This document shows, piece after piece, positions 1 through 64,000 of a stretch of 64,000 nt of DNA. The number at the start of each line of letters is the position of its first letter. Positions within the stretch are counted from its first letter, which is position 1. The notes beneath the pieces are model-generated. The model saw only the letters and a list, made by a program, of their open reading frames with translations, was not told the origin of the DNA and searched no databases. Origin of the DNA: an uncultured Gammaproteobacteria bacterium (lineage in GTDB: Bacteria > Patescibacteriota > Patescibacteriia > Magasanikbacterales > GWA2-37-8); NCBI GenBank assembly GCA_964355175.1, contig CAYHBZ010000001.1:174335-238334 (forward strand), written 5' to 3'. A program made the position numbers and the translations under genes.

Positions 1-137
1 TAAGCTTTTCCGGTATTCTTATCAAAAAAACTGACAAAACCGTTCAGCCAAATAGTGGAAAAGAAAAGATCGGCGTTGGGAATATCTTCGCCCAGCATCC
101 ACGGATCATTATTATTCAAATTTTTTAGCTTCATAGA

Positions 138-1598
138 TTATGAAGAAAGTTTTTTAACAATACCATTTTCTGCATCTACTTCTACCATATCTCCATCTTT
201 CAATACCAGTGTAGCAACCTTGGTACCAATCACGCAAGGAGTTTTTAATTCACGGGCTACGATAGCTGCGTGGCAGGTCAAACCTCCCTGATTTGTTATA
301 AAAGCTGCGGCTTTTTTCATGATAGGCAAAAGCGAAGGATCAGTGACTACTGAAACCAAAATCTGCCCTTCTTTAAATTTAGACATTTCTTTGACACTGT
401 TTACTATACATACCTCTCCTTTTACTTTACCAGGAAAACCACATTGGCCTTTGAGTTCATTTACTTCTTTTATTTTTGGTAAAACTAATTGACTGAATAA
501 TTTTTTAGCTTTTTCACCGGTCAACAGATAAATACTATCAGAATCAAAATAACCGACCGAATATTTAATTAAATTATTTATATATTCGGTATTCGCTTTG
601 TCTGTTTTTAAAATTTTAACCAAATCATCATAATATAGATTATATACTTGAGAAAGAGAAAGATGATAATCGCGGGCAATTTTAGATAGCAGCGGCTGAG
701 AAGCTTCATAACTTCTAAATAGCGCATCCATGCGATGAGCTTTAATAAACAGGATTTCTTCTAACAAACGAAACAATTTTTGATTTACATCTTCTATCTT
801 TAATTTCTTTATCCAAAATCTTTTATTTTTTAATAAGAACTGACTTTCATTTTTTAATTTGTTTAGAGTCTCGCCTACTATACCTTGTTTATTCAAACCA
901 GCGCAAACATCTATAAAATACTCTTTTGATAAACTCGGACCAGTCCAGCCAAAATGCAGCCAACTGTATTTTTTCCAATGATTTAAAATAGCTCTATCAT
1001 GCGTTTTTGATCCAAAATTATTTTTAGCCGCCAAAGCCAGCATTCCCCGCTCTTCTTGCTGAGCTTCAGATAACTCACGCGGTGTTATTAATATTTGAAA
1101 AACTTCTGTTTGTTCTTTTGAATTTAATGTAGTTTTGGAAAGATAATTTTTTAGATAGTCAGTTAAAAACGAATTCTCAAATTCTAAAACATTGGGCACC
1201 TGGCCATAAGCCCACAGATTATGATGCAGGTCATGAAATTTTTTAAGATGGATTAACTGTTGTTTTGATGAAAGTTTAGAAAAATCTACTTTTTTAAACT
1301 GAGCTGCTAAAATTTTTAATTTATCGGATAGACGGCGTAAATCCAAAAGTAGTTTCTCTAATAATTTTGGATTTTTAATTACATCTTTTAAATATCTTTC
1401 TCCGATATTATTCCATTCTGATTGAGAAATAAAAATTTTCTGAATATTTTTTTCTTGAATAGCTACCACTTGACTAAGTCCATAACCAAGACGTTTTTTT
1501 ATAGCATAAGACAGTCCACGCAAATAACAGCCGTGAAACCAACTAATACCCATATATTCACCATACAGAAACCAATCTTTAACCTTTAAATTTTTCAT
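138..1598 (-). CDS. Protein with a C-terminal PEP-utilizing-enzyme mobile (swivel phosphohistidine) domain and an unrecognised helical N-terminal region
   Basis: C-terminal ~100 aa match the PEP-utilisers swivel domain (ITNQGGLTCHAAIVARELKTPCVIGT with the conserved phospho-His). The N-terminal ~380 aa has no recognisable ATP-grasp or PPDK nucleotide-binding motifs. Confidence 0.5.
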   Translation of the reverse strand: MKNLKVKDWFLYGEYMGISWFHGCYLRGLSYAIKKRLGYGLSQVVAIQEKNIQKIFISQSEWNNIGERYLKDVIKNPKLLEKLLLDLRRLSDKLKILAAQFKKVDFSKLSSKQQLIHLKKFHDLHHNLWAYGQVPNVLEFENSFLTDYLKNYLSKTTLNSKEQTEVFQILITPRELSEAQQEERGMLALAAKNNFGSKTHDRAILNHWKKYSWLHFGWTGPSLSKEYFIDVCAGLNKQGIVGETLNKLKNESQFLLKNKRFWIKKLKIEDVNQKLFRLLEEILFIKAHRMDALFRSYEASQPLLSKIARDYHLSLSQVYNLYYDDLVKILKTDKANTEYINNLIKYSVGYFDSDSIYLLTGEKAKKLFSQLVLPKIKEVNELKGQCGFPGKVKGEVCIVNSVKEMSKFKEGQILVSVVTDPSLLPIMKKAAAFITNQGGLTCHAAIVARELKTPCVIGTKVATLVLKDGDMVEVDAENGIVKKLSS

Positions 1599-1647
1599 TC
1601 TTAGTACACTATAAATAAATACCCTATAATTATAGGGTATTTATGAG

Positions 1648-3822
1648 CTATTCGTCAATTTTATCCACTTGTCCGGATTTAAGTATTTTTGGCTTATGTT
1701 CGGGTGCTGGTTTTGGTTCAGAAGAATTAATTTCCGGCATTGCATATACTCGTACCGGCTTTTCTACTACCTGAGACGCGGGAGGGGTATATGATTTTTT
1801 ATCTTCATCTAGTGATAGGGGTGGTGGTGGACTGACAGGGGCTTTTGGAACTACAGGTTGTGTTGGATTCACCGGCGGTTGTGTCTGGTGGCGAGGCTCT
1901 ATGGTCGATGACTTAGATTGTTGAGGTGATTGTAAGGCGCTCAGAGATATTCCTTTTTGTTGTGTATCCACTATCGCCACTGGTGCGCTTTGATTGGGGT
2001 TGCCAAAATTTTGTCCCCCTTTATTTCTTTTTCTCTTTCTTTTACCACTACCAGACTGACCTGATTGGCCTGGCTGACCGGCGGGACGCTGCTGCATCTG
2101 ACTACCAGATGATGGCTGATTATTTGCTACCGGACGCACTACAGCGGAAGTGTGATGCGTGGTGGGCACTACTCTTGGTGCTGGATTGGACGGAGCGGGC
2201 GCAGGAATTGCCGGAAGTACATTGATATTATTTTCAATCACCACAATATTTTGCATCGGTTCGGCTACTGGAGCAGGAGCGACCGAAGCTGGGGCGGGAG
2301 CTGACTGTGGTGTTGGTTTAGGCTCTGCTGGTTTTGGAGCAGGCGGTGGAGTGCTAGGCGGTGGTGTAGGTTTGGTAGCAGCTGGCGGCGGAGTTTTGGC
2401 CACTGGTTTTTCTACTGGTTTTTTATCTTTTGGAAATTCCGCAAACATTGAATCTTCATCATCTACTTCCAGCTGAGCGGCTTCATCGCCTGGAATAATC
2501 ACCATACCGCTCCAACGCGCAATTTTATCTTCGATCTTTTCTCTGTTTACAGCGTAGCGTTCACGCGACACACGCACCACTTTTTCCATACTGCCGGTGG
2601 CCTGCGCGATAGGAGCCATAGTGAGCGCGCTAAACGGACGACTGGCCACACCATCAATCATTAATTTAAGATAGATATGAAACTTTGGCAGATTGATAAG
2701 ATCTTCTTCGACAAAAGTAGGAATAAATTCTTTGGCCAAAATTTCGGCATCACTGGATCCTACACGAAAAGTTACGATAGTACCCACGTTACCAATTACA
2801 GCCGCTAATACTTCTTCTTCGAGCTGTTCCATATATTGGTGAGCCATCGTGAGGTCCAAGCGATATTTACGGGCTTCAGATAAAATATTAGCAAAAGATT
2901 CAGTCGCAAAATTTTGAAATTCATCTACATACAAAAAGAAATCTTTACGCTCAGTTTCAGGCGTATCTACGCGCTCCATGGCGGAGAGCTGAATTTTGGT
3001 GATAAGCATACCGCCAAGCAGACGCGAATTATCTTCACCAATTCTGCCTTTACTGAGGTTCATGATGAAAATCTTTTTCTCATCCATGATCTCGCGAATA
3101 TTAATACGAGATTTTACCTGCGCTACGATATTACGAATCACCGAAGCTGATAAAAATTGACCAATTTTATTTTGGATAGGAGCTACGGCTTCTTGTTTAT
3201 ATTTATCATTGTACGAAGCAAACTCTGTCTGCCAAAAAGCTTTTATTACCGGATCCTGAGTATTATTCACTACGCGGCGGCGATATTCTTCGTCGGCGAG
3301 CAATCTATTAATACCCAAAAGAGTGGTGCCGGGAAAATCCAAAAGCGCCAAAATAGTATTATTTAAAATGTATTCCATTCTTGAGCTCCAAACATCCGGC
3401 CAAATTTTCTTGAACACACCCATCAAACCAGAAGCTACTAAATGTTTTTGATCCGGACGAATGGTTTCCAAAATATTAAAGCCGATTGGATAATCCAAAT
3501 CGGACGGATTGAAATATACCACATCATTGATGCGGTTGGCTGGAATATAATTGAGAATTTTTTCAGCGGTGTCACCATGTGGATCTACATAGCCCAAGCC
3601 ATGGCCGGCATAGATATCGTTGAGCACCATGTTTTCCAGCAAAGTAGTTTTGCCCATACCGGTTTTACCCACTACATACATATGGCGACGGCGATCGTCG
3701 AGCTTGATACCAAATTTGCGATTTTGATTGCGATAGTTGGCCAAACCAAAAAAATTAACATCGGGATTACCCAGTGGATTATTGGCAGGATCTGTACTTG
3801 GATCTAAAATTAAATCGCTCAT
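1648..3822 (-). CDS. VirD4/TraD/TraG-family P-loop ATPase (type IV coupling-protein-like) with a long Pro/Ala/Ser/Gln-rich C-terminal tail
   Basis: Walker A YVVGKTGMGKTT and Walker B LYVDEFQNF, with overall TraD/VirD4-like layout. No N-terminal TM helices. The last ~300 aa are a low-complexity PAPAP/TPPP tract containing GKRKRKRNKG. The DNA at 1800-2500 is correspondingly GC-rich and repetitive. Confidence 0.6.
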   Translation of the reverse strand: MSDLILDPSTDPANNPLGNPDVNFFGLANYRNQNRKFGIKLDDRRRHMYVVGKTGMGKTTLLENMVLNDIYAGHGLGYVDPHGDTAEKILNYIPANRINDVVYFNPSDLDYPIGFNILETIRPDQKHLVASGLMGVFKKIWPDVWSSRMEYILNNTILALLDFPGTTLLGINRLLADEEYRRRVVNNTQDPVIKAFWQTEFASYNDKYKQEAVAPIQNKIGQFLSASVIRNIVAQVKSRINIREIMDEKKIFIMNLSKGRIGEDNSRLLGGMLITKIQLSAMERVDTPETERKDFFLYVDEFQNFATESFANILSEARKYRLDLTMAHQYMEQLEEEVLAAVIGNVGTIVTFRVGSSDAEILAKEFIPTFVEEDLINLPKFHIYLKLMIDGVASRPFSALTMAPIAQATGSMEKVVRVSRERYAVNREKIEDKIARWSGMVIIPGDEAAQLEVDDEDSMFAEFPKDKKPVEKPVAKTPPPAATKPTPPPSTPPPAPKPAEPKPTPQSAPAPASVAPAPVAEPMQNIVVIENNINVLPAIPAPAPSNPAPRVVPTTHHTSAVVRPVANNQPSSGSQMQQRPAGQPGQSGQSGSGKRKRKRNKGGQNFGNPNQSAPVAIVDTQQKGISLSALQSPQQSKSSTIEPRHQTQPPVNPTQPVVPKAPVSPPPPLSLDEDKKSYTPPASQVVEKPVRVYAMPEINSSEPKPAPEHKPKILKSGQVDKIDE

Positions 3823-3861
3823 GAATATATTATAACATTTTTAGCAGAGAATGATAAGGGA

Positions 3862-4404
3862 TTAAGGCCTTTTGCCAATAAAATCTCGAACCAAACTCCA
3901 AGCGGCCAAAGCATGACCTTGCCAGATCTCTCCTCTTTTAATCATCTCGTTTATTTCTTCCGGGCGACGCAATAAAATTTCTATATCTTCCATGTCATCC
4001 AAATGAGGTGTACTAGCGTTGCCGATCTCATTGGCCAAAAATACATGACAAAGATCACGACAAACACCACCATCTGGCTCAAATTCTCCCAATTTAGAAA
4101 AATTACTAGATTCAAAACCGGTTTCTTCTTTTAATTCTCGAATTGCGGATTGTGCTGGCGTTTCATCGGCTTCGATTTTTCCTCCTGGAAATTCTACACT
4201 GTAACGGTCGCGCAAATAACGATACTGACGCACCATAACAATCCTGCCGTCATCCAGCACTGGCACTATCACGGTATTGCCCGTAATATCCACATAAAAA
4301 TATTCTGACTCTTTATCGTCTACTAAAATCTTATCACGCTTATATGACCAATAGGGATTTTTATGAATCACTTCTTCCGAAATTTTCTGAAACTTTTTTG
4401 GCAT
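3862..4404 (-). CDS. NUDIX hydrolase (ADP-ribose pyrophosphatase-like)
   Basis: Nudix box GGKIEADETPAQSAIRELKEETG. Confidence 0.8.
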   Translation of the reverse strand: MPKKFQKISEEVIHKNPYWSYKRDKILVDDKESEYFYVDITGNTVIVPVLDDGRIVMVRQYRYLRDRYSVEFPGGKIEADETPAQSAIRELKEETGFESSNFSKLGEFEPDGGVCRDLCHVFLANEIGNASTPHLDDMEDIEILLRRPEEINEMIKRGEIWQGHALAAWSLVRDFIGKRP

Positions 4405-4406
4405 AA

Positions 4407-4811
4407 TTACTTATTAAATAATTCAAACAACTCCGCCGGTGTTTTGTCGCCTGGATTTTTGATAATCGAATGCATATTACCACCACCGTCACCCTCGTAG
4501 CGTGGAATAATATGCCAATGGACATGCGGTACTGCTTGACCGGCAACTGGACCGTTATTTATTCCGATATTCATCCCGTCTGGTTTGAGTTTGGATTGCA
4601 CTCGCCCGGCCGCGGCGCGCAACCCCGCGGTTACATCTTGGAATGTTTCTGTATTCATTTCCCAGATTGTTTCAAAATGTTTTTTTGGTATCACCACCGT
4701 ATGACCTTTGGCTACGGGAAAAATATCTAAAAAGGCCAAAACATTTTCATCTTCATATACGGTATAATTTGGCACTTCCTTATTTATAATTTTACAAAAA
4801 ATACAATTCAT
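4407..4811 (-). CDS. HIT-family nucleotide hydrolase/transferase
   Basis: Histidine-triad motif HVHWHIIPR; size ~134 aa typical of HIT/Hint proteins. Confidence 0.85.
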   Translation of the reverse strand: MNCIFCKIINKEVPNYTVYEDENVLAFLDIFPVAKGHTVVIPKKHFETIWEMNTETFQDVTAGLRAAAGRVQSKLKPDGMNIGINNGPVAGQAVPHVHWHIIPRYEGDGGGNMHSIIKNPGDKTPAELFELFNK

Positions 4812-4816
4812 ATATT

Positions 4817-6943
4817 TTAAAAATTAAATACTTTAATATTTCCAAACTTGGCCAATGGCGTGTTTAGATTATAATCCCCTACTAAATAACAACTATCTGA
4901 CCCTACCCACCCGCGGGCTTCCTTGGTGGCGCGTTCGGGATTGGCAGAGGACAGCGCGAGTAATTGCATTCTCTCAGGCTGACCAAAACTAGAGTCAATC
5001 GGAAAACCGCCGCCCACTACTCTGCGGCCGGAAATCTGTTCCAGCGCCAACAGCGGATAGGTATCGGCCAACACACAAATTTTCTGTCTGCCCTCTTCCC
5101 TATTCCAAACATATTGCATAGCCTCATACTCATTTTTGGAAACCACGCGCGTATCCGGACCAAGCGTATATGAAGCCGCGATAGCGAAAGAGAAAATAAA
5201 AACTGTTAAAAAGATTATTATTTTATTTTTCAAAAAATTATATCCAAAATAAACTGCCGGTAAAATAATTAAAATAGCCAAAGTAGCATCCAACCGACGA
5301 GTGAGTATATTGTCCCCGCTCAAAAAATAGCGCGATATAATATAACCACCAAATACACTGGACGAAAAAATTATCCAAAAATTATTTATTCGACTGTGGA
5401 TCTGCAGCATTTTTTTCAGGCCCAAAATCCAAATGAGCCAAAATGCCAACATGACCAAAACCATCCAGCCGCGCCAGGCGATAAATCCATTGGTAGTAAG
5501 AGCGCTAAGCGGCGGCTGATTGAAAAAAATATTTCCAGTACTGATATCACTAGCACGCAAACCAAACCCTGCGTACCAGCCGCTTAAATTTCCAACCACC
5601 GCTTTGATCTGCGCCCACCAATTTAATTGGTCCTTGAAGGTGGAAAAACCAGATATTAATTCAATAGCCGGTATTGAAAGCATTGTAAAAATACCAACCA
5701 CGAACAAATGATTTTTTGAAAATTTTAATCTTAACAAATTTATTAAAACAAAAGCCAGCCAAAATAAAACAAAAAATACCGTATGAGTAAAGATGGACAA
5801 GACACCGAGGATAATTAAAAATACCGCACCCCCATCCGTGGGTTTCTGACTATTTTTAATAATTAACCACAAACTAAACAACCAAAATAATATTCCCAAA
5901 TTCGCCGGCAAACTAAAACTTCCGCTCACTTGCAGAGCAAACGGCCAAGCCGCTAGCCATACCAAAAATAGAGCGGCTCTTTTTTCTAAATTATAGGCCC
6001 TGGCAATCTCAAATAAAATTATCGGCAAAATTAGTGACCAGATTATCGGCAAAAAATATTTTATAAAAACAATCGGATCCACTTGGCATAATTTCTGAAA
6101 TAGCAAAGACAGCGAATTAAACTGCGCGTAGGCCAGAGAACCAAAATCAAGTTTCTGCCAAAAACCAAGCGGCGCGGAGCTTAAAGATGGAGACACAATC
6201 GCGCCGGACTGCCACCAGCTACTTTCTGTGGCCAGATGACGCCAGCCATCGGCGCCATAAAATAATTCATGACTCAAGGGTAAATAGGCGTGCAATAAAA
6301 ACGCGTGAATAATTAACAAAAATAAAATCGTGCCGGCTTTTAAACGAGAAAAGATCAATAGTCCCAAAATTAAAGTCGCGGCAAAAAATGCCAAAATAAA
6401 TTCTGGCGATATTGTCTGCCACGGCGTCATTAAAACAGCGCTACTTTTACTTTTATACAATAAATAAAAAGCAACCGCCACAATTGCCAAATACAATATT
6501 ACTCCCGCTTTGCTGGTTGGCAATTCTTCTATCACTTCTTTGTTTTGATCTTCAATCTCGGCCGCTTCTTCCACCCTATGACTATATTGTTTTAAATATC
6601 CAAAAAATAATCCTGTGATAAAAGTGCCGATAGCCAAAGCAAATCCAGACATTGTGTAAATTAAAGCGACCGCTCCGACCACGCTTCCCCAGACACACAA
6701 TACCAAAAAAATAGCGACTACTCGAATTCGGAAACTTGCCGACACACCAAAATATTGTCGCAAAAATTTATGGGCAGACGAAGCAAAATATAGACAAAAG
6801 CTCACCAAAACAAGCCAGCCGACAGTGGCGCTGTGCCAAAAAAGTATATTTATTAGAGTAAAAAATGACCAAGTCAGGGCAAGCGTAGCCTCCTTAAATA
6901 AAGACAGTTTGTTCATATGGTCTCTATTATAACAAAATACCAA
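4817..6943 (-). CDS. Large polytopic membrane protein (>12 predicted TM helices), possibly GT-C-fold glycosyltransferase-like
   Basis: Long hydrophobic segments run throughout the ORF, with a ~120-aa soluble C-terminus. No definitive catalytic motif recognised (WWQSG only loosely resembles the oligosaccharyltransferase WWDYG motif). Start may be at the internal MNKLS (6916). Confidence 0.5.
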   Translation of the reverse strand: MVFCYNRDHMNKLSLFKEATLALTWSFFTLINILFWHSATVGWLVLVSFCLYFASSAHKFLRQYFGVSASFRIRVVAIFLVLCVWGSVVGAVALIYTMSGFALAIGTFITGLFFGYLKQYSHRVEEAAEIEDQNKEVIEELPTSKAGVILYLAIVAVAFYLLYKSKSSAVLMTPWQTISPEFILAFFAATLILGLLIFSRLKAGTILFLLIIHAFLLHAYLPLSHELFYGADGWRHLATESSWWQSGAIVSPSLSSAPLGFWQKLDFGSLAYAQFNSLSLLFQKLCQVDPIVFIKYFLPIIWSLILPIILFEIARAYNLEKRAALFLVWLAAWPFALQVSGSFSLPANLGILFWLFSLWLIIKNSQKPTDGGAVFLIILGVLSIFTHTVFFVLFWLAFVLINLLRLKFSKNHLFVVGIFTMLSIPAIELISGFSTFKDQLNWWAQIKAVVGNLSGWYAGFGLRASDISTGNIFFNQPPLSALTTNGFIAWRGWMVLVMLAFWLIWILGLKKMLQIHSRINNFWIIFSSSVFGGYIISRYFLSGDNILTRRLDATLAILIILPAVYFGYNFLKNKIIIFLTVFIFSFAIAASYTLGPDTRVVSKNEYEAMQYVWNREEGRQKICVLADTYPLLALEQISGRRVVGGGFPIDSSFGQPERMQLLALSSANPERATKEARGWVGSDSCYLVGDYNLNTPLAKFGNIKVFNF

Positions 6944-7044
6944 AAAAGCGCAAAAATTAGCGAATTAAATATACACACTTTAGTCACATACCATCCCCAA
7001 AATGACTTGCCCAAATAATTGGTTTAAGATACCATATACGAACT

Positions 7045-8502
7045 ATGAGCAACGAACGAGAGCTGGACAAAATACCACCGCAAAGTTTGGAAGCTGAAAT
7101 GTCGCTTCTGGGCTCTTTGCTTTTGGATAAAGACGCGATGTTAAAAATCGCTGACCTTATCCGTGAAGAAGATTTCTACAAAGATGCCAACGCGCGTATC
7201 TTTGAAGTGATTAGTGAATTATATTCCCGAAACGAACCGGCGGATTTATTGACTCTGAGCACTCGTTTGGAAGAAAAAGGCACTTTGGAAATGTGTGGAG
7301 GCCGTACTTATCTGGCTACTTTGGTAAATGCCGTACCAACTGCTTCCAATGTCGCGAACTATGCCAACATTGTGCATCGCAAAGCGGTGCGTCGTCGTTT
7401 GCTTAGCGCTTCTCATGAAATTTCGCGCCTAGGCTATGAAGAAGAAAATGAAATTGAAAAAGTATTGGACGAAGCCCAACAAAGTTTATTTGCGGTTTCT
7501 CAGATCCATTTTAAACAAACCTTTACTCCAATTCGTAATGTTTTGACAGATGCTTTTGATCGCATTGATGATCTGCACAAAAATAAAGGTCAGCTACGCG
7601 GTGTCGCCACCGGCTTTACCCAACTCGATAATCTCTTGGCTGGTTTACAAAAATCCGATCTTATTATCTTGGCGGCACGTCCGAGTGTGGGAAAAACTTC
7701 CTTGGCTCTGGATATGGTTCGCCATGTTGCCACCAAACTAAAAACTCCAGTCGGAATGTTTTCTCTGGAAATGAGTAAGGAACAGCTGGTAGACCGTATG
7801 CTTTGTTCCCAAGCGGGCATTGACTTATGGCGCATGCGTACCGGTCGTCTTTCGGACAAACCAGAAGATGATGATTTTCCGCGTATTGGACACGCGATCG
7901 GTGTACTGTCGGAAGCACCTATCTATATTGATGATTCCGGTAGTTTAAATATTTTACAACTACGTACCAAAGCCCGTCGTTTGCAGAGCGAACATGGTTT
8001 GGGTTTATTGGTAATTGATTATTTACAACTGATGGATTCTACCAGTGGTAAAACTGACAACCGTGTGCAAGAAGTGGCCGAGATCAGTCGTGGTCTCAAA
8101 GCCCTAGCCCGTGAATTGAACGTACCAATCTTGGCACTATCCCAGTTATCTCGTACTGTAGAACAAAGCAAGCCAGCTATTCCAAAACTTTCTCACTTGC
8201 GTGAATCCGGATCTATTGAACAGGATGCGGATGTGGTATTATTTATCTATCGCAAAACAGCGGATCGTAACTATCGCCTGGAAGATATTCCGCCCGACGA
8301 ACGCAATATGGCCGAAATTCATATCGCCAAACACAGAAACGGTCCGACCGGTTTGGTGAAGACGGCTTTCGTGGAACACCTCGCCTCTTTCCGCAATATG
8401 GATACCAGCCACACTCCACCGTCCTCCGCCAGCACCGCTTCACAACCGCTCAAACCAAAATCCGCTTTTGTTCGACAAAGCAACAGCGAACCAGAATACT
8501 AA
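7045..8502 (+). CDS. dnaB: Replicative DNA helicase DnaB
   Basis: N-terminal DnaB domain (LEAEMSLLGSLLLD), Walker A ARPSVGKTSLALD, RecA-like C-terminal domain with SQLSR motif; 485 aa, no intein. Confidence 0.9.
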   Translation: MSNERELDKIPPQSLEAEMSLLGSLLLDKDAMLKIADLIREEDFYKDANARIFEVISELYSRNEPADLLTLSTRLEEKGTLEMCGGRTYLATLVNAVPTASNVANYANIVHRKAVRRRLLSASHEISRLGYEEENEIEKVLDEAQQSLFAVSQIHFKQTFTPIRNVLTDAFDRIDDLHKNKGQLRGVATGFTQLDNLLAGLQKSDLIILAARPSVGKTSLALDMVRHVATKLKTPVGMFSLEMSKEQLVDRMLCSQAGIDLWRMRTGRLSDKPEDDDFPRIGHAIGVLSEAPIYIDDSGSLNILQLRTKARRLQSEHGLGLLVIDYLQLMDSTSGKTDNRVQEVAEISRGLKALARELNVPILALSQLSRTVEQSKPAIPKLSHLRESGSIEQDADVVLFIYRKTADRNYRLEDIPPDERNMAEIHIAKHRNGPTGLVKTAFVEHLASFRNMDTSHTPPSSASTASQPLKPKSAFVRQSNSEPEY

Positions 8503-8518
8503 TTTTAAATAAAAATAT

Positions 8519-8824
8519 ATGTCAATGCTCGGCAAACTAAAACAGTTCAAAGATTTGCGTGATCAAGGAAAAAAATTACAGGATTTAATCGGCGACGAAT
8601 CCGTCACTGTCGATAAATTTGGCGGCAAAGTGGTACTTACCATGAATGGAAATTTAGCCATCACCGGCCTCGCTATTGACCCAGGCGTGATGACACCTGA
8701 CAACAAACAAAAATTGGAAGAAGCTATCAAAGACGCTCATGCTGAAGCATTCAAAAAAATGCAGCGCACCATCGCGATGAAAATGCAAAAATCCGGTGAC
8801 TTTAACATGCCGGGCCTAAACTAA
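8519..8824 (+). CDS. ybaB: YbaB/EbfC nucleoid-associated DNA-binding protein
   Basis: ~100 aa with YbaB-like pattern (MNGNLAITGLAIDP..., KDAHAEAFKKMQ). Sits in the conserved ybaB-recR pair. Confidence 0.85.
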   Translation: MSMLGKLKQFKDLRDQGKKLQDLIGDESVTVDKFGGKVVLTMNGNLAITGLAIDPGVMTPDNKQKLEEAIKDAHAEAFKKMQRTIAMKMQKSGDFNMPGLN

Positions 8825-9421
8825 ATGTTTTCACCCAGCATCAACCAACTTATAGAATCATTAAAAAAACTACCGTCGGTAGGACAACATACCGCAGAAC
8901 GGTATGTTTTTCATTGGCTACATTCCGGCAAAGGTGAAGTGAACGAGCTCAAAGACGCACTGGATAATCTGCTCAAAAATACCAAGAGCTGTAGTGTGTG
9001 CTGGAATTTTTCTGATACTAATCCCTGTACTATTTGTGTCAACGACAAGCGCGACCACAATCAGATCTGCGTGGTGGCCGAGGTACCGGATATTATCGCT
9101 TTAGAAAAAACTTCAGCCTACAGCGGCGTATACCATGTGTTACGCGGCAGTATTGATGGCGGAGATTTGGATCATGTGGCCGATCTGAAAATTCAACAAC
9201 TGCTCAAACGGGTAAAAGAAAATATAGATTTAAAAGAAGTAGTGCTGGCATTGAGCCCGGATATGAGCGGTGAAACCACCATGTTGTATCTAAAAAAAGA
9301 AATAACCAATATTAATCCAAAAATAAAAATTACTCGCCTCGCGCGGGGATTGCCAATGGGGAGTGACTTGCAGTATGCGGATGAGATTACTCTTGGGAGT
9401 GCAATGAATAATAGAGTTTAA
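8825..9421 (+). CDS. recR: Recombination protein RecR
   Basis: HhH N-terminus (LKKLPSVGQHTAERYVFH), C4 zinc finger (CSVCWNFSDTNPCTIC), Toprim domain. Confidence 0.9.
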   Translation: MFSPSINQLIESLKKLPSVGQHTAERYVFHWLHSGKGEVNELKDALDNLLKNTKSCSVCWNFSDTNPCTICVNDKRDHNQICVVAEVPDIIALEKTSAYSGVYHVLRGSIDGGDLDHVADLKIQQLLKRVKENIDLKEVVLALSPDMSGETTMLYLKKEITNINPKIKITRLARGLPMGSDLQYADEITLGSAMNNRV

Positions 9422-9438
9422 ATTCTATAAACCAACCT

Positions 9439-9792
9439 ATGAAAAAAGAATTAGACATGGTAAAAGAATTCCATAAAAAATTTAACGCTCTAGTTTCAGA
9501 AACCCCATCTTTAATACCGGAAGACAGATCAAATAATCGATACCGCCTAATGCACGATGAAGTTGAGGAATACTTACTTGGTGCCAAAAATAAAGATCTA
9601 GAAAATATAGCCAAAGAATTGGCCGATATACTCTACACTGTCTATGGAACAATAGCAGAACATGGATTGCAGGATAAAATGGAAAGGATATTTGAAGAAG
9701 TACACAAATCAAATATGAGTAAAGATTATCATGAATATAAAATGATTAAGGGACCAGATTATTTCAAAGCAGATGTTAAAAAATTTTTATAA
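9439..9792 (+). CDS. MazG-like / HisE-like nucleotide pyrophosphohydrolase domain protein
   Basis: Small all-helical protein with E-x-x-E-type motifs (HDEVEEY ... KELADIL) typical of the MazG/NTP-PPase superfamily. Confidence 0.5.
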   Translation: MKKELDMVKEFHKKFNALVSETPSLIPEDRSNNRYRLMHDEVEEYLLGAKNKDLENIAKELADILYTVYGTIAEHGLQDKMERIFEEVHKSNMSKDYHEYKMIKGPDYFKADVKKFL

Positions 9793-9795
9793 ACA

Positions 9796-9830
9796 AAAAA
9801 TCCCTCGAATAATCGAGGGATTTTAATTTT
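9796..9830. terminator. Bidirectional rho-independent terminator (hairpin ATCCCTCGA-ataa-TCGAGGGAT, flanked by A-run and T-run)
   Basis: Perfect 9-bp stem at 9800-9821. T-run on plus strand (ends the MazG-like gene), A-run upstream (ends rplU on the minus strand). Confidence 0.75.
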
Positions 9831-9836
9831 TGAGTA

Positions 9837-10157
9837 TTAAGCGATTTCTACTTCAGTAAATCTCTGTCTCTGACCATGTACTTTGTGGAAACGAACTTTG
9901 TTCTTGAATTTTTCTACGCGTAGAGTTGGGTATTTACCTTGTTTGAGCACTTTACCCACTACTGCGGCGCCTTCCAAATAAGGTTTTCCAAGTTCTACCA
10001 AATTTCCTTCTTCGTCAGCTTTCAAAAGTACTTTATCGAATTTGTATTCTGTGCCTTCGGCTACAGCTACATTTTCTTTATTCAATTTTTCAATTTTTAA
10101 TTTATCACCGGATGTTACAATATATTGTTTGCCGCCGGTAGCGATAATCGAGATCAT
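9837..10157 (-). CDS. rplU: 50S ribosomal protein L21
   Basis: MISIIATGGKQYIVTSGDKLKIEKL... and the C-terminal FHKVHGQRQRFTEV are canonical L21. Confidence 0.9.
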   Translation of the reverse strand: MISIIATGGKQYIVTSGDKLKIEKLNKENVAVAEGTEYKFDKVLLKADEEGNLVELGKPYLEGAAVVGKVLKQGKYPTLRVEKFKNKVRFHKVHGQRQRFTEVEIA

Positions 10158-10267
10158 AATTTTAAATTATTGGCCCATTTTTTAAAGTTCAGCGAAGATG
10201 AACTGCGGGCTTCTTCTTATATAAACAGGGTTAATTATAGCAAATACAAGCTGAAATGTCAATACTA

Positions 10268-10720
10268 GGCTGTTTAGATTGACAAAAAGCTAATTTCTAT
10301 ATACTATGAGTGCGCAACGCAGCCAAACTGCGCAGGAAAAAAACGATGTTTCTGACCTGTGATGAAACCAATCACTCCCTGGAAGAAACCTGGCCGCTCT
10401 GGGCCGGAACACGGTCGGATGTCCCTACCCATTCCGCTTTGAGCCACAATGTGATCCAGAAGATCCCTGAGGACCAGAGGCGTTCGACTCCTTGTCAGCC
10501 TAGCGTCGGCGATGATGGTGTAGACATCCACGAAGCGGAGAGTACGACCCATCGTGGTTTCTACCACATGACCGGGTTTAAGCTCGGACGCTTCGCGTTT
10601 TCCATTTCTGGCGAGACGGCCCGCAAGTACCTGCCTCGCCACTACAGCCGTTACCCGGCAGTTGCAAACTGACAGGAGGAATATTGGAGGGGTGTGCCGG
10701 CGGACCACACTAAACGTCCG
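10268..10720. ncRNA. GC-rich structured-RNA candidate (unassigned; tmRNA-like features at 10268-10501)
   Basis: A ~450-nt island of much higher GC than its surroundings. Overlapping ORFs on both strands (10304..10723 and 10310..10672) are typical GC-island artefacts. Many hairpins. 5' GGCUG-uuua-GAUUGAC (10268-10284) resembles the tmRNA 5' end. GGACCAGAGGCGUUCGACUCCUUGUCAGCC (10471-10500) resembles a tmRNA T-arm plus acceptor 3' strand. UAGGCUG at 10266 pairs perfectly with CAGCCUA at 10496. A possible tag frame (gct aat ttc tat ata cta tga) is followed by a stable hairpin. However, the tag is atypical and 10502-10720 is unexplained, so family and strand are uncertain. Confidence 0.35.
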
Positions 10721-10728
10721 CACATCTC

Positions 10729-10766
10729 AAAAACCACTTTCTTCCGAAAGTGGTTTTTGTTTTTTA
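10729..10766. terminator. Bidirectional rho-independent terminator (AAAACCACTTT-cttccg-AAAGTGGTTTTT)
   Basis: 11-bp stem flanked by an A-run and a T-run. It lies between the GC-rich RNA island and the stop of the minus-strand DUF192 gene. Confidence 0.7.
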
Positions 10767-11234
10767 TTATTTTATCACCTCCACTTTATCCCCTATTTTT
10801 AAATGTAAACTATTGGCCATACCAGCTTTAAGCTCCAACACCTTATCCGAAATATCGCGCGCGGCGTATGGGATAAGATCACTCTCGGTTGTGGCCGGAT
10901 CTATAGGCACACCAGGAGCATAGTCCACCACCATACCGTTTTTTATCCAAATAATATCTATTGGAAACTGCATATCGCGCATTACAAACACATGTTGTTC
11001 GGTAATAGGAAACAAAAATAACATACCGTCATATTCTCCCAAATTTTTACGACCACCTAGTCCTTTGGTCCAATGTTTAATGTTATCAGCCACCAAAACA
11101 TTTAGTGTTTGATTATTTATACGCACCTGCGCGTTGGGCCAATAATAATCGTAATACATCTTTAGAGAAAAAGAGAATAAAATTATCAATCCTAAAACTA
11201 CCAACTGCCAACTACTACTTTTATTTTTTGCCAT
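10767..11234 (-). CDS. DUF192-family protein (signal-anchored)
   Basis: N-terminal TM/signal segment, then the DUF192-like core (FPIDIIWIKNGMVVDY ... pattern). Confidence 0.55.
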   Translation of the reverse strand: MAKNKSSSWQLVVLGLIILFSFSLKMYYDYYWPNAQVRINNQTLNVLVADNIKHWTKGLGGRKNLGEYDGMLFLFPITEQHVFVMRDMQFPIDIIWIKNGMVVDYAPGVPIDPATTESDLIPYAARDISDKVLELKAGMANSLHLKIGDKVEVIK

Positions 11235-12279
11235 ATAATTGCTTTTTGGAAACCACGGCTTCTAAAATCATAACAATAAATATCAGGCAAAGCAAGGTAA
11301 CTAATTTCCAGCCACTGGTCATAAATAAAGCCGACGCACCAAATAGGGCCGCGAAAAGATAAAAAATCATAACCGCTTGCCACTGCTTGAACCCACTGTC
11401 TACTAAACGAAAATGAAGATGACGGCGATCACCCTCAGATACTGACTGGTGATTTTTTAGACGACCAATAATAACATAAACCAAATCTATGATTGGCACC
11501 GCCATCACCAAAAGCGCAGTCGCGATTTTACTGCCGGCAATGATAGCAATGGTGCCAAGCATCAGACCTAAAAATTGTCCGCCGCCCTCACCCAGAAATA
11601 TTTTTGCGGGGCTGAAATTTAAAAATAAAAAACCCAGACAACTGCCGGCTAAAGTAAAAGCGACCAAGGCCACATCCGGCTGAAAAAATTTGGTAGTGCC
11701 GCCAGCCAGTGCCGCTACCGACAGTGCGCCAATCATCACTACCCCGGTCGCCAATCCATCTAAACCATCTAAAATTTTCACAGTGTAAATCATACCCATC
11801 AGCCATAAAAAGGCCAGGATTTCTACACCAATCAAAATCGTACCAAAAGCTTGGGTCTGAATTTTCCAAAAATCCAATCCAATCGTACCGCCAAAAGGAT
11901 TGGTAATACCATCAAAATTTAATCCGCCGGCCAACACCATAAGCACAGCCACAGCGGAAAATAACAAACGATAGTGATAAGCAATTTTAAATTTATCATC
12001 AAAATACCCCACCACCATCAAAATCAACCCAGCCAAAAAAAATAAAATCAACTGACGGGCGCTGAGATTCCTAAAAATAATTCCACCATAATTATACAAA
12101 TAAAAAACTACCGCCCAAAAAGAAACAAAAATTGCCACACCACCCAAAAGCGGCACAGATTTTTTATGCTGTTTACGCGGTTCATTCGGAACATCTACAA
12201 CCTGAAATTTTTTAGCAAATTTTTTGACTGCCAATGTTAATACAAAACTCAGTCCAGCCGCTATAAGAAAATAAATCAT
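11221..12279 (-). CDS. mraY: Polyprenyl-phosphate N-acetylhexosamine/MurNAc-pentapeptide 1-phosphate transferase (GT4 MraY/WecA family); MraY favoured
   Basis: ~10 TM helices. DDxxK motif (GYFDDKFKI). ILDGLDGLA matches the MraY NLTDGLDGLA motif. FLGEGGGQFLG matches FMGDVGSLALG. His-rich RHLHF matches MraY HHH. Lies in a dcw neighbourhood (mraZ-rsmH-ftsL upstream). Confidence 0.6.
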   Translation of the reverse strand: MIYFLIAAGLSFVLTLAVKKFAKKFQVVDVPNEPRKQHKKSVPLLGGVAIFVSFWAVVFYLYNYGGIIFRNLSARQLILFFLAGLILMVVGYFDDKFKIAYHYRLLFSAVAVLMVLAGGLNFDGITNPFGGTIGLDFWKIQTQAFGTILIGVEILAFLWLMGMIYTVKILDGLDGLATGVVMIGALSVAALAGGTTKFFQPDVALVAFTLAGSCLGFLFLNFSPAKIFLGEGGGQFLGLMLGTIAIIAGSKIATALLVMAVPIIDLVYVIIGRLKNHQSVSEGDRRHLHFRLVDSGFKQWQAVMIFYLFAALFGASALFMTSGWKLVTLLCLIFIVMILEAVVSKKQLYGKK

Positions 12280-12296
12280 AATTAATAGATTTGAAG

Positions 12297-12326
12297 GGAT
12301 CCTTCGCTTCGCTCAGGATGACAGGC
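12297..12326. repeat. Short REP-like repeat unit GGGATCCTTCGCTTCGCTCAGGATGACAGG (reverse complement of TGTCATCCTGAGCGAAGCGAAGGATCCC)
   Basis: Near-identical sequence recurs at 47833-47863 in the opposite orientation. It contains an ATCCT...AGGAT inverted repeat. The unit explains the spurious ORF 12282..12497. Confidence 0.6.
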
Positions 12327-12327
12327 C

Positions 12328-15114
12328 CTAGACGACTCGAATATCCCCACCCGCCCCGATGACAACTTTATCCCGGCGTTTAATCTTACCACCAAGCAGT
12401 AATTCCGCCAAACGATTTTCCACTTTTTCTTGCAAAGCGCGGCGCATTGGACGAGCCCCAAATTCCGGATCAAATCCGACATCCGCCAAAAATTCATAAG
12501 CGGCCGGTTCAGCTTCTAATTCGATACCTTTGACTTCGAGATCCTTGGACACGCGTTTGAACATTAATTTCGCTACCTCAATAATATCCGGTCTATCAAG
12601 CGCTTTGAACAATACGATACCATCAAAACGATTCAAAAATTCCGGACGAAAATTTTCTTTAAGTTCACCGTGTAATAGTTTCTCTTTTATCTTTTCGGAA
12701 GTTTCACCCGCACGCATCTGCTCCTGCACAAAAGAAGTGCCGGCATTGGAGGTGGCTATTAAAATAACATTAGTAAAATCTACCACATGTCCGACACTAT
12801 CGGTAAGACGGCCATCATCCATGACTTGCAAAAATAAATTTAAAATATCTTTGTCGGCTTTTTCCATTTCATCCAGCAATAGTAGAGAGAACGGATGGCG
12901 ACGAATCGCTTCGGTCAGCACACCACTTCCCTTTTCACCCGGAGCTCCAAGCAAACGATAGATGCTACTTTTATCCTGGTATTCACTCATATCCAGACGC
13001 ACCATACGATCTTCTCCACCAAAATAAACTTCCGCAATAGTTTTAGCCAGTTCAGTTTTACCCACACCGGTTGGACCCAAGAATAAAAAGTTTGCAATTG
13101 GACGCTTGGTGGAACGGATTTCTGCGCGCGCGCGACGCAAAGCATTGGCCACCAGATTTACCGCTTCACTCTGACCAACTACGCGTTTATGCATCTCATC
13201 TTCAAGATGTAATAATTTGGAAGTTTCGTCAGCGGATACAGTAGTGACCGGCACACCAGTCTTTTGCGATACCACAGTCGCCACATCTTCACCGGTCACA
13301 AATGAATTTACGCCTTTTTTATTATGAGCGAAAGCCGCGGACTCAGTCATAATTTGAATAGCACTTCCAGGCAAACAAATTTCATGCAAAAATCTAGAAG
13401 ATAATTGCACCGCTTTGGAGACAGCGTCATAAGAAAAAAATACATGTTGACGATATTCAGCATTGCCTACTTTGGATTCAAGCACTTGAATTGATTGATC
13501 TTCGCTCATTTCTTGAATTTCAACTTTTGCAAATAGTGTACCAATCGGTGAACTGACAATATGACGAGAATAATTATCCGGCTCGGTGGTAGCCAAAGTG
13601 AGAAATCGTCCACTGCCCAAATAATCATTTAGTGTTCCGGCCACATCCAAACTACCTTCCTTTTCACCAGCGGAAACACCGGTAATTTCGTGAATATTTG
13701 GAATATACAAAATAACATTACCGGCCCGACCAATATCCTGCATAATACCAATTAACCTCTCCACCGCGCCCGATGGCGTAGTACCGGCCAAAAGTTTGGG
13801 AATACTAAGACGCACCAAGCGTTTATCTTTGAGGCGAACCGGCACATCGTCTTCTACCATTTTTTGGGCCAAACCTTCGATGATACTACTTTTGCCCACA
13901 CCGGTTTCACCAACCAAAATCGCATTTTGTCCACCACCGTCAATAATACGAAAAATTTCTTCAATTTCTTTTTCGCGTGCCACACAGGTATCGAGGTGTC
14001 CAAACTGCGCCGAAATAGTAAGGTCATCACTAAAACCATTCAAGAATGGTGTCTGCACCGCAGTCATAGCTTTATCCATGCCTTTGGTAGAACGGTGCGA
14101 AGCAGAAGCGCGGAATTTCATATACTGTCTGTACAATCGCTCGCGGATTCTGGCCCATTCCACCACATTGAGCAACTTGGCTTTATCCACTGTAAGATCA
14201 AACAAAATATCCTGAATTTTTTCAGACTGTTTGATGGCGGATAATAATAATTCAGTCACGCTGACATATTCCTGATGCGCTTCATATGCTTCCTCATAAG
14301 CCAAAAATAACGCCTGCTGGAATTCACCGGAAATCAGCGGCATAGTAAGCGTATCTACTTTGGTATTTTGCAAAGGCACTGCTCCCAAAACATTTTCCAA
14401 AGTTTTTTGTAGTGATCCCGACGACATTCCCAAACGCACAAAGACATTACTAATACGATTGGATGACAAAAGCGCGTAAAAAAGATGCTCCGGAGTCACA
14501 ACACCTTTGCCACTTCTGTCGGCTACTAAATACGCTTCGCCGAGCACCGCCAAAGCCTCATCGGTAAAGGTATCGGCAATATTTAATCTTTTTTTGGATT
14601 TTATTTTTTTGGCTTGAGCCCAATCGGATACCTCTATATCTTTTTCCTGTTCACTGTCTTTCTGATTATAATGAAAATGCTCTACCTGATCTTTTTTAAT
14701 ACGCTCTACTATTACGCGATACCAGAGGTAAAGCAAAATTAAAGCGCCGATATAAATCAAGAAACCAACTATCCCTTTTAAATTAGAAAAAAATGAAATC
14801 CAAAAAGTAGGATTAAATAAATTGGCCAAAAAACTTTTGTCTCTGGCTAAAACATAGGCGGCCCAGCCCCAGGCGTTGAGCCATAAAATTAATGAAGTAA
14901 AAAATCTAACCTTATTAAAAATTCGACGTCCTTTGGCCAAGTTCAAATGATAACGCGTCAAAGGATAACTCCAAAACAGCCAATGCCCACGGGCAAAATG
15001 CCCAGACGACATTCCGTGGCATTTATTGCATTTGCTCATCCCAACATAGCCAATTGATTTACAATCATCGCAAGTGAGAATTTTAATTGGCTCTTGTTTT
15101 GGAAATAACAACAT
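12328..15114 (-). CDS. ClpC/ClpB-type double AAA+ chaperone-ATPase with N-terminal zinc-ribbon and transmembrane anchor
   Basis: Two Walker A boxes (ILVGETGVGKSS; FLFLGPTGVGKTELAKT). Clp_N repeat (DTFTDEALAVLGEAYLVADRSGKGVVTPEHLFYALLS). Sensor/arginine finger regions. The N-terminal ~190 aa hold CxxC..CxxC (CDDCKS...CNKCHG) and two hydrophobic helices (FFTSLILWLNAWGWAAYVLA, IVGFLIYIGALILLYLWY). Start taken at MLLFPKQ (15114), directly after the upstream stop; the alternative start at 15153 overlaps the upstream ORF. Confidence 0.75.
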   Translation of the reverse strand: MLLFPKQEPIKILTCDDCKSIGYVGMSKCNKCHGMSSGHFARGHWLFWSYPLTRYHLNLAKGRRIFNKVRFFTSLILWLNAWGWAAYVLARDKSFLANLFNPTFWISFFSNLKGIVGFLIYIGALILLYLWYRVIVERIKKDQVEHFHYNQKDSEQEKDIEVSDWAQAKKIKSKKRLNIADTFTDEALAVLGEAYLVADRSGKGVVTPEHLFYALLSSNRISNVFVRLGMSSGSLQKTLENVLGAVPLQNTKVDTLTMPLISGEFQQALFLAYEEAYEAHQEYVSVTELLLSAIKQSEKIQDILFDLTVDKAKLLNVVEWARIRERLYRQYMKFRASASHRSTKGMDKAMTAVQTPFLNGFSDDLTISAQFGHLDTCVAREKEIEEIFRIIDGGGQNAILVGETGVGKSSIIEGLAQKMVEDDVPVRLKDKRLVRLSIPKLLAGTTPSGAVERLIGIMQDIGRAGNVILYIPNIHEITGVSAGEKEGSLDVAGTLNDYLGSGRFLTLATTEPDNYSRHIVSSPIGTLFAKVEIQEMSEDQSIQVLESKVGNAEYRQHVFFSYDAVSKAVQLSSRFLHEICLPGSAIQIMTESAAFAHNKKGVNSFVTGEDVATVVSQKTGVPVTTVSADETSKLLHLEDEMHKRVVGQSEAVNLVANALRRARAEIRSTKRPIANFLFLGPTGVGKTELAKTIAEVYFGGEDRMVRLDMSEYQDKSSIYRLLGAPGEKGSGVLTEAIRRHPFSLLLLDEMEKADKDILNLFLQVMDDGRLTDSVGHVVDFTNVILIATSNAGTSFVQEQMRAGETSEKIKEKLLHGELKENFRPEFLNRFDGIVLFKALDRPDIIEVAKLMFKRVSKDLEVKGIELEAEPAAYEFLADVGFDPEFGARPMRRALQEKVENRLAELLLGGKIKRRDKVVIGAGGDIRVV

Positions 15115-15115
15115 A

Positions 15116-15472
15116 TTATCTCGTAAAAGACATAAATAATCCGCCAAAAACAATTATCGGCAAAATCAGCCAGACACAAAACAAAGCCAGACAAACCACA
15201 AACCAAATCAACAGCGCCAAACTGCGGAAGAAAAACTGCGCCAAACGCATGAAGAAGCTAATTATCCTCCCCTGCCAATCATACTGACCAAACATCGGCA
15301 CAAATAAATTTTGTATCCACAAAACCGGCGCCAACGTCTTGTTGCCTTCCATAAAAAATTGGCCACACCATTTGGCTGAATGCACTACTCCACCGGTATA
15401 CCACCAGAGCGGAAAATAAAAAAGATCCAGCAGAGCATCAAAAAAAATACGTTGAAATACTAATAGCCACAT
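15116..15472 (-). CDS. Hypothetical small membrane protein (3-4 TM)
   Basis: 118-aa hydrophobic ORF whose stop abuts the ATG of the ClpC-like gene (TAA-T-ATG). No family recognised. Confidence 0.4.
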   Translation of the reverse strand: MWLLVFQRIFFDALLDLFYFPLWWYTGGVVHSAKWCGQFFMEGNKTLAPVLWIQNLFVPMFGQYDWQGRIISFFMRLAQFFFRSLALLIWFVVCLALFCVWLILPIIVFGGLFMSFTR

Positions 15473-15555
15473 AAAAATTGTTTGGATTTATTATAGCATA
15501 AAAACCTTGAAACAAAAAATCCTCGACTAGATCGAAGATTTAAAATTAACAAGTA

Positions 15556-15915
15556 TTATCGTGCCATGGCCACCGCTGGAGAGGTATTGAGACGCTGCAC
15601 CTTGGCCACAGCCACCAAATTCAATTCCGGCAAACGCTTTTCAATATTGTTCATGGAGCCAGCATCAGCAATTTTGATTTGTAGATTCTGGACTTGATTA
15701 TCCATTTCACTCACTTGCTTTTCCAGGTTATGAATTTCATATCCAGTAGCCGAAACGGCGTTTATGCGCACCATATAAGCGGCCGATAAAAACATTACGC
15801 TAATCAAAAGGGTGGAACGCATCCCGCGACCAGTGAGCCACTCTGGCATAGCCATAGTACCTACGGCTTCTATAAAATTATGATAGTGAGCTTGAAGTTG
15901 GCGTTTATAAGACAT
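15556..15915 (-). CDS. ftsL: Cell-division protein FtsL-like (single TM plus coiled coil)
   Basis: Lies immediately downstream of rsmH as in dcw clusters. TM segment LLISVMFLSAAYMV followed by a heptad-rich periplasmic region. Confidence 0.5.
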   Translation of the reverse strand: MSYKRQLQAHYHNFIEAVGTMAMPEWLTGRGMRSTLLISVMFLSAAYMVRINAVSATGYEIHNLEKQVSEMDNQVQNLQIKIADAGSMNNIEKRLPELNLVAVAKVQRLNTSPAVAMAR

Positions 15916-15918
15916 ATT

Positions 15919-16821
15919 TTAAATTTTTTCTACTATTCTTAATTTGGCACTGCGACTACTTGGATTATTTTTTAATTCTTCGTCGGTCGCGACCAAAGGT
16001 TTTTTAGTTATTATTTTTAAAATTCTATTATTATTTTTGACAAAGTATTGTTTCACGATTCGGTCTTCCAAGGAATGAAAAGTGATGACTGCCAATCGCC
16101 CGCCCGGTTTCAACACACTGAGGGCTTGAGGCAATGCTTGTCGTACTACCTCAAGCTCTTTATTTACCGCGATACGCAAAGCTTGAAATATCTGCGTAGC
16201 CGGATGGGCACCACCTACCCAAGGAACTTCTTTGTCAGTTTTTAATTTTTTTCTATAAACTTGTAAAATTATTTCGGTCAGTTGTTTACTGGTCACCAAA
16301 GGTTTTTTACCGCGTTCATCCACAATGCTTTTGGCAATCTCGGCGCTCAATTTTTCTTCACCGTAAAACTTGAAAATATTTATCAGCTCGGCCAGGGTGT
16401 ATTGATTCAGAATATCAGCGGCGGTTTCTCCCATATCAGTGCTGTAGCGCATATCCAGCGGCTCGTCGCCATCGAAGCTAAATCCGCGATTGCGTTCTTT
16501 GAATTGCGGCGTGGACCAGCCTAGATCCATGAGGATCGCATCTATTGGACCAAAATCATTGTCAGAGATAATTTTTTCTAAGTTGGAAAAATTGTCTCTA
16601 ACAAAAATTATTTGCTTTTCAAATTTGTACAGATTATTTTTGGCGCGCAATAGTGATTCGGGATCAGCATCAATGCCAAGCAATTTTCCTTTTGGACCAA
16701 TCTTGGCCAAGATCGCTTCACTATGACCAGCATCACCCAAAGTACAATCAATTACTAAACTATTATTTTTAAGGTTCAGGCCTTCTACTACTTCATTTAG
16801 CAATACAGGAATGTGTCTCAT
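15919..16821 (-). CDS. rsmH: 16S rRNA (cytosine1402-N4)-methyltransferase RsmH
   Basis: MRHIPVLLNEVVEGL..., DCTLGDAGHS, and the LKPGGRLAVITFHSLEDRIVK signature of RsmH/MraW. Confidence 0.9.
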   Translation of the reverse strand: MRHIPVLLNEVVEGLNLKNNSLVIDCTLGDAGHSEAILAKIGPKGKLLGIDADPESLLRAKNNLYKFEKQIIFVRDNFSNLEKIISDNDFGPIDAILMDLGWSTPQFKERNRGFSFDGDEPLDMRYSTDMGETAADILNQYTLAELINIFKFYGEEKLSAEIAKSIVDERGKKPLVTSKQLTEIILQVYRKKLKTDKEVPWVGGAHPATQIFQALRIAVNKELEVVRQALPQALSVLKPGGRLAVITFHSLEDRIVKQYFVKNNNRILKIITKKPLVATDEELKNNPSSRSAKLRIVEKI

Positions 16822-16823
16822 AT

Positions 16824-17255
16824 TTATACTCCTAATTCAGCCATCTTTTCGGCAATGTCATTGCTGTTGGATTCGGTTTGGGTTTTGTATGTCTTCCATT
16901 TCTCTTCATCCCAAATTTCCGCGCGACTATACAAACCGGCCAACACCACATTCTTTTTTAAACCGGCAAACTCGCGTAAATATTCCGGCAAAACTACACG
17001 GCCTTGTTTGTCGATTTCTACTTCCATCGCTCCGGCCAACATGAGACGCGCAAAGGCACGACTGTTGGATTGAGAAAATGGCAGAGCGGCTAATTTTTCA
17101 GCTAGCTTGGCCCATTCGGTTTTGGTGTAGAGAAATAAACAATTGTCCAAACCACGAGTGACTACGGCACCCTTATTTAAGGCAGCACGAAATTTGACCG
17201 GTATGGCCAACCGTCCTTTTTCATCCAAATTGTGACCGTACTCGCCAATGAACAT
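16824..17255 (-). CDS. mraZ: Transcriptional regulator MraZ
   Basis: MFIGEYGHNLDEKGRLAIPVKFR and a second SpoVT/AbrB-like repeat (DKQGRVVLPEYLR). Start chosen at MFIGEY; the ORF is open to 17312. Confidence 0.85.
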   Translation of the reverse strand: MFIGEYGHNLDEKGRLAIPVKFRAALNKGAVVTRGLDNCLFLYTKTEWAKLAEKLAALPFSQSNSRAFARLMLAGAMEVEIDKQGRVVLPEYLREFAGLKKNVVLAGLYSRAEIWDEEKWKTYKTQTESNSNDIAEKMAELGV

Positions 17256-17357
17256 AAATTTTAAATCACCATTTCTCTCCACTACTATCCATTTTACACC
17301 ACTTTGAAACATTGGTCAACACTTTTTACCAAAATAATCATGCCATTTTTTAGCTAA

Positions 17358-17392
17358 TATAAAACAAAAATCCCTCCTAAAAGGAGGGATGT
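17358..17392 (-). terminator. Rho-independent terminator (ATCCCTCCT-aaa-AGGAGGGAT) for the minus-strand gene ending at 17419
   Basis: 9-bp stem. A-run on the plus strand at 17361-17370 gives the U-run on the minus-strand transcript. Confidence 0.65.
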
Positions 17393-17418
17393 GGATAATT
17401 TTTTTTAAAACCTCATTA

Positions 17419-19035
17419 TTATTTTTCTATAGGCCTACTTATTTGTATTATTGCTTCTTTTCCTAATTTTTTAGTTCCAACTCTTATAAAATTACCTGCG
17501 TCTCCCATTTGCACCCAGGCTATATGTTCAACCGGATCTTTCCATCCTAAAAATAGAGCCGAATGTGTTCCTGGACAATATGAGTTCCAATTAACAATCA
17601 TATAATAATCTCCTGGCTGTAATTCATTTATCCAATTTGGATCCCATTTGCCTGTATCCTTTAATATACTAACTAATTTTTCTGTAGCTAAGTCAGGATT
17701 TATAAAACATGCTTCTGGCCATATTTTTTTTGTGCATTTTGCATCGCAAGACATCCCTCTTGTAAGTTGCGTTACAGCCAACCCTCCTCCGTAATTTGTT
17801 TTGAGGTTAGTTACATCATGCAATATTTTCTTTGGAGCATATTTTGTGTTGTTTCCGACCGAATTGCACGCTATGCTAGTTTTAGTATTTTTAGCATGTT
17901 GTAGACATTTAGCACTATCTCCATAAGAACCGCCGGTTGCGGAGACTAAAGCATATACGTTCGTTGTACCGACTCCGCAGTTTTCGTATTGAATTTGACA
18001 TTGGGCAGCGGCTTCAGATGCCATAGCCACTCTCTGACTCACCGAACCTTTTAAAATTTGTTGAGTTACCATTTTTTCATGAAATTCCAATCTTCTCGGA
18101 ATGTTTTTTGAGATTTGGTTAACTCTTGGCTTTTTTTTCAAATCAGGTATCAAACTAATCGTATCATCTGCAAAATTAATAGGTTGAGTAAGATCGACCG
18201 GACATTTAGTAAAATACTTAAATTGGCCAGGGGAACCTTCCCCAGCGGCAGCGTCTGCTAAATCGCTAGCAGTCAGACTCTCTGTTTGGGGAATTTCTTC
18301 AAAATATTCTACTTTCAGCGCTTGAAAATTTACCAAAGTAGGATTCACAATACTAAGTATGGTGAAAGACCCCCAACCTATAAAAAGACCAACAACAATC
18401 TGACCTATACGTTTAAAACCTTCTGCTTTTGCTTCACCACCACCAACTATAATCTTGACACCTGTGGTAATAATCATGACAACCGCAATAATACTAATCA
18501 CAACTAAACCAACTTTATAAGCGGCCGCAATATATTCACCAATATAGGGAATATTAAGATAAGTTTTACCATTTTCCTGGGTAACCGTACTGCTCGAAAG
18601 TTTGCTAAAATTTAAACCAGGAATATTGATCATCAACTTCGGCTCTTTTATACGCAAATCTATTTTTATATCCGTAAAACCAACCGTACCACCCTTATCA
18701 AAATTTTCTTTACCTACCGCATCAAGATAACAACGGTTGTTCAAACAAGCCTGACCACCTTCTTGGGTACTATATCCGGTACAATCTTCGGCCACATTGC
18801 ATTTTTTATCTACAAAGACACAATCATCACCGTTTTCACATTCTGTAGAAAGACAATAATAACTACCATCTGAGTCTTTGACACCTCCACCCTGAAAAGC
18901 ACTGCAAGCGTCCAATCCAAGACAGCCGAGCTTGGAACAGCCACTTACTTTTTCAGAATCAATAATCGCGTTAGCCTGTTTTGGGAGAATAAAAAAACTT
19001 AATAATAAAATAATAAAAATTTTTCTCCAAAACAT
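17419..19035 (-). CDS. Secreted/membrane-anchored Cys-rich protein with a possible C-terminal cysteine-peptidase-like (NlpC/P60 or CHAP-like) domain
   Basis: Signal peptide (IFIILLLSFFILPKQANA). Cys-rich N-terminal module (CSKLGCLGLDAC...CLSTECENGDDC). Internal TM (LVVISIIAVVMIITTGV). C-terminal PGDYYMIV...THSALFLGW loosely resembles the His-containing half of papain-like amidases. Function not established. Confidence 0.45.
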   Translation of the reverse strand: MFWRKIFIILLLSFFILPKQANAIIDSEKVSGCSKLGCLGLDACSAFQGGGVKDSDGSYYCLSTECENGDDCVFVDKKCNVAEDCTGYSTQEGGQACLNNRCYLDAVGKENFDKGGTVGFTDIKIDLRIKEPKLMINIPGLNFSKLSSSTVTQENGKTYLNIPYIGEYIAAAYKVGLVVISIIAVVMIITTGVKIIVGGGEAKAEGFKRIGQIVVGLFIGWGSFTILSIVNPTLVNFQALKVEYFEEIPQTESLTASDLADAAAGEGSPGQFKYFTKCPVDLTQPINFADDTISLIPDLKKKPRVNQISKNIPRRLEFHEKMVTQQILKGSVSQRVAMASEAAAQCQIQYENCGVGTTNVYALVSATGGSYGDSAKCLQHAKNTKTSIACNSVGNNTKYAPKKILHDVTNLKTNYGGGLAVTQLTRGMSCDAKCTKKIWPEACFINPDLATEKLVSILKDTGKWDPNWINELQPGDYYMIVNWNSYCPGTHSALFLGWKDPVEHIAWVQMGDAGNFIRVGTKKLGKEAIIQISRPIEK

Positions 19036-19038
19036 ATT

Positions 19039-20400
19039 TTAAACTTCAATTATTAAACTTTTTTCCGCTATAAGTGTATTTATACCCAATTTTTCTTTTA
19101 TTTTTTTCATAAATGATTCGCGAGCACCATTTTCACCATGATTCAGACAAACTTTTTTTGGCAAACTTTTGGCACTGCTCATCCAATCCAATAATTTACG
19201 CTGATCACCGTGCGCGGAAAAAGCACCGAGGGTTTTCACTTCACATTTTACCGCCACCCTTTCGCCCATTATATTTACACTGGAAGCACCTTCCTGAATT
19301 TGCCGGCCAAGTGTGCCGTGAGCTTGATAACCAATGATAAGCAAAGTGCTCTGCGGATCAGAAAGATAACGTAGAGCGTGGTACAAAATACGCCCGCCGT
19401 TCATCATGCCGGCGCCAGCGATAATAATTTTTGGATTGTGGGTGTTATTAATACGCTTGGAATCTTCGCGGGTTTCCGATAACACCAATCCTGGAAAATC
19501 AAACATATCATCCCCACTCTTCATCAGTTTTACCGCTGCTTCATCATAATACTGAGTATATTTGCGATAAACCCGAGTAGCGCCAATTGCCAAAGGGCTG
19601 TCCAAAAATATTGGCATGGCTGTCAGACGATTTTCCTGTTCAATTAATTTGTCCAATTCATAGAGCAATTCCTGCGTACGCTCTAGAGAAAAAGACGGAA
19701 TCATTAGCACACCACCGCGCTTCACTGCGGCGAGCACAGCTTGCTCCAGAATATCACGACGAGACTGCTCGGACTCATGAAGCCTGTCCCCATAAGTGGA
19801 TTCACATACCAACAAATCAATATCTTCCGGTAAATTATCCGTATCACGCAAAATTGGCACATGGACACTGCCAACATCTCCGGAAAATACTATTCTTTTG
19901 CCTTCAGCCATTACCTCAATGAAGGCCGAACCAAAAATATGGCCAGCATCACGCAGAAGAATCTTCACACTGCCGTCTCCAAACAAATCTTGTTCATGAT
20001 AATAATCTATCGGTTTGAACTGTTCCATTACACCAGCAATATCTTGTTCGCTATATAGAACTTCCCGACCAAATTTTATATGGTCATGCTCCATTACCGA
20101 CAAAGCGTCACGCAGTACCAATTCGGCCAGCTCCATGGTAGCTGGGGTAGCGTAAAAAAATCCAGTAAAACCTTCTTTTACTAAAATAGGTAGACGGCCG
20201 GTGTGGTCCAAATGAGCATGGGTAATAACTACCGCCGAAATCTCACTAGCATCATATGGCAAAGGATCGTGATTTTTGGCTTCATTAAAATCCCCGCCCT
20301 GAAACATACCACAATCCACAATAATTTTTTTATTCCCGGTTTCAATCAGACTATTTGATCCGGTGACTTCTCCTGCCGCGCCAAAAAAATGTACTTTCAT
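19039..20400 (-). CDS. MBL-fold beta-CASP ribonuclease (RNase J / CPSF73-like)
   Basis: HAHLDHTG metallo-beta-lactamase motif, beta-CASP region, C-terminal RNA-metabolising MBL domain; 453 aa. Confidence 0.7.
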   Translation of the reverse strand: MKVHFFGAAGEVTGSNSLIETGNKKIIVDCGMFQGGDFNEAKNHDPLPYDASEISAVVITHAHLDHTGRLPILVKEGFTGFFYATPATMELAELVLRDALSVMEHDHIKFGREVLYSEQDIAGVMEQFKPIDYYHEQDLFGDGSVKILLRDAGHIFGSAFIEVMAEGKRIVFSGDVGSVHVPILRDTDNLPEDIDLLVCESTYGDRLHESEQSRRDILEQAVLAAVKRGGVLMIPSFSLERTQELLYELDKLIEQENRLTAMPIFLDSPLAIGATRVYRKYTQYYDEAAVKLMKSGDDMFDFPGLVLSETREDSKRINNTHNPKIIIAGAGMMNGGRILYHALRYLSDPQSTLLIIGYQAHGTLGRQIQEGASSVNIMGERVAVKCEVKTLGAFSAHGDQRKLLDWMSSAKSLPKKVCLNHGENGARESFMKKIKEKLGINTLIAEKSLIIEV

Positions 20401-20499
20401 AGACCTAATTTACTGAATATTAAAGTATATTTTACCAAAATACAGAACTATATACAAGCTATTTTTTTTATGATAAAATATTTGATATAAAAAGACCTT

Positions 20500-21141
20500 A
20501 TGCGTCGCAATCTGGATAACATCGAAATCGTCGAACCGCCTATAGAAGAACTAACCAAAAAAAGATCGTGGAAAGGTGCCTGCTTTACTAGCTGTGCGCT
20601 TTTATTGGTTTTAATAGTGGCTGTAGGCATAGGAATAAAATTTTATGTAGGCCCAGGCCCGCAAACTCTCAAAGCCGTACCGGCTAATTTCCCAACCGGC
20701 ATACCGGTCTACGATAAAAATAATGTCGAAGTTATTACCTATATATCCGCCCGCTACAAACAGCGAGGCTTGGGCATAGCCACTCTATTGCCCAAATTAA
20801 TCCTAGCACCGGTTTTTTATAACTCTCAAAATAACGACAACGGCGGCACTCTTAAAAATATCTGGAATGCTGTTTCTACTCCAAGTAGCGACAACAAAGA
20901 CAGCATCCAAATAGAATGGAAAAACGTGGATGCTGATCCGGATTTTATAATTTCCTACTACAAAAAAGAATTACGCAAGAAAAATTTCAAAGTTGAAGTA
21001 CAATCTCAAGGAGACAATGTGCAACAATTTTCCTTTACTCGCGAAGACGGTGTGAGCGGCTCGGTATATGCCAGCAACACCAATGAAAAAAAATCCAGCA
21101 CCGAGCATCTCATGCTCACCGTGAATATTCCTACGAATTAA
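20500..21141 (+). CDS. Hypothetical membrane-anchored protein
   Basis: Single N-terminal TM (ACFTSCALLLVLIVAVGIGI) then a hydrophilic domain; no family recognised. Confidence 0.4.
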   Translation: MRRNLDNIEIVEPPIEELTKKRSWKGACFTSCALLLVLIVAVGIGIKFYVGPGPQTLKAVPANFPTGIPVYDKNNVEVITYISARYKQRGLGIATLLPKLILAPVFYNSQNNDNGGTLKNIWNAVSTPSSDNKDSIQIEWKNVDADPDFIISYYKKELRKKNFKVEVQSQGDNVQQFSFTREDGVSGSVYASNTNEKKSSTEHLMLTVNIPTN

Positions 21142-22758
21142 ATGCTCAAAATATTAAATTCTCAATCCAAGACCATTACCGGAGCGGCTATTATTTTATC
21201 GGGCGCTACTTTGCTGTCTCGTTTTGTGGGCGTGGCGCGCGATCGTGTATTGGCTCATTATTATGGAGCGGGACCAGTGATGGATGCCTATTATGCCGCT
21301 TTCAAAATTCCGGACATAATTTATAATTTATTAATTGTAGGAGCACTTACCGCTGGATTTATCCCTACTTTTACAAAATTGCTCAACAATAGAAATGAGA
21401 ATAAAGAAGCGTGGCAACTGACCAATAATATTTTGAATATTTTGGGCATATCCTTAATTGTATTGTGCGGACTAGGAATAATTTTTACTCCGATTCTAAA
21501 TAAAATCTTGGCTCCAGGATTTGATGCTGAAAATTTGAGGCGCGTGACGGCTTTTACCAGAATAATGTTTTTGTCTCCCTTGTTTCTGGGCATATCCATG
21601 CTAATGGGCGGCGCTCTACAATCTCTGCGTCGTTTTGTACTATACGCTATTGCGCCAATTTTTTATAATTTCGGTATTATTTTTGGCGCCACGGTATTGG
21701 TGCGCATGATGGGAGAAAATGGCCTGGCCTACGGCGTGGTGCTAGGCGCTTTTATACACTGTGCTATACAGGCCTATGGCACCTACCACTCTGGTTGGCG
21801 CTATGCTTTTTCTTTTAATACCAAAGATATCGACACCAAAATGGTATTTAAATTAATGGTGCCGCGTACCATGGGGCTAGCAATTACCCAACTAAATCAA
21901 GTGGTGGTGACAATGATGGCTTCATTTTTACCAATCGGCAGTATTGCGGTTTATAACTACGCCAACAATTTGCAGGCTGTGCCAATTGGGGTGCTGGCTA
22001 TTCCTTTCGCGCTGGCAATCTTCCCACTCTTCTCCGAAGCTGCCGCCCAAAAAGATATAGATTTATTTGTGAATCATTTTAGTTCGGTAGTGCGACAAAT
22101 TTTATTTTTGATTATCCCGTCCACTATTTTAATTTTACTTTTACGCGCCCAAATAGTACGCGTAATTTTGGGTAGTGGAGAATTTGATTGGAATGCCACG
22201 GTTAGCACTGCTGACGCGCTCGCCTGTTTCGCCCTGGGATTAGTGGCTCAGTCTCTGATTCCAGTTTTATCACGCGCCTTTTTTGCTTTTTCCAACACCA
22301 AAACTCCATTTGTAATCGGAGTGATATCCGAATTAATTAGCATCATCGCCGCTTTGCTCCTGATGCGTCCTTTGGGAGCGGCCGGATTGGCACTAGCCAG
22401 CTCAATTGGTGTGACCATAAATTTAATTCTACTTTGGATAAATTTACGCACTGAAACAAAAACTTTGGGAGAACGCCAAATTTTACCAATGGTACTACAA
22501 GTAACGGCCGCCAGCTTTGTAATGGGTCTGATTGTTCAGCTACTGAAATATCCTTTGGCAAAATTATTTAATCAACAATTTTTTTGGGGTATCTTTGGCC
22601 AAGGATTATTTGCCGGCGGATTTGGTCTTTTGTTTTACGGACTGGCCTGCTACTTTTTGCAAGTACCGGAATTTATGCAATTAAAAAATAGTTTTCAACG
22701 ACGCTGGCTAAAGATACAGAACCTAAACGCCACTGAAATTATCCAGAATAAAGAATAA
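21142..22758 (+). CDS. murJ: Lipid II flippase MurJ (MviN)
   Basis: 14-TM MOP-superfamily protein with MurJ hallmarks (SRFVGVARDRVLAHYYGAG, DAYYAAFKIPD). Confidence 0.85.
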   Translation: MLKILNSQSKTITGAAIILSGATLLSRFVGVARDRVLAHYYGAGPVMDAYYAAFKIPDIIYNLLIVGALTAGFIPTFTKLLNNRNENKEAWQLTNNILNILGISLIVLCGLGIIFTPILNKILAPGFDAENLRRVTAFTRIMFLSPLFLGISMLMGGALQSLRRFVLYAIAPIFYNFGIIFGATVLVRMMGENGLAYGVVLGAFIHCAIQAYGTYHSGWRYAFSFNTKDIDTKMVFKLMVPRTMGLAITQLNQVVVTMMASFLPIGSIAVYNYANNLQAVPIGVLAIPFALAIFPLFSEAAAQKDIDLFVNHFSSVVRQILFLIIPSTILILLLRAQIVRVILGSGEFDWNATVSTADALACFALGLVAQSLIPVLSRAFFAFSNTKTPFVIGVISELISIIAALLLMRPLGAAGLALASSIGVTINLILLWINLRTETKTLGERQILPMVLQVTAASFVMGLIVQLLKYPLAKLFNQQFFWGIFGQGLFAGGFGLLFYGLACYFLQVPEFMQLKNSFQRRWLKIQNLNATEIIQNKE

Positions 22759-22764
22759 AAAGAT

Positions 22765-24585
22765 ATGAAAGAAAATATGAATGAACACTTAAGAAATTTT
22801 TGTATTATCGCCCACATTGATCACGGTAAATCCACCTTGGCCGACAGATTTTTGGAAGTCACCGGCACGGTTTCCAAACGCGATATGAAAAATCAGTTGC
22901 TTGATTCCATGGATCTAGAACGCGAACGCGGTATTACTATCAAGCTGACACCAGTACGCATGCCATACACCCTTGATGGAGAAAAATATATTCTTGATTT
23001 GATTGATACTCCGGGACATGTGGACTTTAATTACGAAGTATCCCGCTCACTAGCCGCGGTAGAAGGCGCGGTATTGCTCGTGGATGCCACTCAGGGTGTG
23101 CAGGCACAAACTATCGGCAATCTATACCTGGCTATTGATCAAAACCTTACTATTATTCCGGTAATCAATAAGATCGACTCCCCGGCCGCCAATATTGAAA
23201 AAACTCAGGCGGAAATTATTCATTTGCTTGGCTGTGCCCCGGAAGATATTATTTTGGCTTCCGGCAAAACCGGCCAAGGTGTTGAAGAAATCCTCAAAGC
23301 GATTGTCAAAAAAATTCCTGCTCCACAAGATAACAATAGTGCCGCTCCCCGCGCCTTGATTTTTGATTCTTCTTATAACGAATTCAAAGGTGTAGTGGCC
23401 TCGGTGCGTATCACCGATGGTGAAATAAAAAAAGGAGATAAGATTTATCTCATGACGACTCAGACTCCGGCCGAAGTTTTGGAGCTGGGATATTATACTC
23501 CCAAATTTCATCCGGCCACTATTTTAAAAAATGGCGAAATTGGATATATTGTTACCGGTCTAAAAGAAGTGCGCGACTGTCGTGTGGGTGACACTATCAC
23601 TGCTCTAAATTCTGAAAAAACCGGCGTAGCGAAAGAATCTTTACCAGGCTATAAAGAAGTAAAGCCAATGGTATACGCCGGTATTTTCCCAAACGAAGGT
23701 GACGGATATGAACAGCTACGCGATGCGATCGACCGTCTGAAACTCAGTGACTCGGCTTTGATCTATGAACCGGAACATTCTCAGGCTCTGGGTTTTGGTT
23801 TCCGCTGTGGATTTTTGGGCATGTTGCATCTGGATATTTTCCAAGAACGCTTGAAGCGTGAATTTAATTTGGAAGTGGTGATCACCGTCCCAAGCGTGGC
23901 CTACAAAATAGAAAAAACCAACGGTGAAAAATTTACTATTCACAGCCCACAAGAGATGCCCGAACCAAATCACGTCACCGAAGTAGCCGAACCTTGGATG
24001 ACTCTCGATATTATTACTCCACAAGATTATGTCGGTAATGTGATGGGCCTAATCTCCGAACGCCGCGGACGCTATGTGAATACCGAGTATTTGAGTACCG
24101 GCAGTGATCAGCGCGCGCTTTTGCATTATCAAATTCCTTTGGCCGCTTTGGTCACGGATTTTTATGATAAATTAAAAACCGTTACTTCCGGATATGCTTC
24201 CATGAATTACGAGCTAATCGGCTATGAAAAAACCGATGTGGTAAAAATAGAAATTTTGGTTGGCGAAGAACCAGTAGAAGCTTTGGCCACTCTAGTATGG
24301 CGCGAAGACGCTTATCATATTGGCAAAAAAATCTGCGAATCACTCAAAGACAGTCTGCCTCGCCAACAATTTGAATTAAAAATTCAAGCGGCTATTGGCG
24401 GCAAAGTGATTGCTTCCGAACGCCTAGGCGCTCTACGCAAGGATGTTATTGCCAAATTATACGGTGGTGATGTCACTCGCAAAATGAAACTGCTTGAAAA
24501 ACAAAAGAAAGGTAAAAAACGCATGATGGCCCACAGCAAAGTGGATATTCCACCGGAGGCTTATTTGGCCGTATTAAAAAGATAA
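22765..24585 (+). CDS. lepA: Elongation factor 4 (LepA)
   Basis: G-domain motifs AHIDHGKST, DTPGH, NKID and the unique LepA C-terminal domain. Confidence 0.95.
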   Translation: MKENMNEHLRNFCIIAHIDHGKSTLADRFLEVTGTVSKRDMKNQLLDSMDLERERGITIKLTPVRMPYTLDGEKYILDLIDTPGHVDFNYEVSRSLAAVEGAVLLVDATQGVQAQTIGNLYLAIDQNLTIIPVINKIDSPAANIEKTQAEIIHLLGCAPEDIILASGKTGQGVEEILKAIVKKIPAPQDNNSAAPRALIFDSSYNEFKGVVASVRITDGEIKKGDKIYLMTTQTPAEVLELGYYTPKFHPATILKNGEIGYIVTGLKEVRDCRVGDTITALNSEKTGVAKESLPGYKEVKPMVYAGIFPNEGDGYEQLRDAIDRLKLSDSALIYEPEHSQALGFGFRCGFLGMLHLDIFQERLKREFNLEVVITVPSVAYKIEKTNGEKFTIHSPQEMPEPNHVTEVAEPWMTLDIITPQDYVGNVMGLISERRGRYVNTEYLSTGSDQRALLHYQIPLAALVTDFYDKLKTVTSGYASMNYELIGYEKTDVVKIEILVGEEPVEALATLVWREDAYHIGKKICESLKDSLPRQQFELKIQAAIGGKVIASERLGALRKDVIAKLYGGDVTRKMKLLEKQKKGKKRMMAHSKVDIPPEAYLAVLKR

Positions 24586-24603
24586 AAAATAAAATATAAT
24601 AAT

Positions 24604-24699
24604 ATGAAACATAAGACAATAAAAAATCTCTGGACTGTAGTAGCTATAATCGGCATTATTGCCATGATTATGTTTACAATTTTGCCATTATTTCAATAA
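24604..24699 (+). CDS. Possible 31-aa single-TM micropeptide (MKHKTIKNLWTVVAIIGIIAMIMFTILPLFQ)
   Basis: ATG-initiated small ORF in the lepA-downstream spacer encoding one hydrophobic helix. Below the ORF-track length cutoff; no homology evidence. Confidence 0.25.
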   Translation: MKHKTIKNLWTVVAIIGIIAMIMFTILPLFQ

Positions 24700-24709
24700 T
24701 CAAAAATTT

Positions 24710-25099
24710 GTGAAAGTTCTTCGCCAATATCAGCTGGATATTATTTTTCTATTTTTAGCTATCCTATTTATTCTGTGGGCATTTTTTTACGCGCTCAAAT
24801 ATCTGGGTGTGGACGCGCACGAATATGAATGGTTTGCGGCTTTACCCCTGATCGCTTTCTATTTGATATATATGCTCAAAATGCGCGACCGAATTTCTAT
24901 TTCCGATCGCCGCGCGATGACCACCAAATCAATGATTTATTGGATAGTGCTCGGCATTTCACTTTTTACTTCCTACGCCACCCCTATCGCCGCCCGAGAT
25001 TACTGGTCACTAAACGCGCTGTATTTAATATTTACCCTGCTATTGGCCGATTCATATTGGGATTTCAAAAAGATGACACTCAAAGATTTAAAAAAATAA
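24710..25099 (+). CDS. Hypothetical 4-TM membrane protein
   Basis: GTG-initiated hydrophobic ORF; no family recognised. Confidence 0.4.
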   Translation: MKVLRQYQLDIIFLFLAILFILWAFFYALKYLGVDAHEYEWFAALPLIAFYLIYMLKMRDRISISDRRAMTTKSMIYWIVLGISLFTSYATPIAARDYWSLNALYLIFTLLLADSYWDFKKMTLKDLKK

Positions 25100-25100
25100 T

Positions 25101-26306
25101 ATGTCTGAAACACCACGCCACTTATCATTTGAAAAAATCGACCACTCCACGGATCGTGGCACCCAGGAAATCCAGGGCTTTTTTCAAGACGCTGATTCCG
25201 TGCCGGCCAAAATGGTAAAAAATTATGCTAAAGAAATTGCGGACAGAATTAATACAGCACAATCCCCGGATGAGCAAAAAATATTTTTAATAGATTTGCT
25301 CAGAGAAGATGCTTTGGAAAAAATAATTCAAACCAAGGGTAAAGCGGAAGGATTTTCGCAAGAAGATCTGGAAGATGTGAAAAAAATGACCAAATCTTCT
25401 GTCAAACAAATTAGACAAGCAGTGGCTGAAGAACTGAAAAAATATTTGCCGGAAGATTTATATTTTTTTATTAAAAAATATGTATCGCCAGAACTGGAAA
25501 GCCACAACCAAAGACTCTCTATAGAAAATACCCGCGGTGAACTATTTCTAAAAACTAACGACCGCTATTCCCATGATATTAGCGATAATTTAAAAATAGG
25601 TTTAGAGATGCTAAAAACTGCCATGGACGGTCTAGATGATCCGGACAAAGAAATGCCTTTCATCCCCCATCTCCTTATCACCAACCGCCCAAAAAACTTG
25701 GATCGGCAGGTGGCGTTTGGCGTGGCTCCAAAAAATATTCTTACGATCCAAGAAATTTTTGAAGATAAAGGCAATAATTTTTCTGATAGAGAAAAAATAC
25801 AGGCAGTAGTGGATTGCGTAAAAGGAGCTAAATTTTTAGCTGACAATGGACTCACTCTTACTGACCTGGATACCAAAGATCCTGGTCGTAATATTGGTAT
25901 TGATATAGATACAAAAAAAGGGATTCTATTTGATTTGGATGGTTTAATGCCTGCTAATACTCAGATATCGGCTATGTTAGCCGCCATGGACCAAGGAAAA
26001 CCAATGAAAGAACTTATTGCGCCGGAATATCAAGGACTATCTACCGGTCAAAATATTATTTCACGCAAAGAATCCATGATCTGGGAATTGGGCGACACTA
26101 TTTATCGCTTGGCCAAAAATCAAGAAGATGAGTTGTACAAATCACCAAATTTCTTTTCTCAGCAAAACCTAGTTTCAATGTGGGAAAAATTAAGAGAATT
26201 TAGCGAAAAAATGAGGGCTCAAAAACCGGAAGATCGCCCATCTTTTGATGTTTGTATTACAAAATTAGAAGGTATTATAAATAAATATTTACCGGAAAAC
26301 AAATAA
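25101..26306 (+). CDS. Eukaryotic-like protein-kinase-like domain protein (atypical, divergent)
   Basis: C-terminal half has kinase-like ordered motifs. LTLTDLDTKDPGRNIGID resembles the HRDLKPxNI catalytic loop. LFDLDGL resembles DFG. APEYQG resembles the APE motif. RPSFDVC resembles the kinase C-lobe RPSF. No clear glycine loop seen. Confidence 0.4.
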   Translation: MSETPRHLSFEKIDHSTDRGTQEIQGFFQDADSVPAKMVKNYAKEIADRINTAQSPDEQKIFLIDLLREDALEKIIQTKGKAEGFSQEDLEDVKKMTKSSVKQIRQAVAEELKKYLPEDLYFFIKKYVSPELESHNQRLSIENTRGELFLKTNDRYSHDISDNLKIGLEMLKTAMDGLDDPDKEMPFIPHLLITNRPKNLDRQVAFGVAPKNILTIQEIFEDKGNNFSDREKIQAVVDCVKGAKFLADNGLTLTDLDTKDPGRNIGIDIDTKKGILFDLDGLMPANTQISAMLAAMDQGKPMKELIAPEYQGLSTGQNIISRKESMIWELGDTIYRLAKNQEDELYKSPNFFSQQNLVSMWEKLREFSEKMRAQKPEDRPSFDVCITKLEGIINKYLPENK

Positions 26307-26310
26307 ACTT

Positions 26311-28092
26311 ATGTCAAAAAAATGGATAGTCGCTCCGGCCGTACCAGAAGAATTTTTTACCGAGCATCCTGAATTGCCACCAATAGTGGCCCGCCTGATG
26401 TACAATCGCAATTTGCGCACCCAAAAACAAATTGATGAATTTTTGAATCCGGATTATTCACAAGATATTCACGATCCGTTTTTGTTTGTGGATATGGAAA
26501 AAGCGGTCAAAATTATTTTTGATTGCATTGCCGCTAATAAAAATATTGTAGTACACGGCGACTACGATGCCGACGGTGTCTGCGCTTCTACTATTATTAT
26601 CAGCTGTTTGAAAAAAATGGGCGCGCAAAATGTGTCGGTATTTCTCCCCCATCGTGAAACCGATGGTTATGGACTAAATCTCAATACCGTCCGCGCGCTC
26701 AAAGAAAAAAATACTGATCTCATTATTACTTGTGACTGCGGTGTCAGCAATACGGCCGAAGTAAAATTGGCCAAAGAGCTTGGCATGCAGGTAATTATTA
26801 CGGACCACCACTCTATCCCCGCTCAGACTCCACCGGCTGATGCCATTATCCATCCGAAAATGCCAAATGAAAAATATCCAGATAAAACTTTATGCGGTGG
26901 TGCCGTCGCTTTCAAACTCATCCAAGCCCTTTTAAAAACTCACAAAAAAACCAACGCTCTACTCTCTGACGGACAAACCCACGAAGCCTTTGAAAAATGG
27001 CAATTGGATTTGGCCGCAATTGCCAGTATTGGCGACATGGTGCCGCTACTAGGAGAATCTCGCACTATCACCCGCTATGGTCTCACCGTGCTAAACAAAA
27101 CAAAAAATTTAGGTCTAAAAAAACTAATGTTTGTTTCCGGTATTATCGATGAAAACGGACAACAGAAACGCGGCGAGATCACTGCCGGCACAGTGGGCTT
27201 TCAAATTGTACCGCGCATCAACGCCGCCGGACGCATGGATCATGCCAATGTCGCCTTTGCCCTATTGATGAGCGAAGATGAACACGAAGCGGAAAATCTA
27301 GCCTGGGCACTAAACCAAAACAATCTTGATCGCCAAAAATTAACCGAAAATTTAGTGGCGCAAGCGATAAAACAAGTAAAAGAAAGTGAACAAGAAAAAA
27401 ATAGCGCCATCTTTGTATTGGGCGAAGGCTGGCCTACCGGAATTTTGGGTCTTATTGCCGGACGCCTCAAAGATATGTACTACAAACCGGCGATAGTAAT
27501 GGGATTAAACCATGGCGAAATTACGGCCTCTGGACGCAGTATTTCCGAATTCAATATGGTCGCCGCCATTCAAAATAATTCCGAATTTTTTGCGAAATTC
27601 GGCGGTCATCCTCAGGCTTGTGGCTTCACTCTGAAATCACTGGATGTACTTGAAGCTTTTAAAAAGAGATTCAACGAGGTGACGGCTGAGCAAACCAAGG
27701 AAGTAGAACTGGTACCACAGATAAATATTGACGCCGAAGTTGATCTCGCTGATATCAGCTGGACCCTTTATGATCTACTACAAAAATTCGCCCCCTTTGG
27801 CATGAACAACGAAGAGCCAAAATATGTCGCGCGCGGACTGACCATTACTGGTATTACTCCTGTCGGCCAAGATGGCAAACACCTCAAGCTAATGCTCAAA
27901 CACAATTCCCACGTTGTCCACAAAACTATCGGCTTTGGACTTGGTGACATTAATCGCCACAAAGACGATTGGAAAAATAATCTGCACGTGGGTGATAAAA
28001 TTGATATGGCTTTCTGTGTAGAAGCCAATGAATGGAATGGCAACCGTGAATTGCAAATGACTATCTCGGATATAAAAAAGAGCGATCAATAG
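26311..28092 (+). CDS. recJ: Single-stranded-DNA-specific exonuclease RecJ
   Basis: DHH motifs (VVHGDYDADGV, DHH at ITDHHS), DHHA1 region and C-terminal OB-like domain; 593 aa. Confidence 0.9.
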   Translation: MSKKWIVAPAVPEEFFTEHPELPPIVARLMYNRNLRTQKQIDEFLNPDYSQDIHDPFLFVDMEKAVKIIFDCIAANKNIVVHGDYDADGVCASTIIISCLKKMGAQNVSVFLPHRETDGYGLNLNTVRALKEKNTDLIITCDCGVSNTAEVKLAKELGMQVIITDHHSIPAQTPPADAIIHPKMPNEKYPDKTLCGGAVAFKLIQALLKTHKKTNALLSDGQTHEAFEKWQLDLAAIASIGDMVPLLGESRTITRYGLTVLNKTKNLGLKKLMFVSGIIDENGQQKRGEITAGTVGFQIVPRINAAGRMDHANVAFALLMSEDEHEAENLAWALNQNNLDRQKLTENLVAQAIKQVKESEQEKNSAIFVLGEGWPTGILGLIAGRLKDMYYKPAIVMGLNHGEITASGRSISEFNMVAAIQNNSEFFAKFGGHPQACGFTLKSLDVLEAFKKRFNEVTAEQTKEVELVPQINIDAEVDLADISWTLYDLLQKFAPFGMNNEEPKYVARGLTITGITPVGQDGKHLKLMLKHNSHVVHKTIGFGLGDINRHKDDWKNNLHVGDKIDMAFCVEANEWNGNRELQMTISDIKKSDQ

Positions 28093-28108
28093 ATCGCTCT
28101 TTTCTTTT
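28079..28108. terminator. Rho-independent terminator (AGAGCGATC-aata-GATCGCTCT, then TTTCTTTT) overlapping the recJ stop
   Basis: 9-bp stem plus T-run; also adjacent to the end of the minus-strand YtxH-like gene. Confidence 0.65.
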
Positions 28109-28418
28109 AGGAATTTTTTAAATCTTTTTCAACTTCTTTCCAACGCTTTTTTAATTGACGAATCAAACTATTTTTTACTTCTATCGCCAATTCTTTTTTA
28201 GCGGCGTATTCTTCTACCGCCCGCTCTACCAGAGCGTCATACATTTCTTGAGTTGGACCTTCAAGTTGTTTGAGGCTAGATTTTAATTCATTAAACAGAG
28301 GTTCCAAATGACTCATGATCTGGGAGCGCATTTCTTTACCTTTAGGAGAACAGTTAAGCCAAGTCAAAAACGTTGCCACCGCCCCACCGACCAATAAGCC
28401 TTTTTTAAAGTTACCCAT
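28107..28418 (-). CDS. YtxH-like small membrane-associated protein
   Basis: MGNFKKGLLVGGAVATFLTW start typical of YtxH, followed by a coiled-coil region. Start chosen at MGNFKK; the ORF is open to 28472. Confidence 0.5.
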   Translation of the reverse strand: MGNFKKGLLVGGAVATFLTWLNCSPKGKEMRSQIMSHLEPLFNELKSSLKQLEGPTQEMYDALVERAVEEYAAKKELAIEVKNSLIRQLKKRWKEVEKDLKNS

Positions 28419-28459
28419 ATATAACAAATTAATTATATCCTTATTATACCACTTCAGTC

Positions 28460-29305
28460 TTAAGTCCCACAAGCGGCGGCGTCAGCACCACCATTGGCAC
28501 TGACAGTATAGCCAAAGCTTGGCTGGTAAGAAGTGTTAGGTAGAGTCTGCTGACATTCAGCTGGAGCATTGTTGAAAGCGGCGCAAATAGCCTGTTTTAC
28601 AGCTTCAGCGGTGCGTCCTACTCCTTCAGCCTGTACGCCGTTGATTACCAAAGTTGGAGAACCTTGTACACCGTATTTATCATTTAAATCAGCATTAACT
28701 GGGTAAAGAGGATAGCGACCGGACAACCAAGTAGTTTGGTCATTAAATTTGTCTAGGATGCCGAATTTCTTGTTGGTAGCATTGACACAAGAGGTCAAAG
28801 AACCGGCCGATATTCCAGTGCTGGCCAAACAACCGGCGGAATCATCTTTTCCGGTAAAACATTTCAAATAATCACGATATTTGGCAGGCTGTTGCTGTTG
28901 AATACAATATTGACGAGTATTCTCTTCTATTTCTTTCATGCCATGCATAGCATAAGAAACAAATTTCATATCAATGTCGGCTTTGTCTTTGAGCAATTCC
29001 CAAGCTGGCAAATAGGCTTTTTGCATTTGCAAACCAAAAGGACAGTATGACATCACAAATAATTCTACTTTTGGTTTGTCATTTTTTGGTACTGTTGGTG
29101 GAGGAGTTTGTTCCTGGTTATCAGCCAATTGCTGATCAACAACCGGAGTCACTGCCACATTTTTGCCAGCAGAACCGCCTTTAAAATAAACGGCCAGCAT
29201 CACCACAAAACCAATCGTACAGATCACCAATACGCCAGCAACCAGACCTACCAGCAAAGCGCTTTTGGAATCCAGACTAGCAAAGAAAGACTTTTTTTCT
29301 TCCAT
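28460..29305 (-). CDS. Membrane-anchored thioredoxin-fold thiol-disulfide oxidoreductase (DsbA-like)
   Basis: N-terminal TM then a Pro-rich linker. CxxC active site within FVMSYCPFGLQ. C-terminal SPTLVINGV typical of DsbA-like proteins. Confidence 0.65.
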   Translation of the reverse strand: MEEKKSFFASLDSKSALLVGLVAGVLVICTIGFVVMLAVYFKGGSAGKNVAVTPVVDQQLADNQEQTPPPTVPKNDKPKVELFVMSYCPFGLQMQKAYLPAWELLKDKADIDMKFVSYAMHGMKEIEENTRQYCIQQQQPAKYRDYLKCFTGKDDSAGCLASTGISAGSLTSCVNATNKKFGILDKFNDQTTWLSGRYPLYPVNADLNDKYGVQGSPTLVINGVQAEGVGRTAEAVKQAICAAFNNAPAECQQTLPNTSYQPSFGYTVSANGGADAAACGT

Positions 29306-29321
29306 ATATTTAAATTAAAAG

Positions 29322-29918
29322 TTAGTTAGTATTAGTTAAAGTTATATTATTATAAACCAAAACAAGATCAGATACAATGTCTGTCTTGTGTATATCTAGC
29401 TCATTACTAATTTGTCCCAAAATAAAGGCCTTTTTGTCATTTTTAAGGATTCTTATACCACCACTGGACTGCCGGCGCCTACTGACCAAAAAACAGACGG
29501 CTTTGGCAACGGAAAAAACTTTTGGTAAATAATAGAGATTGTAAAATTTAATAATCAGACTAAAAAAATCCGGTGTTCTGAAATCATTATGATAAGTGAC
29601 CACAAGATTCTTATTTTCCTGCTGAGCCCATTTTATAATTTGATTCGCCGCTCCAAAAAAAGGGCAATGCAAATTGATAATATCGTACTGATCCCAAGAT
29701 TGAGCATTCTGGGATATTGGTTGTTGGCCGATGAATTTATGACCGAGCGCAACCGCTCCCACCTGTTCCTTTTCTTTTCTGGTGGTTTGGCCAAATTCCA
29801 AGGTCATGGCCTCGGACTCTAAGCCCAAACTATTTTCTACTTCCAGCCAGGCAAACGCCTCGGACCGGATGTCGTCAAAATAATTAAAAGCTGATGGAAT
29901 AATGTGTAATACTTTCAT
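29322..29918 (-). CDS. Stand-alone GT4-like N-terminal-domain protein (possible truncated or remnant glycosyltransferase)
   Basis: MKVLHIIPSAFNYFDD... resembles the GT4 N-terminal Rossmann domain. No C-terminal sugar-donor domain follows. The in-frame upstream extension to 30011 overlaps the methyltransferase gene. Confidence 0.35.
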   Translation of the reverse strand: MKVLHIIPSAFNYFDDIRSEAFAWLEVENSLGLESEAMTLEFGQTTRKEKEQVGAVALGHKFIGQQPISQNAQSWDQYDIINLHCPFFGAANQIIKWAQQENKNLVVTYHNDFRTPDFFSLIIKFYNLYYLPKVFSVAKAVCFLVSRRRQSSGGIRILKNDKKAFILGQISNELDIHKTDIVSDLVLVYNNITLTNTN

Positions 29919-29941
29919 ATAATACAAACTGATGCCTAGAT

Positions 29942-30769
29942 TTATTTCATTTTTTTGGCTATCAAATGCAAATTCGGTGAAGGAATATTTTGTAAAACCA
30001 CCGACTCCCAATACACCAAGCTATTTACGGCCGCTTTCAACCAATTAAATATTTTCTTAAACATCCCTTGCTGGGCAAGGCTACCAAAATATTCTTCATT
30101 GTTTAATTGAACTAAATTATTATTTTTAGCACGCCTATCCATGAGATAAAAAGCCAAAACACCGAGCAACTGGCCAAAAAAATGTTCACTGTATTTTTTA
30201 CTATCTATTTTAAAACCAGACTGGATAAAAATATTATACCATTTGGAACGGGAAAAACGATTAATGTGACCGGCGTATTTATTGGTTAGACCATCAAATC
30301 TTTTGCTGAAGCGCAGGCAATGCCACATCGATAAATAATCACCCTCACATGGTATAAAGGAGTAAAATAATCCTTCTGATTTTAAAACTCGTCGTACTTC
30401 GGCCATAGTTTGCTCTACCGATTCTACATGCTCAAGCACATCATAAATTACCACGACATCAAAAAAATTATCCTCAAACGGCCAGCGGCTACTTGGACCA
30501 AATAAATAATTTACACCGTCACCAGTTTCTTTGGCTTTATTTATTGCCACCTCACTAATATCAAAACCATAACACTCGCTAGCGGGCAGCCGCTGTTTGA
30601 TAGCTCGGATAAATTGTCCGGCACCACAGCCAACTTCCAAAATTTTGGCATTGGTTGGAAGACTATTTAAAACTTTTAAAGATTGCGACAAACGAATCGC
30701 GGTAGGGTGTGATGGATTTAAACTAGCCGTATCCTGGCCCCAGATAGATTGATTATAGTCAAAGCTCAT
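29942..30769 (-). CDS. Class I SAM-dependent methyltransferase
   Basis: Motif I ILEVGCGAGQF, motif II FDVVVIYDVLEHV. Confidence 0.8.
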   Translation of the reverse strand: MSFDYNQSIWGQDTASLNPSHPTAIRLSQSLKVLNSLPTNAKILEVGCGAGQFIRAIKQRLPASECYGFDISEVAINKAKETGDGVNYLFGPSSRWPFEDNFFDVVVIYDVLEHVESVEQTMAEVRRVLKSEGLFYSFIPCEGDYLSMWHCLRFSKRFDGLTNKYAGHINRFSRSKWYNIFIQSGFKIDSKKYSEHFFGQLLGVLAFYLMDRRAKNNNLVQLNNEEYFGSLAQQGMFKKIFNWLKAAVNSLVYWESVVLQNIPSPNLHLIAKKMK

Positions 30770-31881
30770 AAGATGGATTTATAAACATTTACCAATTCTT
30801 CCAAATTTTTTTCCATACTAAATTTTTTTATCACTTGTTCGCGACCATTGTGACCAAATTTTTCTCTTTGCTCTGGTGAGAAATCAAAAAATTCTTTAAT
30901 TTTTTTGGCCAGATCATCACTGCTACCGGCAGTAAATAAAAGCCCATTTATCTCTGATTCAATTTTATTTTGCAAAGCGCTAATGCGAGTGGCTATTACC
31001 GGTCTGGAGCAAGCCAGCGACTCCAGTGCCACCAAAGAAAAAGATTCATAATCCGAAGCTATAACCGTAGCCTGAGCCAACGAATAATACTTGGCCAAAG
31101 TTTTTTGGTCATTGATCTGGCCGATAAAATAGACACTTTGCTCCAAATTGAGCTGTTTGGCAATGACCCGATAATCAGTTTCTTCATATCCCCCACCTAC
31201 TACTATTAGCACCAATTCCGGATCAGATAAATTCGCCATAGCTTCCAGTACCAAATCCAAACGCTTCACCGGCATTAAATTGGCCACAAATAATAAAATC
31301 TTTTTACCATTTAATTCCGGCACACCCAAATCAGTGGCTAAAACAATTTTTTTAGAAAAAATTTCCGTATCAATAGCATTATTTATTGTCACCACCTTCT
31401 CCACTGCCACATTTTCTATCAAAGAAAATTGATCAATACTCTGGTCCACCAAAATAACTTTTTTAGCTTTTTTTAATAGAAAAACTCCAACTATTTTATC
31501 ACTAAAAAATTTTATAATATTTTTTACTAATCCTCTTGGCTGAGCGTCCATATGATAAGTCACCACATAAGGCACGCGATAAAAAATACTGGCCAAAAAA
31601 ACCATTGCACCACCGCCATAAAACGGAAAATGTAGGTGCAGCAAATTAAAACCGCGCAGTTTGGTAAATAATTGCGGTACCAAGCCAGCGTCTCCCAGAC
31701 GGAAAAACGAAGATAAATAAACTATTTTTATATCATTACTTGATAATCTTAGATTGTAATCAAGTGTAAAAACCGTCACTTCATGACCCAAACGCACCAA
31801 ACCCAGTGCCTGATTCAAAGCCACTTGCCCCATGCCCCCAATACGCGGCGGAAAGGTAGAAATAACAAAAGCAATTTTCAT
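30766..31881 (-). CDS. GT4-family glycosyltransferase
   Basis: GT-B two-domain layout, MKIAFVISTFPPRIGGMGQV N-terminus, and the C-terminal E-x7-E region typical of GT4. Confidence 0.85.
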   Translation of the reverse strand: MKIAFVISTFPPRIGGMGQVALNQALGLVRLGHEVTVFTLDYNLRLSSNDIKIVYLSSFFRLGDAGLVPQLFTKLRGFNLLHLHFPFYGGGAMVFLASIFYRVPYVVTYHMDAQPRGLVKNIIKFFSDKIVGVFLLKKAKKVILVDQSIDQFSLIENVAVEKVVTINNAIDTEIFSKKIVLATDLGVPELNGKKILLFVANLMPVKRLDLVLEAMANLSDPELVLIVVGGGYEETDYRVIAKQLNLEQSVYFIGQINDQKTLAKYYSLAQATVIASDYESFSLVALESLACSRPVIATRISALQNKIESEINGLLFTAGSSDDLAKKIKEFFDFSPEQREKFGHNGREQVIKKFSMEKNLEELVNVYKSIL

Positions 31882-32211
31882 TTATTTATTTTTATCCTCC
31901 AAAGCATTTTGACGAACCAAGCGGGTGAGGTGTTTTTCGAGCTTTTCCAGCCTGATCCACAATCTAAAGACAAAAAAGGCCAAACCGGCAATCGTGAGAT
32001 ATATCACCGCGTCCACTCCACGACCCACTCCCAAAAATTGGGCCAGCCATACGGCCAAACCCGGACGCAATACTACGATGATAGCACTCAGCCAAAACCC
32101 AAACCAGACCGCGGCATTAAAAAATTTAATTTCCTTGTCTCTAAAACGAAAGGCTACTTTAAAAAGCGCGAAAAAGAAAATTAAAATTAAAAAAAATTGA
32201 ATGGCTGTCAT
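31882..32211 (-). CDS. Small 3-TM membrane protein, DUF2304-like (commonly partnered with GT2 Dpm1-like enzymes)
   Basis: ~109 aa with three hydrophobic helices and a basic C-terminus; lies immediately upstream of a Dpm1-like GT2. Assignment from memory of the family architecture. Confidence 0.45.
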   Translation of the reverse strand: MTAIQFFLILIFFFALFKVAFRFRDKEIKFFNAAVWFGFWLSAIIVVLRPGLAVWLAQFLGVGRGVDAVIYLTIAGLAFFVFRLWIRLEKLEKHLTRLVRQNALEDKNK

Positions 32212-32214
32212 AAA

Positions 32215-32877
32215 TTATTGGCTAATTTTATCTATCAATAAATCGTACAAAATTTTAAAACCGCCGCCTATCCCCTGTCCATTTTCTTCGTAAAATACTT
32301 CCACCGGATATTCCGCGTATTTGAGATTATGCTGTTTTATTAATTTTGGTATTTGCGAATTGTGGGCCATACCATCCTGAGTAATTTTGATTGTGCGCGC
32401 GGCGCGATCATTTAAAACTCGAAAACCATTGTGCACATCAGACAATTTCAAGCCGGTGACAAAATTATTAATCAGTCGACTGACAGGTAAAATAAAGAAA
32501 TTTTTAAAAAAAGGAATGTTGGAACGCTTACCCAAAAACCTTGATCCGAGTACGGCATCCAACTGATTGGAATTGAGTAAATCTACGGCACCAGCAATAT
32601 CTTTGGGATTAAATTGTCCGTCGGCATCAAAATGCACTATCACCTTGGCGCCGGCGCGCAAAGCAAACTCATTGCCGGTTTGCAAAGCGGCACCCTGACC
32701 ACGATTTAATTGATGACACAACACTGTAGCCCCGGCCAGCTCAGCGCCGACAGCAGTGTCATCGGATGATCCATCGTCCACTACCACCACATTATTATAA
32801 CCATGTTCAAAAAGGTCGCGAATGACGCGACCAATTTTTTTCTCTTCATTAAAGGCTGGCACTATGACAAAAATCAT
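32215..32877 (-). CDS. GT2-family glycosyltransferase (dolichyl/polyprenyl-phosphate hexosyltransferase-like)
   Basis: MIFVIVPAFNEE, VVVVDDGSSDDT, DADGQ (DxD) motifs. Confidence 0.85.
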   Translation of the reverse strand: MIFVIVPAFNEEKKIGRVIRDLFEHGYNNVVVVDDGSSDDTAVGAELAGATVLCHQLNRGQGAALQTGNEFALRAGAKVIVHFDADGQFNPKDIAGAVDLLNSNQLDAVLGSRFLGKRSNIPFFKNFFILPVSRLINNFVTGLKLSDVHNGFRVLNDRAARTIKITQDGMAHNSQIPKLIKQHNLKYAEYPVEVFYEENGQGIGGGFKILYDLLIDKISQ

Positions 32878-32895
32878 AACTCAACACTCGCTTGA

Positions 32896-33912
32896 TTATT
32901 TACTACGAAAAAGGAGAGCTTCTTTGTTGGCCACAGTATAATCAATGGTCTTTTGCAGACCATCCTGAGTTCGGGTAAGCGGCAACCAGCCGAGTACATC
33001 TTTGACATAAGTCAGATCAGGTAAACCTTTTTTGGTCAAAAATTCCAACGGCTTTTCAAAAACAATTCTAGAAGTGGAATTGGTAAGCTCAATAATTTTT
33101 TGAGCTATCTGCGCATAGCTGACACTTTCATCTCCTCCCAAATTTACCGCTTTGACATCGGGATCAGCGCTCATTAGGCGCACCAAACCATCCACCATAT
33201 CATTTATATAACAAAGGGTAGTCACCAAAGTTTCATCCCCGTTGATTACCAAATCTTTTCCTTCAATCGCACTAATAATGAAATCAGGAATAAGTTGGCC
33301 TTCAAACAGCTTCATACGCGGACCATAGGTAGTAAAAATTCTGGCGGTCTTGGCATCAATGCCGTAAACTTCGCGATAAGTTTCAATACAGGTCTCGGCA
33401 AAACGCTTTCCTTCGTCATAGCAGGCGCGTGGCGTGAGATGATTTACTACACCCTGATAATTTTCTTTAAATTTTTCACCATCTTTTGGATTGCCATACA
33501 CTACCGAGCTGGAAGCAAAAACATATTTAGCGCGATAGCGAGCCGCCAAATCCAAAGTACTAATCATCGCCGCCGAATTGGACAACAATGATTTCATCTT
33601 GAGTTTTTCAAAATATTTTGGACTAGTAGGACAAGCCAAGTGATAAATTTCCTGAATACCCTGAAATTTTACTTTGAATTTATCCAACTCATCAAACTGA
33701 CTAAGGTCAATTGGTTTATCAACATCATAATTGATAAATTCAAAATCAGGATACTGTAAAAGATGTTCAATGTTGGCCGGAGAAGAATTGGAAAAATCAT
33801 CCAAACAAATCACCTTACCTTCTTTGAGCAACCGTTCGCATAAATGTGATCCGATAAAGCCGGCACCACCTGTAACCAAAATATTTTTCTTCTCAAATAC
33901 CGTGTTAACCAT
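32896..33912 (-). CDS. UDP-glucuronate decarboxylase / UDP-xylose-synthase-like SDR epimerase/dehydratase
   Basis: GGAGFIGSHL Rossmann motif and the catalytic YDEGKRFAE (UXS-type YxxxK). Confidence 0.75.
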   Translation of the reverse strand: MVNTVFEKKNILVTGGAGFIGSHLCERLLKEGKVICLDDFSNSSPANIEHLLQYPDFEFINYDVDKPIDLSQFDELDKFKVKFQGIQEIYHLACPTSPKYFEKLKMKSLLSNSAAMISTLDLAARYRAKYVFASSSVVYGNPKDGEKFKENYQGVVNHLTPRACYDEGKRFAETCIETYREVYGIDAKTARIFTTYGPRMKLFEGQLIPDFIISAIEGKDLVINGDETLVTTLCYINDMVDGLVRLMSADPDVKAVNLGGDESVSYAQIAQKIIELTNSTSRIVFEKPLEFLTKKGLPDLTYVKDVLGWLPLTRTQDGLQKTIDYTVANKEALLFRSK

Positions 33913-33974
33913 ACGTAAAAACGTTAATTTTTATTGGTTCTATTATAACATTTTGGCTAAGTTGTGGCAACAGA

Positions 33975-35525
33975 TTAATATGTCAGCCAATCGTAAGATT
34001 TTGAGGTGTTTTTGTAGGTGGTTTGGGATACTATTTTTTTACCTTTTTTTACCTTTTTCACCATTTTTTGAGCAAAATTAATTTGAATTTTTCTGTCTTC
34101 TTGAGTGTTTACTACTGTAATCTTGGTTGGGACATTAGAAACTGAGTAATCTGAAACAGGTAAAGCCTTTTCCTGCCATTTGCGACCGGTGTCGGTAAAA
34201 AACTGTACAAAATAATGTTTACCACGCCTAACCAAAGCAAATACTTCATCGCGTTTACCATCAAATGACCGTGTAAACCCGATGGTCACAATTGGCGCCT
34301 CGGCAGTGCTGGCAAAAAAATACTTATCTCCATTTTCTATAGTATAGATGGTATTATCTTTAAAATAATACTGTCCCCAAGAAGCGTAGTTAATTGGAAA
34401 TTTTAAAGCAGATGAATTCGCCATTGCTTGACCAATATTCAAACGACCAAAACCCAATTTATTTTTAAATAATGGATTTTTATAATCGATTTTATCAGCA
34501 TTACTTAATAGAGCATTGATAATTTGTTTGGCCGACCAATCCGGATGGTCGGCTTTGAGCAAAGCGGCTGCACCCGCCACGAGCGGAGCGGCAAAGGAAG
34601 TGCCTTGCCAAGGACCGCCAAATTCGTCATTGTATCCATAGATCGGAGCATATCTTTGCAAACTAAAAATTTTTTGTCCAGGTGCCACAATATCCACACA
34701 CTGCCCATAATCGGCAAACGGACTAAGATTATCTTCCTTATCTACCGATGAAACCGACAAGATCCAATTTTCGAGATCGTTGGTATCAAAACAAGCTGGG
34801 TAATTAGGCTTGATATCCAAATTTCCGTCATAATTAAAATCTCGGTCATTTCCCGCGGCCGCCACTATCACCACTCCCTTTTTATAGGCTTCGTATAAAA
34901 CTTGTTTTAAACCACTATCGGACTCATTGCCAATAATACTCATACTTATCACATCAGCCCCATGATAAACGGCATACTGCACAGCTTTGGCTACTTTTAT
35001 ATAAGATCCATTACCATCACTATCTACTGCTCGAAGAGGCATTAAGCTTACTTTCCAATTCAAACCGGACGCACTTTTGTTATTGTTGCCCACCGCCCCC
35101 ACCAGTCCGGCAATAACCGTACCATGATTAATTGCTTCTGGATCACCCACATTATCGAGCACACTTGGACGTACTTGATTGTTATCTTCAATAAAATTCC
35201 AACCGTTCACATCATCTACATACCCATCACTATCATCATCGTAATTATTGTCCGGAATTTCATAAGGATTTATCCAAGCATTAGCCTGTAGGTCATCATG
35301 CCAAATATCAGCACCGGTATCGATAGTAGCTATCACCACCCGGCGGCTACCGGTATTAAAATCCCAGGCTCTGGGAGCCCCTATTTGCTCCCACATTATT
35401 TGTTGCTGAAGATAGGAAGGGTCATTTGGAGCCAAAGCTAGCACATTATCCGTCCAAAGGAAAAAAACAGCTAAAGTAGCTGCTAGGATTGATTTTTTGG
35501 CTAAATTATGATAGAATTCAAACAT
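33975..35525 (-). CDS. Secreted subtilisin-like serine peptidase (S8)
   Basis: Signal peptide. Catalytic triad motifs IDTGAD (Asp), HGTVIAG (His), GTSFAAPLVAG (Ser). Confidence 0.85.
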   Translation of the reverse strand: MFEFYHNLAKKSILAATLAVFFLWTDNVLALAPNDPSYLQQQIMWEQIGAPRAWDFNTGSRRVVIATIDTGADIWHDDLQANAWINPYEIPDNNYDDDSDGYVDDVNGWNFIEDNNQVRPSVLDNVGDPEAINHGTVIAGLVGAVGNNNKSASGLNWKVSLMPLRAVDSDGNGSYIKVAKAVQYAVYHGADVISMSIIGNESDSGLKQVLYEAYKKGVVIVAAAGNDRDFNYDGNLDIKPNYPACFDTNDLENWILSVSSVDKEDNLSPFADYGQCVDIVAPGQKIFSLQRYAPIYGYNDEFGGPWQGTSFAAPLVAGAAALLKADHPDWSAKQIINALLSNADKIDYKNPLFKNKLGFGRLNIGQAMANSSALKFPINYASWGQYYFKDNTIYTIENGDKYFFASTAEAPIVTIGFTRSFDGKRDEVFALVRRGKHYFVQFFTDTGRKWQEKALPVSDYSVSNVPTKITVVNTQEDRKIQINFAQKMVKKVKKGKKIVSQTTYKNTSKSYDWLTY

Positions 35526-35566
35526 AAGCTTATATTTTATTATACACTATAAAAAAAATTTGTTCC

Positions 35567-36919
35567 ATGTATAGGCTCAAACAACTTACAATTTTGCTGG
35601 GTGATTTATTACTGTTATTTGTCGGTCTATACCTAGGCATTTTTTTTCGCTATTTAAAAGCGCCAACCGCACAAGAAATATCGAATTTTTTGAATCCTTT
35701 TACAATATTGTTCTTGCTGGCTACTACTATTATCTTTATTGCCGGCTTATACGATTTGGGCCGGGCAAAAAATAATTTAGGATTTTTCAAAAAAATAATC
35801 TTCGCCGCTATTGTCTGGACAGTAATCGGCGTATTTTACTTTTATATTTTTGGCGACAACCAGATTAATCCTAAAACAATTTTGGTGTTGGCGGCTTTTT
35901 TTGGGTTTGGACTGATTGCACTGTGGCGCTATTTTTACAATCGTTTTATTTCCTTTACTATTCTAAAGACCACTGTGGCCTTTATTGGATACTCAACAGA
36001 GATCAAACGACTCATAGAGGTTATTACCAACAAACCACAGATTGGCTATGAGGTAGTTGGTCTTGTCGGAAAGACTAGTGACACCTCCAACATTCCGGTC
36101 GTATCCAGCTTAGAGAAATTATCACCAAAACCTGATTTGATAGTCCTAGACTTCAATTACGAAAAAGATGACTCGCTGACCAAAGAGCTCTATCAAAATA
36201 TCTTCAGACAGACGAGTATCATTGAACTAGCGGACTTTTATGAAATGATTTTTCATCGTCTGCCACCTTTTACTTTTTCAGAAAGTTGGTTTCTGACAAA
36301 ATTTCAAGAGCAATCAAAAAAAATATACGACCGTTTCCGATTAATTATCGACTATATTGCCGCCACAATTATCGCGATTTTTTTTGCAATTACTTTTCCA
36401 CTGGTCGGGTTGGCTATAAAGTTAAATTCCAGGGGCCCAATTTTTTTCCGTCAAGCGCGAGTGGGTAGACATGGTCAGATATTTTTTATCTACAAATACC
36501 GCACCATGAAGGCGCTTCGGGCCGATGGTAGTGCTGAAATTAACGGACCACAATATGCCAGCGAAAAAGATGACCGCATTACTGGTGTGGGCAAATTCTT
36601 GCGCGCCACCCGAATTGATGAAATACCTCAATTTATCAATATTTTTAAAAATGAAATGGGCTTGATTGGTCCACGCCCCGAACGTCCTGAATTTGTTTCT
36701 CAGCTTACAGAATTGATGCCGTTTTATCCCCTACGACACTTGATAAAACCGGGCTGTACCGGCTGGGCTCAGCTTCAGCGTGGATATTATGGCACCTTGG
36801 ATGAAAATCTAGGCAAGCTGGAATACGATTTATTTTATATAAAAAATCGCGGTCCAGCTTTGGATATCGCGATTGTTTTAAAAACTTTTAGTGTAATATT
36901 TGGAATGATCGGTCGCTAA
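35567..36919 (+). CDS. Polyprenyl-phosphate glycosyl-1-phosphate transferase (bacterial sugar transferase, WbaP/PglC-like initiating enzyme)
   Basis: N-terminal TM domain. C-terminal catalytic domain (RFRLIIDYIAA..., PGCTGWAQ..., KLEYDLFYIKNRGPALD). Confidence 0.85.
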   Translation: MYRLKQLTILLGDLLLLFVGLYLGIFFRYLKAPTAQEISNFLNPFTILFLLATTIIFIAGLYDLGRAKNNLGFFKKIIFAAIVWTVIGVFYFYIFGDNQINPKTILVLAAFFGFGLIALWRYFYNRFISFTILKTTVAFIGYSTEIKRLIEVITNKPQIGYEVVGLVGKTSDTSNIPVVSSLEKLSPKPDLIVLDFNYEKDDSLTKELYQNIFRQTSIIELADFYEMIFHRLPPFTFSESWFLTKFQEQSKKIYDRFRLIIDYIAATIIAIFFAITFPLVGLAIKLNSRGPIFFRQARVGRHGQIFFIYKYRTMKALRADGSAEINGPQYASEKDDRITGVGKFLRATRIDEIPQFINIFKNEMGLIGPRPERPEFVSQLTELMPFYPLRHLIKPGCTGWAQLQRGYYGTLDENLGKLEYDLFYIKNRGPALDIAIVLKTFSVIFGMIGR

Positions 36920-38008
36920 TTAAAAATCGATCACGGTTTGTTCTCCCAAAATTAAACGATGCGTGCCATCGTTATTTTTTTTGGCTATGCGTACATTTCC
37001 ACCGATGATACTTTCTTTAATATTTAGATCACAATCAAAATGACAATTGGATAAAATGATAGAATTAGCGACAATCGCCCCTTTTATTAAACTACCGGAT
37101 CCAATAGTAGTATGCGGACCAATGACGCAATTTTCCAAAATACAATTTTCTCCTATAATTACCGGCCCACTAATTTTTACATCACTAGAGATAGTTGTGC
37201 CTACACCCACCTTTACCTTGCCGTTTAGCTGAGCACCATCTTTGATATCTCCAAAATTTTTAAACTCAGATTCTGGCATTTCGTCCAGTAGCAAACGATT
37301 GGCAATTATCAAGTCTACGGCCGCCCCAGTATCTTTCCACCAACCGGTGATTTCTTTATGACCAACTCTATAATTATTTTTGAGGAAATAAGAATGGATA
37401 TCAGAAATCTCATATTCGCCGCGCGCACTCTTTTTTATTTTAGAAAAACCATCAAAAAATACTTTTGGCCCATAAAAATAAATACCGGTTTGAGCAAAAT
37501 TATTCGGCGGATTGGTTGGCTTTTCAAGCATGTCTATCAATTTGCCGCTATCGTCAAAGACCGGCACACCAAAACGCTCTGGGTCTGGCACTTTGGCAAA
37601 GGCCAACATACAATCATAATTATTATCATGGAATTCTTTCATCAGATCACCCAGATCGGCCAACACTACATTATCAGACAGATAAAACATAAAAGGGTCG
37701 TCACCTATAAATCTTTCAGCTTCTTTCACCACATGAGCGATGCCCTGAGGACCACCGGTTTGTTCAAAATATTTAATCTTTATACCCCAATGTCCACCAT
37801 CACCAATATGATTAGGCAAATCATCTTCACCCGGATTGGTGTTGATAAAAATCTCTTCAATGCCGGCGTCTACCGCTTTTTGGATAGCATGAAAAATCAT
37901 TGGCTTATTGGCCAACGGGATCAGATGTTTGTTCATGGTAGAAGTCACCGGGCGCAATCTGGTAGCTCGTCCTCCGCCGGTTAAAATGGCTTTTCTAATT
38001 TTTTTCAT
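36920..38008 (-). CDS. Sugar-1-phosphate nucleotidyltransferase (RmlA-like, long form with C-terminal left-handed beta-helix)
   Basis: ILTGGGRATRLRPVT nucleotidyltransferase signature, followed by hexapeptide repeats in the C-terminus. Confidence 0.8.
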   Translation of the reverse strand: MKKIRKAILTGGGRATRLRPVTSTMNKHLIPLANKPMIFHAIQKAVDAGIEEIFINTNPGEDDLPNHIGDGGHWGIKIKYFEQTGGPQGIAHVVKEAERFIGDDPFMFYLSDNVVLADLGDLMKEFHDNNYDCMLAFAKVPDPERFGVPVFDDSGKLIDMLEKPTNPPNNFAQTGIYFYGPKVFFDGFSKIKKSARGEYEISDIHSYFLKNNYRVGHKEITGWWKDTGAAVDLIIANRLLLDEMPESEFKNFGDIKDGAQLNGKVKVGVGTTISSDVKISGPVIIGENCILENCVIGPHTTIGSGSLIKGAIVANSIILSNCHFDCDLNIKESIIGGNVRIAKKNNDGTHRLILGEQTVIDF

Positions 38009-38026
38009 AATTTCTAAGTCTGAAAA

Positions 38027-39124
38027 CTACCACACTATCAATTTTTTTACAACCTTCCAATAAACATTCATCAACGGATTGGCCACTTGGTCAAGTATAG
38101 GATTCTTGATACTTTTTTCATCAAAGACGACTGCCCCTACAAAAGTTTTCATCATCTCCCTATCAGTTATCTTGCGAATACTCTGCACATAAGCGCGTTT
38201 TTTCAACCACAGTTTCCAACTGTCGGCTTTGAGCCAATAAGCATAGCTTTTTAATTTTTCTACCAACCAGCCTTGTTTAAGAGAGAACAACAGCAAACCA
38301 GCTTCAAATATCAAAGCCATCGGCAACAACACCAACAAAGTAGGCCATTTAAAAAACATCAACATTACACCCAAACGATTGCGTTCAATATAATAAAATT
38401 TTTCCTGATTACGACTAAAAGAATACTTGTGATAAAAAAGAGAGTCGCTGGCTACCATAATTTTATAGCCGGCAATTTTTAAACGAAAACAATATTCAAT
38501 ATCTTCGTGGTATAAAAAGAAATCATTGTCCCAAAGTCCGTACTGGCGCAACAAATCAGCCCGCATCAATACCGCGGCGCCACTAGCATAAGATGTTTCG
38601 TATAATTTGGCAAAATTTAAATTAGCAGCTTTAACGCGCAGATTATTACAAAAACCAATACCCAAATAATGAAAAGAATTACCGGAACTGTTTATCAAAT
38701 CTGTTTCTGGATACAGCATCATAAACGATTGGGTCGCGCCGATGGTTTTGTCCTGCTCCATAGCGTCTAACAAAGGCTCCAAGAAATTTGCGGCTACAAA
38801 ACCATCATTATTATGAAAATAAACATAATCAAATCCATTATCTAGCGCCCACTGAATACCAACATTGTTACCACCGGCAAAACCTAGATTGGAGGTTTGA
38901 GGCAAAAGAGTAATGTGCGGTAGATCATTGCCAGAAAGCGGCAAGACCATTTCAGAGAGATGACGCATTGAGGATCCATATTTTGGATGCGGATTATCTA
39001 CCACCACAAATTCTACCTTATCTTTTGGGTAGGTCATTTTTTTCAAAGCGGAAACTACATCATCAATATAAGGCTCACAATGAAAAGACAGATAAACGAT
39101 AGCAACTTTTGGAAAATTTTGCAT
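38027..39124 (-). CDS. GT2-family glycosyltransferase
   Basis: VVVDNPH, NLGFAGGNNVG, HEDIEYCFR motifs. Confidence 0.8.
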   Translation of the reverse strand: MQNFPKVAIVYLSFHCEPYIDDVVSALKKMTYPKDKVEFVVVDNPHPKYGSSMRHLSEMVLPLSGNDLPHITLLPQTSNLGFAGGNNVGIQWALDNGFDYVYFHNNDGFVAANFLEPLLDAMEQDKTIGATQSFMMLYPETDLINSSGNSFHYLGIGFCNNLRVKAANLNFAKLYETSYASGAAVLMRADLLRQYGLWDNDFFLYHEDIEYCFRLKIAGYKIMVASDSLFYHKYSFSRNQEKFYYIERNRLGVMLMFFKWPTLLVLLPMALIFEAGLLLFSLKQGWLVEKLKSYAYWLKADSWKLWLKKRAYVQSIRKITDREMMKTFVGAVVFDEKSIKNPILDQVANPLMNVYWKVVKKLIVW

Positions 39125-39125
39125 A

Positions 39126-39968
39126 CTATACGGAATAATATTTATTATTGCCTTTCCACTTCCACAAATATTTAAGCCAGCTTACGAAATGAATGCGAGC
39201 TAATTTATTTTTGAAAAATGCTCTAAAAGCACCCGGCACTTGCGCGGACGCGCGCGCATGCATATGCATAATTACTATATCATGAACATAATATACCGGC
39301 CAATTGGCCTCCCACATTCGACGACACCAGTCAGCATCTTCCAAATACATAAAATAACGATCATCAAACCAACCAACTTCGTCTACCACTTCCTGGCGTA
39401 CCACCATGGCGGCGCCAAGCACCCAATCCACCGGTCTGGTTTCGTTGTGATCAAAATCTTTCATCTCCAACTTATCGGCATGTTTTTTTACCCACGAATA
39501 TTTTTTATCAAAATTAATTTGTTTGAGCGGCTTGATAAGAATAGATGGTAAATCAAAACGGTAACAAGAATATTGCAGAGTGCCGTCCATGTTTAAAAGC
39601 TTCGGACCAATACAACCGATCTTTGGATGTTCATCCATGAATTTTATTATTCTTTCTACTACTTTGGAATTTTCTGGAATTATAGTATCGCGATTGATAG
39701 CGAAATAATAACGAGCAGGCGTTGCTTTGAATCCGATAGTGTTGCCGGCACCAAATCCAATATTACCACCACAATCGATATATTTTACTTTATCACCAAA
39801 TTTTTCACCGAGAGCTTCTTTGATCTTATCTTTATTTTCGGAATTATCCGCCACCGTGACTTGAATATCATACTGACAGCTGGCAATATCTTTAAAAACC
39901 GAATCAGCGGCACGAATGATATCGTCCTTCATTAAAAAATTTAGAAATACTATATTGATGTCTTTCAT
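39126..39968 (-). CDS. GT2-family glycosyltransferase
   Basis: VADNSENKD, NIGFGAGN, YLEDADWCRR motifs. Confidence 0.75.
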   Translation of the reverse strand: MKDINIVFLNFLMKDDIIRAADSVFKDIASCQYDIQVTVADNSENKDKIKEALGEKFGDKVKYIDCGGNIGFGAGNTIGFKATPARYYFAINRDTIIPENSKVVERIIKFMDEHPKIGCIGPKLLNMDGTLQYSCYRFDLPSILIKPLKQINFDKKYSWVKKHADKLEMKDFDHNETRPVDWVLGAAMVVRQEVVDEVGWFDDRYFMYLEDADWCRRMWEANWPVYYVHDIVIMHMHARASAQVPGAFRAFFKNKLARIHFVSWLKYLWKWKGNNKYYSV

Positions 39969-39969
39969 A

Positions 39970-41022
39970 TTAGTTCCACCATTTTCTTAAATATTGCCAA
40001 CCAACCTTTTTTATTTTATTTATCTGCTCGCGTTTATTTTTTAGATCCGCCCTCCCCTGCCAGACTTCTTTTAGACCAGATAAAACTTTGCGATCAAAGA
40101 GAGAAAAATAAATAAACTTCTTTAATTCATACCACAAAATCCAAGGAAAATCAAGGATGAGGTTCTGCCAGTATTCATTTTTATACAGTGTACGAATGTG
40201 ATTTTTGTAGCTGTGATACTGCACCCAAGGAGACTGTTTTTTCTTATTTTCTGCGGCAGCAGTGTCGGCCATGTCTTTTGGACCAGCACCAGTACGGTCG
40301 TGATAAGCTACGGTATCAAGTAATATATAGGATTTAAAGCCTGCTTCCTGCAAACGATATGACAAGTCCACGTCTTCTTTATAAGCGTGATAGCTTTCAT
40401 CCAAGAATTGTTTACCGTCAAAAGCAACCTGATCAATAATACTACGACGAAACATAGGGAAAGCACCAGAAGCTCCAAAAACCTCAAGACTGTCATTCCC
40501 GTGAAAACGAGAATCCATTTTTATTTCATTCCAATCATACTGAGTATATTGTTCTATGACTCGGCGATTACGAAATATTTTTAAACCAAGTGCGTCGATC
40601 TGATTACCAAGACTAGACTGCAAGCCCTCAGCGGCCACTTTTGGAAAATCCCATTTCATCAGACGTGGTGACACTGCCCCCACTTCCTTATGACCATCCA
40701 AAAAATTTACCATATTCTCTAGGCAATCGGGTTGGAGATACATATCCTGATTGAGCAGTAAAAAATACTCACTATCCGTATCGCGATATACTTGATTGTG
40801 CCCGCCGGCAAAACCTTCATTTTTTGAATTAATTACCAATTTATGCGGTACAACAAAATTTTCCAATTCTTTTTTTATGAGCTCTGCTGTATTATCTTTG
40901 GAATCATTATCAACAATATATAAAAACCAATCTTTACAGGTTTGTTTGCGTAAAGATTCAAATAAATATGGAATATATTTTCCGCCGTTCCAGGCGACCA
41001 GATGCACGGATAGTTTCTGCAT
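39970..41022 (-). CDS. GT2-family glycosyltransferase
   Basis: IVDNDSKDNT, NEGFAGGHN, YKEDVDLSYR motifs. Confidence 0.8.
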   Translation of the reverse strand: MQKLSVHLVAWNGGKYIPYLFESLRKQTCKDWFLYIVDNDSKDNTAELIKKELENFVVPHKLVINSKNEGFAGGHNQVYRDTDSEYFLLLNQDMYLQPDCLENMVNFLDGHKEVGAVSPRLMKWDFPKVAAEGLQSSLGNQIDALGLKIFRNRRVIEQYTQYDWNEIKMDSRFHGNDSLEVFGASGAFPMFRRSIIDQVAFDGKQFLDESYHAYKEDVDLSYRLQEAGFKSYILLDTVAYHDRTGAGPKDMADTAAAENKKKQSPWVQYHSYKNHIRTLYKNEYWQNLILDFPWILWYELKKFIYFSLFDRKVLSGLKEVWQGRADLKNKREQINKIKKVGWQYLRKWWN

Positions 41023-41023
41023 A

Positions 41024-41875
41024 TTATTTATTTATTTTATCATTTACCCAAGCCATCGCGATACCAACTGGACGAAAAATAGCAATCCAAATCCAGGTAT
41101 AAAGCGGTGTCCATTTTTGAAAATATGTAAGCATACTTTTGGTAAAATTTTTCTGTTTCCAAAGCGTGGTACGCTGTTTAAAGCTTTGACCAATATAATC
41201 CACACAGGAAATTATTGGAGTATGCACTACTTTATATCCAAGTCGTTGTACTTCCCGACAAGTGTCCACATCTTCAAACCAAATAAAGTATCTAGGATCA
41301 AAGGCAAAACCTAATTTTTCAAAAACTTCACGACGCATAATCATAAATGATCCGCGAATTGAATCTACTTCCTGTTCTTTATTAGCATCAAAACCTTTGA
41401 ACATATACCTGTTCAAAATATTTGGAAATAGATGTGGTAATTTCAAAATAATTGCCAATTGATCAAATAATTCCGGAAAACGACGGGGTTGAGCATCGGC
41501 GTTTAATATACCTTTTTCATCTACGAGCTTACAGCTGGCCAAACCCACATCTACGTGGACGCGCATCCATTCTACCATTTTATCTAGACTCTCCGCCTGC
41601 ACGCGCATATCCGGATTTAAAAACAATAAAAATTCACCGGTACTAATTTTGGCCGCCATATTATTGGGCGCGCCAAATCCTAAATTTTGTTTATTATCTA
41701 TTAATTTTACCCAAGGATATTTTTCTCTCACTATTTTTACCGTTTCATCATTCGAACCATTATCCACCACAATTTCTTCAAACGAAATATTTTGACAGCC
41801 TCTTTTAACGGAGTCAATTTGTTCGCCAATAAGTTTGGCGGAATTCCAGGTAACAGTAATAACGGATAAGTTCAT
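41024..41875 (-). CDS. GT2-family glycosyltransferase
   Basis: VVDNGSNDET, NLGFGAPNN, FEDVDTCRE motifs. Confidence 0.8.
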   Translation of the reverse strand: MNLSVITVTWNSAKLIGEQIDSVKRGCQNISFEEIVVDNGSNDETVKIVREKYPWVKLIDNKQNLGFGAPNNMAAKISTGEFLLFLNPDMRVQAESLDKMVEWMRVHVDVGLASCKLVDEKGILNADAQPRRFPELFDQLAIILKLPHLFPNILNRYMFKGFDANKEQEVDSIRGSFMIMRREVFEKLGFAFDPRYFIWFEDVDTCREVQRLGYKVVHTPIISCVDYIGQSFKQRTTLWKQKNFTKSMLTYFQKWTPLYTWIWIAIFRPVGIAMAWVNDKINK

Positions 41876-41950
41876 AATTAAGATTTCTATGGTCGAGCCA
41901 AATAAATTTATTTATTTGCGAGGCCCGAAGTAATCGCAAGCGCGTAGCGC

Positions 41951-43021
41951 TTATTTTTTGAGTTGTTCCTTAAAAAAATCCACAAATGGAATAGCGGTAG
42001 GGTCTATCCCCTGTAACAAAGCTCCATAGTAACTAACATAGCTCCCAAAAACCAAAAGTTCACAAGCTTGCGAGACTTTATCTTTTTCTTGTGCGCTGTA
42101 GGAAAAATATTTTATCTCATTTTTATCCAAAACTTTTTTGGTGATATCAAAGCGCTTTTGAATGCGAGTGTCGTATAGAGCGGATTCTACCAACACAAAC
42201 CCTAGACTATTTTTATTACTCTCTGGATAAAACATTCCTTCCATTAAATGGTGATTCAGCTCAGGGATAATAAAATATCCGGCAAAACGCTTGGCATTCT
42301 CATTGGTTTGGTTGGCGGCCGCATGCGCATTGCCAGCAAGATGTTCGGCGCCTATATACCAGACACTTTTATCAAATAAATTTTTGGCCATTTGTTTGGC
42401 TAAATTTTTATCTAGATTGGAAGTGCCAAATTCAGTATCATATTTTTTCAAAACCATCATGATATTTTTAACATCTTTTGGTAATAAATTTATTAATCCC
42501 GCTTTGGAAAATAAAATCATCTGACCTACTATGGAGTAGCCAAGACCCATGCGAGGAGAACCACAAGGATTATTGTTGGTAGAAAAAATTAGTCCTGGAA
42601 TTTTGGCAGCCACGGAAACTTTGGCCAGATCACCGCCAGAAGTAATTATCGCCAATTTTGCTTTTCTTTTTTGCGCTTCTTTCATAGCCAATATCGGCTC
42701 TTCGGTAGTGCCGGAATAACTGGAAATAACAACAAGGCTATCTTTACTTACATATTCTGGCACATGATAACCATTTATAATTTCAAGAGGTGCCTTTAAT
42801 TTATTAAAATAAACCGATTTCAAAATGTGCGCGCCCAAAGTAGAGCCGCCCATACCAAGCACCACAATATTTTTTACCTTTTTATAATTAGAGGGAATTT
42901 TTAAATTTTTAGCGCACCCAAAAACTTCTTCCACCTGCGCGGATAACAACTCCAAACTGCCAAGCATGCTTTTGGAATCCAACTTTTTTATCTCATCAAT
43001 ATTATTTAAAATATCTTGCAT
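41951..43021 (-). CDS. Bifunctional phosphoglucose/phosphomannose isomerase (SIS-domain)
   Basis: Two SIS subdomains (VVLGMGGSTLGAHI, ISSYSGTTEEP), PGI/PMI-family size. Confidence 0.7.
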   Translation of the reverse strand: MQDILNNIDEIKKLDSKSMLGSLELLSAQVEEVFGCAKNLKIPSNYKKVKNIVVLGMGGSTLGAHILKSVYFNKLKAPLEIINGYHVPEYVSKDSLVVISSYSGTTEEPILAMKEAQKRKAKLAIITSGGDLAKVSVAAKIPGLIFSTNNNPCGSPRMGLGYSIVGQMILFSKAGLINLLPKDVKNIMMVLKKYDTEFGTSNLDKNLAKQMAKNLFDKSVWYIGAEHLAGNAHAAANQTNENAKRFAGYFIIPELNHHLMEGMFYPESNKNSLGFVLVESALYDTRIQKRFDITKKVLDKNEIKYFSYSAQEKDKVSQACELLVFGSYVSYYGALLQGIDPTAIPFVDFFKEQLKK

Positions 43022-43025
43022 AATT

Positions 43026-43883
43026 TTAACTTAAATATTCTTTTAAAGCCTCTTCCCAACTTCTTTGTTTTGGTAATTTAGTATTCAATAACTCCGAATA
43101 CATCGGACGCTTAGCGGGGCGAGGAAACTTTTCACCCGATACCGGAGTGGTATCAATATTAATATTTTTTATTTTGAAAATTTCTTTGGCCCATTCGTAC
43201 CAGCTACATACGCCGCTATTGCTACCGTGATATATTCCAAATGGTTTTTGATCAGCAATAATACTGCGGGTTAGTTTGGCCAAATCAGGTGCATAGGTAA
43301 TACACCCAACTTCTTCATCCACCAAATCCAAGTGTGTTTTTCCACCTTCAGTAGCGAGCCAAATCATAGTATCTACAAAACTTTTTTTAGCCCCAACACT
43401 AGCGGCTGGTTTGCCAAATAATTTGGACAAGCGAATGATATAAAACTTTCCCCCAATATTTAAAAGTTGATTCTCCCCTACGGCTTTAGTTTCTCCATAT
43501 TTATTTATCGGATCAAGTTTGTCATCTTCTTTATAGCCATCACGACTATCGCCTTTAAAAACATAATCCGAAGAATAATGAACAAAAGTAATATTATTTT
43601 CTTTACAAATTCTAGTCAAATTTCCTACGGCTTCACCATTAATATTTTTAGCCAGTTCAAAAATATTAGAATCTTCTTCAATCTTATCCACCATATTATA
43701 CGCCACAGCGTTAATCAAAATATCCGGCATGACATTTTTTATTTTTTCTCGTGTGGCAGAAAAATCCGTAATATCCAAATCTTCTTTATCCCATCCAACA
43801 ACTTCAAAATTTTGTGCGCTAAATTCTCTGACCAATTCCTGTCCCAACATTCCTTTTGCTCCCAATATTAAAACTTTTTGCAT
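43026..43883 (-). CDS. rmlD: dTDP-4-dehydrorhamnose reductase
   Basis: ILGAKGMLG Rossmann start, YGETK catalytic YxxxK, and RmlD-like C-terminus. Confidence 0.85.
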   Translation of the reverse strand: MQKVLILGAKGMLGQELVREFSAQNFEVVGWDKEDLDITDFSATREKIKNVMPDILINAVAYNMVDKIEEDSNIFELAKNINGEAVGNLTRICKENNITFVHYSSDYVFKGDSRDGYKEDDKLDPINKYGETKAVGENQLLNIGGKFYIIRLSKLFGKPAASVGAKKSFVDTMIWLATEGGKTHLDLVDEEVGCITYAPDLAKLTRSIIADQKPFGIYHGSNSGVCSWYEWAKEIFKIKNINIDTTPVSGEKFPRPAKRPMYSELLNTKLPKQRSWEEALKEYLS

Positions 43884-44027
43884 AGAATATAACTAGGCCT
43901 ATTAGATATTAATTTTCGCCGCGAGAACTGTTTGAAGTGGCGAGAACCAAAATTGCTGTCTGCAGTGAGAATAATTCGCCACAAGTTTTCGAGCAAGAAA
44001 ATTCATATCTATGAGGCCGTAAACTAC

Positions 44028-44432
44028 TTAATTAGCAGAAATTAATTTTTGATATTCGTCATAATCAGTAAGATAATCACTACGATCCGGAGTATAATTA
44101 GTAGACGACAAAGCAAGTAACACGCCCTCTGACGAAACATCCTTAAACCCGTGCCACACGTGATCGCCCACATACATGGCATCACCAGCGGCCATAGAGA
44201 TCTCCTCTTTTCCGTTTCCACGATCAATCACGGCTATCATCGTGCCGCGCTGACAGATGAAAAATTCTATTTCTTTGTAGTGACAGTGCTGACCGGTTGG
44301 CACAGTAAAATCGGTGACATAATAAATACGCTTCACTTCAAAATCAATAAAATCTTTTAATTCTACTGGAGTCAAAGCCACACCCGTGTTGGTAAAAGTT
44401 TTAAATTTAAATTGTTCAAATTTTAAATTCAT
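44028..44432 (-). CDS. WxcM/FdtA-like cupin, putative dTDP-4-keto-6-deoxyhexose 3,4-ketoisomerase
   Basis: KRIYYVTD...GQHCHYK...FFICQRG matches the RxYYxxD...RGxHAHK pattern of the FdtA/QdtA/WxcM-C family. Start chosen at MNLKFE (44432); the longer ORF to 44636 runs into the GC-rich island. Confidence 0.6.
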   Translation of the reverse strand: MNLKFEQFKFKTFTNTGVALTPVELKDFIDFEVKRIYYVTDFTVPTGQHCHYKEIEFFICQRGTMIAVIDRGNGKEEISMAAGDAMYVGDHVWHGFKDVSSEGVLLALSSTNYTPDRSDYLTDYDEYQKLISAN

Positions 44433-44439
44433 ATAATAA

Positions 44440-44900
44440 AATATTTTTTTATAACGGAGGGGATTGGGCGTTTTGAACAGACGCCCAAACTGTATATCGC
44501 CGCTGTGATCAGCCGGCCCGACCGCGATTCTTTGCGGCAGCCTGGCGATCTTTTTTTCTCTGCTGGGCGGTACGGCGATCTTGTTGTCCGTCGTCATGAT
44601 TTGGCAATCTGAGATGGACAACATTGTCGTCTGCATCTTCTGCTGGTTTGTGCGCTGTATCTGAGGGTTTCACCTCTACAAAATGGGGGCTCAAGGAATA
44701 GAGCCCGCCATTGCTGAGACACAGCTCGCACTCTCCAGCAAAATCTACATTCCTACCATCGCCGTTTTCATCCTGAATCACCAGAGAACACCCACACACG
44801 ATCCGCATGCACACCTCGCAGAATTAAGGTCTACTAGCCATTTACTGTGAACTTCCACCCTCCTTTGAAAAAACCAACGACCCGGTCATTAATTTTTTCA
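44440..44900. other. GC-rich compositional island between rmlB and the cupin gene; contains a 101-aa Cys-containing minus-strand ORF (44509..44814) or a structured RNA
   Basis: GC content is clearly above the flanking genes. It holds hairpins (TTGGGCG-ttttgaacaga-CGCCCAA; ATCGCCG...CGGCGAT). The only ORF is MCMRIVCGCSLV...CELC...RRTAQQRKKDRQAAAKNRGRAG, with GC-rich codons unlike the host. Its nature is unresolved. Confidence 0.4.
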
Positions 44901-44918
44901 AAAGAGGATCAATTTTTA

Positions 44919-45932
44919 TTATTTAATATGATTATTAATATCATCTTTCTTGGCCCAAATTTTTTCCACCCAAGCGGTATTGTTCAAATACCAATCCACT
45001 GTTTCTTTTAGACCTTGCTCAAACTTGTCGGCAGAATATACCGGCTTCCAACCAAGATCAGTAATTTTGGTAGCATCGATGGCATAGCGACGATCATGGC
45101 CCGGACGATCCTGCACATATTCAATACTGCTTTCATCTTTGCCCATCATTTTGAGCAACATGTGAGTAATTTCCATATTACTGCGTTCATTATCGACACC
45201 AATATTATACACTCCCCCATTTTCACCTTTTTCCAAAAGTAAATCCAAGGCACGAGCATGGTCTTCCACATGAATCCAATCACGCACATACAATCCATCA
45301 CCATACATCGGCACTTTTTCACCTTTCATGAGTTTCATCACAAAAAATGGAATCAATTTTTCTGGGAATTGATAAGCACCGTAATTATTAGAACAATGAG
45401 TCACCACTACCGGCACTTTGTGTGTGACAAAATAAGCGTGACACATTAGATCACCACCGGCTTTGGCCGCGGCATATGGCATGTTTGGGTTTATTGGAGT
45501 ACTTTCAGAAAATTTATCCGGGCTGTCCAATCGCAGAGCGCCATACACTTCATCCGTAGAAACATTTACCATTTTCTGTAAATTATTAGCGCGCACCGCA
45601 TCCAGCAACATCTGCACGCCCAAAGTATTGGTCAACACAAAATCACGCAAACCGCCATGGATAGATTTGTCGACATGAGTTTCAGCAGCAAAATTTATCA
45701 AATGAGTGATCCCGAATTTTTTAATAGTTTCATTTATTTTTTCCAAATCAATAATATCCCCTTGCACAAAATGATATCTTGGATTATTTTCCAAATCACG
45801 CAAATTATCTAAATTGCCGGCGTAAGTGAGTTTATCAAAATTCACCACTTCCGCTTCCGGATGCGCTTTTAAATAATAATGGATAAAATTTGAACCAATA
45901 AATCCGGCTCCTCCACAGACTAGTAATTTCAT
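44919..45932 (-). CDS. rmlB: dTDP-glucose 4,6-dehydratase
   Basis: CGGAGFIGSNF, catalytic STDEVYG and YAAAK (YxxxK), RmlB-length extended SDR. Confidence 0.9.
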   Translation of the reverse strand: MKLLVCGGAGFIGSNFIHYYLKAHPEAEVVNFDKLTYAGNLDNLRDLENNPRYHFVQGDIIDLEKINETIKKFGITHLINFAAETHVDKSIHGGLRDFVLTNTLGVQMLLDAVRANNLQKMVNVSTDEVYGALRLDSPDKFSESTPINPNMPYAAAKAGGDLMCHAYFVTHKVPVVVTHCSNNYGAYQFPEKLIPFFVMKLMKGEKVPMYGDGLYVRDWIHVEDHARALDLLLEKGENGGVYNIGVDNERSNMEITHMLLKMMGKDESSIEYVQDRPGHDRRYAIDATKITDLGWKPVYSADKFEQGLKETVDWYLNNTAWVEKIWAKKDDINNHIK

Positions 45933-45944
45933 ATTTCTAAATTC

Positions 45945-47045
45945 TTAAATTTCTTTTTTACTAATATTTAAAATTAATCCTACGGCCGCTAATTCCGACA
46001 TCAGCGCCGAGCCACCCTGACTGACAAATGGTAATGGCACACCCGTAAGTGGCAGTACCCCTACTGTAGCTCCAATATTGAGAAACGACTGCCACGCTAT
46101 CCATACCACCAGACCAACCGTAAGCAACCTACCAAATTCATTATCTGCTTCCTTGGCAATTTTAAAACCGCGTAACACTATAAGCACCACTAGCACCACC
46201 ACTGCCGATGAAATCAAAAATCCGGTTTCTTCCGCTACCACCGCAAAAATAGAATCCGAATTTACTTCCGGCAAATATTGATATTTTTGTACCGACTGTC
46301 CCACCCCTCTACCCCAAAAACCACCGGAACCAATTGCCAAAAATGCCTGATTCACCTGATACCCAATCCCTTGCGGATCCAACTCCGGATGCATAAACAC
46401 AGTAAGACGCTGAAGACGATACGGTTTTAAAAATATCAAAAAGGCAAAAGTGACCAACGCCAATACTCCCAAAACAAATAAATATTTTTTGGGAACCTGG
46501 GCTTCAAACAACATGAACAACAAAATAACCAACATAATGGAAAGTGTGCCCACATCCGGTTGAACCAAAACCAAAAGTATAGCCGGACAAAGTAAAGTAA
46601 GAACCGGCAATAAACCCATCTGCCAATCATGCAAATTGCGCTTTTTATCCGTAAGCAAATAAGCGGCAAAAAAAATCAACGCAAATTTCGCTATTTCCGA
46701 GGGCTGAAAATTGAAACCAAAAACATTTATCCAACTGCGCGCGCCATTGATAGTGGCCCCTACTCCCGGTACAAACACCATGGCCAACAATAGCAATGAT
46801 CCAGCATATACCAGCCAACTAATTTTTCGCCATTTATTCAAATTAATATTCAAGAAAAAATAAAATAATACTAAACCAGGCAACAACCCGAACAAGATTT
46901 GACGCTTAACAAAAAAATAAGAGTCATGAAACTTATCATAACCCAAAGGCCCGCTAGCCGACAAAAGCGCCGCCAAACCAAAAACCGTAAAAATGACTAT
47001 ATAAATTAAAAAAACTTTATCAAATTTGGTTTGGGTGTTTTCCAT
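45945..47045 (-). CDS. SEDS-family peptidoglycan glycosyltransferase (FtsW/RodA)
   Basis: 10-TM protein with SEDS signatures (QPSEIAKFALIFFAAYLL, VPLPFVSQGGSALM). Confidence 0.85.
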   Translation of the reverse strand: MENTQTKFDKVFLIYIVIFTVFGLAALLSASGPLGYDKFHDSYFFVKRQILFGLLPGLVLFYFFLNINLNKWRKISWLVYAGSLLLLAMVFVPGVGATINGARSWINVFGFNFQPSEIAKFALIFFAAYLLTDKKRNLHDWQMGLLPVLTLLCPAILLVLVQPDVGTLSIMLVILLFMLFEAQVPKKYLFVLGVLALVTFAFLIFLKPYRLQRLTVFMHPELDPQGIGYQVNQAFLAIGSGGFWGRGVGQSVQKYQYLPEVNSDSIFAVVAEETGFLISSAVVVLVVLIVLRGFKIAKEADNEFGRLLTVGLVVWIAWQSFLNIGATVGVLPLTGVPLPFVSQGGSALMSELAAVGLILNISKKEI

Positions 47046-47046
47046 A

Positions 47047-47400
47047 CTAGATATTGAGACCCACTGCTAGATAAAAAGCCAAACTCAAAAACATGCTCAA
47101 AAAAGCCGCTATAAAGGTAAGAAACCTCCCCAAGATCTTGTCCTGGCCATATATCCACCAGGATAGTCCAAAATTCACCACAAAGATCGCCAAGCCACTC
47201 AGAGGGATATAAAAGACCTTCCACCACTCCCCAATCAAATCTACGCCAAAAACCACGTTGTAATGCAAAAATACGGCATCGGTGGTGGCTCGGACATAGA
47301 TTGCCCCATAAACCATCATTAAAGCCTCAAAAAACAGCACTCCAGCGGCTGGAACCCATATCCACTTATCTTTCCAATAAACCTTAGGGGAATAGAACAT
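47047..47400 (-). CDS. Hypothetical small membrane protein
   Basis: 117-aa hydrophobic ORF directly upstream of, and co-oriented with, the SEDS gene; no family recognised. Confidence 0.35.
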   Translation of the reverse strand: MFYSPKVYWKDKWIWVPAAGVLFFEALMMVYGAIYVRATTDAVFLHYNVVFGVDLIGEWWKVFYIPLSGLAIFVVNFGLSWWIYGQDKILGRFLTFIAAFLSMFLSLAFYLAVGLNI

Positions 47401-47504
47401 AAAACAGCCTTATTTTACCACCTTTTTGCCACTCTTGACAAGTTGATAAAAATACCCTATAATAACCCCACTTTTGTTCGTAATACCTTTTAAATTTTCA
47501 CAAT

Positions 47505-47780
47505 ATGTCACATAAGAAAGCCGGTGGCTCAACCCACCTAGGCCGAGACTCTATAGCAAAACGTCTCGGTGTCAAAGTTCATGACGGCCAAGCTATCAAA
47601 GCCGGTATGATCATTGTCAAACAGCGCGGTACCAAAATCCACGCTGGTAAAAATGTTTTACGCGGCGGAGACGATACCTTGTTCGCTCATGTAGCTGGCA
47701 AAGTAAAATTCGCTACTCGTAAACGCCGTCGCTTTGACGGAGCTCTGAAAGCCACTCAGTTTGTGAGTGTAAATGTCTAA
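47505..47780 (+). CDS. rpmA: 50S ribosomal protein L27
   Basis: [24 protein letters not shown]... canonical L27. Confidence 0.95.
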
Positions 47781-47784
47781 CAAA

Positions 47785-47822
47785 AAACAAATCCCTCGAT
47801 TAAGTCGAGGGATTTTTTGTTG
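47785..47822 (+). terminator. Rho-independent terminator (ATCCCTCGA-ttaag-TCGAGGGAT, then TTTTTTG)
   Basis: 9-bp stem plus T-run immediately after the rpmA stop. The stem sequence is nearly identical to the 9800-9821 terminator next to rplU. Confidence 0.8.
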
Positions 47823-47898
47823 TCATCCCATACATTGTCATCCTGAGTGAAACGAAGGATCCCTACCATTGTCATCCCGAACAAAGTGAGGGATCTTT
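47819..47898. repeat. Tandem array of ~2.5 REP-like units (ATTGTCATCC-N-GAGTGAAACGAAGGATCCC / ATTGTCATCCCGAACAAAGTGAGGGATC)
   Basis: Direct repeats of a ~30-nt unit, each with a small inverted repeat (ATCC..GGAT). Unit 2 (47833-47863) is nearly identical to the reverse complement of 12297-12326. Confidence 0.6.
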
Positions 47899-47906
47899 CA
47901 CTCTAC

Positions 47907-50900
47907 TCAAAATGACTGTGAAAACCATCCTGGCGGACTCCAATAAGTATTAACGTTGATAAAATTACGGGTATCCATATTAGTCAGATTTAATTGTGGA
48001 AATGGATTAGCCGATCCGGCCATAATACCTTCGGTAAGATTGTAGAAGAAACTATTATCCACTGACAGTGCCCCGGTATTCACCTGGACTCCTTTTATAG
48101 TTGGGAAAAAAGTATTTTTAGAAGTATAACCAAGCGAAGTATTATTTAAATTAACTGTAGAACTATTTATTTGAATTATTTCTACCGGCAAACGATTGTC
48201 TATTAGCTGGCAATTTTCCAAAGTAACCTGCGAATTATTATTGACAGAAATTACACCCTTGTAACTATCTCCGGGAGAATTATAACCACCACCGGAAAAA
48301 TTGACTGAATTTAAATTTCCTACACCACCATCAAAAACTAAATGACCCCAATATTTATTTAAACCTGTCGGGCCTACAAATTTTATAGGCTCATCAACCG
48401 TGCCGTTTAAAGTGAGAGTACCTTTGATGAAAATATTAGAAAATTGTGGCAGATAAAAAGATGCCCCTTTGTCCGCTGCCAAACTACCTCCGGCTTCAAT
48501 AGTAACATTTTCCAAATTAATAGGGATACTAGTTCCCACAACGACTGAAGAAGTGATAGTCGCCATGGCGATATTTACCGCACCATTGGCACTATTGGAA
48601 AAACTAATAACATCAAGAAGGCGTGGCCAAATATTTTTAACGTAAATAGCGCCGGTAGGGTTAGAAAAATTATCTACTGTAATATTTTCTAAACTTAATT
48701 GTCCGCCGTAATGCTCGATAGCGGTAATGCCATTTTTAAAATTAGTACTATTAATAGAAGATTTGGAATTAATTTCATAAATAATTGTATCGCCGTCATC
48801 AACAAAATCTGAGCCACTAATATTTAAGCTAGCGCTATCGGCATATATTGCTTCAGAAACAGGCAGCTGTGATGAATTAAGATTCGGGGCGCGGAATTTG
48901 GCTCCGGCGTAACTCATTTCCAAACCCTTTAAATCCCCTTTTGATCCGGGATAAAACATCAATCCTTGCCAGGACTTGGACAATTTATTATCTGACGTCA
49001 TGATAACTTTTTGAGAGGGCGAACCAGAGGTATTTAAAGTGCCTTTGATCTCAATTTTTGAATTAGGATAATAGGCTTTTACAACAGCACCTTCTTCTAT
49101 GCTAAGAATTTTGCCGGCCGGCACTTCATAGTAAGTTAAGATATATGGATAATCACTCTTTTTCAGAGTGCGCTCGACATCTACCTGAGTCGCGCGTAAC
49201 ACAATTGATCCAAAATTAGATTGTTTTGGTGAACCATTTAAGGGTAAAGCATCGCCACCACCATCTACCTTACCGGCGAGGCGCGGACCCTGGTTGGTTT
49301 GCCAATTATTTGAAAGATTGCCAGATAAAGTAGAGTTAATCTTTTCCATGGATGAATATGTTGTCGCCGATCCGGCAAACCATCCGGCTGAAGAATTTAA
49401 TTCATCCACCAAATTATTTTGACTATCAAATAATTCCAGACGCGTTCCACTATTGGACAAACTGCCAGAATAAATAAGGTCGCCGTCAATTTCATTGACC
49501 GTACGATTATCAGGATTTTCCAGCAGGTAATAACCGTGCGCCGGTATGGTGGAATTATTTATTTTATTTATATTTATTTCTTGACCGGCAATTTTTAGTT
49601 TCCATCTTTTCTGAATGTTGGTAGTGGAAAATAATTCTATATCTTGATTAGTATTGTTATAAAGCTCAATATACTCATCTTCAGAAGTGAATTGTGAGGT
49701 GCCAGCCCAAGCGACTTCATTTATGACAACGTCAGGAACTACGACAGGCGCAGTTTCAACAGTGGAAGTGACAACTGTGGTAGTGTTGGATACAGTGGTA
49801 GTGACTACTTCGGTAGTGGAGGTGACAACAGTAGAGGTGGTAGAAGTAGTAAATGAATCTAAATTTTCTATCTGGTCTGGAATAGTGGATGTGCTGAAAA
49901 TAGTAGACGTAGTATCAATTTCAGGTTCGGTTGAAGTTGTGGAAGTTGGAGATATTATTAAATCTGATGGATCTGGAGTAGTCGAGGTTGAAGTGGTGGT
50001 AGAAGTGGTGGTATCTGGAACATCAGAATTCGTCGATGTGGTTGAGGTGTCACTAGAGGATGATTCACTGGTTGTGGTAGGAGCAGAGACATTACTGTCT
50101 TCGGTAGAGGTAGTGCTGACAGGAATAGTGACAGTAGGAAAAGCACTAGAAGTATTTTCTGAATTAGATAAATTTGTATTAACCACAGGGCTGGCCGAAC
50201 CACCACCTCCGCCACTTGTTGCTGGGAAGTTCGAGGTAGCACGAGGAGTAGTAATTATTTCATTGGTTGTTATAGGTCTGTCATTTGGCAATTCTGGCAC
50301 GAAACTGACAGGATTAGATTGGTCTGAATTTTTCAGTGTAGATGGGGTTTGGGAAGCAACATTCTGAGATATTGGAATTTTTTTATTTATACTCTTGCCG
50401 ATATTTTCTATCTTACTCACTATAGCATCGGTGGTTTTATTTAATGACTGCGTTACAGTTTGAGTCAGCACTCCACTGCTGGTATCGGCTTGAGACGCAT
50501 TACCTTTATAAATATTCTCAGCGACATTAATTACGGCACCACCGAGACTATTTACCAGACCACCAAGATTACTTCTAAAAAAAGGCAGTTTTTCTGTTTG
50601 ATTTTTCTGAGTTTCGTCGAGGAATAATTTTATGGTACCGGCGCTGTAGGCGACTGCTTTGGGGAGGAGGTGGTGAGCATAGTCGGACAACACAAGGTCC
50701 TCATTCAATATTTTATGATTACTTTTTTTCCAATCAGATCCGTCCGTTGCATAAAGACTAAAAAATTCTTGATCTATCTTACTCTGAATTAAAAACATCT
50801 TATCATATTTTGTTTTTATTTCTAACACCTTATCTACGCTGTTAATTTTATAATTTTTATCTTCAATAGTATCATCACTATAAAAATTATTATTAGAATA

Positions 50901-51503
50901 ATTAGCAGCTCCATCAAATATATTCTCTAATTTATCTTTATAAATTGGCTGAACATTTATATCCTTACTTATGGCATTCCAATTATTTTTAACATATTCT
51001 TCATATGAATCTGGCTTGGGCGCGTGAATATCATCACGAGTATGTGCTGGCACCAGTGCATCAGAAACCAAATGAATATTGTGGCCTAGCTTCTTAAATG
51101 CAGACTCCTGATCGCCGCTGCGATAATCGCTTATGGCTCTCTGCCAACTATTATCACCTTTGGAATAACTTTTTTGCTCTACCGGATCCTTGGCCCACAC
51201 TTTTGAACTTTCATGCTGAGTTATAAACCATAAACCGCGATTATATATAGGATCATAAAAATGATTAAGCCACCTAGTGGGGTTATCTTCTTCTACTGCC
51301 CCTTGTTTAATCCACTCATACTGCTCAACGGTAATTTTTTTGCTATTATTTTTATTATAAACTTTGACCGCCAGACCAGCTATTCCGGGATGGGCAATAT
51401 TGGTATCATAACAAAAAACCTGGTCAACAAAAACCAAGTTTAAAACAGCTCCTAAAGTAAATAGAAAAACAAAAAACAAAATTTTGCCCCCTCCCTTTTC
51501 CAT
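47907..51503 (-). CDS. Giant secreted protein: zinc-dependent phospholipase-C-like domain, Ser/Thr-rich linker, lamin-tail domain and C-terminal beta-helix-like repeats
   Basis: Signal peptide. NHFYDP and HLVSDALVPAHTRD match the Zn-PLC / S1-P1 nuclease signatures (HFYDP; HYxxDxxxPxH). Long T/S-rich tract (TTSTTTSTSTTPDPS...). LTD core VVINEVAWAGTSQFTSEDEYIELYNNT. C-terminal G/N-rich repeats. Confidence 0.7.
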   Translation of the reverse strand: MEKGGGKILFFVFLFTLGAVLNLVFVDQVFCYDTNIAHPGIAGLAVKVYNKNNSKKITVEQYEWIKQGAVEEDNPTRWLNHFYDPIYNRGLWFITQHESSKVWAKDPVEQKSYSKGDNSWQRAISDYRSGDQESAFKKLGHNIHLVSDALVPAHTRDDIHAPKPDSYEEYVKNNWNAISKDINVQPIYKDKLENIFDGAANYSNNNFYSDDTIEDKNYKINSVDKVLEIKTKYDKMFLIQSKIDQEFFSLYATDGSDWKKSNHKILNEDLVLSDYAHHLLPKAVAYSAGTIKLFLDETQKNQTEKLPFFRSNLGGLVNSLGGAVINVAENIYKGNASQADTSSGVLTQTVTQSLNKTTDAIVSKIENIGKSINKKIPISQNVASQTPSTLKNSDQSNPVSFVPELPNDRPITTNEIITTPRATSNFPATSGGGGGSASPVVNTNLSNSENTSSAFPTVTIPVSTTSTEDSNVSAPTTTSESSSSDTSTTSTNSDVPDTTTSTTTSTSTTPDPSDLIISPTSTTSTEPEIDTTSTIFSTSTIPDQIENLDSFTTSTTSTVVTSTTEVVTTTVSNTTTVVTSTVETAPVVVPDVVINEVAWAGTSQFTSEDEYIELYNNTNQDIELFSTTNIQKRWKLKIAGQEININKINNSTIPAHGYYLLENPDNRTVNEIDGDLIYSGSLSNSGTRLELFDSQNNLVDELNSSAGWFAGSATTYSSMEKINSTLSGNLSNNWQTNQGPRLAGKVDGGGDALPLNGSPKQSNFGSIVLRATQVDVERTLKKSDYPYILTYYEVPAGKILSIEEGAVVKAYYPNSKIEIKGTLNTSGSPSQKVIMTSDNKLSKSWQGLMFYPGSKGDLKGLEMSYAGAKFRAPNLNSSQLPVSEAIYADSASLNISGSDFVDDGDTIIYEINSKSSINSTNFKNGITAIEHYGGQLSLENITVDNFSNPTGAIYVKNIWPRLLDVISFSNSANGAVNIAMATITSSVVVGTSIPINLENVTIEAGGSLAADKGASFYLPQFSNIFIKGTLTLNGTVDEPIKFVGPTGLNKYWGHLVFDGGVGNLNSVNFSGGGYNSPGDSYKGVISVNNNSQVTLENCQLIDNRLPVEIIQINSSTVNLNNTSLGYTSKNTFFPTIKGVQVNTGALSVDNSFFYNLTEGIMAGSANPFPQLNLTNMDTRNFINVNTYWSPPGWFSQSF

Positions 51504-51514
51504 ACTAATAAATT

Positions 51515-52015
51515 TTATAATGACTCAATATACCAATATCCATTACTAGTTTTAATAAATGTCATAAAATTTGCCACCTTTTCACCTTTATATGTGCCGC
51601 TATAGATATAGGTGGCTGTCATATTACCCATAACATCTTTGCGCATATCCTTTATATCACTCATCATCAAATTCAATTGCCCTTTTGTTTTTAAACCCAT
51701 CAAAAATTCTTTCATCGAAGCTCTATCCCCTTCCCTAAAACAACAATTCACCGCTTCATCAAAATTTTCTTCTTTTAAAGCAATCAGAAATTTGCGATGT
51801 GTCTCTTCCGGAGACTGTACAGTAGGGGCGGTGTTTTCAGCATCGTGCGGGTACAGCTTTTCCAATTCATTATCACTATAATCGCTATATGGAAAATCCG
51901 GACGAGCCGTACCATTCAGAACTCTTTTCTGTTTTTGCAAAAACCAATTATAAGAAATAAATATTACCACAACTCCCAAAACTAATATTACAAACCATAG
52001 AAAAACCTTTTTCAT
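51515..52015 (-). CDS. Hypothetical membrane-anchored protein
   Basis: N-terminal TM (VFLWFVILVLGVVVIFISYNWF), then a soluble domain; no family recognised. Confidence 0.4.
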   Translation of the reverse strand: MKKVFLWFVILVLGVVVIFISYNWFLQKQKRVLNGTARPDFPYSDYSDNELEKLYPHDAENTAPTVQSPEETHRKFLIALKEENFDEAVNCCFREGDRASMKEFLMGLKTKGQLNLMMSDIKDMRKDVMGNMTATYIYSGTYKGEKVANFMTFIKTSNGYWYIESL

Positions 52016-52241
52016 ACTACCCTGTAAAAAATTAAGGTCCTATATCCCGCCGAAAAATATCGGCGGGATAAGGACGCGATGACAGGTGGCTAGCGTGCTA
52101 GCCTAAAAGCTTCCAAAAAAAATTCGACAAGAGGTTACTCGTTGCCGAAATCTTTTTGGGTCCCCCTCCCCTATTCATTGCACATTTATTATAGCACATT
52201 TTTTGAGAGGCTCCCCTTTTATCCCCTGTGGATAACTTTTT
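52016..52241 (-). promoter_or_regulatory. Structured 5' leader region: extended -10 promoter (TGcTATAAT on minus strand, complement of 52188-52196), attenuator-like hairpin plus U-run (52112-52158), then two GC-rich hairpins before the start codon at 52015
   Basis: Minus-strand TGCTATAAT. Hairpin AATTCGACAAG...CGTTGCCGAAAT is flanked by A8 and T5 (bidirectional terminator geometry). Perfect hairpins ATCCCGCCGA-aaaat-TCGGCGGGAT (52046-52072) and GGCTAGC-gt-GCTAGCC (52091-52106). G-rich GGGGAGGGGGACCC. A plus-strand hairpin plus T7 at 52211-52241 abuts the upstream gene's stop. Confidence 0.45.
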
Positions 52242-53159
52242 TTATTCAATGTTCCAGGCATCTTTGAGCTGTCTAATACCATCTTCCAATTTTATAGTCG
52301 GTTGCCATCCAAGCAATTCTTTTGCTTTGATAATATCAGCTTCAAAGTAGCGCCCATCACCCGCTCGTGGGGGCACAAACACACTTTCCCCACCAATTAA
52401 TTTTACCAGATCATTTACCGAATGAGGATTGTTGTTACCAATATTTATGGTCTCACCATGGCCAACTTTATCTCCCTGCATGGCCAAAATATTAGCCCTA
52501 ACCACATCGCTGACATGCGTATAATCGCGATAATATTCACCATCACCACACACGGTCATTGGTTCGTTATTCTTTTTTTGTTTTAAAAATTTACCTACGA
52601 CCAAAGCATAAGCGCCATCTGGATCAAAATATGGTCCGTACACATTAAAATAAATCAAGCTCACGGTTTGTAATCCAAATAATTCGGAAAAAATACGACA
52701 ATAATGTTCGCCAATAAACTTATGTAAAGCGTACGGACTGATAGGGTTTTTTATCACTTCATCTTCCTTGAAAGCTTCGTGTTTTTCCTGAGAACCATAA
52801 GTAGAAGAAGACGAAGAAAAAACTATACGCTTTACTTTATTTCTCACGGCTGCCATTAATACCTGTAAAGTACCGTTAACATTTACATCGTGAGTAAGCT
52901 CCGGATTCTCTACTGAAAAACTCACACGCGGTAAAGCGGCCATATGAAAAATACCTTCGACACCAATACAAGCTTTATCCAAATCAGCCGCATTACGAAT
53001 ATCTCCTTCAATATATTGAGCTCCAGATTGGATTCTTTCTTCTTTTTTACCGCCAGCATAATTATCCAGCACGACCACCTCATGACCTTCGTTCAAAAGT
53101 TGCTTGGTCAAGTTGGTACCAATAAATCCCGCGCCTCCGGTAATTAAATATTTTGACAT
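52242..53159 (-). CDS. NAD-dependent epimerase/dehydratase (UDP-hexose/UDP-HexNAc(A) 4-epimerase-like)
   Basis: ITGGAGFIGTNL, catalytic S...YxxxK (SPYALHK), extended SDR length. Confidence 0.8.
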   Translation of the reverse strand: MSKYLITGGAGFIGTNLTKQLLNEGHEVVVLDNYAGGKKEERIQSGAQYIEGDIRNAADLDKACIGVEGIFHMAALPRVSFSVENPELTHDVNVNGTLQVLMAAVRNKVKRIVFSSSSSTYGSQEKHEAFKEDEVIKNPISPYALHKFIGEHYCRIFSELFGLQTVSLIYFNVYGPYFDPDGAYALVVGKFLKQKKNNEPMTVCGDGEYYRDYTHVSDVVRANILAMQGDKVGHGETINIGNNNPHSVNDLVKLIGGESVFVPPRAGDGRYFEADIIKAKELLGWQPTIKLEDGIRQLKDAWNIE

Positions 53160-53163
53160 ACTA

Positions 53164-54462
53164 TTATAGAGTCCAATAGTTAAATCCTTGTGAAATTATT
53201 TCACCTTTGTTTAAAATATTTTTAATGTCCACCACCAAACCGCCTGGCTTCAAAAAATTATTTATATCTTTTAAATCATCCTTAAAATTATCGTGTGCTA
53301 CTACAACAAATAAAATATCCGCCAACCCCAAATCTTCTTTTTTACTTAATTTTAAATTATATTCATGTTGCACTTCATCTTCATAAGCCAAGGGGTCGTA
53401 TACCTGTACTTGCGCGCCTCTATTTTTTAATTCTTTTAAAATATCTACGGCTTTGGAATTTCTGGAATCCGGCACATTTTCTTTAAAGGTGATTCCAAAT
53501 AACGAAACCTGCAGACTATTTAATGTTTTATTTTCTTTATTCAATTTTCTTTCCACTTCATCTACTACAAATTTTGCCATACTGTCATTAATTTGTCTAC
53601 CGGATAAAATTACCTTTGAATCATAGCCGATCTGTTGAGCTTTGTATGTAAGATAATATGGATCCACTCCAATACAATGTCCGCCTACCAACCCAGGAGT
53701 AAATTTTAAAAAATTCCATTTAGTGCCAGCGGCTTCTAACACATCGTAGGTGCTGATATCCAACTTGCTGAAAATAACGGCCAATTCATTCATTAAAGCG
53801 ATATTTACATCGCGCTGAGTATTTTCAATCACTTTGGCGGCTTCCGCCACTTTTATGGATTTCGCTTTAAAAACCTGCGTTATGGATGAATAAACACCAG
53901 CTACCACTTCCAAAGCCGCTTCGTCAGAAGCGGAAACTATTTTTACCACTCGATTTATAGTATGTTCCTTATCACCCGGATTAATTCTTTCGGGGGAATA
54001 GGCTAATTTGAAGTCATCTCCAAATTTCAAACCAGATTCTTTTTCTAAAATAGGCAGACAGATATCCTCAGTAACTCCCGGATATACGGTAGATTCATAA
54101 GCCACAATACTGTCTTTGGCTAAATTTTTACCTACCATTTCTGTAGCCTTTTCAATCAAAAACAGATCCGGCAAATTATTGGCATCAACCGGGGTCGGAA
54201 CAGCAACAATAATAAATTTACAATCTTTAATATCTTGTGGTTCAAAAGTATACCTCAAAGAAGAACTCAATAATTTTTCTTTTTCCACTTCTTTGGTGCG
54301 ATCAAAACCGCTTTTCAATTCCTCGATTCTATCCTTTTTGATATCAAAACCCAAAACAAAAAAATGTTTGGCCAGCTCTACCGCTAAGGGCAATCCCACA
54401 TAGCCTAAACCAACTACACAGATTTTTTCTTGTTTATTTTTTAAAGACTCGATAGATACCAT
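53164..54462 (-). CDS. Nucleotide-sugar dehydrogenase of the UDP-GlcNAc/UDP-ManNAc 6-dehydrogenase type (TviB/WbpA/WecC-like)
   Basis: CVVGLGYVGLPLA N-terminus, SPERINPGD motif, catalytic GGHCIGVDP. Confidence 0.75.
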   Translation of the reverse strand: MVSIESLKNKQEKICVVGLGYVGLPLAVELAKHFFVLGFDIKKDRIEELKSGFDRTKEVEKEKLLSSSLRYTFEPQDIKDCKFIIVAVPTPVDANNLPDLFLIEKATEMVGKNLAKDSIVAYESTVYPGVTEDICLPILEKESGLKFGDDFKLAYSPERINPGDKEHTINRVVKIVSASDEAALEVVAGVYSSITQVFKAKSIKVAEAAKVIENTQRDVNIALMNELAVIFSKLDISTYDVLEAAGTKWNFLKFTPGLVGGHCIGVDPYYLTYKAQQIGYDSKVILSGRQINDSMAKFVVDEVERKLNKENKTLNSLQVSLFGITFKENVPDSRNSKAVDILKELKNRGAQVQVYDPLAYEDEVQHEYNLKLSKKEDLGLADILFVVVAHDNFKDDLKDINNFLKPGGLVVDIKNILNKGEIISQGFNYWTL

Positions 54463-54463
54463 A

Positions 54464-55852
54464 TTATTTATTACCTTTCATAAAAGGACTACCCACAGCA
54501 ATAATATTAAAACCGTTTTTCTGTAAATCTTCATAGCGATGCTGTAACATGCGGCGACCGTCCATTATTAATGGCTTGTTCTTTTTTTCTGATATTAACA
54601 TATCGGCCAATCCGCGAAACTGCGGCCAATCGGTAGCAATTATTACCACATCCACACCTGTAGTGGCTTCAAATTCATGACTAAAATATTTTATAATACC
54701 TTTTTCTGGAAAATCGTGTTTAAAATTAGCACTGGCCGAAGGATCATATAGACGCACTTCATTCACAGATTTTTCCAATAAAAACTTAACTATCTCGATA
54801 CTTGGTGAATTACGAGTATCGTTGGTATCGCGCTTAAAAGCCAACCCCAAAATAGCTACTTTTTTACCAGCCCAGTCAAATTGAGAATCTTTTTCGGCTC
54901 TGGCTAAAAATAACTCCAACTGACGTTTATTGGATAAATAAGTTTCATCCACCATGGCGGCATTTACTCCGGAAGTTTGCAATTGATGAGAAAGAGAACG
55001 GGCGTCTTTTATAAAACAACTGCCGCCGGAATACAAACTATTATAAAATCCCCACTCTCCAATACGATTATCAGTAGTCAAAATTTTTCTAATATTTTCA
55101 AACTTTAAATCACTAAAAGTTTCACAGGTACGGCCAATCACATCAAAACAAACTGTCAATTTATTAAATAAGTAAAAATTGGCCAATAATTTTCCAGCCG
55201 CGGCCTCTTTGGGATTTACTTCAATATACTGAACGGTCGGCGCATCATAGAAACGCTGATAGATCTGACGCATTATTGCAAACTCTTTGGCTTCCCACGC
55301 TCCTACTACCACTCTGTCCGGACGCATCGAACCTTGAATCGCCTTGCCCTCTACCAAAAATTCAGGATTGGAGACTACTCCATAGTTCTCTACTCCTTCT
55401 TTGTCCATAATTTGCTTGGTTCTGTCTACCATATCTATAGGCACAGTGCTCTTATTTACAATCACGATATAATTTTTTTGACTGCCTTCATTTCTTTTAA
55501 CCAATATTTGAGCCAAATCTTTGGCGGCGTTAAAATAATAACTTAGATCGCTCTCACCGGTTTCACCAATTTCCGGCGTTGGCAAGCACATAAATACGGC
55601 TTGCGCCTGCTCTAAAAACTCTTCCATTTTGGCTTTATCTGTGGTAAAATTGATTCGTTGTTTGTTACGAATTAAAAGATCGCCTAACCCTTCTTCAAAG
55701 AGGCAGGACTCGATAGTTTCGCGGTCTTCAGAACCGATCATTTTTATTCTACTAACATCAATATCATACACTAACACATCATGTCCACTAGCAGCAGAAA
55801 CCGCAGCTGAACATGCTCCCACAAAACCGGCACCAATATATAGAATCTTCAT
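54464..55852 (-). CDS. UDP-glucose 6-dehydrogenase family
   Basis: ILYIGAGFVG, NPEFLVEGKAI, catalytic GGSCFIKD; 462 aa. Confidence 0.8.
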   Translation of the reverse strand: MKILYIGAGFVGACSAAVSAASGHDVLVYDIDVSRIKMIGSEDRETIESCLFEEGLGDLLIRNKQRINFTTDKAKMEEFLEQAQAVFMCLPTPEIGETGESDLSYYFNAAKDLAQILVKRNEGSQKNYIVIVNKSTVPIDMVDRTKQIMDKEGVENYGVVSNPEFLVEGKAIQGSMRPDRVVVGAWEAKEFAIMRQIYQRFYDAPTVQYIEVNPKEAAAGKLLANFYLFNKLTVCFDVIGRTCETFSDLKFENIRKILTTDNRIGEWGFYNSLYSGGSCFIKDARSLSHQLQTSGVNAAMVDETYLSNKRQLELFLARAEKDSQFDWAGKKVAILGLAFKRDTNDTRNSPSIEIVKFLLEKSVNEVRLYDPSASANFKHDFPEKGIIKYFSHEFEATTGVDVVIIATDWPQFRGLADMLISEKKNKPLIMDGRRMLQHRYEDLQKNGFNIIAVGSPFMKGNK

Positions 55853-55921
55853 AACCTAATTATTTTTCTTAAAAGATACACTAATTATAGCGCCAAAATT
55901 GCCTCAAGTCAACCACCCATT

Positions 55922-57046
55922 ATGAACAAAAATATATTGATTATCGTAACCAAAGGAGATACCGGCGGCGCTCAACAGTCGGTGTTTAATCTCTCTAAAG
56001 GCCTAAAGGACAGCGGTCAAAGGGTAACAGTCGGCTTTGGCGAAGGTGATTTTTTAAAAAATAAACTACAGGCTGAAAATATTCCATTTCATCAGTTTGA
56101 ATATTTAAAAAGAACAAAAAACCCTTTCATTAACCTTCTCTTTATTTGGGAAATGAAAAAATACCTAGAAAAAAATCGATTTACTACCGTTCATTTTAAC
56201 AGCTCCAACGCCTTACTCGGCGCTATTGGCGCTAAACTAACAAAAGACAGACCAAAAACCGTCTTTACCTTTAGAGGCTTATCTTTGATAGATAAAAATT
56301 ATACTTCCAAATTTTTATACAAATCACTATTTTATCTATACTTTAAAATATTACTGAATTTCGTGGACAGCCAAATTTATGTAAGTAGAGAAAACCAAAA
56401 ATACTGCCAAAAAATTGGTCTAGCCAAGAACGATTCAACGATTTACAATGGCCTGCCGACTTTAAAATTTCTTACAAAGGAAACCGCCCGTCAATACCTT
56501 TCCAAAATTTCTGAGCAGGATTTATCCAGTGATTTTATTATCGGCTCAGTCGGACGTCTGGCCTATCAAAAAAATTATGAATTTTTGATTGAAGCTGCAC
56601 TAGAAATTATAAAAACCAATCCTGCTGTAAAAATAGTAATCATCGGCGAAGGTACGGAAAGAAAAAAATACAACGAATTGATTAAAAGTCTTGGCCTTGA
56701 AAATAAAATACTGCTAATTGGCGACCAACCTGATGCTTACCGATTTTTAAAGGCCTTTGACCTATTTGTTCTCACTTCTCGATACGAAGGCATGTCTATA
56801 ACCTTAATCGAAGCGATGCAAGCCGGTCTACCAATATTAACTACCGACGTAGGTGGGGCCAAAGAAATGTTAAATAACGAACAGATGATTTATGAGCTTG
56901 ATAATAAACCAGAATTTTTGGATAAATTAAATATTTTAACACTAAATCAACCGACGCGGGAGGCGGCTTCCTTACAGACTAAAACCGAATCACAAAAATT
57001 TTATATCAAAAATACTGTCGACTCTTATTTAAAAATATATCAATAA
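55922..57046 (+). CDS. GT4-family glycosyltransferase
   Basis: GT-B layout with the C-terminal SRYEGMSITLIEAMQAGLPILTTDVGG E-x7-E region. Confidence 0.85.
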   Translation: MNKNILIIVTKGDTGGAQQSVFNLSKGLKDSGQRVTVGFGEGDFLKNKLQAENIPFHQFEYLKRTKNPFINLLFIWEMKKYLEKNRFTTVHFNSSNALLGAIGAKLTKDRPKTVFTFRGLSLIDKNYTSKFLYKSLFYLYFKILLNFVDSQIYVSRENQKYCQKIGLAKNDSTIYNGLPTLKFLTKETARQYLSKISEQDLSSDFIIGSVGRLAYQKNYEFLIEAALEIIKTNPAVKIVIIGEGTERKKYNELIKSLGLENKILLIGDQPDAYRFLKAFDLFVLTSRYEGMSITLIEAMQAGLPILTTDVGGAKEMLNNEQMIYELDNKPEFLDKLNILTLNQPTREAASLQTKTESQKFYIKNTVDSYLKIYQ

Positions 57047-57048
57047 AT

Positions 57049-58908
57049 ATGTGCGGGATTGCTGGAAAATTATATTTTAAACAAAATCGCGGCATAGCCA
57101 AAGAAGAAATTCGCGCAATGACTGACGCGATACACCATCGCGGGCCAGATGACACCGGAATTTTTATTGACCAAAATCTAGGATTAGGACACTGCCGTTT
57201 ATCAATTATTGATCTATCCAGCGCCGGACACCAGCCTATGGGTTCGAGTGACGAAAAAACTTGGATTACTTTTAACGGCGAGATATATAACTTTTTGGAT
57301 CTAAAAAAAGAACTCGAAGCGGACGGTATCCAATTCCACTCCAATACTGATACGGAAATCATAATTTACTTATACCGTAAATACGGAGTTGATTGTCTAA
57401 AAAAATTACGCGGCATGTTTGCTTTTGCTATTTGGGACAAAGATAAAAGAGAATTATTTGTGGCCCGCGACCGAGTGGGTAAAAAACCGATAAAATACTA
57501 CTACGACAAAAACATATTTATATTTGCTTCTGAATTAAAAGCGATTTTAAAAAATAAAGAAGTCAAAAAAGAAATTGACTATTCGGCGATCGATCAATAC
57601 CTTACTTTTGGCTATGTCCCAACACCAAAAACCGGTTATAAAAATATTTATAAATTAGAACCGGCCAACTACATGATAGTAAACGAATCCGGCAAAGTTA
57701 TCAAAAAACAGTATTGGGATATAGATTTTTCACAAAAATTAAACCTGGATGAGACGGAATGGGAAAATAAAATTTTAAATAAACTTCAAGAATCAATAAA
57801 AATAAGACTGATGGCCGATGTGCCGCTGGGGGCTCATTTGTCTGGCGGCGTTGATTCTAGTTTGATAGTAGCCTTGATGTCTGAACAAATGTCACAAAGG
57901 GTGAAAACATTTTCGATTGGCTTTGAAGAAAAGAGTTACGACGAAACAAAATATGCCCGTCTGGTAGCTAAAAAATATAATACTGAACACACAGAGGTAT
58001 TTATCAAACCAGATGTCGCCACAATAATTCCTGCACTTGCCAATCAATACGAAGAACCATTTGCTGACAATTCTGCTTTGCCCACCTGGTATCTATGCCA
58101 AGCGACCAAACAAAAATTGACTGTGGCGCTAAATGGGGACGGTGGTGATGAAAATTTCGCCGGCTACAAACGCTACGAAATGATGAAATTTTATAATGCT
58201 CTAAAATATTTACCAGCAAAAAATATCAACGGCAAAATTTCGGAAATAATTTATAAGACTACCGGCATAAAAAATTTCTTACGCCTGAAACAGGTGCTGA
58301 TAAATCTAAATTTAGATCCTATAAATTTTTATACCAATAATACCGCTCATTTTAGCGACGAAGATAAAATTGTTTTATACAGTGATGATTTTAAAAAAAA
58401 TATTGGCCAGCACGAAATGCCTTATAAAAAAATATTCGAACAAACAACAAAATTAGAATGGTTGGATAAATTTTTATATTTAGGGATAAAATCCCACCTA
58501 CCAGATGACCTTATACCAAAAGTAGACATTTCCTCTATGGCGTTTGGCTTGGAAATCCGCTCCCCATTACTTGATCATGAATTAATGGAACTGGCCGCGC
58601 AGATGCCAAGCGCGTTAAAAATCAAAGGCTTAAACAAAAAATACTTGCTCAAAAAAATTGCCTATAAATACCTACCAAAAGAATGTATCGACAGACCAAA
58701 GCAAGGATTTGATGCCCCACTTGAATTTTGGTTTAAAAACAACTTAAAAAATTTCTTCTTGGAATCTAATATAATAAACGAACTGGTTCAAATAGGACTA
58801 AACAAAAAATATCTTGAAGACATAATTGACGATAATTCATCAAAGATGTTCAACCATTCTAAAAAGATTTGGAATTTGATAATGTTGGCTAATTGGTTAA
58901 AAATATGA
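57049..58908 (+). CDS. asnB: Asparagine synthase (glutamine-hydrolysing), polysaccharide-locus type (WbpS-like amidotransferase)
   Basis: MCGIAG N-terminal nucleophile, PP-loop SGGVDSS, and overall AsnB length. Confidence 0.9.
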   Translation: MCGIAGKLYFKQNRGIAKEEIRAMTDAIHHRGPDDTGIFIDQNLGLGHCRLSIIDLSSAGHQPMGSSDEKTWITFNGEIYNFLDLKKELEADGIQFHSNTDTEIIIYLYRKYGVDCLKKLRGMFAFAIWDKDKRELFVARDRVGKKPIKYYYDKNIFIFASELKAILKNKEVKKEIDYSAIDQYLTFGYVPTPKTGYKNIYKLEPANYMIVNESGKVIKKQYWDIDFSQKLNLDETEWENKILNKLQESIKIRLMADVPLGAHLSGGVDSSLIVALMSEQMSQRVKTFSIGFEEKSYDETKYARLVAKKYNTEHTEVFIKPDVATIIPALANQYEEPFADNSALPTWYLCQATKQKLTVALNGDGGDENFAGYKRYEMMKFYNALKYLPAKNINGKISEIIYKTTGIKNFLRLKQVLINLNLDPINFYTNNTAHFSDEDKIVLYSDDFKKNIGQHEMPYKKIFEQTTKLEWLDKFLYLGIKSHLPDDLIPKVDISSMAFGLEIRSPLLDHELMELAAQMPSALKIKGLNKKYLLKKIAYKYLPKECIDRPKQGFDAPLEFWFKNNLKNFFLESNIINELVQIGLNKKYLEDIIDDNSSKMFNHSKKIWNLIMLANWLKI

Positions 58909-60179
58909 TAAAAAAAATAAAAGATACTATATATAGGGCACTGAAGTGGTCGGAAAAATATACTAAGACCGACATGAAATACCTGGCGCGAGGAGGATTC
59001 TGGCTAACGGCTTCTCAATTTATGACTAGCACAAGCGCCTTTGTTTTATCACTAGCCTTTACAAATTTAATTTCGCCTGAAAAATACGGCTTATATAAAT
59101 ACATCCTTTCCTTAGGAGCATTATTTGGAGCATTTACACTAACCGGGTTAGACCTAGCTTTAATCCGAGCTTCATCATCAAAAGGATTGAAAATTTTAAA
59201 GTCAGCCTTCAAATTGAATTACAAATGGAGCATACCTTTCATACTTGGAATGATTTCGTTGAGCGTATACTATTTTTTTCAAAGAAACTACACTATCGCT
59301 TCAGCTATTTTATTAATTGCATTATTTCAACCATTACAAGACAGCTCCTTTGTATATGATTCAATTTTAAGAGGATTGAAAGATTTTAAAAATAGCGCTA
59401 GATACTCTGCGATTAAAACTTTCGCTATAACATTATTATTGTTCTTAACATTATTGATTACCAAAAATATTTCAATTATAATATTGATATATTATGCTGG
59501 CGGCAGTCTGATCACATATCTATTTTATGTGATTTTAAACAAAAAAAATGCACAAAATATAGAAGAGAAAGAGGTGGACGCTAGCACAATTAAACTTAGC
59601 AAACATTTGAGTTTATTAAATCTAGCAAATATATTAATTGAACAAATTGACAAGGTTGTTGTTTTCCATTTTTTTGGTGCCGTCCAACTAGCCACATACA
59701 GCTTAGCGATTGCATTACCAGGACAAATAACAACTCTACTTAAAAAAATACCGGAATTAGCATTACCAAAATTTAGCACGAAAACGACAAAGGAAGTAGG
59801 CGAATCTTTTTTTAAACATAGCAAAACAATAATATTTTTTATGATTCCGGTTGTAATAATTTATATAATAGCCTCTCCATTTTTATTTAAACTTCTTTTC
59901 CCGCAATATATTGGTGCCATATTTCTCTCTCAAATTTATGCCCCGATACTTTTAGTATCAGGCAACTTATTAACACCAGCTCTCACCGCCAACCAGGCAA
60001 TAAGAGAGCAATACTTTCTAAGTATCGTTTCTTCAATAATTCGATTAGTATTGCTTTCTTCTCTTACTTATTTTTTTGGGATAATCGGTCTAATTTTATC
60101 CCGAGTAATCACAAAATACATATCCTACTTCTTGGGACTATGGCTAATAAATAAAAAAGTAGAAAGAGCCGCTGATTAA
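58893..60179 (+). CDS. Polysaccharide/O-unit flippase (Wzx, MOP superfamily)
   Basis: ~12 TM helices and a Wzx-like N-terminus (ARGGFWLTASQFMTSTSAFVLSLAF). Confidence 0.7.
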   Translation: MVKNMIKKIKDTIYRALKWSEKYTKTDMKYLARGGFWLTASQFMTSTSAFVLSLAFTNLISPEKYGLYKYILSLGALFGAFTLTGLDLALIRASSSKGLKILKSAFKLNYKWSIPFILGMISLSVYYFFQRNYTIASAILLIALFQPLQDSSFVYDSILRGLKDFKNSARYSAIKTFAITLLLFLTLLITKNISIIILIYYAGGSLITYLFYVILNKKNAQNIEEKEVDASTIKLSKHLSLLNLANILIEQIDKVVVFHFFGAVQLATYSLAIALPGQITTLLKKIPELALPKFSTKTTKEVGESFFKHSKTIIFFMIPVVIIYIIASPFLFKLLFPQYIGAIFLSQIYAPILLVSGNLLTPALTANQAIREQYFLSIVSSIIRLVLLSSLTYFFGIIGLILSRVITKYISYFLGLWLINKKVERAAD

Positions 60180-60913
60180 TGGTTATTCAATTTAATATAA
60201 ATTAAAATTCCTTGAGAAAATAGCTTAGGGAAAACCTTATTTAGGATTGGCAAACCTTCATAAAGAACCATCTTTTCAATTTCAAGATCCATGGACTGAA
60301 CCCAAAAATTCATATCTGTCACTGTCCAAAAACGCAAATGTTCGGCTGGATGCACAACCCACTGGAGAGGAAAGCGCCCAAATAACAAACGCAAACGGTG
60401 AGCATAATAACCGCTATTAGGGACCGACATTATCAAGCCATAGCGCGCTTTCTTGCGAATATTATAAAGAAATGTCTCCGAGTTGGCCATATGTTCAATA
60501 ATTTCAAATGCAGTAATATAATCTACCTCTGGCAAAAGATTATAATTATTGAGATTATTTGCATCGGTACAAACAACATTTATACCAAGATTCTGTGCTG
60601 TATCAAAGATCTTATCATCTATATCTATTCCAACTACCGGACCCATACCTCTTTCTTTTAGATACTCTAATAACGCGCTGTCACCGTATCCAATATCCAA
60701 AATAGAAGATCCCGGCTTAATTATTTTCAAGGCAATGTCGGCTCTCTGTTTTTGCCAAGAGCTTAAAACCTGATGTCCACCCCCTCTTCTACGAAGCCAA
60801 TACTTCTCATAATCAACAGAAAATTCATTTCCATAATCACATTTTGGATAACCAGATATCTGTTTAAAATCTCGATGCAATATCCCTAAAAAATTTTTGA
60901 CTGTTTTTAGCAT
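60176..60913 (-). CDS. Class I SAM-dependent methyltransferase (MetW-like)
   Basis: ILDIGYGDSALLEYLKERG motif I and MetW-like overall pattern. Confidence 0.6.
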   Translation of the reverse strand: MLKTVKNFLGILHRDFKQISGYPKCDYGNEFSVDYEKYWLRRRGGGHQVLSSWQKQRADIALKIIKPGSSILDIGYGDSALLEYLKERGMGPVVGIDIDDKIFDTAQNLGINVVCTDANNLNNYNLLPEVDYITAFEIIEHMANSETFLYNIRKKARYGLIMSVPNSGYYAHRLRLLFGRFPLQWVVHPAEHLRFWTVTDMNFWVQSMDLEIEKMVLYEGLPILNKVFPKLFSQGILIYIKLNNH

Positions 60914-62511
60914 AATATTCTATCAAATAATAAATTTATGTCAGGGGTGACCGGCCAAACAATATCTTTTTTGGAACTATATTTTTTTAGAGCGGCCAGC
61001 AACTTCTCCTCGCTGAAATCTTTTTCCAATTGAATAGCTAGATTATCATCTTTTAAGTAGTGCCCCAAATCAAACGAGCTCTGGATCTGTATTATTGGTA
61101 TTTCATAATAAATCATTTCGCTTAAAAATGTACTATATTCACCCATGATCGCATCGATTTTCTCTAATACCCCAGAATTTATATTATCTACCACTGTTAT
61201 ATTATCAACTGGAGAAAACCCATAGTCGTTCAGCTGTTTTTCTTTGCTAATATCTGGTCTAATTTTAAAAAATAAATTAATTCCCATTTTTAGTAATCGT
61301 CTCACATATTTCTTATTTTCATCGCCAGACAATGCTATCTCATATGGAATAAGGATATTTAGATCGCCGACCGACGTTGGAATCGGCCTTCTAATATAAC
61401 TAATTTGCGGCAATCGACGTAACCAACCTCCGACAGATACGTTATCTGCACCATACTGTGTACTGAAATTTAATAAAATTTTTTTCCAATAATCATTCCA
61501 AACAAATAATTTATCAAAAGTTACTGATCCTTTTTTTGACAACCCATAATTCATCCACCCTACGTGATATTTAGTATATTGTCCATGTTGAAGCCCAAAT
61601 GATTTTACTCCATTTTTATGGCAGGCTATAATCAATTCGTTAGTATAACGCACATCATCTAAAGCCACCAGAGTTTTTAAACTGGAATTCCTAATAATCC
61701 AATCCAATTTTTTAAACAAATTAAAACTTATAGAAATTCTCTTGGCTATATTTTTTACTAGACTTCTAAAAAAAATTTTTACATATAGCTCTTCGGTTAT
61801 ATCTAGGTCTACTTCACCAATCTTTATCGGAGATACAAACCATGAAAAAGAGTCCAAATAAATTACAGTTTTTTTTCTTTTTATTAAATTTAATAAAAAA
61901 TTTTTTCCTAAATCAGTATGCATCACCTCTATAAAATCTTTTTGTTTATCCCTTAAATAACTATAGAGCGGATATATTCTAAAATCACAACCTAAACTAG
62001 AAAGTATATCGGGGCTATAAACTATGATTGGTACTTTCTTTAAAAATAATTTAATTACTGCCAATAACGAAATGATCATGGCTAAAAACTTGGTGCCAGT
62101 GAATATAAAATATCGAAAAAAATTAGCGACCATGGATCGACCTTCAATTAAAACCACTTCTCCGGCAAAAATATTTTCAATAATTCTGTTCAAATCAGCA
62201 CTAGCTTTTTGAATAATTAACCTATCAAATTTGGCATTATTTAAATATTTTATTAATTCTTCGTATTTTGAAAAATATCGAAAGAACGACCAAAATAATA
62301 TTTCTTGATTAAATGACCACGCCTCATATCCTTCAATTTTAAAAATTTTAGACAGGTAATTACCATCCTTAGTTTTTAATTCATTGAATTTTTTTAAAAG
62401 AGTTAACGCTCTAGGAAGATCATCCTTTGTATTAAATTCCGCCACTACTTTATTTTCAGCACTCATTACTACAACAACGCCTTCTCTTTCATTTATTGAA
62501 TAGGCGCTCAT
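60907..62511 (-). CDS. Hypothetical 534-aa protein, possibly a capsule/surface-carbohydrate biosynthesis glycosyl- or ulosonic-acid transferase
   Basis: No canonical GT2/GT4 motifs. One internal hydrophobic helix. Co-oriented and overlapping with the KdsB-like gene. Function inferred only from context. Confidence 0.3.
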   Translation of the reverse strand: MSAYSINEREGVVVVMSAENKVVAEFNTKDDLPRALTLLKKFNELKTKDGNYLSKIFKIEGYEAWSFNQEILFWSFFRYFSKYEELIKYLNNAKFDRLIIQKASADLNRIIENIFAGEVVLIEGRSMVANFFRYFIFTGTKFLAMIISLLAVIKLFLKKVPIIVYSPDILSSLGCDFRIYPLYSYLRDKQKDFIEVMHTDLGKNFLLNLIKRKKTVIYLDSFSWFVSPIKIGEVDLDITEELYVKIFFRSLVKNIAKRISISFNLFKKLDWIIRNSSLKTLVALDDVRYTNELIIACHKNGVKSFGLQHGQYTKYHVGWMNYGLSKKGSVTFDKLFVWNDYWKKILLNFSTQYGADNVSVGGWLRRLPQISYIRRPIPTSVGDLNILIPYEIALSGDENKKYVRRLLKMGINLFFKIRPDISKEKQLNDYGFSPVDNITVVDNINSGVLEKIDAIMGEYSTFLSEMIYYEIPIIQIQSSFDLGHYLKDDNLAIQLEKDFSEEKLLAALKKYSSKKDIVWPVTPDINLLFDRILC

Positions 62512-63281
62512 ATGTTTAAATAGCTCGGCAACAAATCATCAGTTGACAAAAAATTTTCCACTATATCGAAATCTTTTTGATTATCTACGCTATATAAATG
62601 AACGTCAGAATTTAAAATATTAATTTTTTGTCCATGTTCGATTAATCTGAACATGTCTACTGAATTGGCTTTTTCCAACGGGGTAGATTCAAATTGAATA
62701 TATTGTTTTAAATTTTCTAAACGAAAACCAATAATTCCTGTCTGTATATATATCGGCAAGCTGTGAATATTTTTTTCCAAAAATGGATCGGGTAAACGAA
62801 AAAACCAAATTGCTTGACTATTATTATTAGTAATAATTTTTACAGTGTCTTTGTCGTGGTATACATCCTCATTGGTGATATTATTTATAACATTCAATAC
62901 TCCAACGGAAGAATCAATTTCAAAAATATCTACCATTTTATCTAAAACTTCAGGACGCACAGTTGGTTCATCACCTTGTATCATTATGACAGCGTCCACT
63001 TTTTTTCCTTGTATGGATTCGATCTTCATGATTGCCTCGGCAACCCTCTCGGTAGGTCTTTCGTGCACATTGCTAGTCATTATAGCTTTACCGCCAATTG
63101 AAATAATATAATCAAAGATCTCTTTGTCACATGTTGCTACATATAAATCGTCAATTTTTTTAGATTTTTGACTGCGATAATAAACGTGACCAACCATTGG
63201 TATGCCGTGAATTTTTTTTAATGGTTTTCCAGGAAAACGCGAAGCCCCCATTCTTGCTGGAATAATTCCGACAATATACAT
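62508..63281 (-). CDS. CMP-sugar synthetase of the KdsB family (3-deoxy-manno-octulosonate cytidylyltransferase-like)
   Basis: IIPARMGASRFPGKPL, GTER-like PTERVAEA, QGDEPTV, and the C-terminal VDT-like region all align by eye with E. coli KdsB. Confidence 0.75.
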   Translation of the reverse strand: MYIVGIIPARMGASRFPGKPLKKIHGIPMVGHVYYRSQKSKKIDDLYVATCDKEIFDYIISIGGKAIMTSNVHERPTERVAEAIMKIESIQGKKVDAVIMIQGDEPTVRPEVLDKMVDIFEIDSSVGVLNVINNITNEDVYHDKDTVKIITNNNSQAIWFFRLPDPFLEKNIHSLPIYIQTGIIGFRLENLKQYIQFESTPLEKANSVDMFRLIEHGQKINILNSDVHLYSVDNQKDFDIVENFLSTDDLLPSYLNI

Positions 63282-63292
63282 ATAAGAATTTA

Positions 63293-64000
63293 TTAATTAC
63301 CAAATAAATTTAACAAAAATTCCTCAGTATCTTCCCAACTCAAACAGGGATCTGTTATGGATAAACCGGACATGTCCATTGAGGACGTTATTTCCTGTTT
63401 TCCTCCCTTCAGAAAACTTTCTAACATAAAACCACGAACAATTTCTCTAGCGATAGGATTGCTTTTACGAAATTCAACTATTTGACTAACCACCTCAATC
63501 TGTCTTCTTACATCCTTTACTCCATTTACCAAACAATTATCGTGACTAGCATCTATAACTATGGCTGAATTATTTATCAAATTTTTTTTCATTAATTCTT
63601 GAGCCTTTAAAATATTTTCTATACCAAAATTTGGACCAGTATAATTACCTCCCCTCAACACTAAATGTGTGTAATGGTTACCACTAGTAATAACCTGATA
63701 ACCACCAAATATAGTTGTATGTGAGTTCTGAGCTGCTATCACACTATTAACGCCTATCTCAATAGATCCGCTCGTAGGATTTTTCATACCCACAGGACAA
63801 TCAACCGATGATGCGTATATTCTATGTTCTTGGTCTTCAGAACTACGGGCTCCAATAGCCATCCATGATAAAAGATTAGGGAAAAATTTCATACTATCAT
63901 GGGTAAACAGCGCCTCATTTGCAATCGGCAAACCAATTTTCAGAACATCTAACATTAGAGATCTGGTATAGCGAATCCCATCCGCTACATCAGGTTCATC
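63293..64000 (-). CDS. Class I-alpha (AroG-type) 3-deoxy-7-phosphoheptulonate (DAHP) synthase-family enzyme; partial, N-terminus beyond the window
   Basis: IGARSSEDQEHRIYASSVDCPVGMKNPTSG aligns with AroG [48 protein letters not shown] and GLSITDPCLSWEDTEEF align with AroG ILRGG, IDFSHAN, VMVESHL and GKSITDACIGWEDTD. The reading frame stays open upstream of M63955 to the window edge. Confidence 0.75.
   Translation of the reverse strand, partial: DEPDVADGIRYTRSLMLDVLKIGLPIANEALFTHDSMKFFPNLLSWMAIGARSSEDQEHRIYASSVDCPVGMKNPTSGSIEIGVNSVIAAQNSHTTIFGGYQVITSGNHYTHLVLRGGNYTGPNFGIENILKAQELMKKNLINNSAIVIDASHDNCLVNGVKDVRRQIEVVSQIVEFRKSNPIAREIVRGFMLESFLKGGKQEITSSMDMSGLSITDPCLSWEDTEEFLLNLFGN

Follow-up and report, generated by a model that had tools for sequence, protein, structure and literature searches.

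The 486-nt spacer that separates rmlB from the gene for an FdtA/WxcM-like cupin in the window (the whole stretch of DNA analysed here, 64,000 nt) holds a compact gene cassette, probably of foreign origin and laterally exchanged as a phage- or homing-type module. The cassette is a discrete unit, which is present or absent at one junction and whose content is exchangeable. Between two boundary hairpins it carries a real gene, a member of a small conserved protein family (here called family A) whose N-terminal domain is under purifying selection. The product is an undescribed four-cysteine protein that probably binds zinc.

Position and composition of the spacer

On the minus strand, the genes are ordered ftsW, rmlB, the 486-nt spacer, the cupin gene, a second spacer of 144 nt, rmlD, and pgi (coordinates are given in Table 1). 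The first-pass annotation, made from the sequence alone, had described the 486-nt spacer as a GC-rich island with strong hairpins that interrupts an otherwise tightly packed dTDP-sugar operon. The island and its composition were confirmed: the G+C content is 47.5% over the spacer and 52.3% over its core (44456-44860) versus 38.8% for the window, which puts the core about three standard deviations above the mean of 400-nt windows (sd 4.5%), at the 99.5th percentile. The hairpins are present as well, in the form of a 24-bp inverted repeat next to rmlB and of fold z-scores, against shuffled sequence, of -8.35 on the minus and -6.73 on the plus strand. The tight packing is contradicted by the second spacer (43884-44027), which lies between the cupin gene and rmlD.

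The cupin of the window clusters with proteins that their sources name Candidatus Magasanikbacteria, and the window is, as judged from its sequence, that of an ultra-small (CPR) bacterium of Magasanikbacteria type. No tRNA or tmRNA gene was predicted by ARAGORN, no second copy of the island was found within the window, and a blastn search of the island against phage and plasmid records returned no match.

Table 1. Features of the rmlB/cupin region, with positions counted from the first letter of the window
Feature	Position	Strand	Basis
rmlB, dTDP-glucose 4,6-dehydratase family	44919..45932	-	Pfam match
Whole cassette (spacer, rmlB stop to cupin start, 486 nt)	44433..44918	-	
5' boundary hairpin, 24-nt arms	44859..44907	-	Inverted repeat and fold
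Shine-Dalgarno-like GAGGTG	44812..44817	-	Read from sequence
Family-A gene, 99 codons plus stop (ATG 44808, TGA 44511-44509)	44509..44808	-	phmmer, profile, dN/dS, AlphaFold2
CxC-X19-CxxC domain, codons 1-48	44808-44665	-	
3' boundary stem-loop, TTGGGCG-TCTGTTCAAAA-CGCCCAA	44464..44488	-	
AT-rich tract GTTATAAAAAAATATTTTATTAT, immediately before the cupin ATG	44433..44455	-	Read from sequence
FdtA/WxcM-like cupin, 134 aa, true start ATG 44432	44028..44432	-	Pfam FdtA, E = 1.4e-21
rmlD	43026-43883	-	

Boundary elements and the junction in relatives

The rmlB side of the cassette is marked by a long hairpin whose 3' arm contains a U6 tract (44873-44868) followed by CAAAGGAGGG. The hairpin looks like a terminator or attenuator for rmlB; the U6 tract falls inside the longer stem, and a simple terminator scan did not list the hairpin. 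Its shape is bidirectional (A-tract, stem, T-tract). Across seven loci, the hairpin persists while its sequence varies, and 11 of the 24 pairs show compensatory changes.

At the other end, the 3' stem-loop lies between ACAGTT on its upstream side and a C-rich tract (44463-44456) on its downstream side. The 21-nt core of this stem-loop, GGGCGTCTGTTCAAAACGCCC, is identical in L012, L013, L014, L016, and L024, an identity that is partly one of ascertainment because the 21-mer was the search probe. The same 21-mer is identical in L018, a locus reached independently through a protein match, and it occurs once per genome, at the rmlB/cupin junction only. The AT-rich tract that leads into the cupin gene has counterparts at the equivalent position in four relatives (L012, L013, L018, and L024) and may be a promoter or restart region for the cupin gene and rmlD. 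Within the cassette, it is the boundary hairpins alone that behave as RNA- or DNA-level elements. A search of IMG/VR with the hairpin as probe gave no match.

Two other assignments were considered and rejected. A MITE or repeated palindromic element does not agree with a single copy and with a junction that has no target-site duplication. A promoter for the small gene itself (a weak TTCACA-17-CTTAAT between the 5' hairpin and the Shine-Dalgarno motif) was discarded as well, L012, L016, and L018 having only about 20 nt in that interval.

The orthologous rmlB/cupin junctions, whose comparison the first-pass annotation had proposed, are empty in one group of relatives and filled in another. The empty site is seen in L005-L011, where the rmlB stop codon is followed by a single T and the adjacent ATG of the cupin gene (...ATTAAGTAG-T-ATGCAATTAAA...); the rmlB and cupin proteins of these loci are 87% and 85% identical, respectively, to those of the window. 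The same loci have two further genes that are absent from the window, one of the inositol-monophosphatase family between the cupin gene and rmlD, and another, a NUDIX gene, that follows rmlD.

The filled site, with other content, is present in at least seven other Magasanikbacteria assemblies (L003, L012, L013, L014, L016, L018, and L024). A scan for the 21-nt core over one genome per species retrieved three Magasanikbacteria MAGs (L012, L013, and L016), the contig L014, which is binned as Gammaproteobacteria and encodes an rmlB protein 90.5% identical to that of the window, and the chance match L015; a scan of metagenomes added L023/L024. The match in L015/L025 (an Oscillospiraceae MAG) was set aside, as it lies by chance inside GC-rich coding sequence.

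The spacers of the filled relatives span roughly 290-830 nt at the same junction and, by blastn, resemble that of the window at the 3' end only. Each of them follows a three-part plan, namely a hairpin after rmlB, one to three short genes, and the 3' stem-loop. The 3' arm of the first hairpin has a T6 run and then CAGAGGG or CAAAGGAGGG; the 3' end consists of (A)CAGTT, (T)GGGCG-TCTGTTCAAAA-CGCCC, a C-rich run, and an AT-rich tract that extends to the start of the cupin gene.

The genes between the hairpins differ from locus to locus. A single family-A gene makes up the content of six cassettes (window, L003, L013, L014, L018, and L024), and, with no partner gene present, nothing supports the antitoxin-like function that had been suggested for the small ORF. 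In L012, family A comes after two unrelated zinc-ribbon genes of the CxxC...CxxC type (58 and 57 aa), and L016 has no family-A gene and instead a 61-aa zinc-ribbon gene like the first of L012. A GGAGG-type motif stands ahead of every family-A gene and every partner zinc-ribbon gene. The eight cassettes on chromosomes carry no gene for a nuclease, integrase, or transposase, and so reveal no mechanism of mobility.

The small gene and its protein family

The first-pass annotation had reported a 101-aa ORF on the minus strand of the spacer. This ORF exists (44509-44814), but its start has to be moved: GTG 44814 falls inside the Shine-Dalgarno-like GAGGTG, and because the gene callers and all homologues agree, the likely start is ATG 44808, which yields a protein of 99 aa (MRIVCGC...). 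The GAGGTG motif sits 3 nt before this ATG, or 5 nt if the GAGG core alone is counted. The CxC-X19-CxxC domain at the N-terminus is followed, in codons 49-99, by an acidic variable linker and then a basic C-terminal helix (RKKDRQAAAKNRGRAG).

A word-indexed search across 5.8 billion proteins retrieved, apart from the ORF itself, a single protein (P0002, 82% identical), which is carried on a contig of 900 bp, L003. With phmmer, a search that covered 1.84 billion representatives exhaustively (E <= 1e-3) gave 17 matches, among them one artefact, P0017, a 3000-aa tandem-repeat protein that was rejected as a spurious additive match. The remaining matches are 65-151 aa in length and 40-55% identical to the window protein over residues 3-55, with E-values down to 4.8e-11 for members other than the close relative. 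A search with the family-A profile brought in four further members (E down to 1e-21), and since it added only four, the family appears to be rare; it has about 25 members.

The alignment of family A has seven invariant residues (C5, C7, D17, C27, C30, G35, and S40), all of which are present in the window protein, and three that are near-invariant (S8, G18, and Y37). Its consensus reads MSRIVCGCSxVVERIxDGK....AGECEICxxNGGxYxKSPHWKE. None of the Pfam, PHROG, or NCBIfam models covers the domain, and a literature search found no description of the family.

The two parts of the protein evolve in very different ways. Between the window and L003, the N-terminal domain (48 codons) has a dN/dS of 0.26, versus 2.3 for the tail (15 non-synonymous and 2 synonymous changes). 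Over the whole ORF, the substitutions are spread evenly over the codon positions (10/10/9), a flat profile that arises because a constrained N-terminal domain is joined to a very fast-evolving tail. In rmlB, by comparison, 26 of the 31 substitutions between the same two loci are at third codon positions (dN/dS 0.02). The tail of the chromosomal subfamily nonetheless has recognizable elements, a (V/L)(P/L)FP-like motif of hydrophobic character and a basic (D)RKAxRxAxAA stretch, which the window shares with L012, L024, and P0024; the basic stretch is a helix in the AlphaFold2 prediction.

The AlphaFold2 model of the N-terminal domain alone (21 sequences) has a pLDDT of 86 and consists of three short strands and a helical turn that bring the two cysteine pairs together; the full-length model (pLDDT 57) is unusable. 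In a Zn(Cys)4 ribbon or knuckle, two cysteine pairs on beta-hairpin knuckles coordinate one zinc ion. Fold searches with the N-domain model gave no significant match, the best hits of Foldseek against the PDB being chains B4 and R4 of the Thermus ribosome (E > 1, non-significant). The label B4 is annotated as 50S protein L31 in a profile search of PDB sequences, of which the ten best matches are all bL31, with marginal E-values of 0.03-0.2 and the four cysteines in register; hmmsearch aligns RIICGCGNVIETYS-TKPEIYVEVCSKC with rivCgCSaVveridDGkdeelageCeiC. With hhalign, the probability is 68% against three reference sequences that we take to be bL31, and whose Thermus segment matches the PDB output; this alignment ends at the second cysteine pair.

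Type A bL31 (PF01197) and family A have CxC...CxxC with the four cysteines in register, and both join a zinc domain to a flexible linker and a basic C-terminus. The family-A gene differs in lying outside a ribosomal-protein context. We take bL31 only as a lead, because the Pfam L31 model matched neither the window protein (at E <= 1) nor any of 17 members (at E <= 0.1), and because the HPF(Y/F)TG motif and the C-terminal GRVxRF domain of bL31 are absent from the window protein. The weak likeness, the only one found to a known protein, suggests a shared type of zinc site rather than membership in the family.

Origin of the cassette

Several properties set the cassette apart from its host. The small gene has a G+C content of 52.7% versus 38.8% for the window, and the cassettes of L024, L014, and L012 are at 45-51% in hosts at 36-40%. 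Only 2 of the 58 long ORFs of the window (host genes) have a motif like the Shine-Dalgarno sequence that precedes the small gene. Many Parcubacteria are reported to lack the anti-Shine-Dalgarno motif (PMC9297842), which is consistent with the few Shine-Dalgarno-like motifs in the window.

The alleles of the cassette do not follow the relationships of the hosts. The window and L013 are close relatives by their RmlB proteins (98% identical) and FtsW (89%), whereas the N-terminal domains of their family-A proteins are 51% identical and belong to different subtypes (CGC versus CPC). The domain of the window is 61-66% identical to those of P0018, P0034, and P0019, which come from other contexts, and that of L013 is closer to those of distant hosts. 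Compared with L003, dS is 0.13 for the cassette gene and 0.69 for the adjacent rmlB, and the 5' end of the cupin gene diverges by 2.4% versus 9.6% for rmlB; the low dS of the cassette and the similar cupin 5' end fit a recent recombination tract.

Family A is also found away from the rml genes. P0036 is encoded on L019, a 40-kb contig of co-directional ORFans that appears to be phage-like from weak PHROG matches, at E-values of about 1e-5 to 1e-6, with a tail protein and with peptidases. Here, the family-A gene is the middle one of three adjacent small cysteine-rich genes, a module with 47% G+C in a contig that otherwise has 40%. Shine-Dalgarno-type motifs were flagged for 5 of 24 genes of the contig and cluster on the three cysteine-rich ones, the remaining 2 being more than 14 nt upstream of the ATG. 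Like the chromosomal cassettes, the module is preceded by a long hairpin, a T-run, and a GGGCAA...GCTCTTT leader; it ends in GCCTGT-CTCTTTCAAAA-ACAGGC, a similar loop on a different complementary stem. This end hairpin is suggestive of kinship with the 3' stem-loop of the window, on the strength of a single comparison.

A second context involves HNH nucleases. In L017, the family-A gene (P0019) is flanked by further small zinc-ribbon genes. On its upstream side it overlaps a 97-aa gene that shows homology to P0030 (E = 6e-15), in the C-terminal part of the latter. P0030 is itself a fusion protein, in which a family-A domain is joined to an HNH nuclease domain (21.4 bits, equal to the Pfam gathering threshold). 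It is the only one of 17 members with an HNH match, and the window protein has no HNH motif. In L022, family A is paired with a zinc-ribbon gene. Searches of IMG/VR with an L019 neighbour protein and with the back-translated GRYDRSPHW motif gave no match.

The first-pass annotation had offered two readings of the island, and that of a horizontally inserted small gene (for a zinc-binding peptide or the remnant of a selfish element) is essentially right. It is supported by the four-cysteine family, the contrast in G+C and Shine-Dalgarno motifs, the empty site in a related lineage, an allele unlike that of the closest host relative, and family members in phage-like and HNH-associated contexts.

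Phage morons and other small accessory modules resemble the cassette in being discrete insertions between conserved and otherwise abutting genes, with contrasting G+C and translation signals, a terminator-like hairpin at the boundary, proteins of <100 aa, and, in the present case, relatives in a phage-like contig. Unlike morons, the cassette lies in a chromosomal operon rather than a prophage, a promoter of its own was not identified, and different species use one and the same chromosomal junction for content that can be exchanged. Homing endonuclease genes of the freestanding kind (intronless homing, e.g., T4 seg/mob and HNH) are likewise intergenic, with filled and empty alleles and precise junctions; two contexts link family A physically to an HNH domain, and the flanks of the cassette look co-converted, given the difference between the cupin 5' end and rmlB noted earlier. 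The chromosomal cassettes differ in that all eight are without a nuclease gene. Integron cassettes, finally, share the order of short ORF(s) and conserved imperfect hairpin at one fixed position. An attC site measures about 57-141 nt, in contrast to the 25-nt 3' stem-loop found here, which occurs at a single site and without an array, and neither an integron integrase nor attI was seen in the DNA examined around the site, which included the Pfam-labelled genes of the neighbouring loci.

If the cassette is a laterally exchanged module of foreign origin, the long hairpin with its internal U6 tract would end or attenuate the rmlB transcript, and the 99-codon gene, led by its Shine-Dalgarno motif, would be expressed by read-through from rmlB. 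The product would combine an N-terminal domain of about 45 residues of the Zn(Cys)4 type, a fast-evolving linker, and a basic C-terminal helix. From the architecture of the protein alone, we propose that it may be a zinc-stabilised adaptor whose basic tail binds nucleic acid or a host machine. Downstream, the 3' stem-loop and C-rich tract, followed by the AT-rich stretch ahead of the cupin gene, would close the module, the stem-loop acting at the RNA level, whether as the end of an mRNA, as a processing site, or as a site for protein binding. Lateral spread would take place via phage or HNH-type homing and/or by recombination through the rmlB and cupin flanks. The HNH enzyme for homing could act in trans, and the module would now be a nuclease-less passenger at an rmlB/cupin hotspot.

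The most serious competitor is a long-resident gene of the Magasanikbacteria, vertically inherited, that serves the rml/FdtA sugar pathway as its locus-specific regulator or accessory factor, evolves very fast, and was lost cleanly once. We consider it unlikely, but it has several points in its favour. All eight chromosomal occurrences are at the identical junction with the same boundary elements, the chromosomal copies are all without a mobility gene, and the unrooted host trees permit a single gain. These trees are midpoint-rooted and contain three host clades, and without an outgroup they cannot separate one ancient gain with vertical descent from repeated gain and loss. A resident gene is, however, hard to reconcile with CGC and CPC subtypes in hosts whose rmlB proteins are 98% identical, or with a content that varies between a cassette without family A (L016) and one of three genes (L012). 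The G+C content and Shine-Dalgarno motifs unlike those of the host, a cassette dS far below that of rmlB, and the occurrence of the same genes in unrelated phage-like and HNH contexts away from the rml genes also count against it.

A degenerate freestanding homing endonuclease has a slim chance of being correct. Under that explanation, the Cys4 domain would be the DNA-binding module of an HNH enzyme whose target was formerly the rmlB/cupin junction, the nuclease would have been lost, and what is left would be decaying. The HNH fusion in P0030, the adjacent HNH gene in L017, the position between two conserved genes with presence/absence polymorphism, and a tail whose rate of evolution between the window and L003 is neutral or higher are what one would expect of such an element. 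Against this, the link to a nuclease is confined to two recovered members (P0030, fused, and P0019, adjacent), the nuclease-less members keep the invariant residues and intact reading frames, and the dN/dS of the N-terminal domain (0.26) is not that of a decaying remnant. A Pfam search of every frame of the spacer detected no remnant of an HNH domain.

The other reading of the first-pass annotation, which took the whole island for a structured ncRNA (a regulatory leader or a novel large ncRNA) with an incidental ORF, was the one that we favoured at first, in view of the flat 10/10/9 profile, the strong fold z-scores, and a word-indexed search that returned only P0002. We dropped it because the related junctions and the phmmer search revealed a protein family, with a dN/dS of 0.26 for its N-terminal domain, and now regard it as highly improbable. 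It would account for the fold z-scores, for a GC-rich island in an AT-rich genome, for the covariation of the 5' hairpin and the conservation of the 3' stem-loop, and for the low synonymous divergence. It would not account for nucleotide similarity that is limited to the boundaries, for the conservation between the hairpins of a protein motif (rather than of nucleotides) across loci and unrelated contexts, or for Shine-Dalgarno motifs correctly spaced ahead of each ORF. Rfam gave no match at the gathering score anywhere in the window and, at E <= 1 over the island, nothing except spurious matches of miRNA hairpins to the 5' hairpin.

That the GC-rich stretch is an N-terminal extension of the cupin, which the open frame of 202 aa (44028-44636) would allow, is refuted: the FdtA profile starts at residue 76 of this ORF, the orthologous cupins, of 133-139 aa, begin at the counterpart of ATG 44432, which in the empty sites comes right after rmlB, and the extension would cross the 3' stem-loop and overlap the conserved small gene in another frame.

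The preferred reading, of a laterally exchanged cassette, can be carried further, to a proposal that we offer as speculation with a small chance of being right in all its parts. The cassette would be a hairpin-bounded, nuclease-less mini-cassette that is exchanged among CPR bacteria and phages at one junction and mobilised in trans (e.g., by a linked HNH protein), with the 3' stem-loop as its recognition element, and the bL31-like zinc proteins that it encodes would act on the machinery for translation or transcription in hosts whose initiation is otherwise not led by Shine-Dalgarno sequences.

What is new here is a small cysteine-rich family and an unusual cassette arrangement; phage-type accessory genes and intergenic selfish insertions are known kinds. 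The genomes of CPR bacteria (Patescibacteria) are tiny and contain many unannotated small genes, and to our knowledge very little is known of CPR mobile DNA or phages. The locus is a clean, comparable case, in which alleles are filled or empty, the content is exchangeable, and the boundary hairpins are conserved, and it shows small phage-type genes entering and turning over inside an essential-looking surface-sugar operon. It also poses a puzzle, that of canonical Shine-Dalgarno motifs within a genome that does without them in its own genes, and family A offers a testable link to HNH nucleases. Should neither the mobility nor the ribosome-related reading be true, the small gene would stand as a well-documented orphan accessory gene; if either is, the locus would provide a route into host-phage conflict in unculturable organisms.

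Junctions of the sugar locus

In relatives L005 and L009, which lack an insert between rmlB and the FdtA-like cupin gene, a NUDIX gene (168 aa) lies between rmlD and pgi, whereas the corresponding gap in the window is 4 nt, so that three junctions of the sugar locus have been remodelled. Cupin and rmlD are separated in the window by a 144-nt spacer bounded by an inverted repeat, within which lies the inner pair GTGGCGA/TCGCCAC, and the predicted fold of the spacer is a single long hairpin (-40 to -48 kcal/mol). Seven relatives with an empty rmlB/cupin junction (L005-L011) carry at this position an inositol-monophosphatase-family gene of 256 aa, and the two genes abut in the Magasanikbacteria MAGs L012, L013, and L016. 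The assembly breaks inside the spacer in two independent assemblies (L001 and L002), and the window holds no further copy of it.

The 2.3-kb contig L014 (CAZXEV010000097.1) is binned as "uncultured Gammaproteobacteria". Since it carries a Magasanikbacteria-type rmlB, the protein of which is 90.5% identical to that of the window, as well as the GC-rich cassette found at the window's rmlB/cupin junction, it is probably mis-binned.

Positions of features in the window and in the compared contigs
Feature	Sequence	Positions	Strand
Third GC-rich stretch	window	about 1800-2400	
724-aa ORF	window	1648-3822	
L21-side island	window	10158-10766	
Consensus promoter, TTGACA-17-TATACT	window	10278-10306	plus
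Orphan ORF P0016, 108 aa	window	10346-10672	plus
Canonical terminator	window	about 10730-10765	plus
rmlD/pgi gap	window	43022-43025	
Cupin/rmlD spacer	window	43884-44027	
22-nt inverted repeat bounding the spacer	window	43896-43917 / 43997-44018	
NUDIX gene	L005/L009	5058-5564	
HNH-like domain with the overlapping family A gene	L017	828-1357	
Small-gene module	L019	9715-10444	

Further GC-rich stretches

A second GC-rich island, which separates the L21 gene from the next gene on the minus strand, reaches 56% G+C over 10311-10729 and holds a promoter, an orphan ORF (P0016), and a terminator. Compared with locus L026, where the synteny is kept, substitutions in the ORF number 17/16/38 by codon position, and this third-position excess establishes that it is coding. 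P0016 has only two homologues and no Pfam match; hardly any variation is seen in its roughly 90-nt 3' UTR, and a compensatory change is present in the terminator stem. A 400-nt scan detected a third GC-rich stretch, which falls within the 724-aa ORF.

Neighbours and Shine-Dalgarno-type motifs of family A genes

Family A, the small CxC-X19-CxxC proteins encoded by the cassette, is linked to a small HNH-like domain (HH[LI]IPQSR...FH..H..FGN) both by fusion, at the C-terminus of the family A domain in protein P0030, and by adjacency, the HNH-like coding sequence on contig L017 lying immediately upstream of the family A gene and overlapping it.

The 40-kb phage-like contig L019, like L020 and L021, carries a run of three small genes rich in Cys (58, 61, and 67 aa), the middle one being family A. 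A long terminator-like hairpin lies on one side of this GC-richer module and a stem-loop on the other; the loop of the latter resembles that of the conserved hairpin at the 3' end of the window's cassette. All three genes possess Shine-Dalgarno (SD)-type motifs; elsewhere on L019 (24 genes in all) only two genes were flagged, with the motif >14 nt from the ATG.

Among the host genes (all long ORFs of the window), which have AT-rich upstream regions, an SD motif precedes just 2 of 58, a near-absence consistent with the loss of the anti-SD motif reported in many Parcubacteria (PMC9297842). In contrast, the cassette gene carries a GGAGG-type motif, as does every one of its relatives.

Follow-up and report, generated by a model that had tools for sequence, protein, structure and literature searches.

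A conserved promoter and leader module with a Shine-Dalgarno-like tract and a terminator-type hairpin upstream of a surface-protein operon in an uncultured Magasanikbacteria bacterium

How is a two-gene surface-protein operon regulated in an uncultured Magasanikbacteria (CPR) bacterium, and what part does the structured 226-base gap (52016–52241) in front of it play? We know of almost nothing on gene regulation in CPR/Patescibacteria, since these organisms are mostly uncultured, and our literature searches on Shine-Dalgarno sequences in Patescibacteria and on promoters in Magasanikbacteria returned nothing relevant. The stretch of DNA analysed here, referred to as the window, is 64,000 nucleotides long; the operon and the elements of its control region are located on the minus strand. 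The gap, which is a conserved control region, is bordered upstream by a sugar-nucleotide operon ending in an epimerase gene. The first gene of the operon (51515–52015) encodes a conserved membrane protein of 166 residues. Its start codon (52013–52015), placed by the earlier note on this DNA at the end of the leader, is supported by homologues: the ATG at 52015 agrees with the N-termini of 24 homologues, and M1 is invariant in an alignment of 25. Structure prediction and a fold search return only an NTF2/cystatin-like fold with no significant match, and the product is modelled as a membrane-anchored protein with an NTF2-like fold. The second gene (47907–51503; 3.6 kb) codes for a giant surface protein of 1198 residues, with a lamin-tail domain and a weak phospholipase-C-like N-terminus, of the kind expected to mediate host-cell contact.

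Comparison of about 70 non-redundant related loci (labelled L0xx, with WIN for the window sequence) reveals a recurrent module that reads, in order, AAAGTTATCCACAG, a spacer, TGTGnTATAAT, a GGAGG-type G-tract, a hairpin followed by a U-run, the ATG of the 166-residue gene, and the giant gene. About 45 non-redundant lineages have the box within AAAGTTATCCACAG, TGTGnTATAAT, the G-tract, the hairpin and the U-run ahead of the orthologous gene. Close relatives are represented in the samples SRR22387786–SRR22388218. A covariance model finds one module match per locus; among the related loci the module is always linked to this operon, its orientation never differs, and loci with different upstream genes still carry the −10, box and G-tract in order. 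Minus-strand folding of the region is strong relative to shuffled sequence (z = −5.3), and the plus-strand value (z = −5.1) is nearly as strong because of the DNA palindromes. A repeated or mobile element of the MITE/REP type is rejected, as the window contains the 226-nt gap only once, and the repetition of the hairpin arms is not beyond chance. The genome's TGTCATCC... repeats lie elsewhere, at 12323 and 47836–47930.

The predicted promoter is an extended −10 element, TGTGCTATAAT (52188–52198), without a −35 hexamer. It contains TGCTATAAT at 52196–52188, which the earlier note had correctly described as a minus-strand TGcTATAAT, and TGTG extends the element to 52198. Other promoters of this genome are of the form TTGACA-17-TGCTATAAT, for example upstream of rplU, and a simple promoter scan omitted the present site because it has no −35 hexamer. 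The significance of the −10 comes from conservation in relatives and not from statistics within the window, where TGnTATAAT is found 8 times versus 5.5 expected; TGTGnTATAAT is present in about 45 non-redundant lineages and invariant in the 10 closest relatives. Judged only by its spacing from the −10, the transcript probably starts near 52181, at or just before the G-tract. It is barely credible that TGCTATAAT is a chance match in AT-rich DNA and that the hairpin does no more than terminate the upstream sugar-nucleotide operon. The hairpin does come first after the epimerase stop codon, and the enrichment of TGnTATAAT in the window is not significant, but the ordered −10, box and G-tract in about 45 non-redundant lineages contradict this explanation. 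Nor is the hairpin merely a terminator of the upstream gene, since L008 and L054 have a terminator of their own ahead of the box and nevertheless keep the module.

Upstream of the promoter, an A-tract together with GTTATCCACAG (52226–52243) forms a putative operator. Its core, TTATCCACA (52235–52227), is a perfect match to the DnaA-box consensus 9-mer, and the conserved sequence at the site, AAAGTTATCCACAG, contains this perfect 9-mer. The 11-mer of the box occurs once in the window, and the 9-mer is found at the equivalent spot in 62 of 85 related loci, mostly one per locus. The distance between the box and the TG of the −10 falls into three classes of 19, 25–30 (about 28) and 37–40 (about 38) bp, varying in steps of ~9.5 bp; as these classes roughly match three clades, they reflect few independent events. 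The box and promoter belong to the gene, because L020 and L064, in which the box lies upstream of a −35/−10 promoter driving the gene directly, keep both without G-tract or hairpin. Three further loci (L040, L048, L052) carry an inverted variant of the box, TGGGGATAAGT, adjoining TTGACA. The only other perfect TTATCCACA in the window is found upstream of mraZ and is conserved there in four further genomes. At mraZ the box immediately adjoins a terminator and is separated from the −35 hexamer downstream by about 100–105 nt in most genomes and by about 60 nt in L098, a geometry unlike that of the operon box. The box is a candidate regulon site common to the operon and the mraZ division cluster, at which a box-binding protein, most simply DnaA, may set promoter activity.

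DnaA-box-controlled promoters in Escherichia coli include those of dnaA, nrdAB and mioC, and the high-affinity E. coli DnaA boxes R1 and R4 are flanked by G...G. The present site resembles the E. coli promoters in having a perfect TTATCCACA with flanks G...G as a single asymmetric site upstream of the promoter; it differs in that DnaA binding is putative, there is one box, its spacing varies, and the mraZ box lies far off. Two other roles for the box are rejected. It does not mark a replication origin (oriC), as there is only one box and the cumulative GC skew falls monotonically across the window with no switch. MraZ sites are short direct repeats at the promoter, and the box is not an MraZ operator, as a repeated GTGG distinct from it follows the mraZ −10. 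The TTATCC of the box (52235–52230) pairs over 6 bp with GGATAA (52219–52224, minus strand) in the centroid fold. This pairing, which corresponds to a separate plus-strand hairpin with T7 proposed previously, is present only in WIN, L086, L089 and L094 and is missing in other close relatives; it is no conserved structure, and the role suggested for it is unsupported.

The transcript is predicted to begin with a near-invariant 5' segment, AAATGTGCAATGAATAGGGGAGGGGGAC (52160–52187), with the start near 52181 inside it. Substitutions occur at only two of its positions in 9 of the 10 closest relatives, L086 being incomplete in the later close-relative alignment. This segment includes the G-tract GGGGAGGGGGA (52171–52161), seen as GGGGAGGGGGACCC at 52171–52158, which the earlier note had recognised but placed after the hairpin; it actually lies between the −10 and the terminator hairpin. 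In most other lineages a GGAGG-type tract begins 6–8 nt after the −10, and the distance from the GGAGG core to the ATG is 40–150 nt across lineages. The tract resembles a Shine-Dalgarno sequence and would be complementary to a 16S rRNA 3' end of the usual bacterial type. A Shine-Dalgarno sequence is absent before the ATG of the 166-residue gene, and a Shine-Dalgarno-like 4-mer is present upstream of 2 of 49 genes versus a background of 6.8%. By these counts, the genome does not use Shine-Dalgarno sequences.

Within the 64 kb, GGAGGGGG occurs twice, and both copies belong to this operon, one in the leader and one at the start of the second gene. The second G-tract, GGGAGGGGG (51487–51495), occupies codons 3–6 of the 1198-residue gene and is the second-best covariance-model match in the window. 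Nearly all loci have GGAGG 4–10 nt after the ATG of the giant gene, kept in two frames: some loci read GGA GGG (Gly-Gly), others AGG AGG (Arg-Arg). Occurrences of GGAGG across loci peak at this position. We know of no established mechanism that explains the placement of a G-tract after a start codon. The DnaA-box-like operator, the Shine-Dalgarno-like nature of the G-tract and its second copy had all gone unrecognised before. Two other candidates for the tract fail. First, it fits the FtsK KOPS pattern (GGGNAGGG), but a KOPS role is at odds with the constant location of the tract where the transcript begins. Second, an AUG (of CAAUGA) 6–9 nt before the G-tract would begin a peptide M-N-R-G-G-G-P-K-K, resembling the M-E-K-G-G-G-K of the giant protein; a leader peptide is rejected, as the reading frame shifts from WIN to L086 and most other clades lack the AUG.

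It is decidedly unlikely that the G-tract is the true Shine-Dalgarno sequence of the 166-residue gene, brought to its start codon by hairpins that fold away to complete a split ribosome-binding site. Folding of the hairpin would leave 11–13 nt before the ATG in the minimal loci, the group with 28-bp spacing repeatedly shows a weak 5'-3' closing helix (UGAGU/ACUCA) some 10 nt ahead of the ATG, and L010 and L048, which have no hairpin, carry AAGGAG at canonical spacing before the ATG. However, the genome is otherwise without Shine-Dalgarno use, the window has about 150 nt and four helices between G-tract and ATG, the conserved U-run is left unexplained, and the G-tract of the second gene comes after its ATG. 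In addition, L021 has two G-tract and terminator units in tandem, followed by roughly another 60 nt. Split ribosome-binding sites are known from phage T4 genes 38 and 25, and the leader is similar in that a Shine-Dalgarno-like sequence is separated from the start codon by a hairpin whose folding shortens the distance. Unlike the T4 genes, the remaining distance here is 11–13 nt at best and far more in the window, and the hairpin bears a terminator U-run.

This hairpin, P1 (CCAAAAAGAUUUCGGCAA ... UUGUCGAAUUUUUUUUGG; 52113–52159), is identified by inverted repeat I1 and by folding. As described earlier, it is followed by a U-run (U8 at 52122–52115) and lies within ~30 nt of the −10, beginning 29 nt after it. 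Its arms (52159–52142 and 52130–52113) are 83% complementary over 18 nt, and it matches the covariance model with 23.9 bits in the window. Several observations indicate that the stem is maintained across the group. First, all 8 of 8 consensus pairs covary in the family alignment. Second, 92% of the cells are paired, versus 77% in shuffles and 35–64% with the partners slid. Third, the stem sequence is wholly replaced in L089 and L094, and the replacement is fully compensated. Hairpins in 42 lineages have predicted ΔG values of −9 to −26 kcal/mol, and a U-run of 5–8 nearly always comes next. Genuine gene ends in the window, those of rplU and the 1198-residue gene, show the same design of A-tract, stem and U-tract. 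At the level of sequence, then, P1 has every feature of the intrinsic terminators of this genome.

This terminator-type hairpin stands between the promoter and the regulated gene, and the order −10, hairpin, ATG is conserved. In L015, L045, L077, L018 and L016, the U-run lies only 11–13 nt from the ATG, which leaves no room for another promoter, so that the operon mRNA must read through the hairpin. The element is therefore a leader acting in cis rather than a stand-alone sRNA gene. The earlier suggestion of an independent sRNA of ~50 nt is unsupported, given this point and the constant tie between module and operon, and it is quite unlikely that the module is a gene for a trans-acting sRNA of about 45–70 nt, with a G-rich 5' seed and its own terminator, that lies next to the operon incidentally. 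Such a gene would have the strong promoter and canonical terminator found here, sRNAs commonly have this plan of a conserved, unpaired 5' segment leading into a terminator hairpin, and a short RNA would be made anyway if the terminator works. Against this, the module is invariably joined to the operon in constant orientation, the minimal loci offer the operon no other promoter, and L020 and L064 retain box and promoter without the RNA element. Moreover, the 64 kb hold no complementary C-rich target, GGAGGGGG being absent from the plus strand, and, in the window's clade, RNA-level selection extends beyond the U-run to sequence that pairs with the 5' segment.

Neither a conserved antiterminator pairing nor a leader peptide is found among the relatives, and the near-invariant 5' segment could not pair with stems that differ as entirely as those of WIN, L089 and L094. 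In predicted folds the A-tract, and in part the G-tract, pairs with the U-run, usually leaving 2–4 U unpaired, and with such pairing P1 could be purely structural. It is thus conceivable, though unlikely, that G-tract and hairpin act only as a 5' mRNA stabiliser of the STAB-SD type with a protective stem-loop, without terminating transcription, the U-run serving to pair with the A-tract. In a genome that does not rely on Shine-Dalgarno sequences, the G-tract sits at or near the predicted 5' end, a long way from the ATG, most of the U-run is paired in the predicted folds, STAB-SD is a documented precedent, and a 3.6-kb gene in the operon would profit from a stable mRNA. On the other hand, the hairpin is indistinguishable from the terminators at real gene ends of the genome, a U-run of 5–8, usually with 2–4 U free, follows nearly every non-redundant hairpin, and the tandem duplication in L021 suits attenuators better. 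An RNase J equivalog is also not found in the window; the 64 kb of the genome include a β-CASP ribonuclease (19039–20400) that is aCPSF1/Cas14-like below cut-offs and scores 22 bits with the RNase J model.

Downstream of P1, the leader carries additional structure in the window's clade. Hairpin P2, GGCUAG-CACG-CUAGCC (52088–52103; inverted repeat I7), is the 7-bp palindrome GGCTAGC/GCTAGCC pointed out earlier and located at 52103–52088. It is conserved in the 10 closest relatives and absent from other clades, and in L092 its pairing survives only via two U·G pairs on the minus-strand RNA. P0 comes from the RNAalifold consensus, in which its 3' strand CCUGUCAUCGC (52076–52086) pairs with 52181–52170 (GCAAUGAAUAGG), and is predicted to close a three-way junction around P1 and P2. 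It is present in the minimum-free-energy structure of 8 of 9 singly folded sequences (all except L087) and in 8 of 9 centroids. With 98.9% of cells paired, it shows one compensatory change (G-C to A-U, in L094), and both P0 segments are otherwise near-invariant. P3, the long hairpin GUCCUUAUCCCGCCGA-UAUUUU-UCGGCGGGAUAUAGGAC (52037–52075; inverted repeat I2), contains the perfect hairpin TATCCCGCCGA/TCGGCGGGATA, which had been given as 10 bp and extends over 11 bp at 52070–52043. In P3, 98.8% of cells are paired, three pairs have changed on both sides, and in six pairs a change of one partner alone has produced a U·G or G·U wobble. Since wobble pairs are tolerated only in the minus-strand RNA, these changes point to RNA-level selection on the sense strand, and the leader downstream of P1 is, on this sequence evidence, under such selection in the window's clade. 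The two GC hairpins P2 and P3 show their compensatory and G·U-only changes in that clade alone. By eye, the G-tract is complementary to the P3 5' arm at 10 of 11 positions, again in the window's clade only, a candidate pairing given no weight in the interpretation.

The covariation in relatives that the earlier note had proposed looking for is thus found, group-wide for the terminator hairpin and in the 10 closest relatives for the two GC hairpins, whereas membership of a known RNA family is not. The lack of conserved hairpins in related genomes, named in the note as grounds for refutation, is accordingly not seen. No match reaches the gathering score of Rfam (Rfam 15) in the whole window, the best matches in the region appear only at E ≥ 0.45 (E = 0.45 and 2.7), and the leaders of 13 related loci yield nothing at E ≤ 0.1. 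The sub-threshold matches to SAM-II (RF01726; 20.7 bits versus a gathering score of 44, covering promoter DNA at 52181–52222) and gltS (RF02982; 22 bits versus 47.5, on the opposite strand) are chance matches, as neither recurs in relatives. A search for tRNA and tmRNA found none. The leader design is absent from catalogued RNA families. Of the proposed riboswitch or attenuator control of 51515..52015, the conserved promoter and the covarying, terminator-containing leader stand, and a known riboswitch does not. A new metabolite riboswitch in the window's clade, with the P0-P1-P2 junction and its invariant purine-rich strand as aptamer, is very improbable. In its favour, predictions agree on a three-way junction located in a 5' leader, and the junction strand is highly conserved while the stems vary and covary. 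However, P0 forms only after polymerase has passed the terminator and so cannot control it, other clades have only G-tract and P1, with the loop and stem sequences of P1 unconserved, there is no Rfam match, and the case comprises 10 closely related sequences with one compensatory change in P0.

We propose, with a probability of roughly one half, that a box-controlled promoter is followed at this locus by a promoter-proximal attenuator joined to a 5' element of the STAB-SD kind. A DnaA-type protein on the box would tune the extended −10 promoter, and the transcript would start at or just before the G-tract. P1 would serve as a leaky or conditional promoter-proximal terminator, i.e. an attenuator. 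A trans factor would act at the G-tract, the simplest candidate being the 30S subunit via the 3' end of 16S rRNA; positioned next to the P1 5' arm, it would favour read-through and shield the long mRNA at its 5' end. This factor may also act at the G-tract copy just inside the giant gene. Leaders read through in the window's clade would fold into the three-way junction of P0, P1 and P2, with the G-tract in the junction, followed by P3. It is improbable that the attenuator senses ribosomes as such, with free 30S captured by the 5' Shine-Dalgarno-like tract covering the terminator arm and the DnaA box, shared with the mraZ division cluster, tying firing to replication. The tract copy in the second gene would then employ the principle again. 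Operon transcription and mRNA protection would then be coupled to ribosomes with an accessible anti-Shine-Dalgarno.

The proposed attenuator and 5' element have partial counterparts in known systems. In Bacillus cry3A mRNA, the STAB-SD lies close to the 5' end, at 129 nt from the start codon; this Shine-Dalgarno-like sequence is a binding site for 30S and prevents 5'-3' decay (PMC4113751). Here as well, a long 5' UTR upstream of a gene for a very large protein has a purine tract close to its (predicted) 5' end, too distant for initiation. Unlike STAB-SD, a terminator-type hairpin with U-run directly follows the tract on its 3' side, the host genome is otherwise without Shine-Dalgarno sequences, a second copy of the tract lies inside the next gene, and both 30S binding and a 5'-3' exonuclease are putative. 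Promoter-proximal intrinsic-terminator attenuators served by a trans factor include the LoaP-dependent leaders and Bacillus subtilis pyrG. The present leader shares with these the succession of promoter, short conserved single-stranded element and intrinsic terminator ahead of an envelope or surface operon, and, as in attenuators served by a trans factor, a tandem duplication is present in one relative. In contrast to them, no antiterminator, leader peptide or known factor-recognition hairpin is found, and the recognition element is Shine-Dalgarno-like.

The locus represents a compact and phylogenetically well-supported regulatory unit composed of a box operator, an extended −10 promoter and an RNA leader. 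Its leader puts a Shine-Dalgarno-like tract to non-initiation use in a genome that appears to have abandoned Shine-Dalgarno-led translation. If the G-tract does not act on the ribosome, the locus would still be a new candidate RNA motif for Rfam-type curation. If it does work via the ribosome, the system would represent a new coupling of transcription to translational capacity.

The 226-nt minus-strand gap between the NAD-dependent epimerase gene (52242..53159, minus strand, PF01370) and the gene for a 166-residue protein (51515..52015, minus strand, with no Pfam or NCBIfam match) carries a dense series of elements, all read on the minus strand. These are the epimerase stop codon (52244-52242), an A-tract and then GTTATCCACAG (52243-52226), an extended -10 element TGTGCTATAAT (52198-52188), a G-tract region GGGGAGGGGGACCC (52171-52158), a hairpin whose 18-nt arms span 52159-52142 and 52130-52113 and which ends in U8, a GGCTAGC/GCTAGCC palindrome (52103-52088), a perfect 11-bp hairpin TATCCCGCCGA/TCGGCGGGATA (52070-52043), and the ATG of the 166-residue protein gene (52015). 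Every element listed in an earlier note, which had proposed an attenuator or riboswitch leader or a small RNA, is present, although the G-tract precedes the terminator hairpin and does not follow it. The gap folds far more stably than shuffled sequence (z = -5.3 for the minus strand, -5.1 for the plus strand). The Rfam comparison suggested in that note places the leader in no known RNA family, as no family matches the window or its relatives, and searches of the literature turned up nothing about such elements in Magasanikbacteria or Patescibacteria.

Comparison with 85 related loci (~69 non-redundant), to which 14 were added later, reveals an ordered module that recurs 5' of the orthologous gene: AAAGTTATCCACAG, hereafter the box, a spacer, TGTGnTATAAT, a GGAGG-type purine tract, an A-tract, a hairpin, a U-run, an AU-rich stretch and the ATG. 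Trained on 41 distinct copies, a covariance model gives one module match per locus, the single match in the window lying at 52115-52166 (23.9 bits). In the family alignment the pairing of the terminator hairpin is conserved and its sequence is not. Both-side changes occur at all 8 consensus pairs, so the covariation that the earlier note had looked to relatives for is present, and 92% of hairpin alignment cells are paired, versus 77% in column shuffles and 35–64% with slid partners. In two of the ten closest relatives (L089 and L094) the stem is entirely different and its complementarity full. The A-tract/stem/U-run form is that of the window's real gene-end terminators (for example those of rplU and the 1198-residue protein gene), and by its sequence features the hairpin qualifies as an intrinsic terminator. 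One relative, L021, has two G-tract-plus-terminator units in tandem (3508-3720); a second TGTTATAAT and then a small transmembrane ORF come next, ahead of the 166-residue protein gene. The comparison establishes, at the level of sequence, the order and conservation of the parts and the hairpin covariation; that the module is a conserved functional unit is well supported, and the opposite view, that nothing special exists at this locus, is hardly credible.

Four observations support the module being the operon's own promoter and leader. First, the U-run lies only 11–13 nt from the ATG in five loci (L015, L045, L077, L018 and L016); no second promoter fits in this distance, and the mRNA must therefore read through the hairpin, a need that the sequences themselves establish. 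Second, in two more distant loci (L020 and L064) the box lies 5' of a TTGAC[CT] -35 and a -10 that drive the gene directly, with no G-tract or hairpin, and in L040, L048 and L052 an inverted box variant, TGGGGATAAGT, adjoins TTGACA-17-TATAAT. Third, L008 and L054 have their own terminator ahead of the box and still keep the module, which argues against the hairpin being just a terminator for the gene upstream. Fourth, other genes are inserted 3' of the module in L062 and L071, and a small ORF in L021, indicating that the module marks the start of the operon and not the 166-residue protein gene as such. That the module instead produces a trans-acting small RNA is fairly improbable (the earlier note had also considered an independent small RNA). 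A HicA/HicB-like toxin-antitoxin pair, inserted between operon promoter and 166-residue protein gene, replaces the leader in L040 (885-1465), L010 and L042. Short MITE/REP-like repeats of the type TGTCATCCTGAGCGAAGCGAAGGATCCC are found in intergenic DNA (window 47836-47930, plus-strand copies, and 12323, minus strand; 63 matches in the loci), and several relatives have such repeats inserted between leader terminator and ATG.

Homologues of the 166-residue protein come from Candidatus Magasanikbacteria, a lineage of the CPR/Patescibacteria. The protein is predicted to consist of a transmembrane helix and an NTF2/cystatin-like domain (model pLDDT 86.6), and a fold search with this model gave no significant structural match. 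In almost every locus its gene is followed by that of a ~1200-residue protein with a lamin-tail domain and a weak phospholipase-C-like N-terminus. The window's copy (47907-51503, minus strand) contains long Ser/Thr-rich tracts, and its residues 116-177 weakly match the phospholipase C structure 8cqm (E = 0.003); it is plausible that this giant protein is a host-contact or lytic surface protein. The sugar-nucleotide genes upstream are common to only ~20 of the fetched loci.

The genome appears to make no use of Shine-Dalgarno sequences: GGAG, GAGG or AGGA is found at -20..-4 in only 2 of 49 ATG-start genes, versus 6.8% of random 17-mers. Within the 64 kb, GGAGGGGG has two copies, one in the leader and one in codons 3-6 of the 1198-residue protein gene (51487-51495, minus strand). 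Across the loci, GGAGG-type motifs are most frequent at precisely these two positions, and in most loci the giant gene has GGAGG 4–10 nt after its ATG. There it encodes Gly-Gly (GGA GGG) in relatives of the window and Arg-Arg (AGG AGG) in other loci; being kept in two reading frames, it points to selection on nucleotides, which the comparison establishes together with the rarity of the tract. The leader G-tract begins 6–8 nt past the -10 in most lineages, at the predicted transcript start, and the window's wider group has a 13-nt extension (GCAAUGARUA...) ahead of it. Folding of the hairpin could in principle bring the tract close to the start codon as a split ribosome-binding site, given the 11–13-nt remainder and the AAGGAG at canonical spacing in the hairpin-less L010 and L048; this is quite improbable in view of the spacing in the window, the U-run and the absence of Shine-Dalgarno usage.

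All 8 perfect TGnTATAAT sites in the window are on the minus strand, several of them 7–30 nt before ORF starts. Upstream of a 724-residue TraG/TrwB-like protein gene (1648..3822, minus strand), TGTTATAAT at 3822-3837 ends 6 nt before the ATG, which suggests a leaderless mRNA. The gene rplU (ribosomal protein L21; minus strand, start at 10153, within the region 9839-10270), too short for the 110-residue ORF list, is preceded by a textbook TTGACA-17-TGCTATAAT promoter and a ~70-nt leader containing a small hairpin, and a clear terminator follows it (~9825-9795); the GTG ORF overlapping it (10304..10723) is probably spurious.

The window's clade comprises ten sequences with 75–90% protein identity that have the whole gap in common, and the box, the -10 and the 27 nt past it are almost invariant among them. 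RNAalifold and single-sequence folds concur on a helix P0 (52181-52170 with 52086-52076) that closes a predicted three-way junction, with GGAGGGGGAC in it, around the terminator hairpin and the palindrome helix P2 (52103-52088), and on a long hairpin P3 (52075-52037, minus strand) 3' of the junction. The conserved 5' segment has only two variable positions, and in L094 a G to A change there is matched by C to U at the predicted partner. P3 has both-side changes at three pairs and one-side changes, to U·G or G·U wobble, at six; P2 pairing in L092 is kept solely by U·G pairs. These patterns fit selection on sense-strand RNA, not DNA, and such selection 3' of the U-run implies that read-through transcripts exist and matter. 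The two GC-rich hairpins of the earlier note are thus real conserved RNA structures, but limited to this clade, other clades having nothing, a weak AU hairpin or unrelated repeat insertions at the P2/P3 position. The junction is very unlikely to be a new riboswitch.

The 11-mer GTTATCCACAG occurs once in the 64-kb window, and contains the DnaA-box consensus, TTATCCACA. Distances from box to the TG of the -10 fall into three classes, 19, 25–30 (mode 28) and 37–40 bp, spaced roughly a helical turn apart, the phasing anticipated when a bound protein has to face polymerase. Since the classes largely coincide with single clades, they reflect few independent events. The only other perfect TTATCCACA in the window (17398-17390, minus strand) lies 5' of mraZ, the gene with which the division cluster begins. 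In four more Magasanikbacteria genomes (L096-L099, ~565-632; five including the window) it is perfectly conserved at the equivalent position, directly abutting a terminator hairpin in each, ~100–105 nt (~60 nt in L098) 5' of the -35 hexamer of an mraZ promoter, TTGAC[CTG]-17-TAnAAT, that is followed by GTGG repeats. Together the two boxes suggest a regulon under a single site-specific DNA-binding protein, for which DnaA would be the obvious candidate. A replication origin in the window is ruled out by the single box and the lack of a GC-skew switch. The mraZ ORF as listed (16824-17312, minus strand) has 162 residues, versus 143–148 in most MraZ homologues, and includes the -10 element; the true start probably lies further downstream. 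In several genomes (L098, L099) the mraZ region adjoins a gene for a beta-CASP metallo-beta-lactamase ribonuclease (window 19039-20400, minus strand), best matched, below cut-offs, by type VII CRISPR Cas14 and archaeal aCPSF1 models.

The finding is classified as a terminator-containing regulatory leader without an Rfam match. The layout of the module is that of an attenuator, but neither an antiterminator structure nor a conserved leader peptide was found in the leader or related loci, which makes a factor-dependent mechanism more likely than a classical structural switch. The G-tract resembles the STAB-SD of cry3A, a Shine-Dalgarno-like sequence lying 129 nt away from the start codon, which has no part in translation initiation but recruits 30S and prevents 5'-3' decay (PMC4113751); here the 5'-terminal position and rRNA partner are only putative, and the beta-CASP nuclease encoded in the window is no RNase J equivalog. 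That G-tract and hairpin act solely as a stabiliser, with no termination, is unlikely. We give a probability of about one half to a factor-dependent leader in which a box-binding protein would set the promoter, transcription would start at or just before the G-tract and then meet a leaky or conditional promoter-proximal terminator, and a trans factor would act at the G-tract. The simplest such factor would be the 30S subunit, base-pairing via the 3' end of its 16S rRNA as at the cry3A element; bound a few nt before the 5' arm of the hairpin, it would also hinder hairpin formation.

Follow-up and report, generated by a model that had tools for sequence, protein, structure and literature searches.

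At the right edge of the window, the whole stretch of 64,000 nucleotides that was analysed, a gene for an AroG-type DAHP synthase adjoins a gene for a KdsB-like cytidylyltransferase, and both are surrounded by polysaccharide genes. Which sugar might such a pair of enzymes make, and where would it go? A preliminary description had proposed that an AroG-fold enzyme was recruited to a glycan route through a CMP-activated ulosonate. This proposal gained support at the level of sequence from a HAD phosphatase gene beside the synthase, the recurrence of the cassette in other genomes and the placement of the synthase in a clade of its own. We are moderately confident that the five-gene cassette encodes a Kdo-like route to a CMP-activated seven-carbon 3-deoxy-2-ulosonic acid for a surface glycan.

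Cassette, host and recurrence

The host is a Patescibacterium (Candidate Phyla Radiation) with a Magasanikbacteria-like genome, in which a glycan locus of about 35 kb encloses the minus-strand cassette. The genes at this end of the window are:

63293..64000, minus strand: class I-alpha DAHP synthase, 3' two-thirds of the gene (C-terminal 235 of 342 aa; PF00793, E=3e-28)
62508..63281, minus strand: KdsB/KpsU-like cytidylyltransferase, predicted CMP-ulosonate synthetase (PF02348, E=1e-35)
60907..62511, minus strand: 534-aa protein of an unannotated family, candidate CMP-ulosonate:glycan transferase (GT-B model)
60176..60913, minus strand: MetW-like class I SAM methyltransferase, the gene that closes the cassette (PF07021, E=8e-14; PF13489, Methyltransf_23, E=1e-11)
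58893..60179, plus strand: Wzx-like polysaccharide flippase (PF13440, PF01943)
57049..58908, plus strand: AsnB-like glutamine amidotransferase (PF00733, E=5e-90; TIGR03108, 635 bits, below cutoff)
55922..57046, plus strand: GT4 glycosyltransferase, also part of the glycan locus (PF00534, E=2e-34; PF13439)

In addition to the GT4, AsnB-like and Wzx-like genes, the surroundings comprise several GT2 genes, a Bac_transf priming transferase and dTDP-sugar enzymes, which bears out the earlier statement that the cassette is embedded in a polysaccharide locus. The open frame of the synthase is interrupted by the end of the window, and its 5' part and a HAD phosphatase gene lie beyond the edge. Both were read from two short contigs (L001 and L002) whose sequence is 100% identical to that of the window. 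The complete synthase recovered in this way has 342 aa (L001, 469-1497). As these contigs end inside the HAD gene, its product was seen without the N-terminus.

On the same short contigs, the HAD gene overlaps the start of the synthase gene by 11 nt. The synthase stop lies 11 nt from the ATG of the cytidylyltransferase, whose own stop overlaps the start of the 534-aa gene by 4 nt (ATGA), and the 534-aa gene overlaps the methyltransferase gene by 7 nt. The co-orientation, the spacing and the overlap of the 534-aa gene had been described correctly. The 3' ends of the flippase and methyltransferase genes overlap by 4 nt in convergent orientation, and the operon of the AsnB-like gene converges on the cassette. 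As also stated before, no shikimate genes are nearby: none was found in the 64 kb by tblastn with CPR AroA, AroB, AroC, AroE, AroK, AroQ, PheA and CM queries or by Pfam scans. KdsA and KdsD were found neither in the window nor in the cassette loci. Patescibacteria are, to our knowledge, without LPS, so that a housekeeping LPS KdsB is unlikely here.

The order HAD, DAHPS, cytidylyltransferase, 534-aa protein, methyltransferase is kept, orientation included, in four other Patescibacteria loci (L004; L006, the same as L009; L007, the same as L010; and L090), with identities of 59-63% for the synthase, 47-60% for the cytidylyltransferase and 37-47% for the 534-aa protein. Three or four further co-locations are suggested by the protein pairs P0023/P0289, P0024/P0291, P0424/P0287 and P0423/P0004, in each of which the longest contigs agree in length. 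No aro gene was found in any cassette locus examined, and no DAHPS cassette carries a SIS/KdsD-type arabinose-5-P isomerase, whereas Kdo-type loci do. L007 has a separate pair of NeuB and cytidylyltransferase genes alongside the cassette. When the 80 closest synthase loci in GTDB species genomes were compared, the cassette was present in two. Operons of the type aroA-aroK-aroQ-aroE-DAHPS-aroB-aroC-pheA account for most of the remaining ones (at most 57% identity), and about one third have no recognised neighbour. Further relatives in a shikimate context come from one Magasanikbacteria MAG and one combined trp and aro operon, and a few relatives outside the clade have unrelated neighbours.

Orthologues of the methyltransferase (51-65% identical) flank the 534-aa gene in L004, L006, L007, L090 and L095, and the enzyme is predicted to methylate a sugar or glycan. 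The AsnB-like enzyme may amidate a sugar carboxylate; L003, L006, L095 and L112 have homologues of it near genes of the 534-aa family, and as a recurrent neighbour it might belong to the pathway. Flippase homologues are found beside the family in L095, L096 and L112.

Synthase, phosphatase and cytidylyltransferase

The partial gene at the edge had been read as a class I-alpha DAHP synthase and not as a member of the KdsA branch, and the complete protein agrees with this reading. Its score against the aroFGH model TIGR00034 is 296.4 bits, compared with 174.2 bits for the 235-aa fragment in the window (cutoff 173.2). All NCBIfam matches are DAHPS models, and the best solved relatives are AroG/AroF of N. 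meningitidis and E. coli (E of about 1e-62). The window synthase retains all the metal ligands (C61, H268, E302 and D326 in AroG numbering) and all the PEP/E4P residues (R92, K97, P98, R99, T100, A164, R165, K186 and R234). The KPRT motif is present, and no KdsA-like change of the KANRS type was found in the synthase. Throughout the clade, 12 of 12 members keep C61, R92, K97-P98-R99-T100, G163-A164-R165, K186, R234, H268, E302 and D326, with T100S in two of them. Judged by its sequence, the product of the synthase is probably DAH7P, as for AroG/AroF/AroH.

The cassette synthases are monophyletic (NJ bootstrap 97/100). They share a one-residue insertion (D142-S143-M144) that is unique to the clade, and they carry clade substitutions at AroG positions 149-154 and 175, within the loop from which the Phe feedback site of AroG is built. 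By every sequence test they belong to the same family as AroG/AroF/AroH; they differ from these in their separate clade, the insertion and the substitutions in the feedback loop. They also differ in being coupled to a phosphatase, a cytidylyltransferase and a GT-B enzyme instead of aroB or other aro genes. On the best reading, the synthase is a specialised paralogue branching from the shikimate-operon DAHP synthases of related Patescibacteria.

Homologues of the HAD protein lie beside cassette synthases only. They are absent from the shikimate loci examined and from loci that pair the 534-aa and cytidylyltransferase genes with an HpcH/HpaI aldolase, the product of which is without phosphate. 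The best matches of the protein are generic models of the HAD-IA type (TIGR02253, E=1e-9), and its score against the KdsC/IIIA models is below threshold (HAD-SF-IIIA, 20.9 bits; cutoff 44.6). The enzyme may thus be called KdsC-like by position only. Placed beside the synthase, it would supply the missing KdsC-like step and complete a synthase-phosphatase-CMP-synthetase-transferase logic of the kind seen in the Kdo and Kdn pathways.

The assignment of the next enzyme as a KdsB-like cytidylyltransferase was confirmed, with 123.7 bits against PF02348 (cutoff 22.6) and a score of 223.5 against NF003952 (cutoff 193). It stays below the equivalog-level KdsB models TIGR00466 (126.6; cutoff 155.2), NF003948 (158; cutoff 281) and NF009905 (238; cutoff 255). 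Among solved structures, the capsule CMP-Kdo synthetase KpsU (1GQ9, E=1e-33) comes closest. Aligned with E. coli KdsB, the cassette enzyme retains R10, R15, K19, the QGDEP motif and the Asp of the C-terminal VD(T/N). The roles of the catalytic residues in KdsB, including the two Mg-binding Asp residues of QGDEP and the C-terminal VDT, have been described, and the C-terminal half of KdsB is assigned to Kdo binding (PMC3149649). In this half the cassette enzyme has WFFRLP, compared with LYFSRATIP in E. coli KdsB. WFFR(L/Q)P marks the cassette, but it is not a clean specificity marker because it is also present in one aldolase-type locus (L095).

The 534-aa protein and its family

The 534-aa protein matches no Pfam or NCBIfam model, in line with its earlier description as an unknown protein. 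Its structure is modelled as a GT-B fold (pLDDT 90) with two Rossmann-like domains and a cleft between them. From the N-terminus, an alpha/beta domain is followed by a hydrophobic helix (about residues 135-160) and by the two-Rossmann GT-B core; the conservation of the helix suggests that the protein is membrane-associated. A profile search returned 1,315 cluster representatives of the family, which no Pfam model covers.

Members of the family usually lie near KdsB-like genes. One of them (P0261) is fused to a CTP_transf_3 domain and lies beside a KpsF-like SIS+CBS isomerase, another (P0161) to a GT4 domain, and one member has a weak match to the GT4 N-domain model PF13439. More distant members in L112 and L097 adjoin KpsF-like arabinose-5-P isomerases. 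The suggestion that the 534-aa protein is the transferase of the route is strengthened by the predicted GT-B fold, the KdsB-like neighbours and the one fusion to a cytidylyltransferase. Its context and the fusions make the protein a candidate glycosyl transferase.

A link to KpsC/KpsS or WaaA, which had been put forward for comparison, was not borne out. PF05159 (KpsC/KpsS, GT107) was matched neither by the window protein nor by any of 95 family members in Pfam scans, and hhalign against the PF05159 protein of L007 gave a probability of 0.1%. PF04464 (TagF-like) gave one marginal match (E=0.0075) among the 95 members, and the hhalign probability against a genuine PF04464 protein was 2%. Neither sequence nor profile comparisons matched the family to Epimerase_2. 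The CMP-releasing GT-B enzymes WaaA/GT30, polysialyltransferase/GT38 and TagF/TarL have no detectable sequence or profile similarity to the 534-aa protein. Unlike GT-B enzymes of the WaaA/GT38/TagF type, it is extended at the N-terminus by a domain of about 120 aa and contains the hydrophobic helix.

Proposed pathway and competing explanations

In the proposed pathway, the synthase would condense PEP and erythrose-4-phosphate to DAH7P, as suggested by the retained AroG catalytic, PEP and E4P-phosphate residues. The HAD enzyme would then remove the 7-phosphate to yield free 3-deoxy-D-arabino-heptulosonate (DAH); KdsC and the phosphatases of Kdn-9-P and Neu5Ac-9-P serve as models for this step, which is also suggested by the strict co-occurrence of the gene with the synthase. 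DAH would be converted to CMP-DAH by the cytidylyltransferase, which is homologous to KdsB/KpsU and has its catalytic residues intact. Transfer of the ulosonate from its CMP donor to a glycan that is lipid-linked or still growing would fall to the 534-aa protein, a putatively membrane-associated GT-B enzyme. This role is suggested by its modelled fold, its neighbouring genes and the natural fusion with a cytidylyltransferase. More speculatively, the methyltransferase and possibly the AsnB-like amidotransferase might decorate the sugar, and the Wzx flippase might export the unit. In the literature searched, neither CMP-DAH nor a glycan containing DAH was found, so the product of the pathway is entirely predicted, and no description of such a sugar pathway was found there.

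The Kdo pathway (KdsD, KdsA, KdsC, KdsB and WaaA or KpsS/KpsC) is similar in its PEP aldolase of the PF00793 superfamily, HAD phosphatase, PF02348 cytidylyltransferase and GT-B transferase. In the cassette, by contrast, the synthase is not a KdsA but a class I-alpha enzyme of the AroG branch that carries the E4P motif, and the predicted sugar would therefore have seven carbons, not eight. The phosphatase resembles HAD family IA, not KdsC/IIIA, an arabinose-5-P isomerase is absent, and the candidate transferase is unrelated in sequence to GT30 and PF05159. As far as we know, the host group also differs from the Gram-negative bacteria that have the Kdo pathway in being without LPS. The Kdn and sialic-acid pathways likewise proceed from PEP and a phospho-sugar to a phospho-ulosonate, followed by a HAD phosphatase and a CMP synthetase, but their synthases have the NeuB fold (PF03102) and their sugars nine carbons, whereas the cassette uses a DAHPS. 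Surface-glycan building blocks of the Kdn/sialic-acid type are known only in CMP-activated form (bioRxiv 10.64898/2026.04.20.719630).

The synthase might serve ordinary aromatic metabolism, as a housekeeping enzyme that lies by glycan genes through historical accident. It is of the canonical aroFGH type, and its 296 bits on TIGR00034 are level with the 293-302 bits of the aromatic-pathway paralogues from shikimate operons. As it is not separable from these paralogues by sequence, its product could go to a shikimate pathway located elsewhere on the 954-kb contig, either as well or exclusively, and some CPR lineages have this pathway. We nevertheless consider this explanation very improbable, because overlapping or nearly abutting genes keep their order across loci whose identities have fallen to about 60% and 40%, and because the cassette synthases group in a clade apart. 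In addition, related lineages have their aromatic DAHPS inside an aro operon, and the 64 kb hold no aro gene. Another possibility, which we rate as quite unlikely, is that the AroG-type synthase shifted to a substrate such as arabinose-5-P and replaces the missing KdsA. A true CMP-Kdo synthetase would then feed a capsule-like polymer with CMP-Kdo or another non-C7 ulosonate. E. coli DAHPS weakly accepts five-carbon phospho-sugars, the cytidylyltransferase is closest to KpsU/KdsB and has relatives publicly annotated as CMP-Kdo synthetases, and the KpsF-like isomerases beside distant family members point the same way. This shift is hard to reconcile with the retained KPR(T/S) E4P-phosphate motif and other AroG substrate residues, with the lack of a KANRS-type change and with the isomerase missing from the DAHPS cassettes. 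The cytidylyltransferase itself scores under the kdsB equivalog cutoffs and has WFFRLP in place of LYFSRATIP in the half assigned to Kdo binding (PMC3149649).

Fold matches to the 534-aa protein are generic, and the top one is UDP-GlcNAc 2-epimerase, not a transferase. The CMP-ulosonate pathway could be right and this protein a WecB/NeuC-like epimerase or hydrolase or a TagF-like phosphotransferase, with a neighbouring GT2 or GT4 enzyme attaching the sugar. This seems unlikely, though less so than the other two explanations, in view of the missing Epimerase_2 match, the single marginal PF04464 match with its low hhalign probability, and the conserved helix that suggests membrane association. 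The single fusions to GT4 and to a cytidylyltransferase and the weak PF13439 match also argue for a transferase, and we know of no member of the GT2 and GT4 families of the locus that uses CMP-ulosonates.

Returning to the seven-carbon route, we hold, with a confidence slightly short of even, that a real, new nucleotide sugar exists in the form of CMP-3-deoxy-D-arabino-heptulosonate or its methylated or amidated derivative, made in Patescibacteria by a neofunctionalised shikimate enzyme, and that the 534-aa protein founds a large new glycosyltransferase family (about 1,300 sequence clusters without a Pfam model) for CMP-activated 3-deoxy-2-ulosonic acids. If so, the CMP-ulosonate series would gain in this sugar its first member with seven carbons, and the 534-aa family would serve at least three types of synthase, namely DAHPS, HpcH/HpaI aldolase and the Kdo type.

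The gene cassette and its conservation

Four co-oriented open reading frames (ORFs) lie on the minus strand at the right end of the window.

Features at the right end of the window
63293..64000, minus strand: DAHP synthase (DAHPS), 3' part, an open frame that crosses the window edge (PF00793, E=3e-28; TIGR00034 aroFGH, 174 bits as a fragment)
62508..63281, minus strand: KdsB/KpsU-like cytidylyltransferase, 257 aa (PF02348, E=1e-35; NF003952, 223 bits, above cutoff)
60907..62511, minus strand: 534-aa protein with no Pfam or NCBIfam match
60176..60913, minus strand: MetW-like SAM methyltransferase, 245 aa (Pfam match)

The genes are tightly coupled. The synthase stop codon is 11 nt from the ATG of the cytidylyltransferase, which overlaps the 534-aa gene by 4 nt (ATGA), and the 534-aa gene overlaps the methyltransferase gene by 7 nt. 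A plus-strand operon is convergent with the cassette; its products include a GT4 glycosyltransferase, an AsnB-like amidotransferase and a flippase of Wzx type. Upstream in the window, a long glycan locus reaches to about position 29,300; it encodes glycosyltransferases of families GT2 and GT4, a priming transferase (Bac_transf) and dTDP-sugar enzymes, as well as a nucleotidyltransferase. Housekeeping proteins are encoded in the left part of the window (DnaB, ClpB, MurJ, LepA, RecJ, RodA). Its LepA and DnaB share 90%-identity clusters with proteins from MAGs of Candidatus Magasanikbacteria, which makes the host a Patescibacterium, with a genome of about 1 Mb. No shikimate gene was found within the 64-kb window, and neither was a tRNA or Rfam RNA. 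The preliminary description had read this region as an AroG-type synthase beside a KdsB-like enzyme, an overlapping unknown protein and a methyltransferase, set among polysaccharide genes with no shikimate genes nearby; the profile matches, junctions and surroundings bear it out on each of these points.

Several other genes of the window deserve mention. Inside or bordering the glycan locus, a lamin-tail-domain protein of 1,198 aa (47907-51503) and a 516-aa subtilase (33975-35525) may be surface proteins. As read from the sequence, three minus-strand genes at 52242-55852 seem to encode one NAD-dependent sugar epimerase and two members of the UDP-glucose/GDP-mannose dehydrogenase family. At 1648-6943, shortly before dnaB, a 724-aa type IV coupling protein resembling TraG/VirD4 adjoins a protein of 708 aa without a Pfam match.

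Two short contigs (L001 and L002), identified through an exact match to the cytidylyltransferase, are 100% identical to the window over the overlap and reach past its edge. The full synthase ORF, whose recovery had been proposed, was obtained from them and encodes 342 aa. Its TIGR00034 score is 296 bits (cutoff 173), and among solved structures it is closest to AroG/AroF of N. meningitidis and E. coli. Directly upstream on both contigs is the gene of a HAD-family hydrolase, with an 11-nt overlap between its stop and the start of the synthase. The HAD protein is similar to generic family-IA phosphatases, not to KdsC.

The cytidylyltransferase scores under the kdsB equivalog cutoffs of NCBIfam, and its best solved relative is KpsU (1GQ9). 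It keeps R10, R15, K19, the Asp of QGDEP and the Asp of the C-terminal VD(T/N) of E. coli KdsB, residues whose roles have been described (PMC3149649). All five cytidylyltransferases of DAHPS cassettes carry WFFR(L/Q)P at the place of LYFSRATIP in E. coli KdsB, a segment that lies in the C-terminal half of the protein, the half to which Kdo binding is assigned (PMC3149649). Most loci with an aldolase in place of DAHPS have LYFSRExIP there. Since one aldolase-type locus, L095, also has the WFFR form, the motif correlates with the cassette and is not diagnostic; we rejected it as a clean specificity marker.

A word-indexed search gave few homologs of the 534-aa protein (17 matches), the named ones all from Patescibacteria. 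We examined the neighbors of these homologs and of the closest synthase homologs. The order HAD, DAHPS, cytidylyltransferase, 534-aa homolog is repeated in four loci.

Other loci with the cassette
L004: GCA_040961635.1
L006 (the same locus as L009): Patescibacteria JAHJGG01
L007 (the same locus as L010): Magasanikbacteria GCA_030650025.1
L090: metagenome contig

The MetW-like methyltransferase gene lies between the cytidylyltransferase and 534-aa genes or right after the latter. Identity to the window proteins is 59-63% for the synthase, 47-60% for the cytidylyltransferase and 37-47% for the 534-aa protein. With the gene order the same, these low values indicate that the arrangement outlasted substantial divergence. 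Equal lengths of the longest contigs suggest, circumstantially, several further co-locations of other members of the synthase clade with cytidylyltransferase or 534-aa homologs.

A synthase clade apart from shikimate enzymes

The 80 closest synthase loci from GTDB species genomes were sorted by their neighbors. The best match is 62% identical, and the two loci at this identity carry the cassette. At 57% identity or less, most synthase genes lie inside operons of the aroA-aroK-aroQ-aroE-DAHPS-aroB-aroC-pheA type, in MAGs of Kaiserbacteria, Peribacteria, Gracilibacteria and a range of others. Looked up individually, P0039 and P0047 (the latter from a Magasanikbacteria MAG) also lie in full aro operons. 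About one-third of the 80 loci, mainly Clostridia-type ones of about 40% identity, have no neighbor recognized by the queries used. We rejected a percent-identity threshold for separating glycan-type from shikimate-type synthases, as P0025 is 59% identical to the window synthase yet lies in a trp and aro operon.

A phylogenetic placement had been suggested in the preliminary description. In a neighbor-joining tree of 122 sequences, the cassette-linked synthases and P0019-P0024 form one 12-leaf clade with a bootstrap of 97/100. Only membership of this clade, together with the M144 insertion, tells the two types apart. The metal, PEP and E4P-phosphate residues of AroG are all kept in the clade (C61, R92, K97-P98-R99-T100, G163-A164-R165, K186, R234, H268, E302 and D326, AroG numbering), with T100 replaced by Ser in two members. 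We therefore infer that the chemistry is unchanged and that the product is DAH7P. What sets the clade apart is the insertion of one residue (D142-S143-M144 in the window protein) together with P148 and Y169, changes which fall at AroG positions 149-154 and 175. In AroG, the Phe feedback site is formed by this region. Such changes would fit an altered regulation of the synthase, which we take from the alignment as a lead only.

Some other DAHPS genes have different surroundings. Sister to the glycan clade in the neighbor-joining tree is a Saccharibacteria DAHPS (L038 4628-10474) whose neighbors are a PfkB-like kinase, a HAD hydrolase, a SLOG/LOG-like protein and two unknown proteins; aro genes were not found near it, and it may represent a further non-aromatic role for DAHPS. 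Unrelated neighbors flank the orphan DAHPS genes of L012, L036 and L044. In MAG contigs labeled Neisseria, Neisseriaceae or Burkholderiales (L013, L015-L019, L021, L025-L028, L030-L031, L033, L040), DAHPS shares 54-57% identity with the CPR enzyme and is encoded in an aroB-DAHPS-pheA-CM-aroC arrangement. The solved DAH7PS of N. meningitidis matches far less well (E ~1e-62) than these. The taxonomic labels, or a horizontal transfer, may be worth examining.

The 534-aa protein family

The AlphaFold2 model of the 534-aa protein, built with 18 homologs (pLDDT 90, pTM 0.88), has three parts: residues 1 to ~121 form an N-terminal alpha/beta domain, residues 135-160 belong to a long hydrophobic helix that is kept in close homologs (Kyte-Doolittle peak 2.16 there), and the core is made of two Rossmann domains. 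By comparison with PDB structures, the fold is GT-B. A profile search of 1.84 billion cluster representatives gave a family of 1,315 clusters at E<=1e-3 and 378 at <=1e-30, and in 95 sampled members Pfam coverage of the domain was essentially none. D176, R178, D285, Q308-H309-G310, W338, W342, E391, K416, R418, D420, Q426 and G457 are at least 90% conserved in the sample, in which D285 and W342 are invariant. Most of the conserved residues come after beta-strand ends in the model. In GT-B enzymes, the substrate-binding residues are found at beta-strand ends.

Natural fusions are also present in the family. P0261 is a 700-aa fusion of the domain with a CTP_transf_3 cytidylyltransferase (L112 520-3587), and its gene adjoins those of a KpsF-like SIS and CBS isomerase, a 2OG-Fe(II) oxygenase, a methyltransferase, an AsnB-like amidotransferase and a Wzx flippase. 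In P0161, from an Elusimicrobia MAG, the domain is fused to a GT4 domain. Among loci with enough flanking sequence, 13 have a KdsB-like gene near the family member.

The preliminary description had named this protein as the obvious candidate transferase and proposed comparing it with KpsC/KpsS and WaaA. Taken together, the fold, conserved residues, fusions and KdsB-like neighbors point to the family as the leading candidate for the CMP-sugar-using enzyme. By hhalign, no link was detectable to a PF05159 (KpsC/KpsS) protein or to a PF04464 protein, and a profile search of PDB sequences gave none either. Attempts to place the protein in a known sequence family, by Pfam, NCBIfam, the Pfam scan of 95 members, the PDB profile and hhalign, all came out negative or marginal.

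The family and KdsB-like relatives also occur with an HpcH/HpaI pyruvate aldolase that replaces DAHPS and HAD (L003 2407-11602, L005 2-4904, L095 2-10255, L100 1864-8741). The neighbors vary and include a SIS protein, a GFO/Idh/MocA oxidoreductase, a 2-hydroxyacid dehydrogenase and a B12-radical-SAM enzyme; L095 additionally has an MBOAT protein and a genuine TagF-like protein. These loci look like a second, phosphate-free route to another CMP-ulosonate.

Proposed pathway and its alternatives

The genes of the cassette indicate a possible pathway. The synthase would condense PEP and E4P to DAH7P, which the HAD phosphatase would convert to 3-deoxy-D-arabino-heptulosonate (DAH). DAH would then be activated to CMP-DAH by the cytidylyltransferase, and the 534-aa protein would transfer the sugar to the glycan. 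Methylation, possibly amidation by the recurrent AsnB-like enzyme, and export through Wzx would complete the route. HAD homologs were seen solely beside cassette synthases in the loci compared and were found neither in shikimate loci nor in the four aldolase-type loci, where the aldolase product would carry no phosphate. This is the pattern expected if the HAD protein dephosphorylates DAH7P before CMP activation. KdsC dephosphorylates the intermediate of the Kdo pathway, and HAD phosphatases do likewise in the Kdn and Neu5Ac-9-P routes.

Taken as a whole, we consider the pathway from DAH7P through DAH and CMP-DAH to the glycan probable. A plain aromatic role, which the AroG-type sequence by itself would allow, is highly improbable for a synthase of this separate clade, coupled to a cytidylyltransferase and with no shikimate gene in the 64-kb window. 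It is also quite improbable that a synthase of shifted specificity gives Kdo; the KpsU/KdsB similarity of the cytidylyltransferase would suit Kdo, and the E4P-phosphate residues of the synthase point to DAH7P. That the 534-aa protein is a modifying enzyme and not a transferase seems unlikely given its fusions and hydrophobic helix, and would be compatible with the rest of the CMP-DAH pathway.

The cassette works like the Kdo and Kdn/sialic-acid pathways, and it shares the synthase superfamily and cytidylyltransferase family of the Kdo route. It differs from them in its AroG-type synthase with an E4P motif, in a predicted sugar of seven carbons, in a phosphatase other than KdsC and in a transferase candidate outside every described family. 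We dismissed a link to Dha (3-deoxy-D-lyxo-heptulosaric acid) on our own stereochemical reasoning, because its lyxo configuration is that of Kdo and not of arabino-DAH. In open-access full text, where absence is not proof, we found no report of DAH or another heptulosonate in a glycan or of CMP-DAH or CMP-heptulosonate, no precedent for the DAHPS-cytidylyltransferase cassette and nothing relevant on KdsB in CPR bacteria. Heptulosonates are unmentioned in a 2026 untargeted survey of microbial nucleotide sugars.

If correct, the pathway would extend bacterial glycobiology by one new building block and one new sugar nucleotide. An enzyme of primary metabolism would have been duplicated and rewired to surface-glycan synthesis with its active site almost unchanged, and a large unannotated GT-B family that accompanies KdsB-like genes in many uncultured lineages would gain a function. 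Patescibacteria live attached to host cells, and surface glycans are therefore likely important for host attachment. They are not known to have an outer membrane or LPS. The labels "3-deoxy-7-phosphoheptulonate synthase" and "CMP-Kdo synthetase" would then falsely imply aromatic amino-acid synthesis and LPS in these genomes. The five cassette enzymes are all small and amenable to in vitro work without culture of the organism.

Further genes recur around the cassette. Pairs of a B12-binding radical-SAM enzyme and a MetW-like methyltransferase lie directly upstream of HAD-DAHPS (L004 26-6423, L006 3900-9192, L090 3287-5165) or upstream of the cytidylyltransferase (L091 1504-3418), a hint that the sugar may be C-methylated. 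Beside the 534-aa family, a glutamine amidotransferase of AsnB type is found repeatedly (window 57049-58908, L003 12422-14302, L006 592-2466, L095 10263-15267, L112 5228-7075). Some O-antigen and flagellin sugar acids are amidated, and by analogy this enzyme may amidate the ulosonate carboxyl group. L004 and L006 also have a second cytidylyltransferase, accompanied by genes of the GFO, DegT and acetyltransferase types. In L007 (14842-20338) the genes after the cassette encode a KpsC/KpsS-like protein (PF05159 Capsule_synth), a dehydratase, an aminotransferase, another CTP_transf_3 protein and NeuB, which suggests two distinct ulosonic-acid pathways within one glycan locus.
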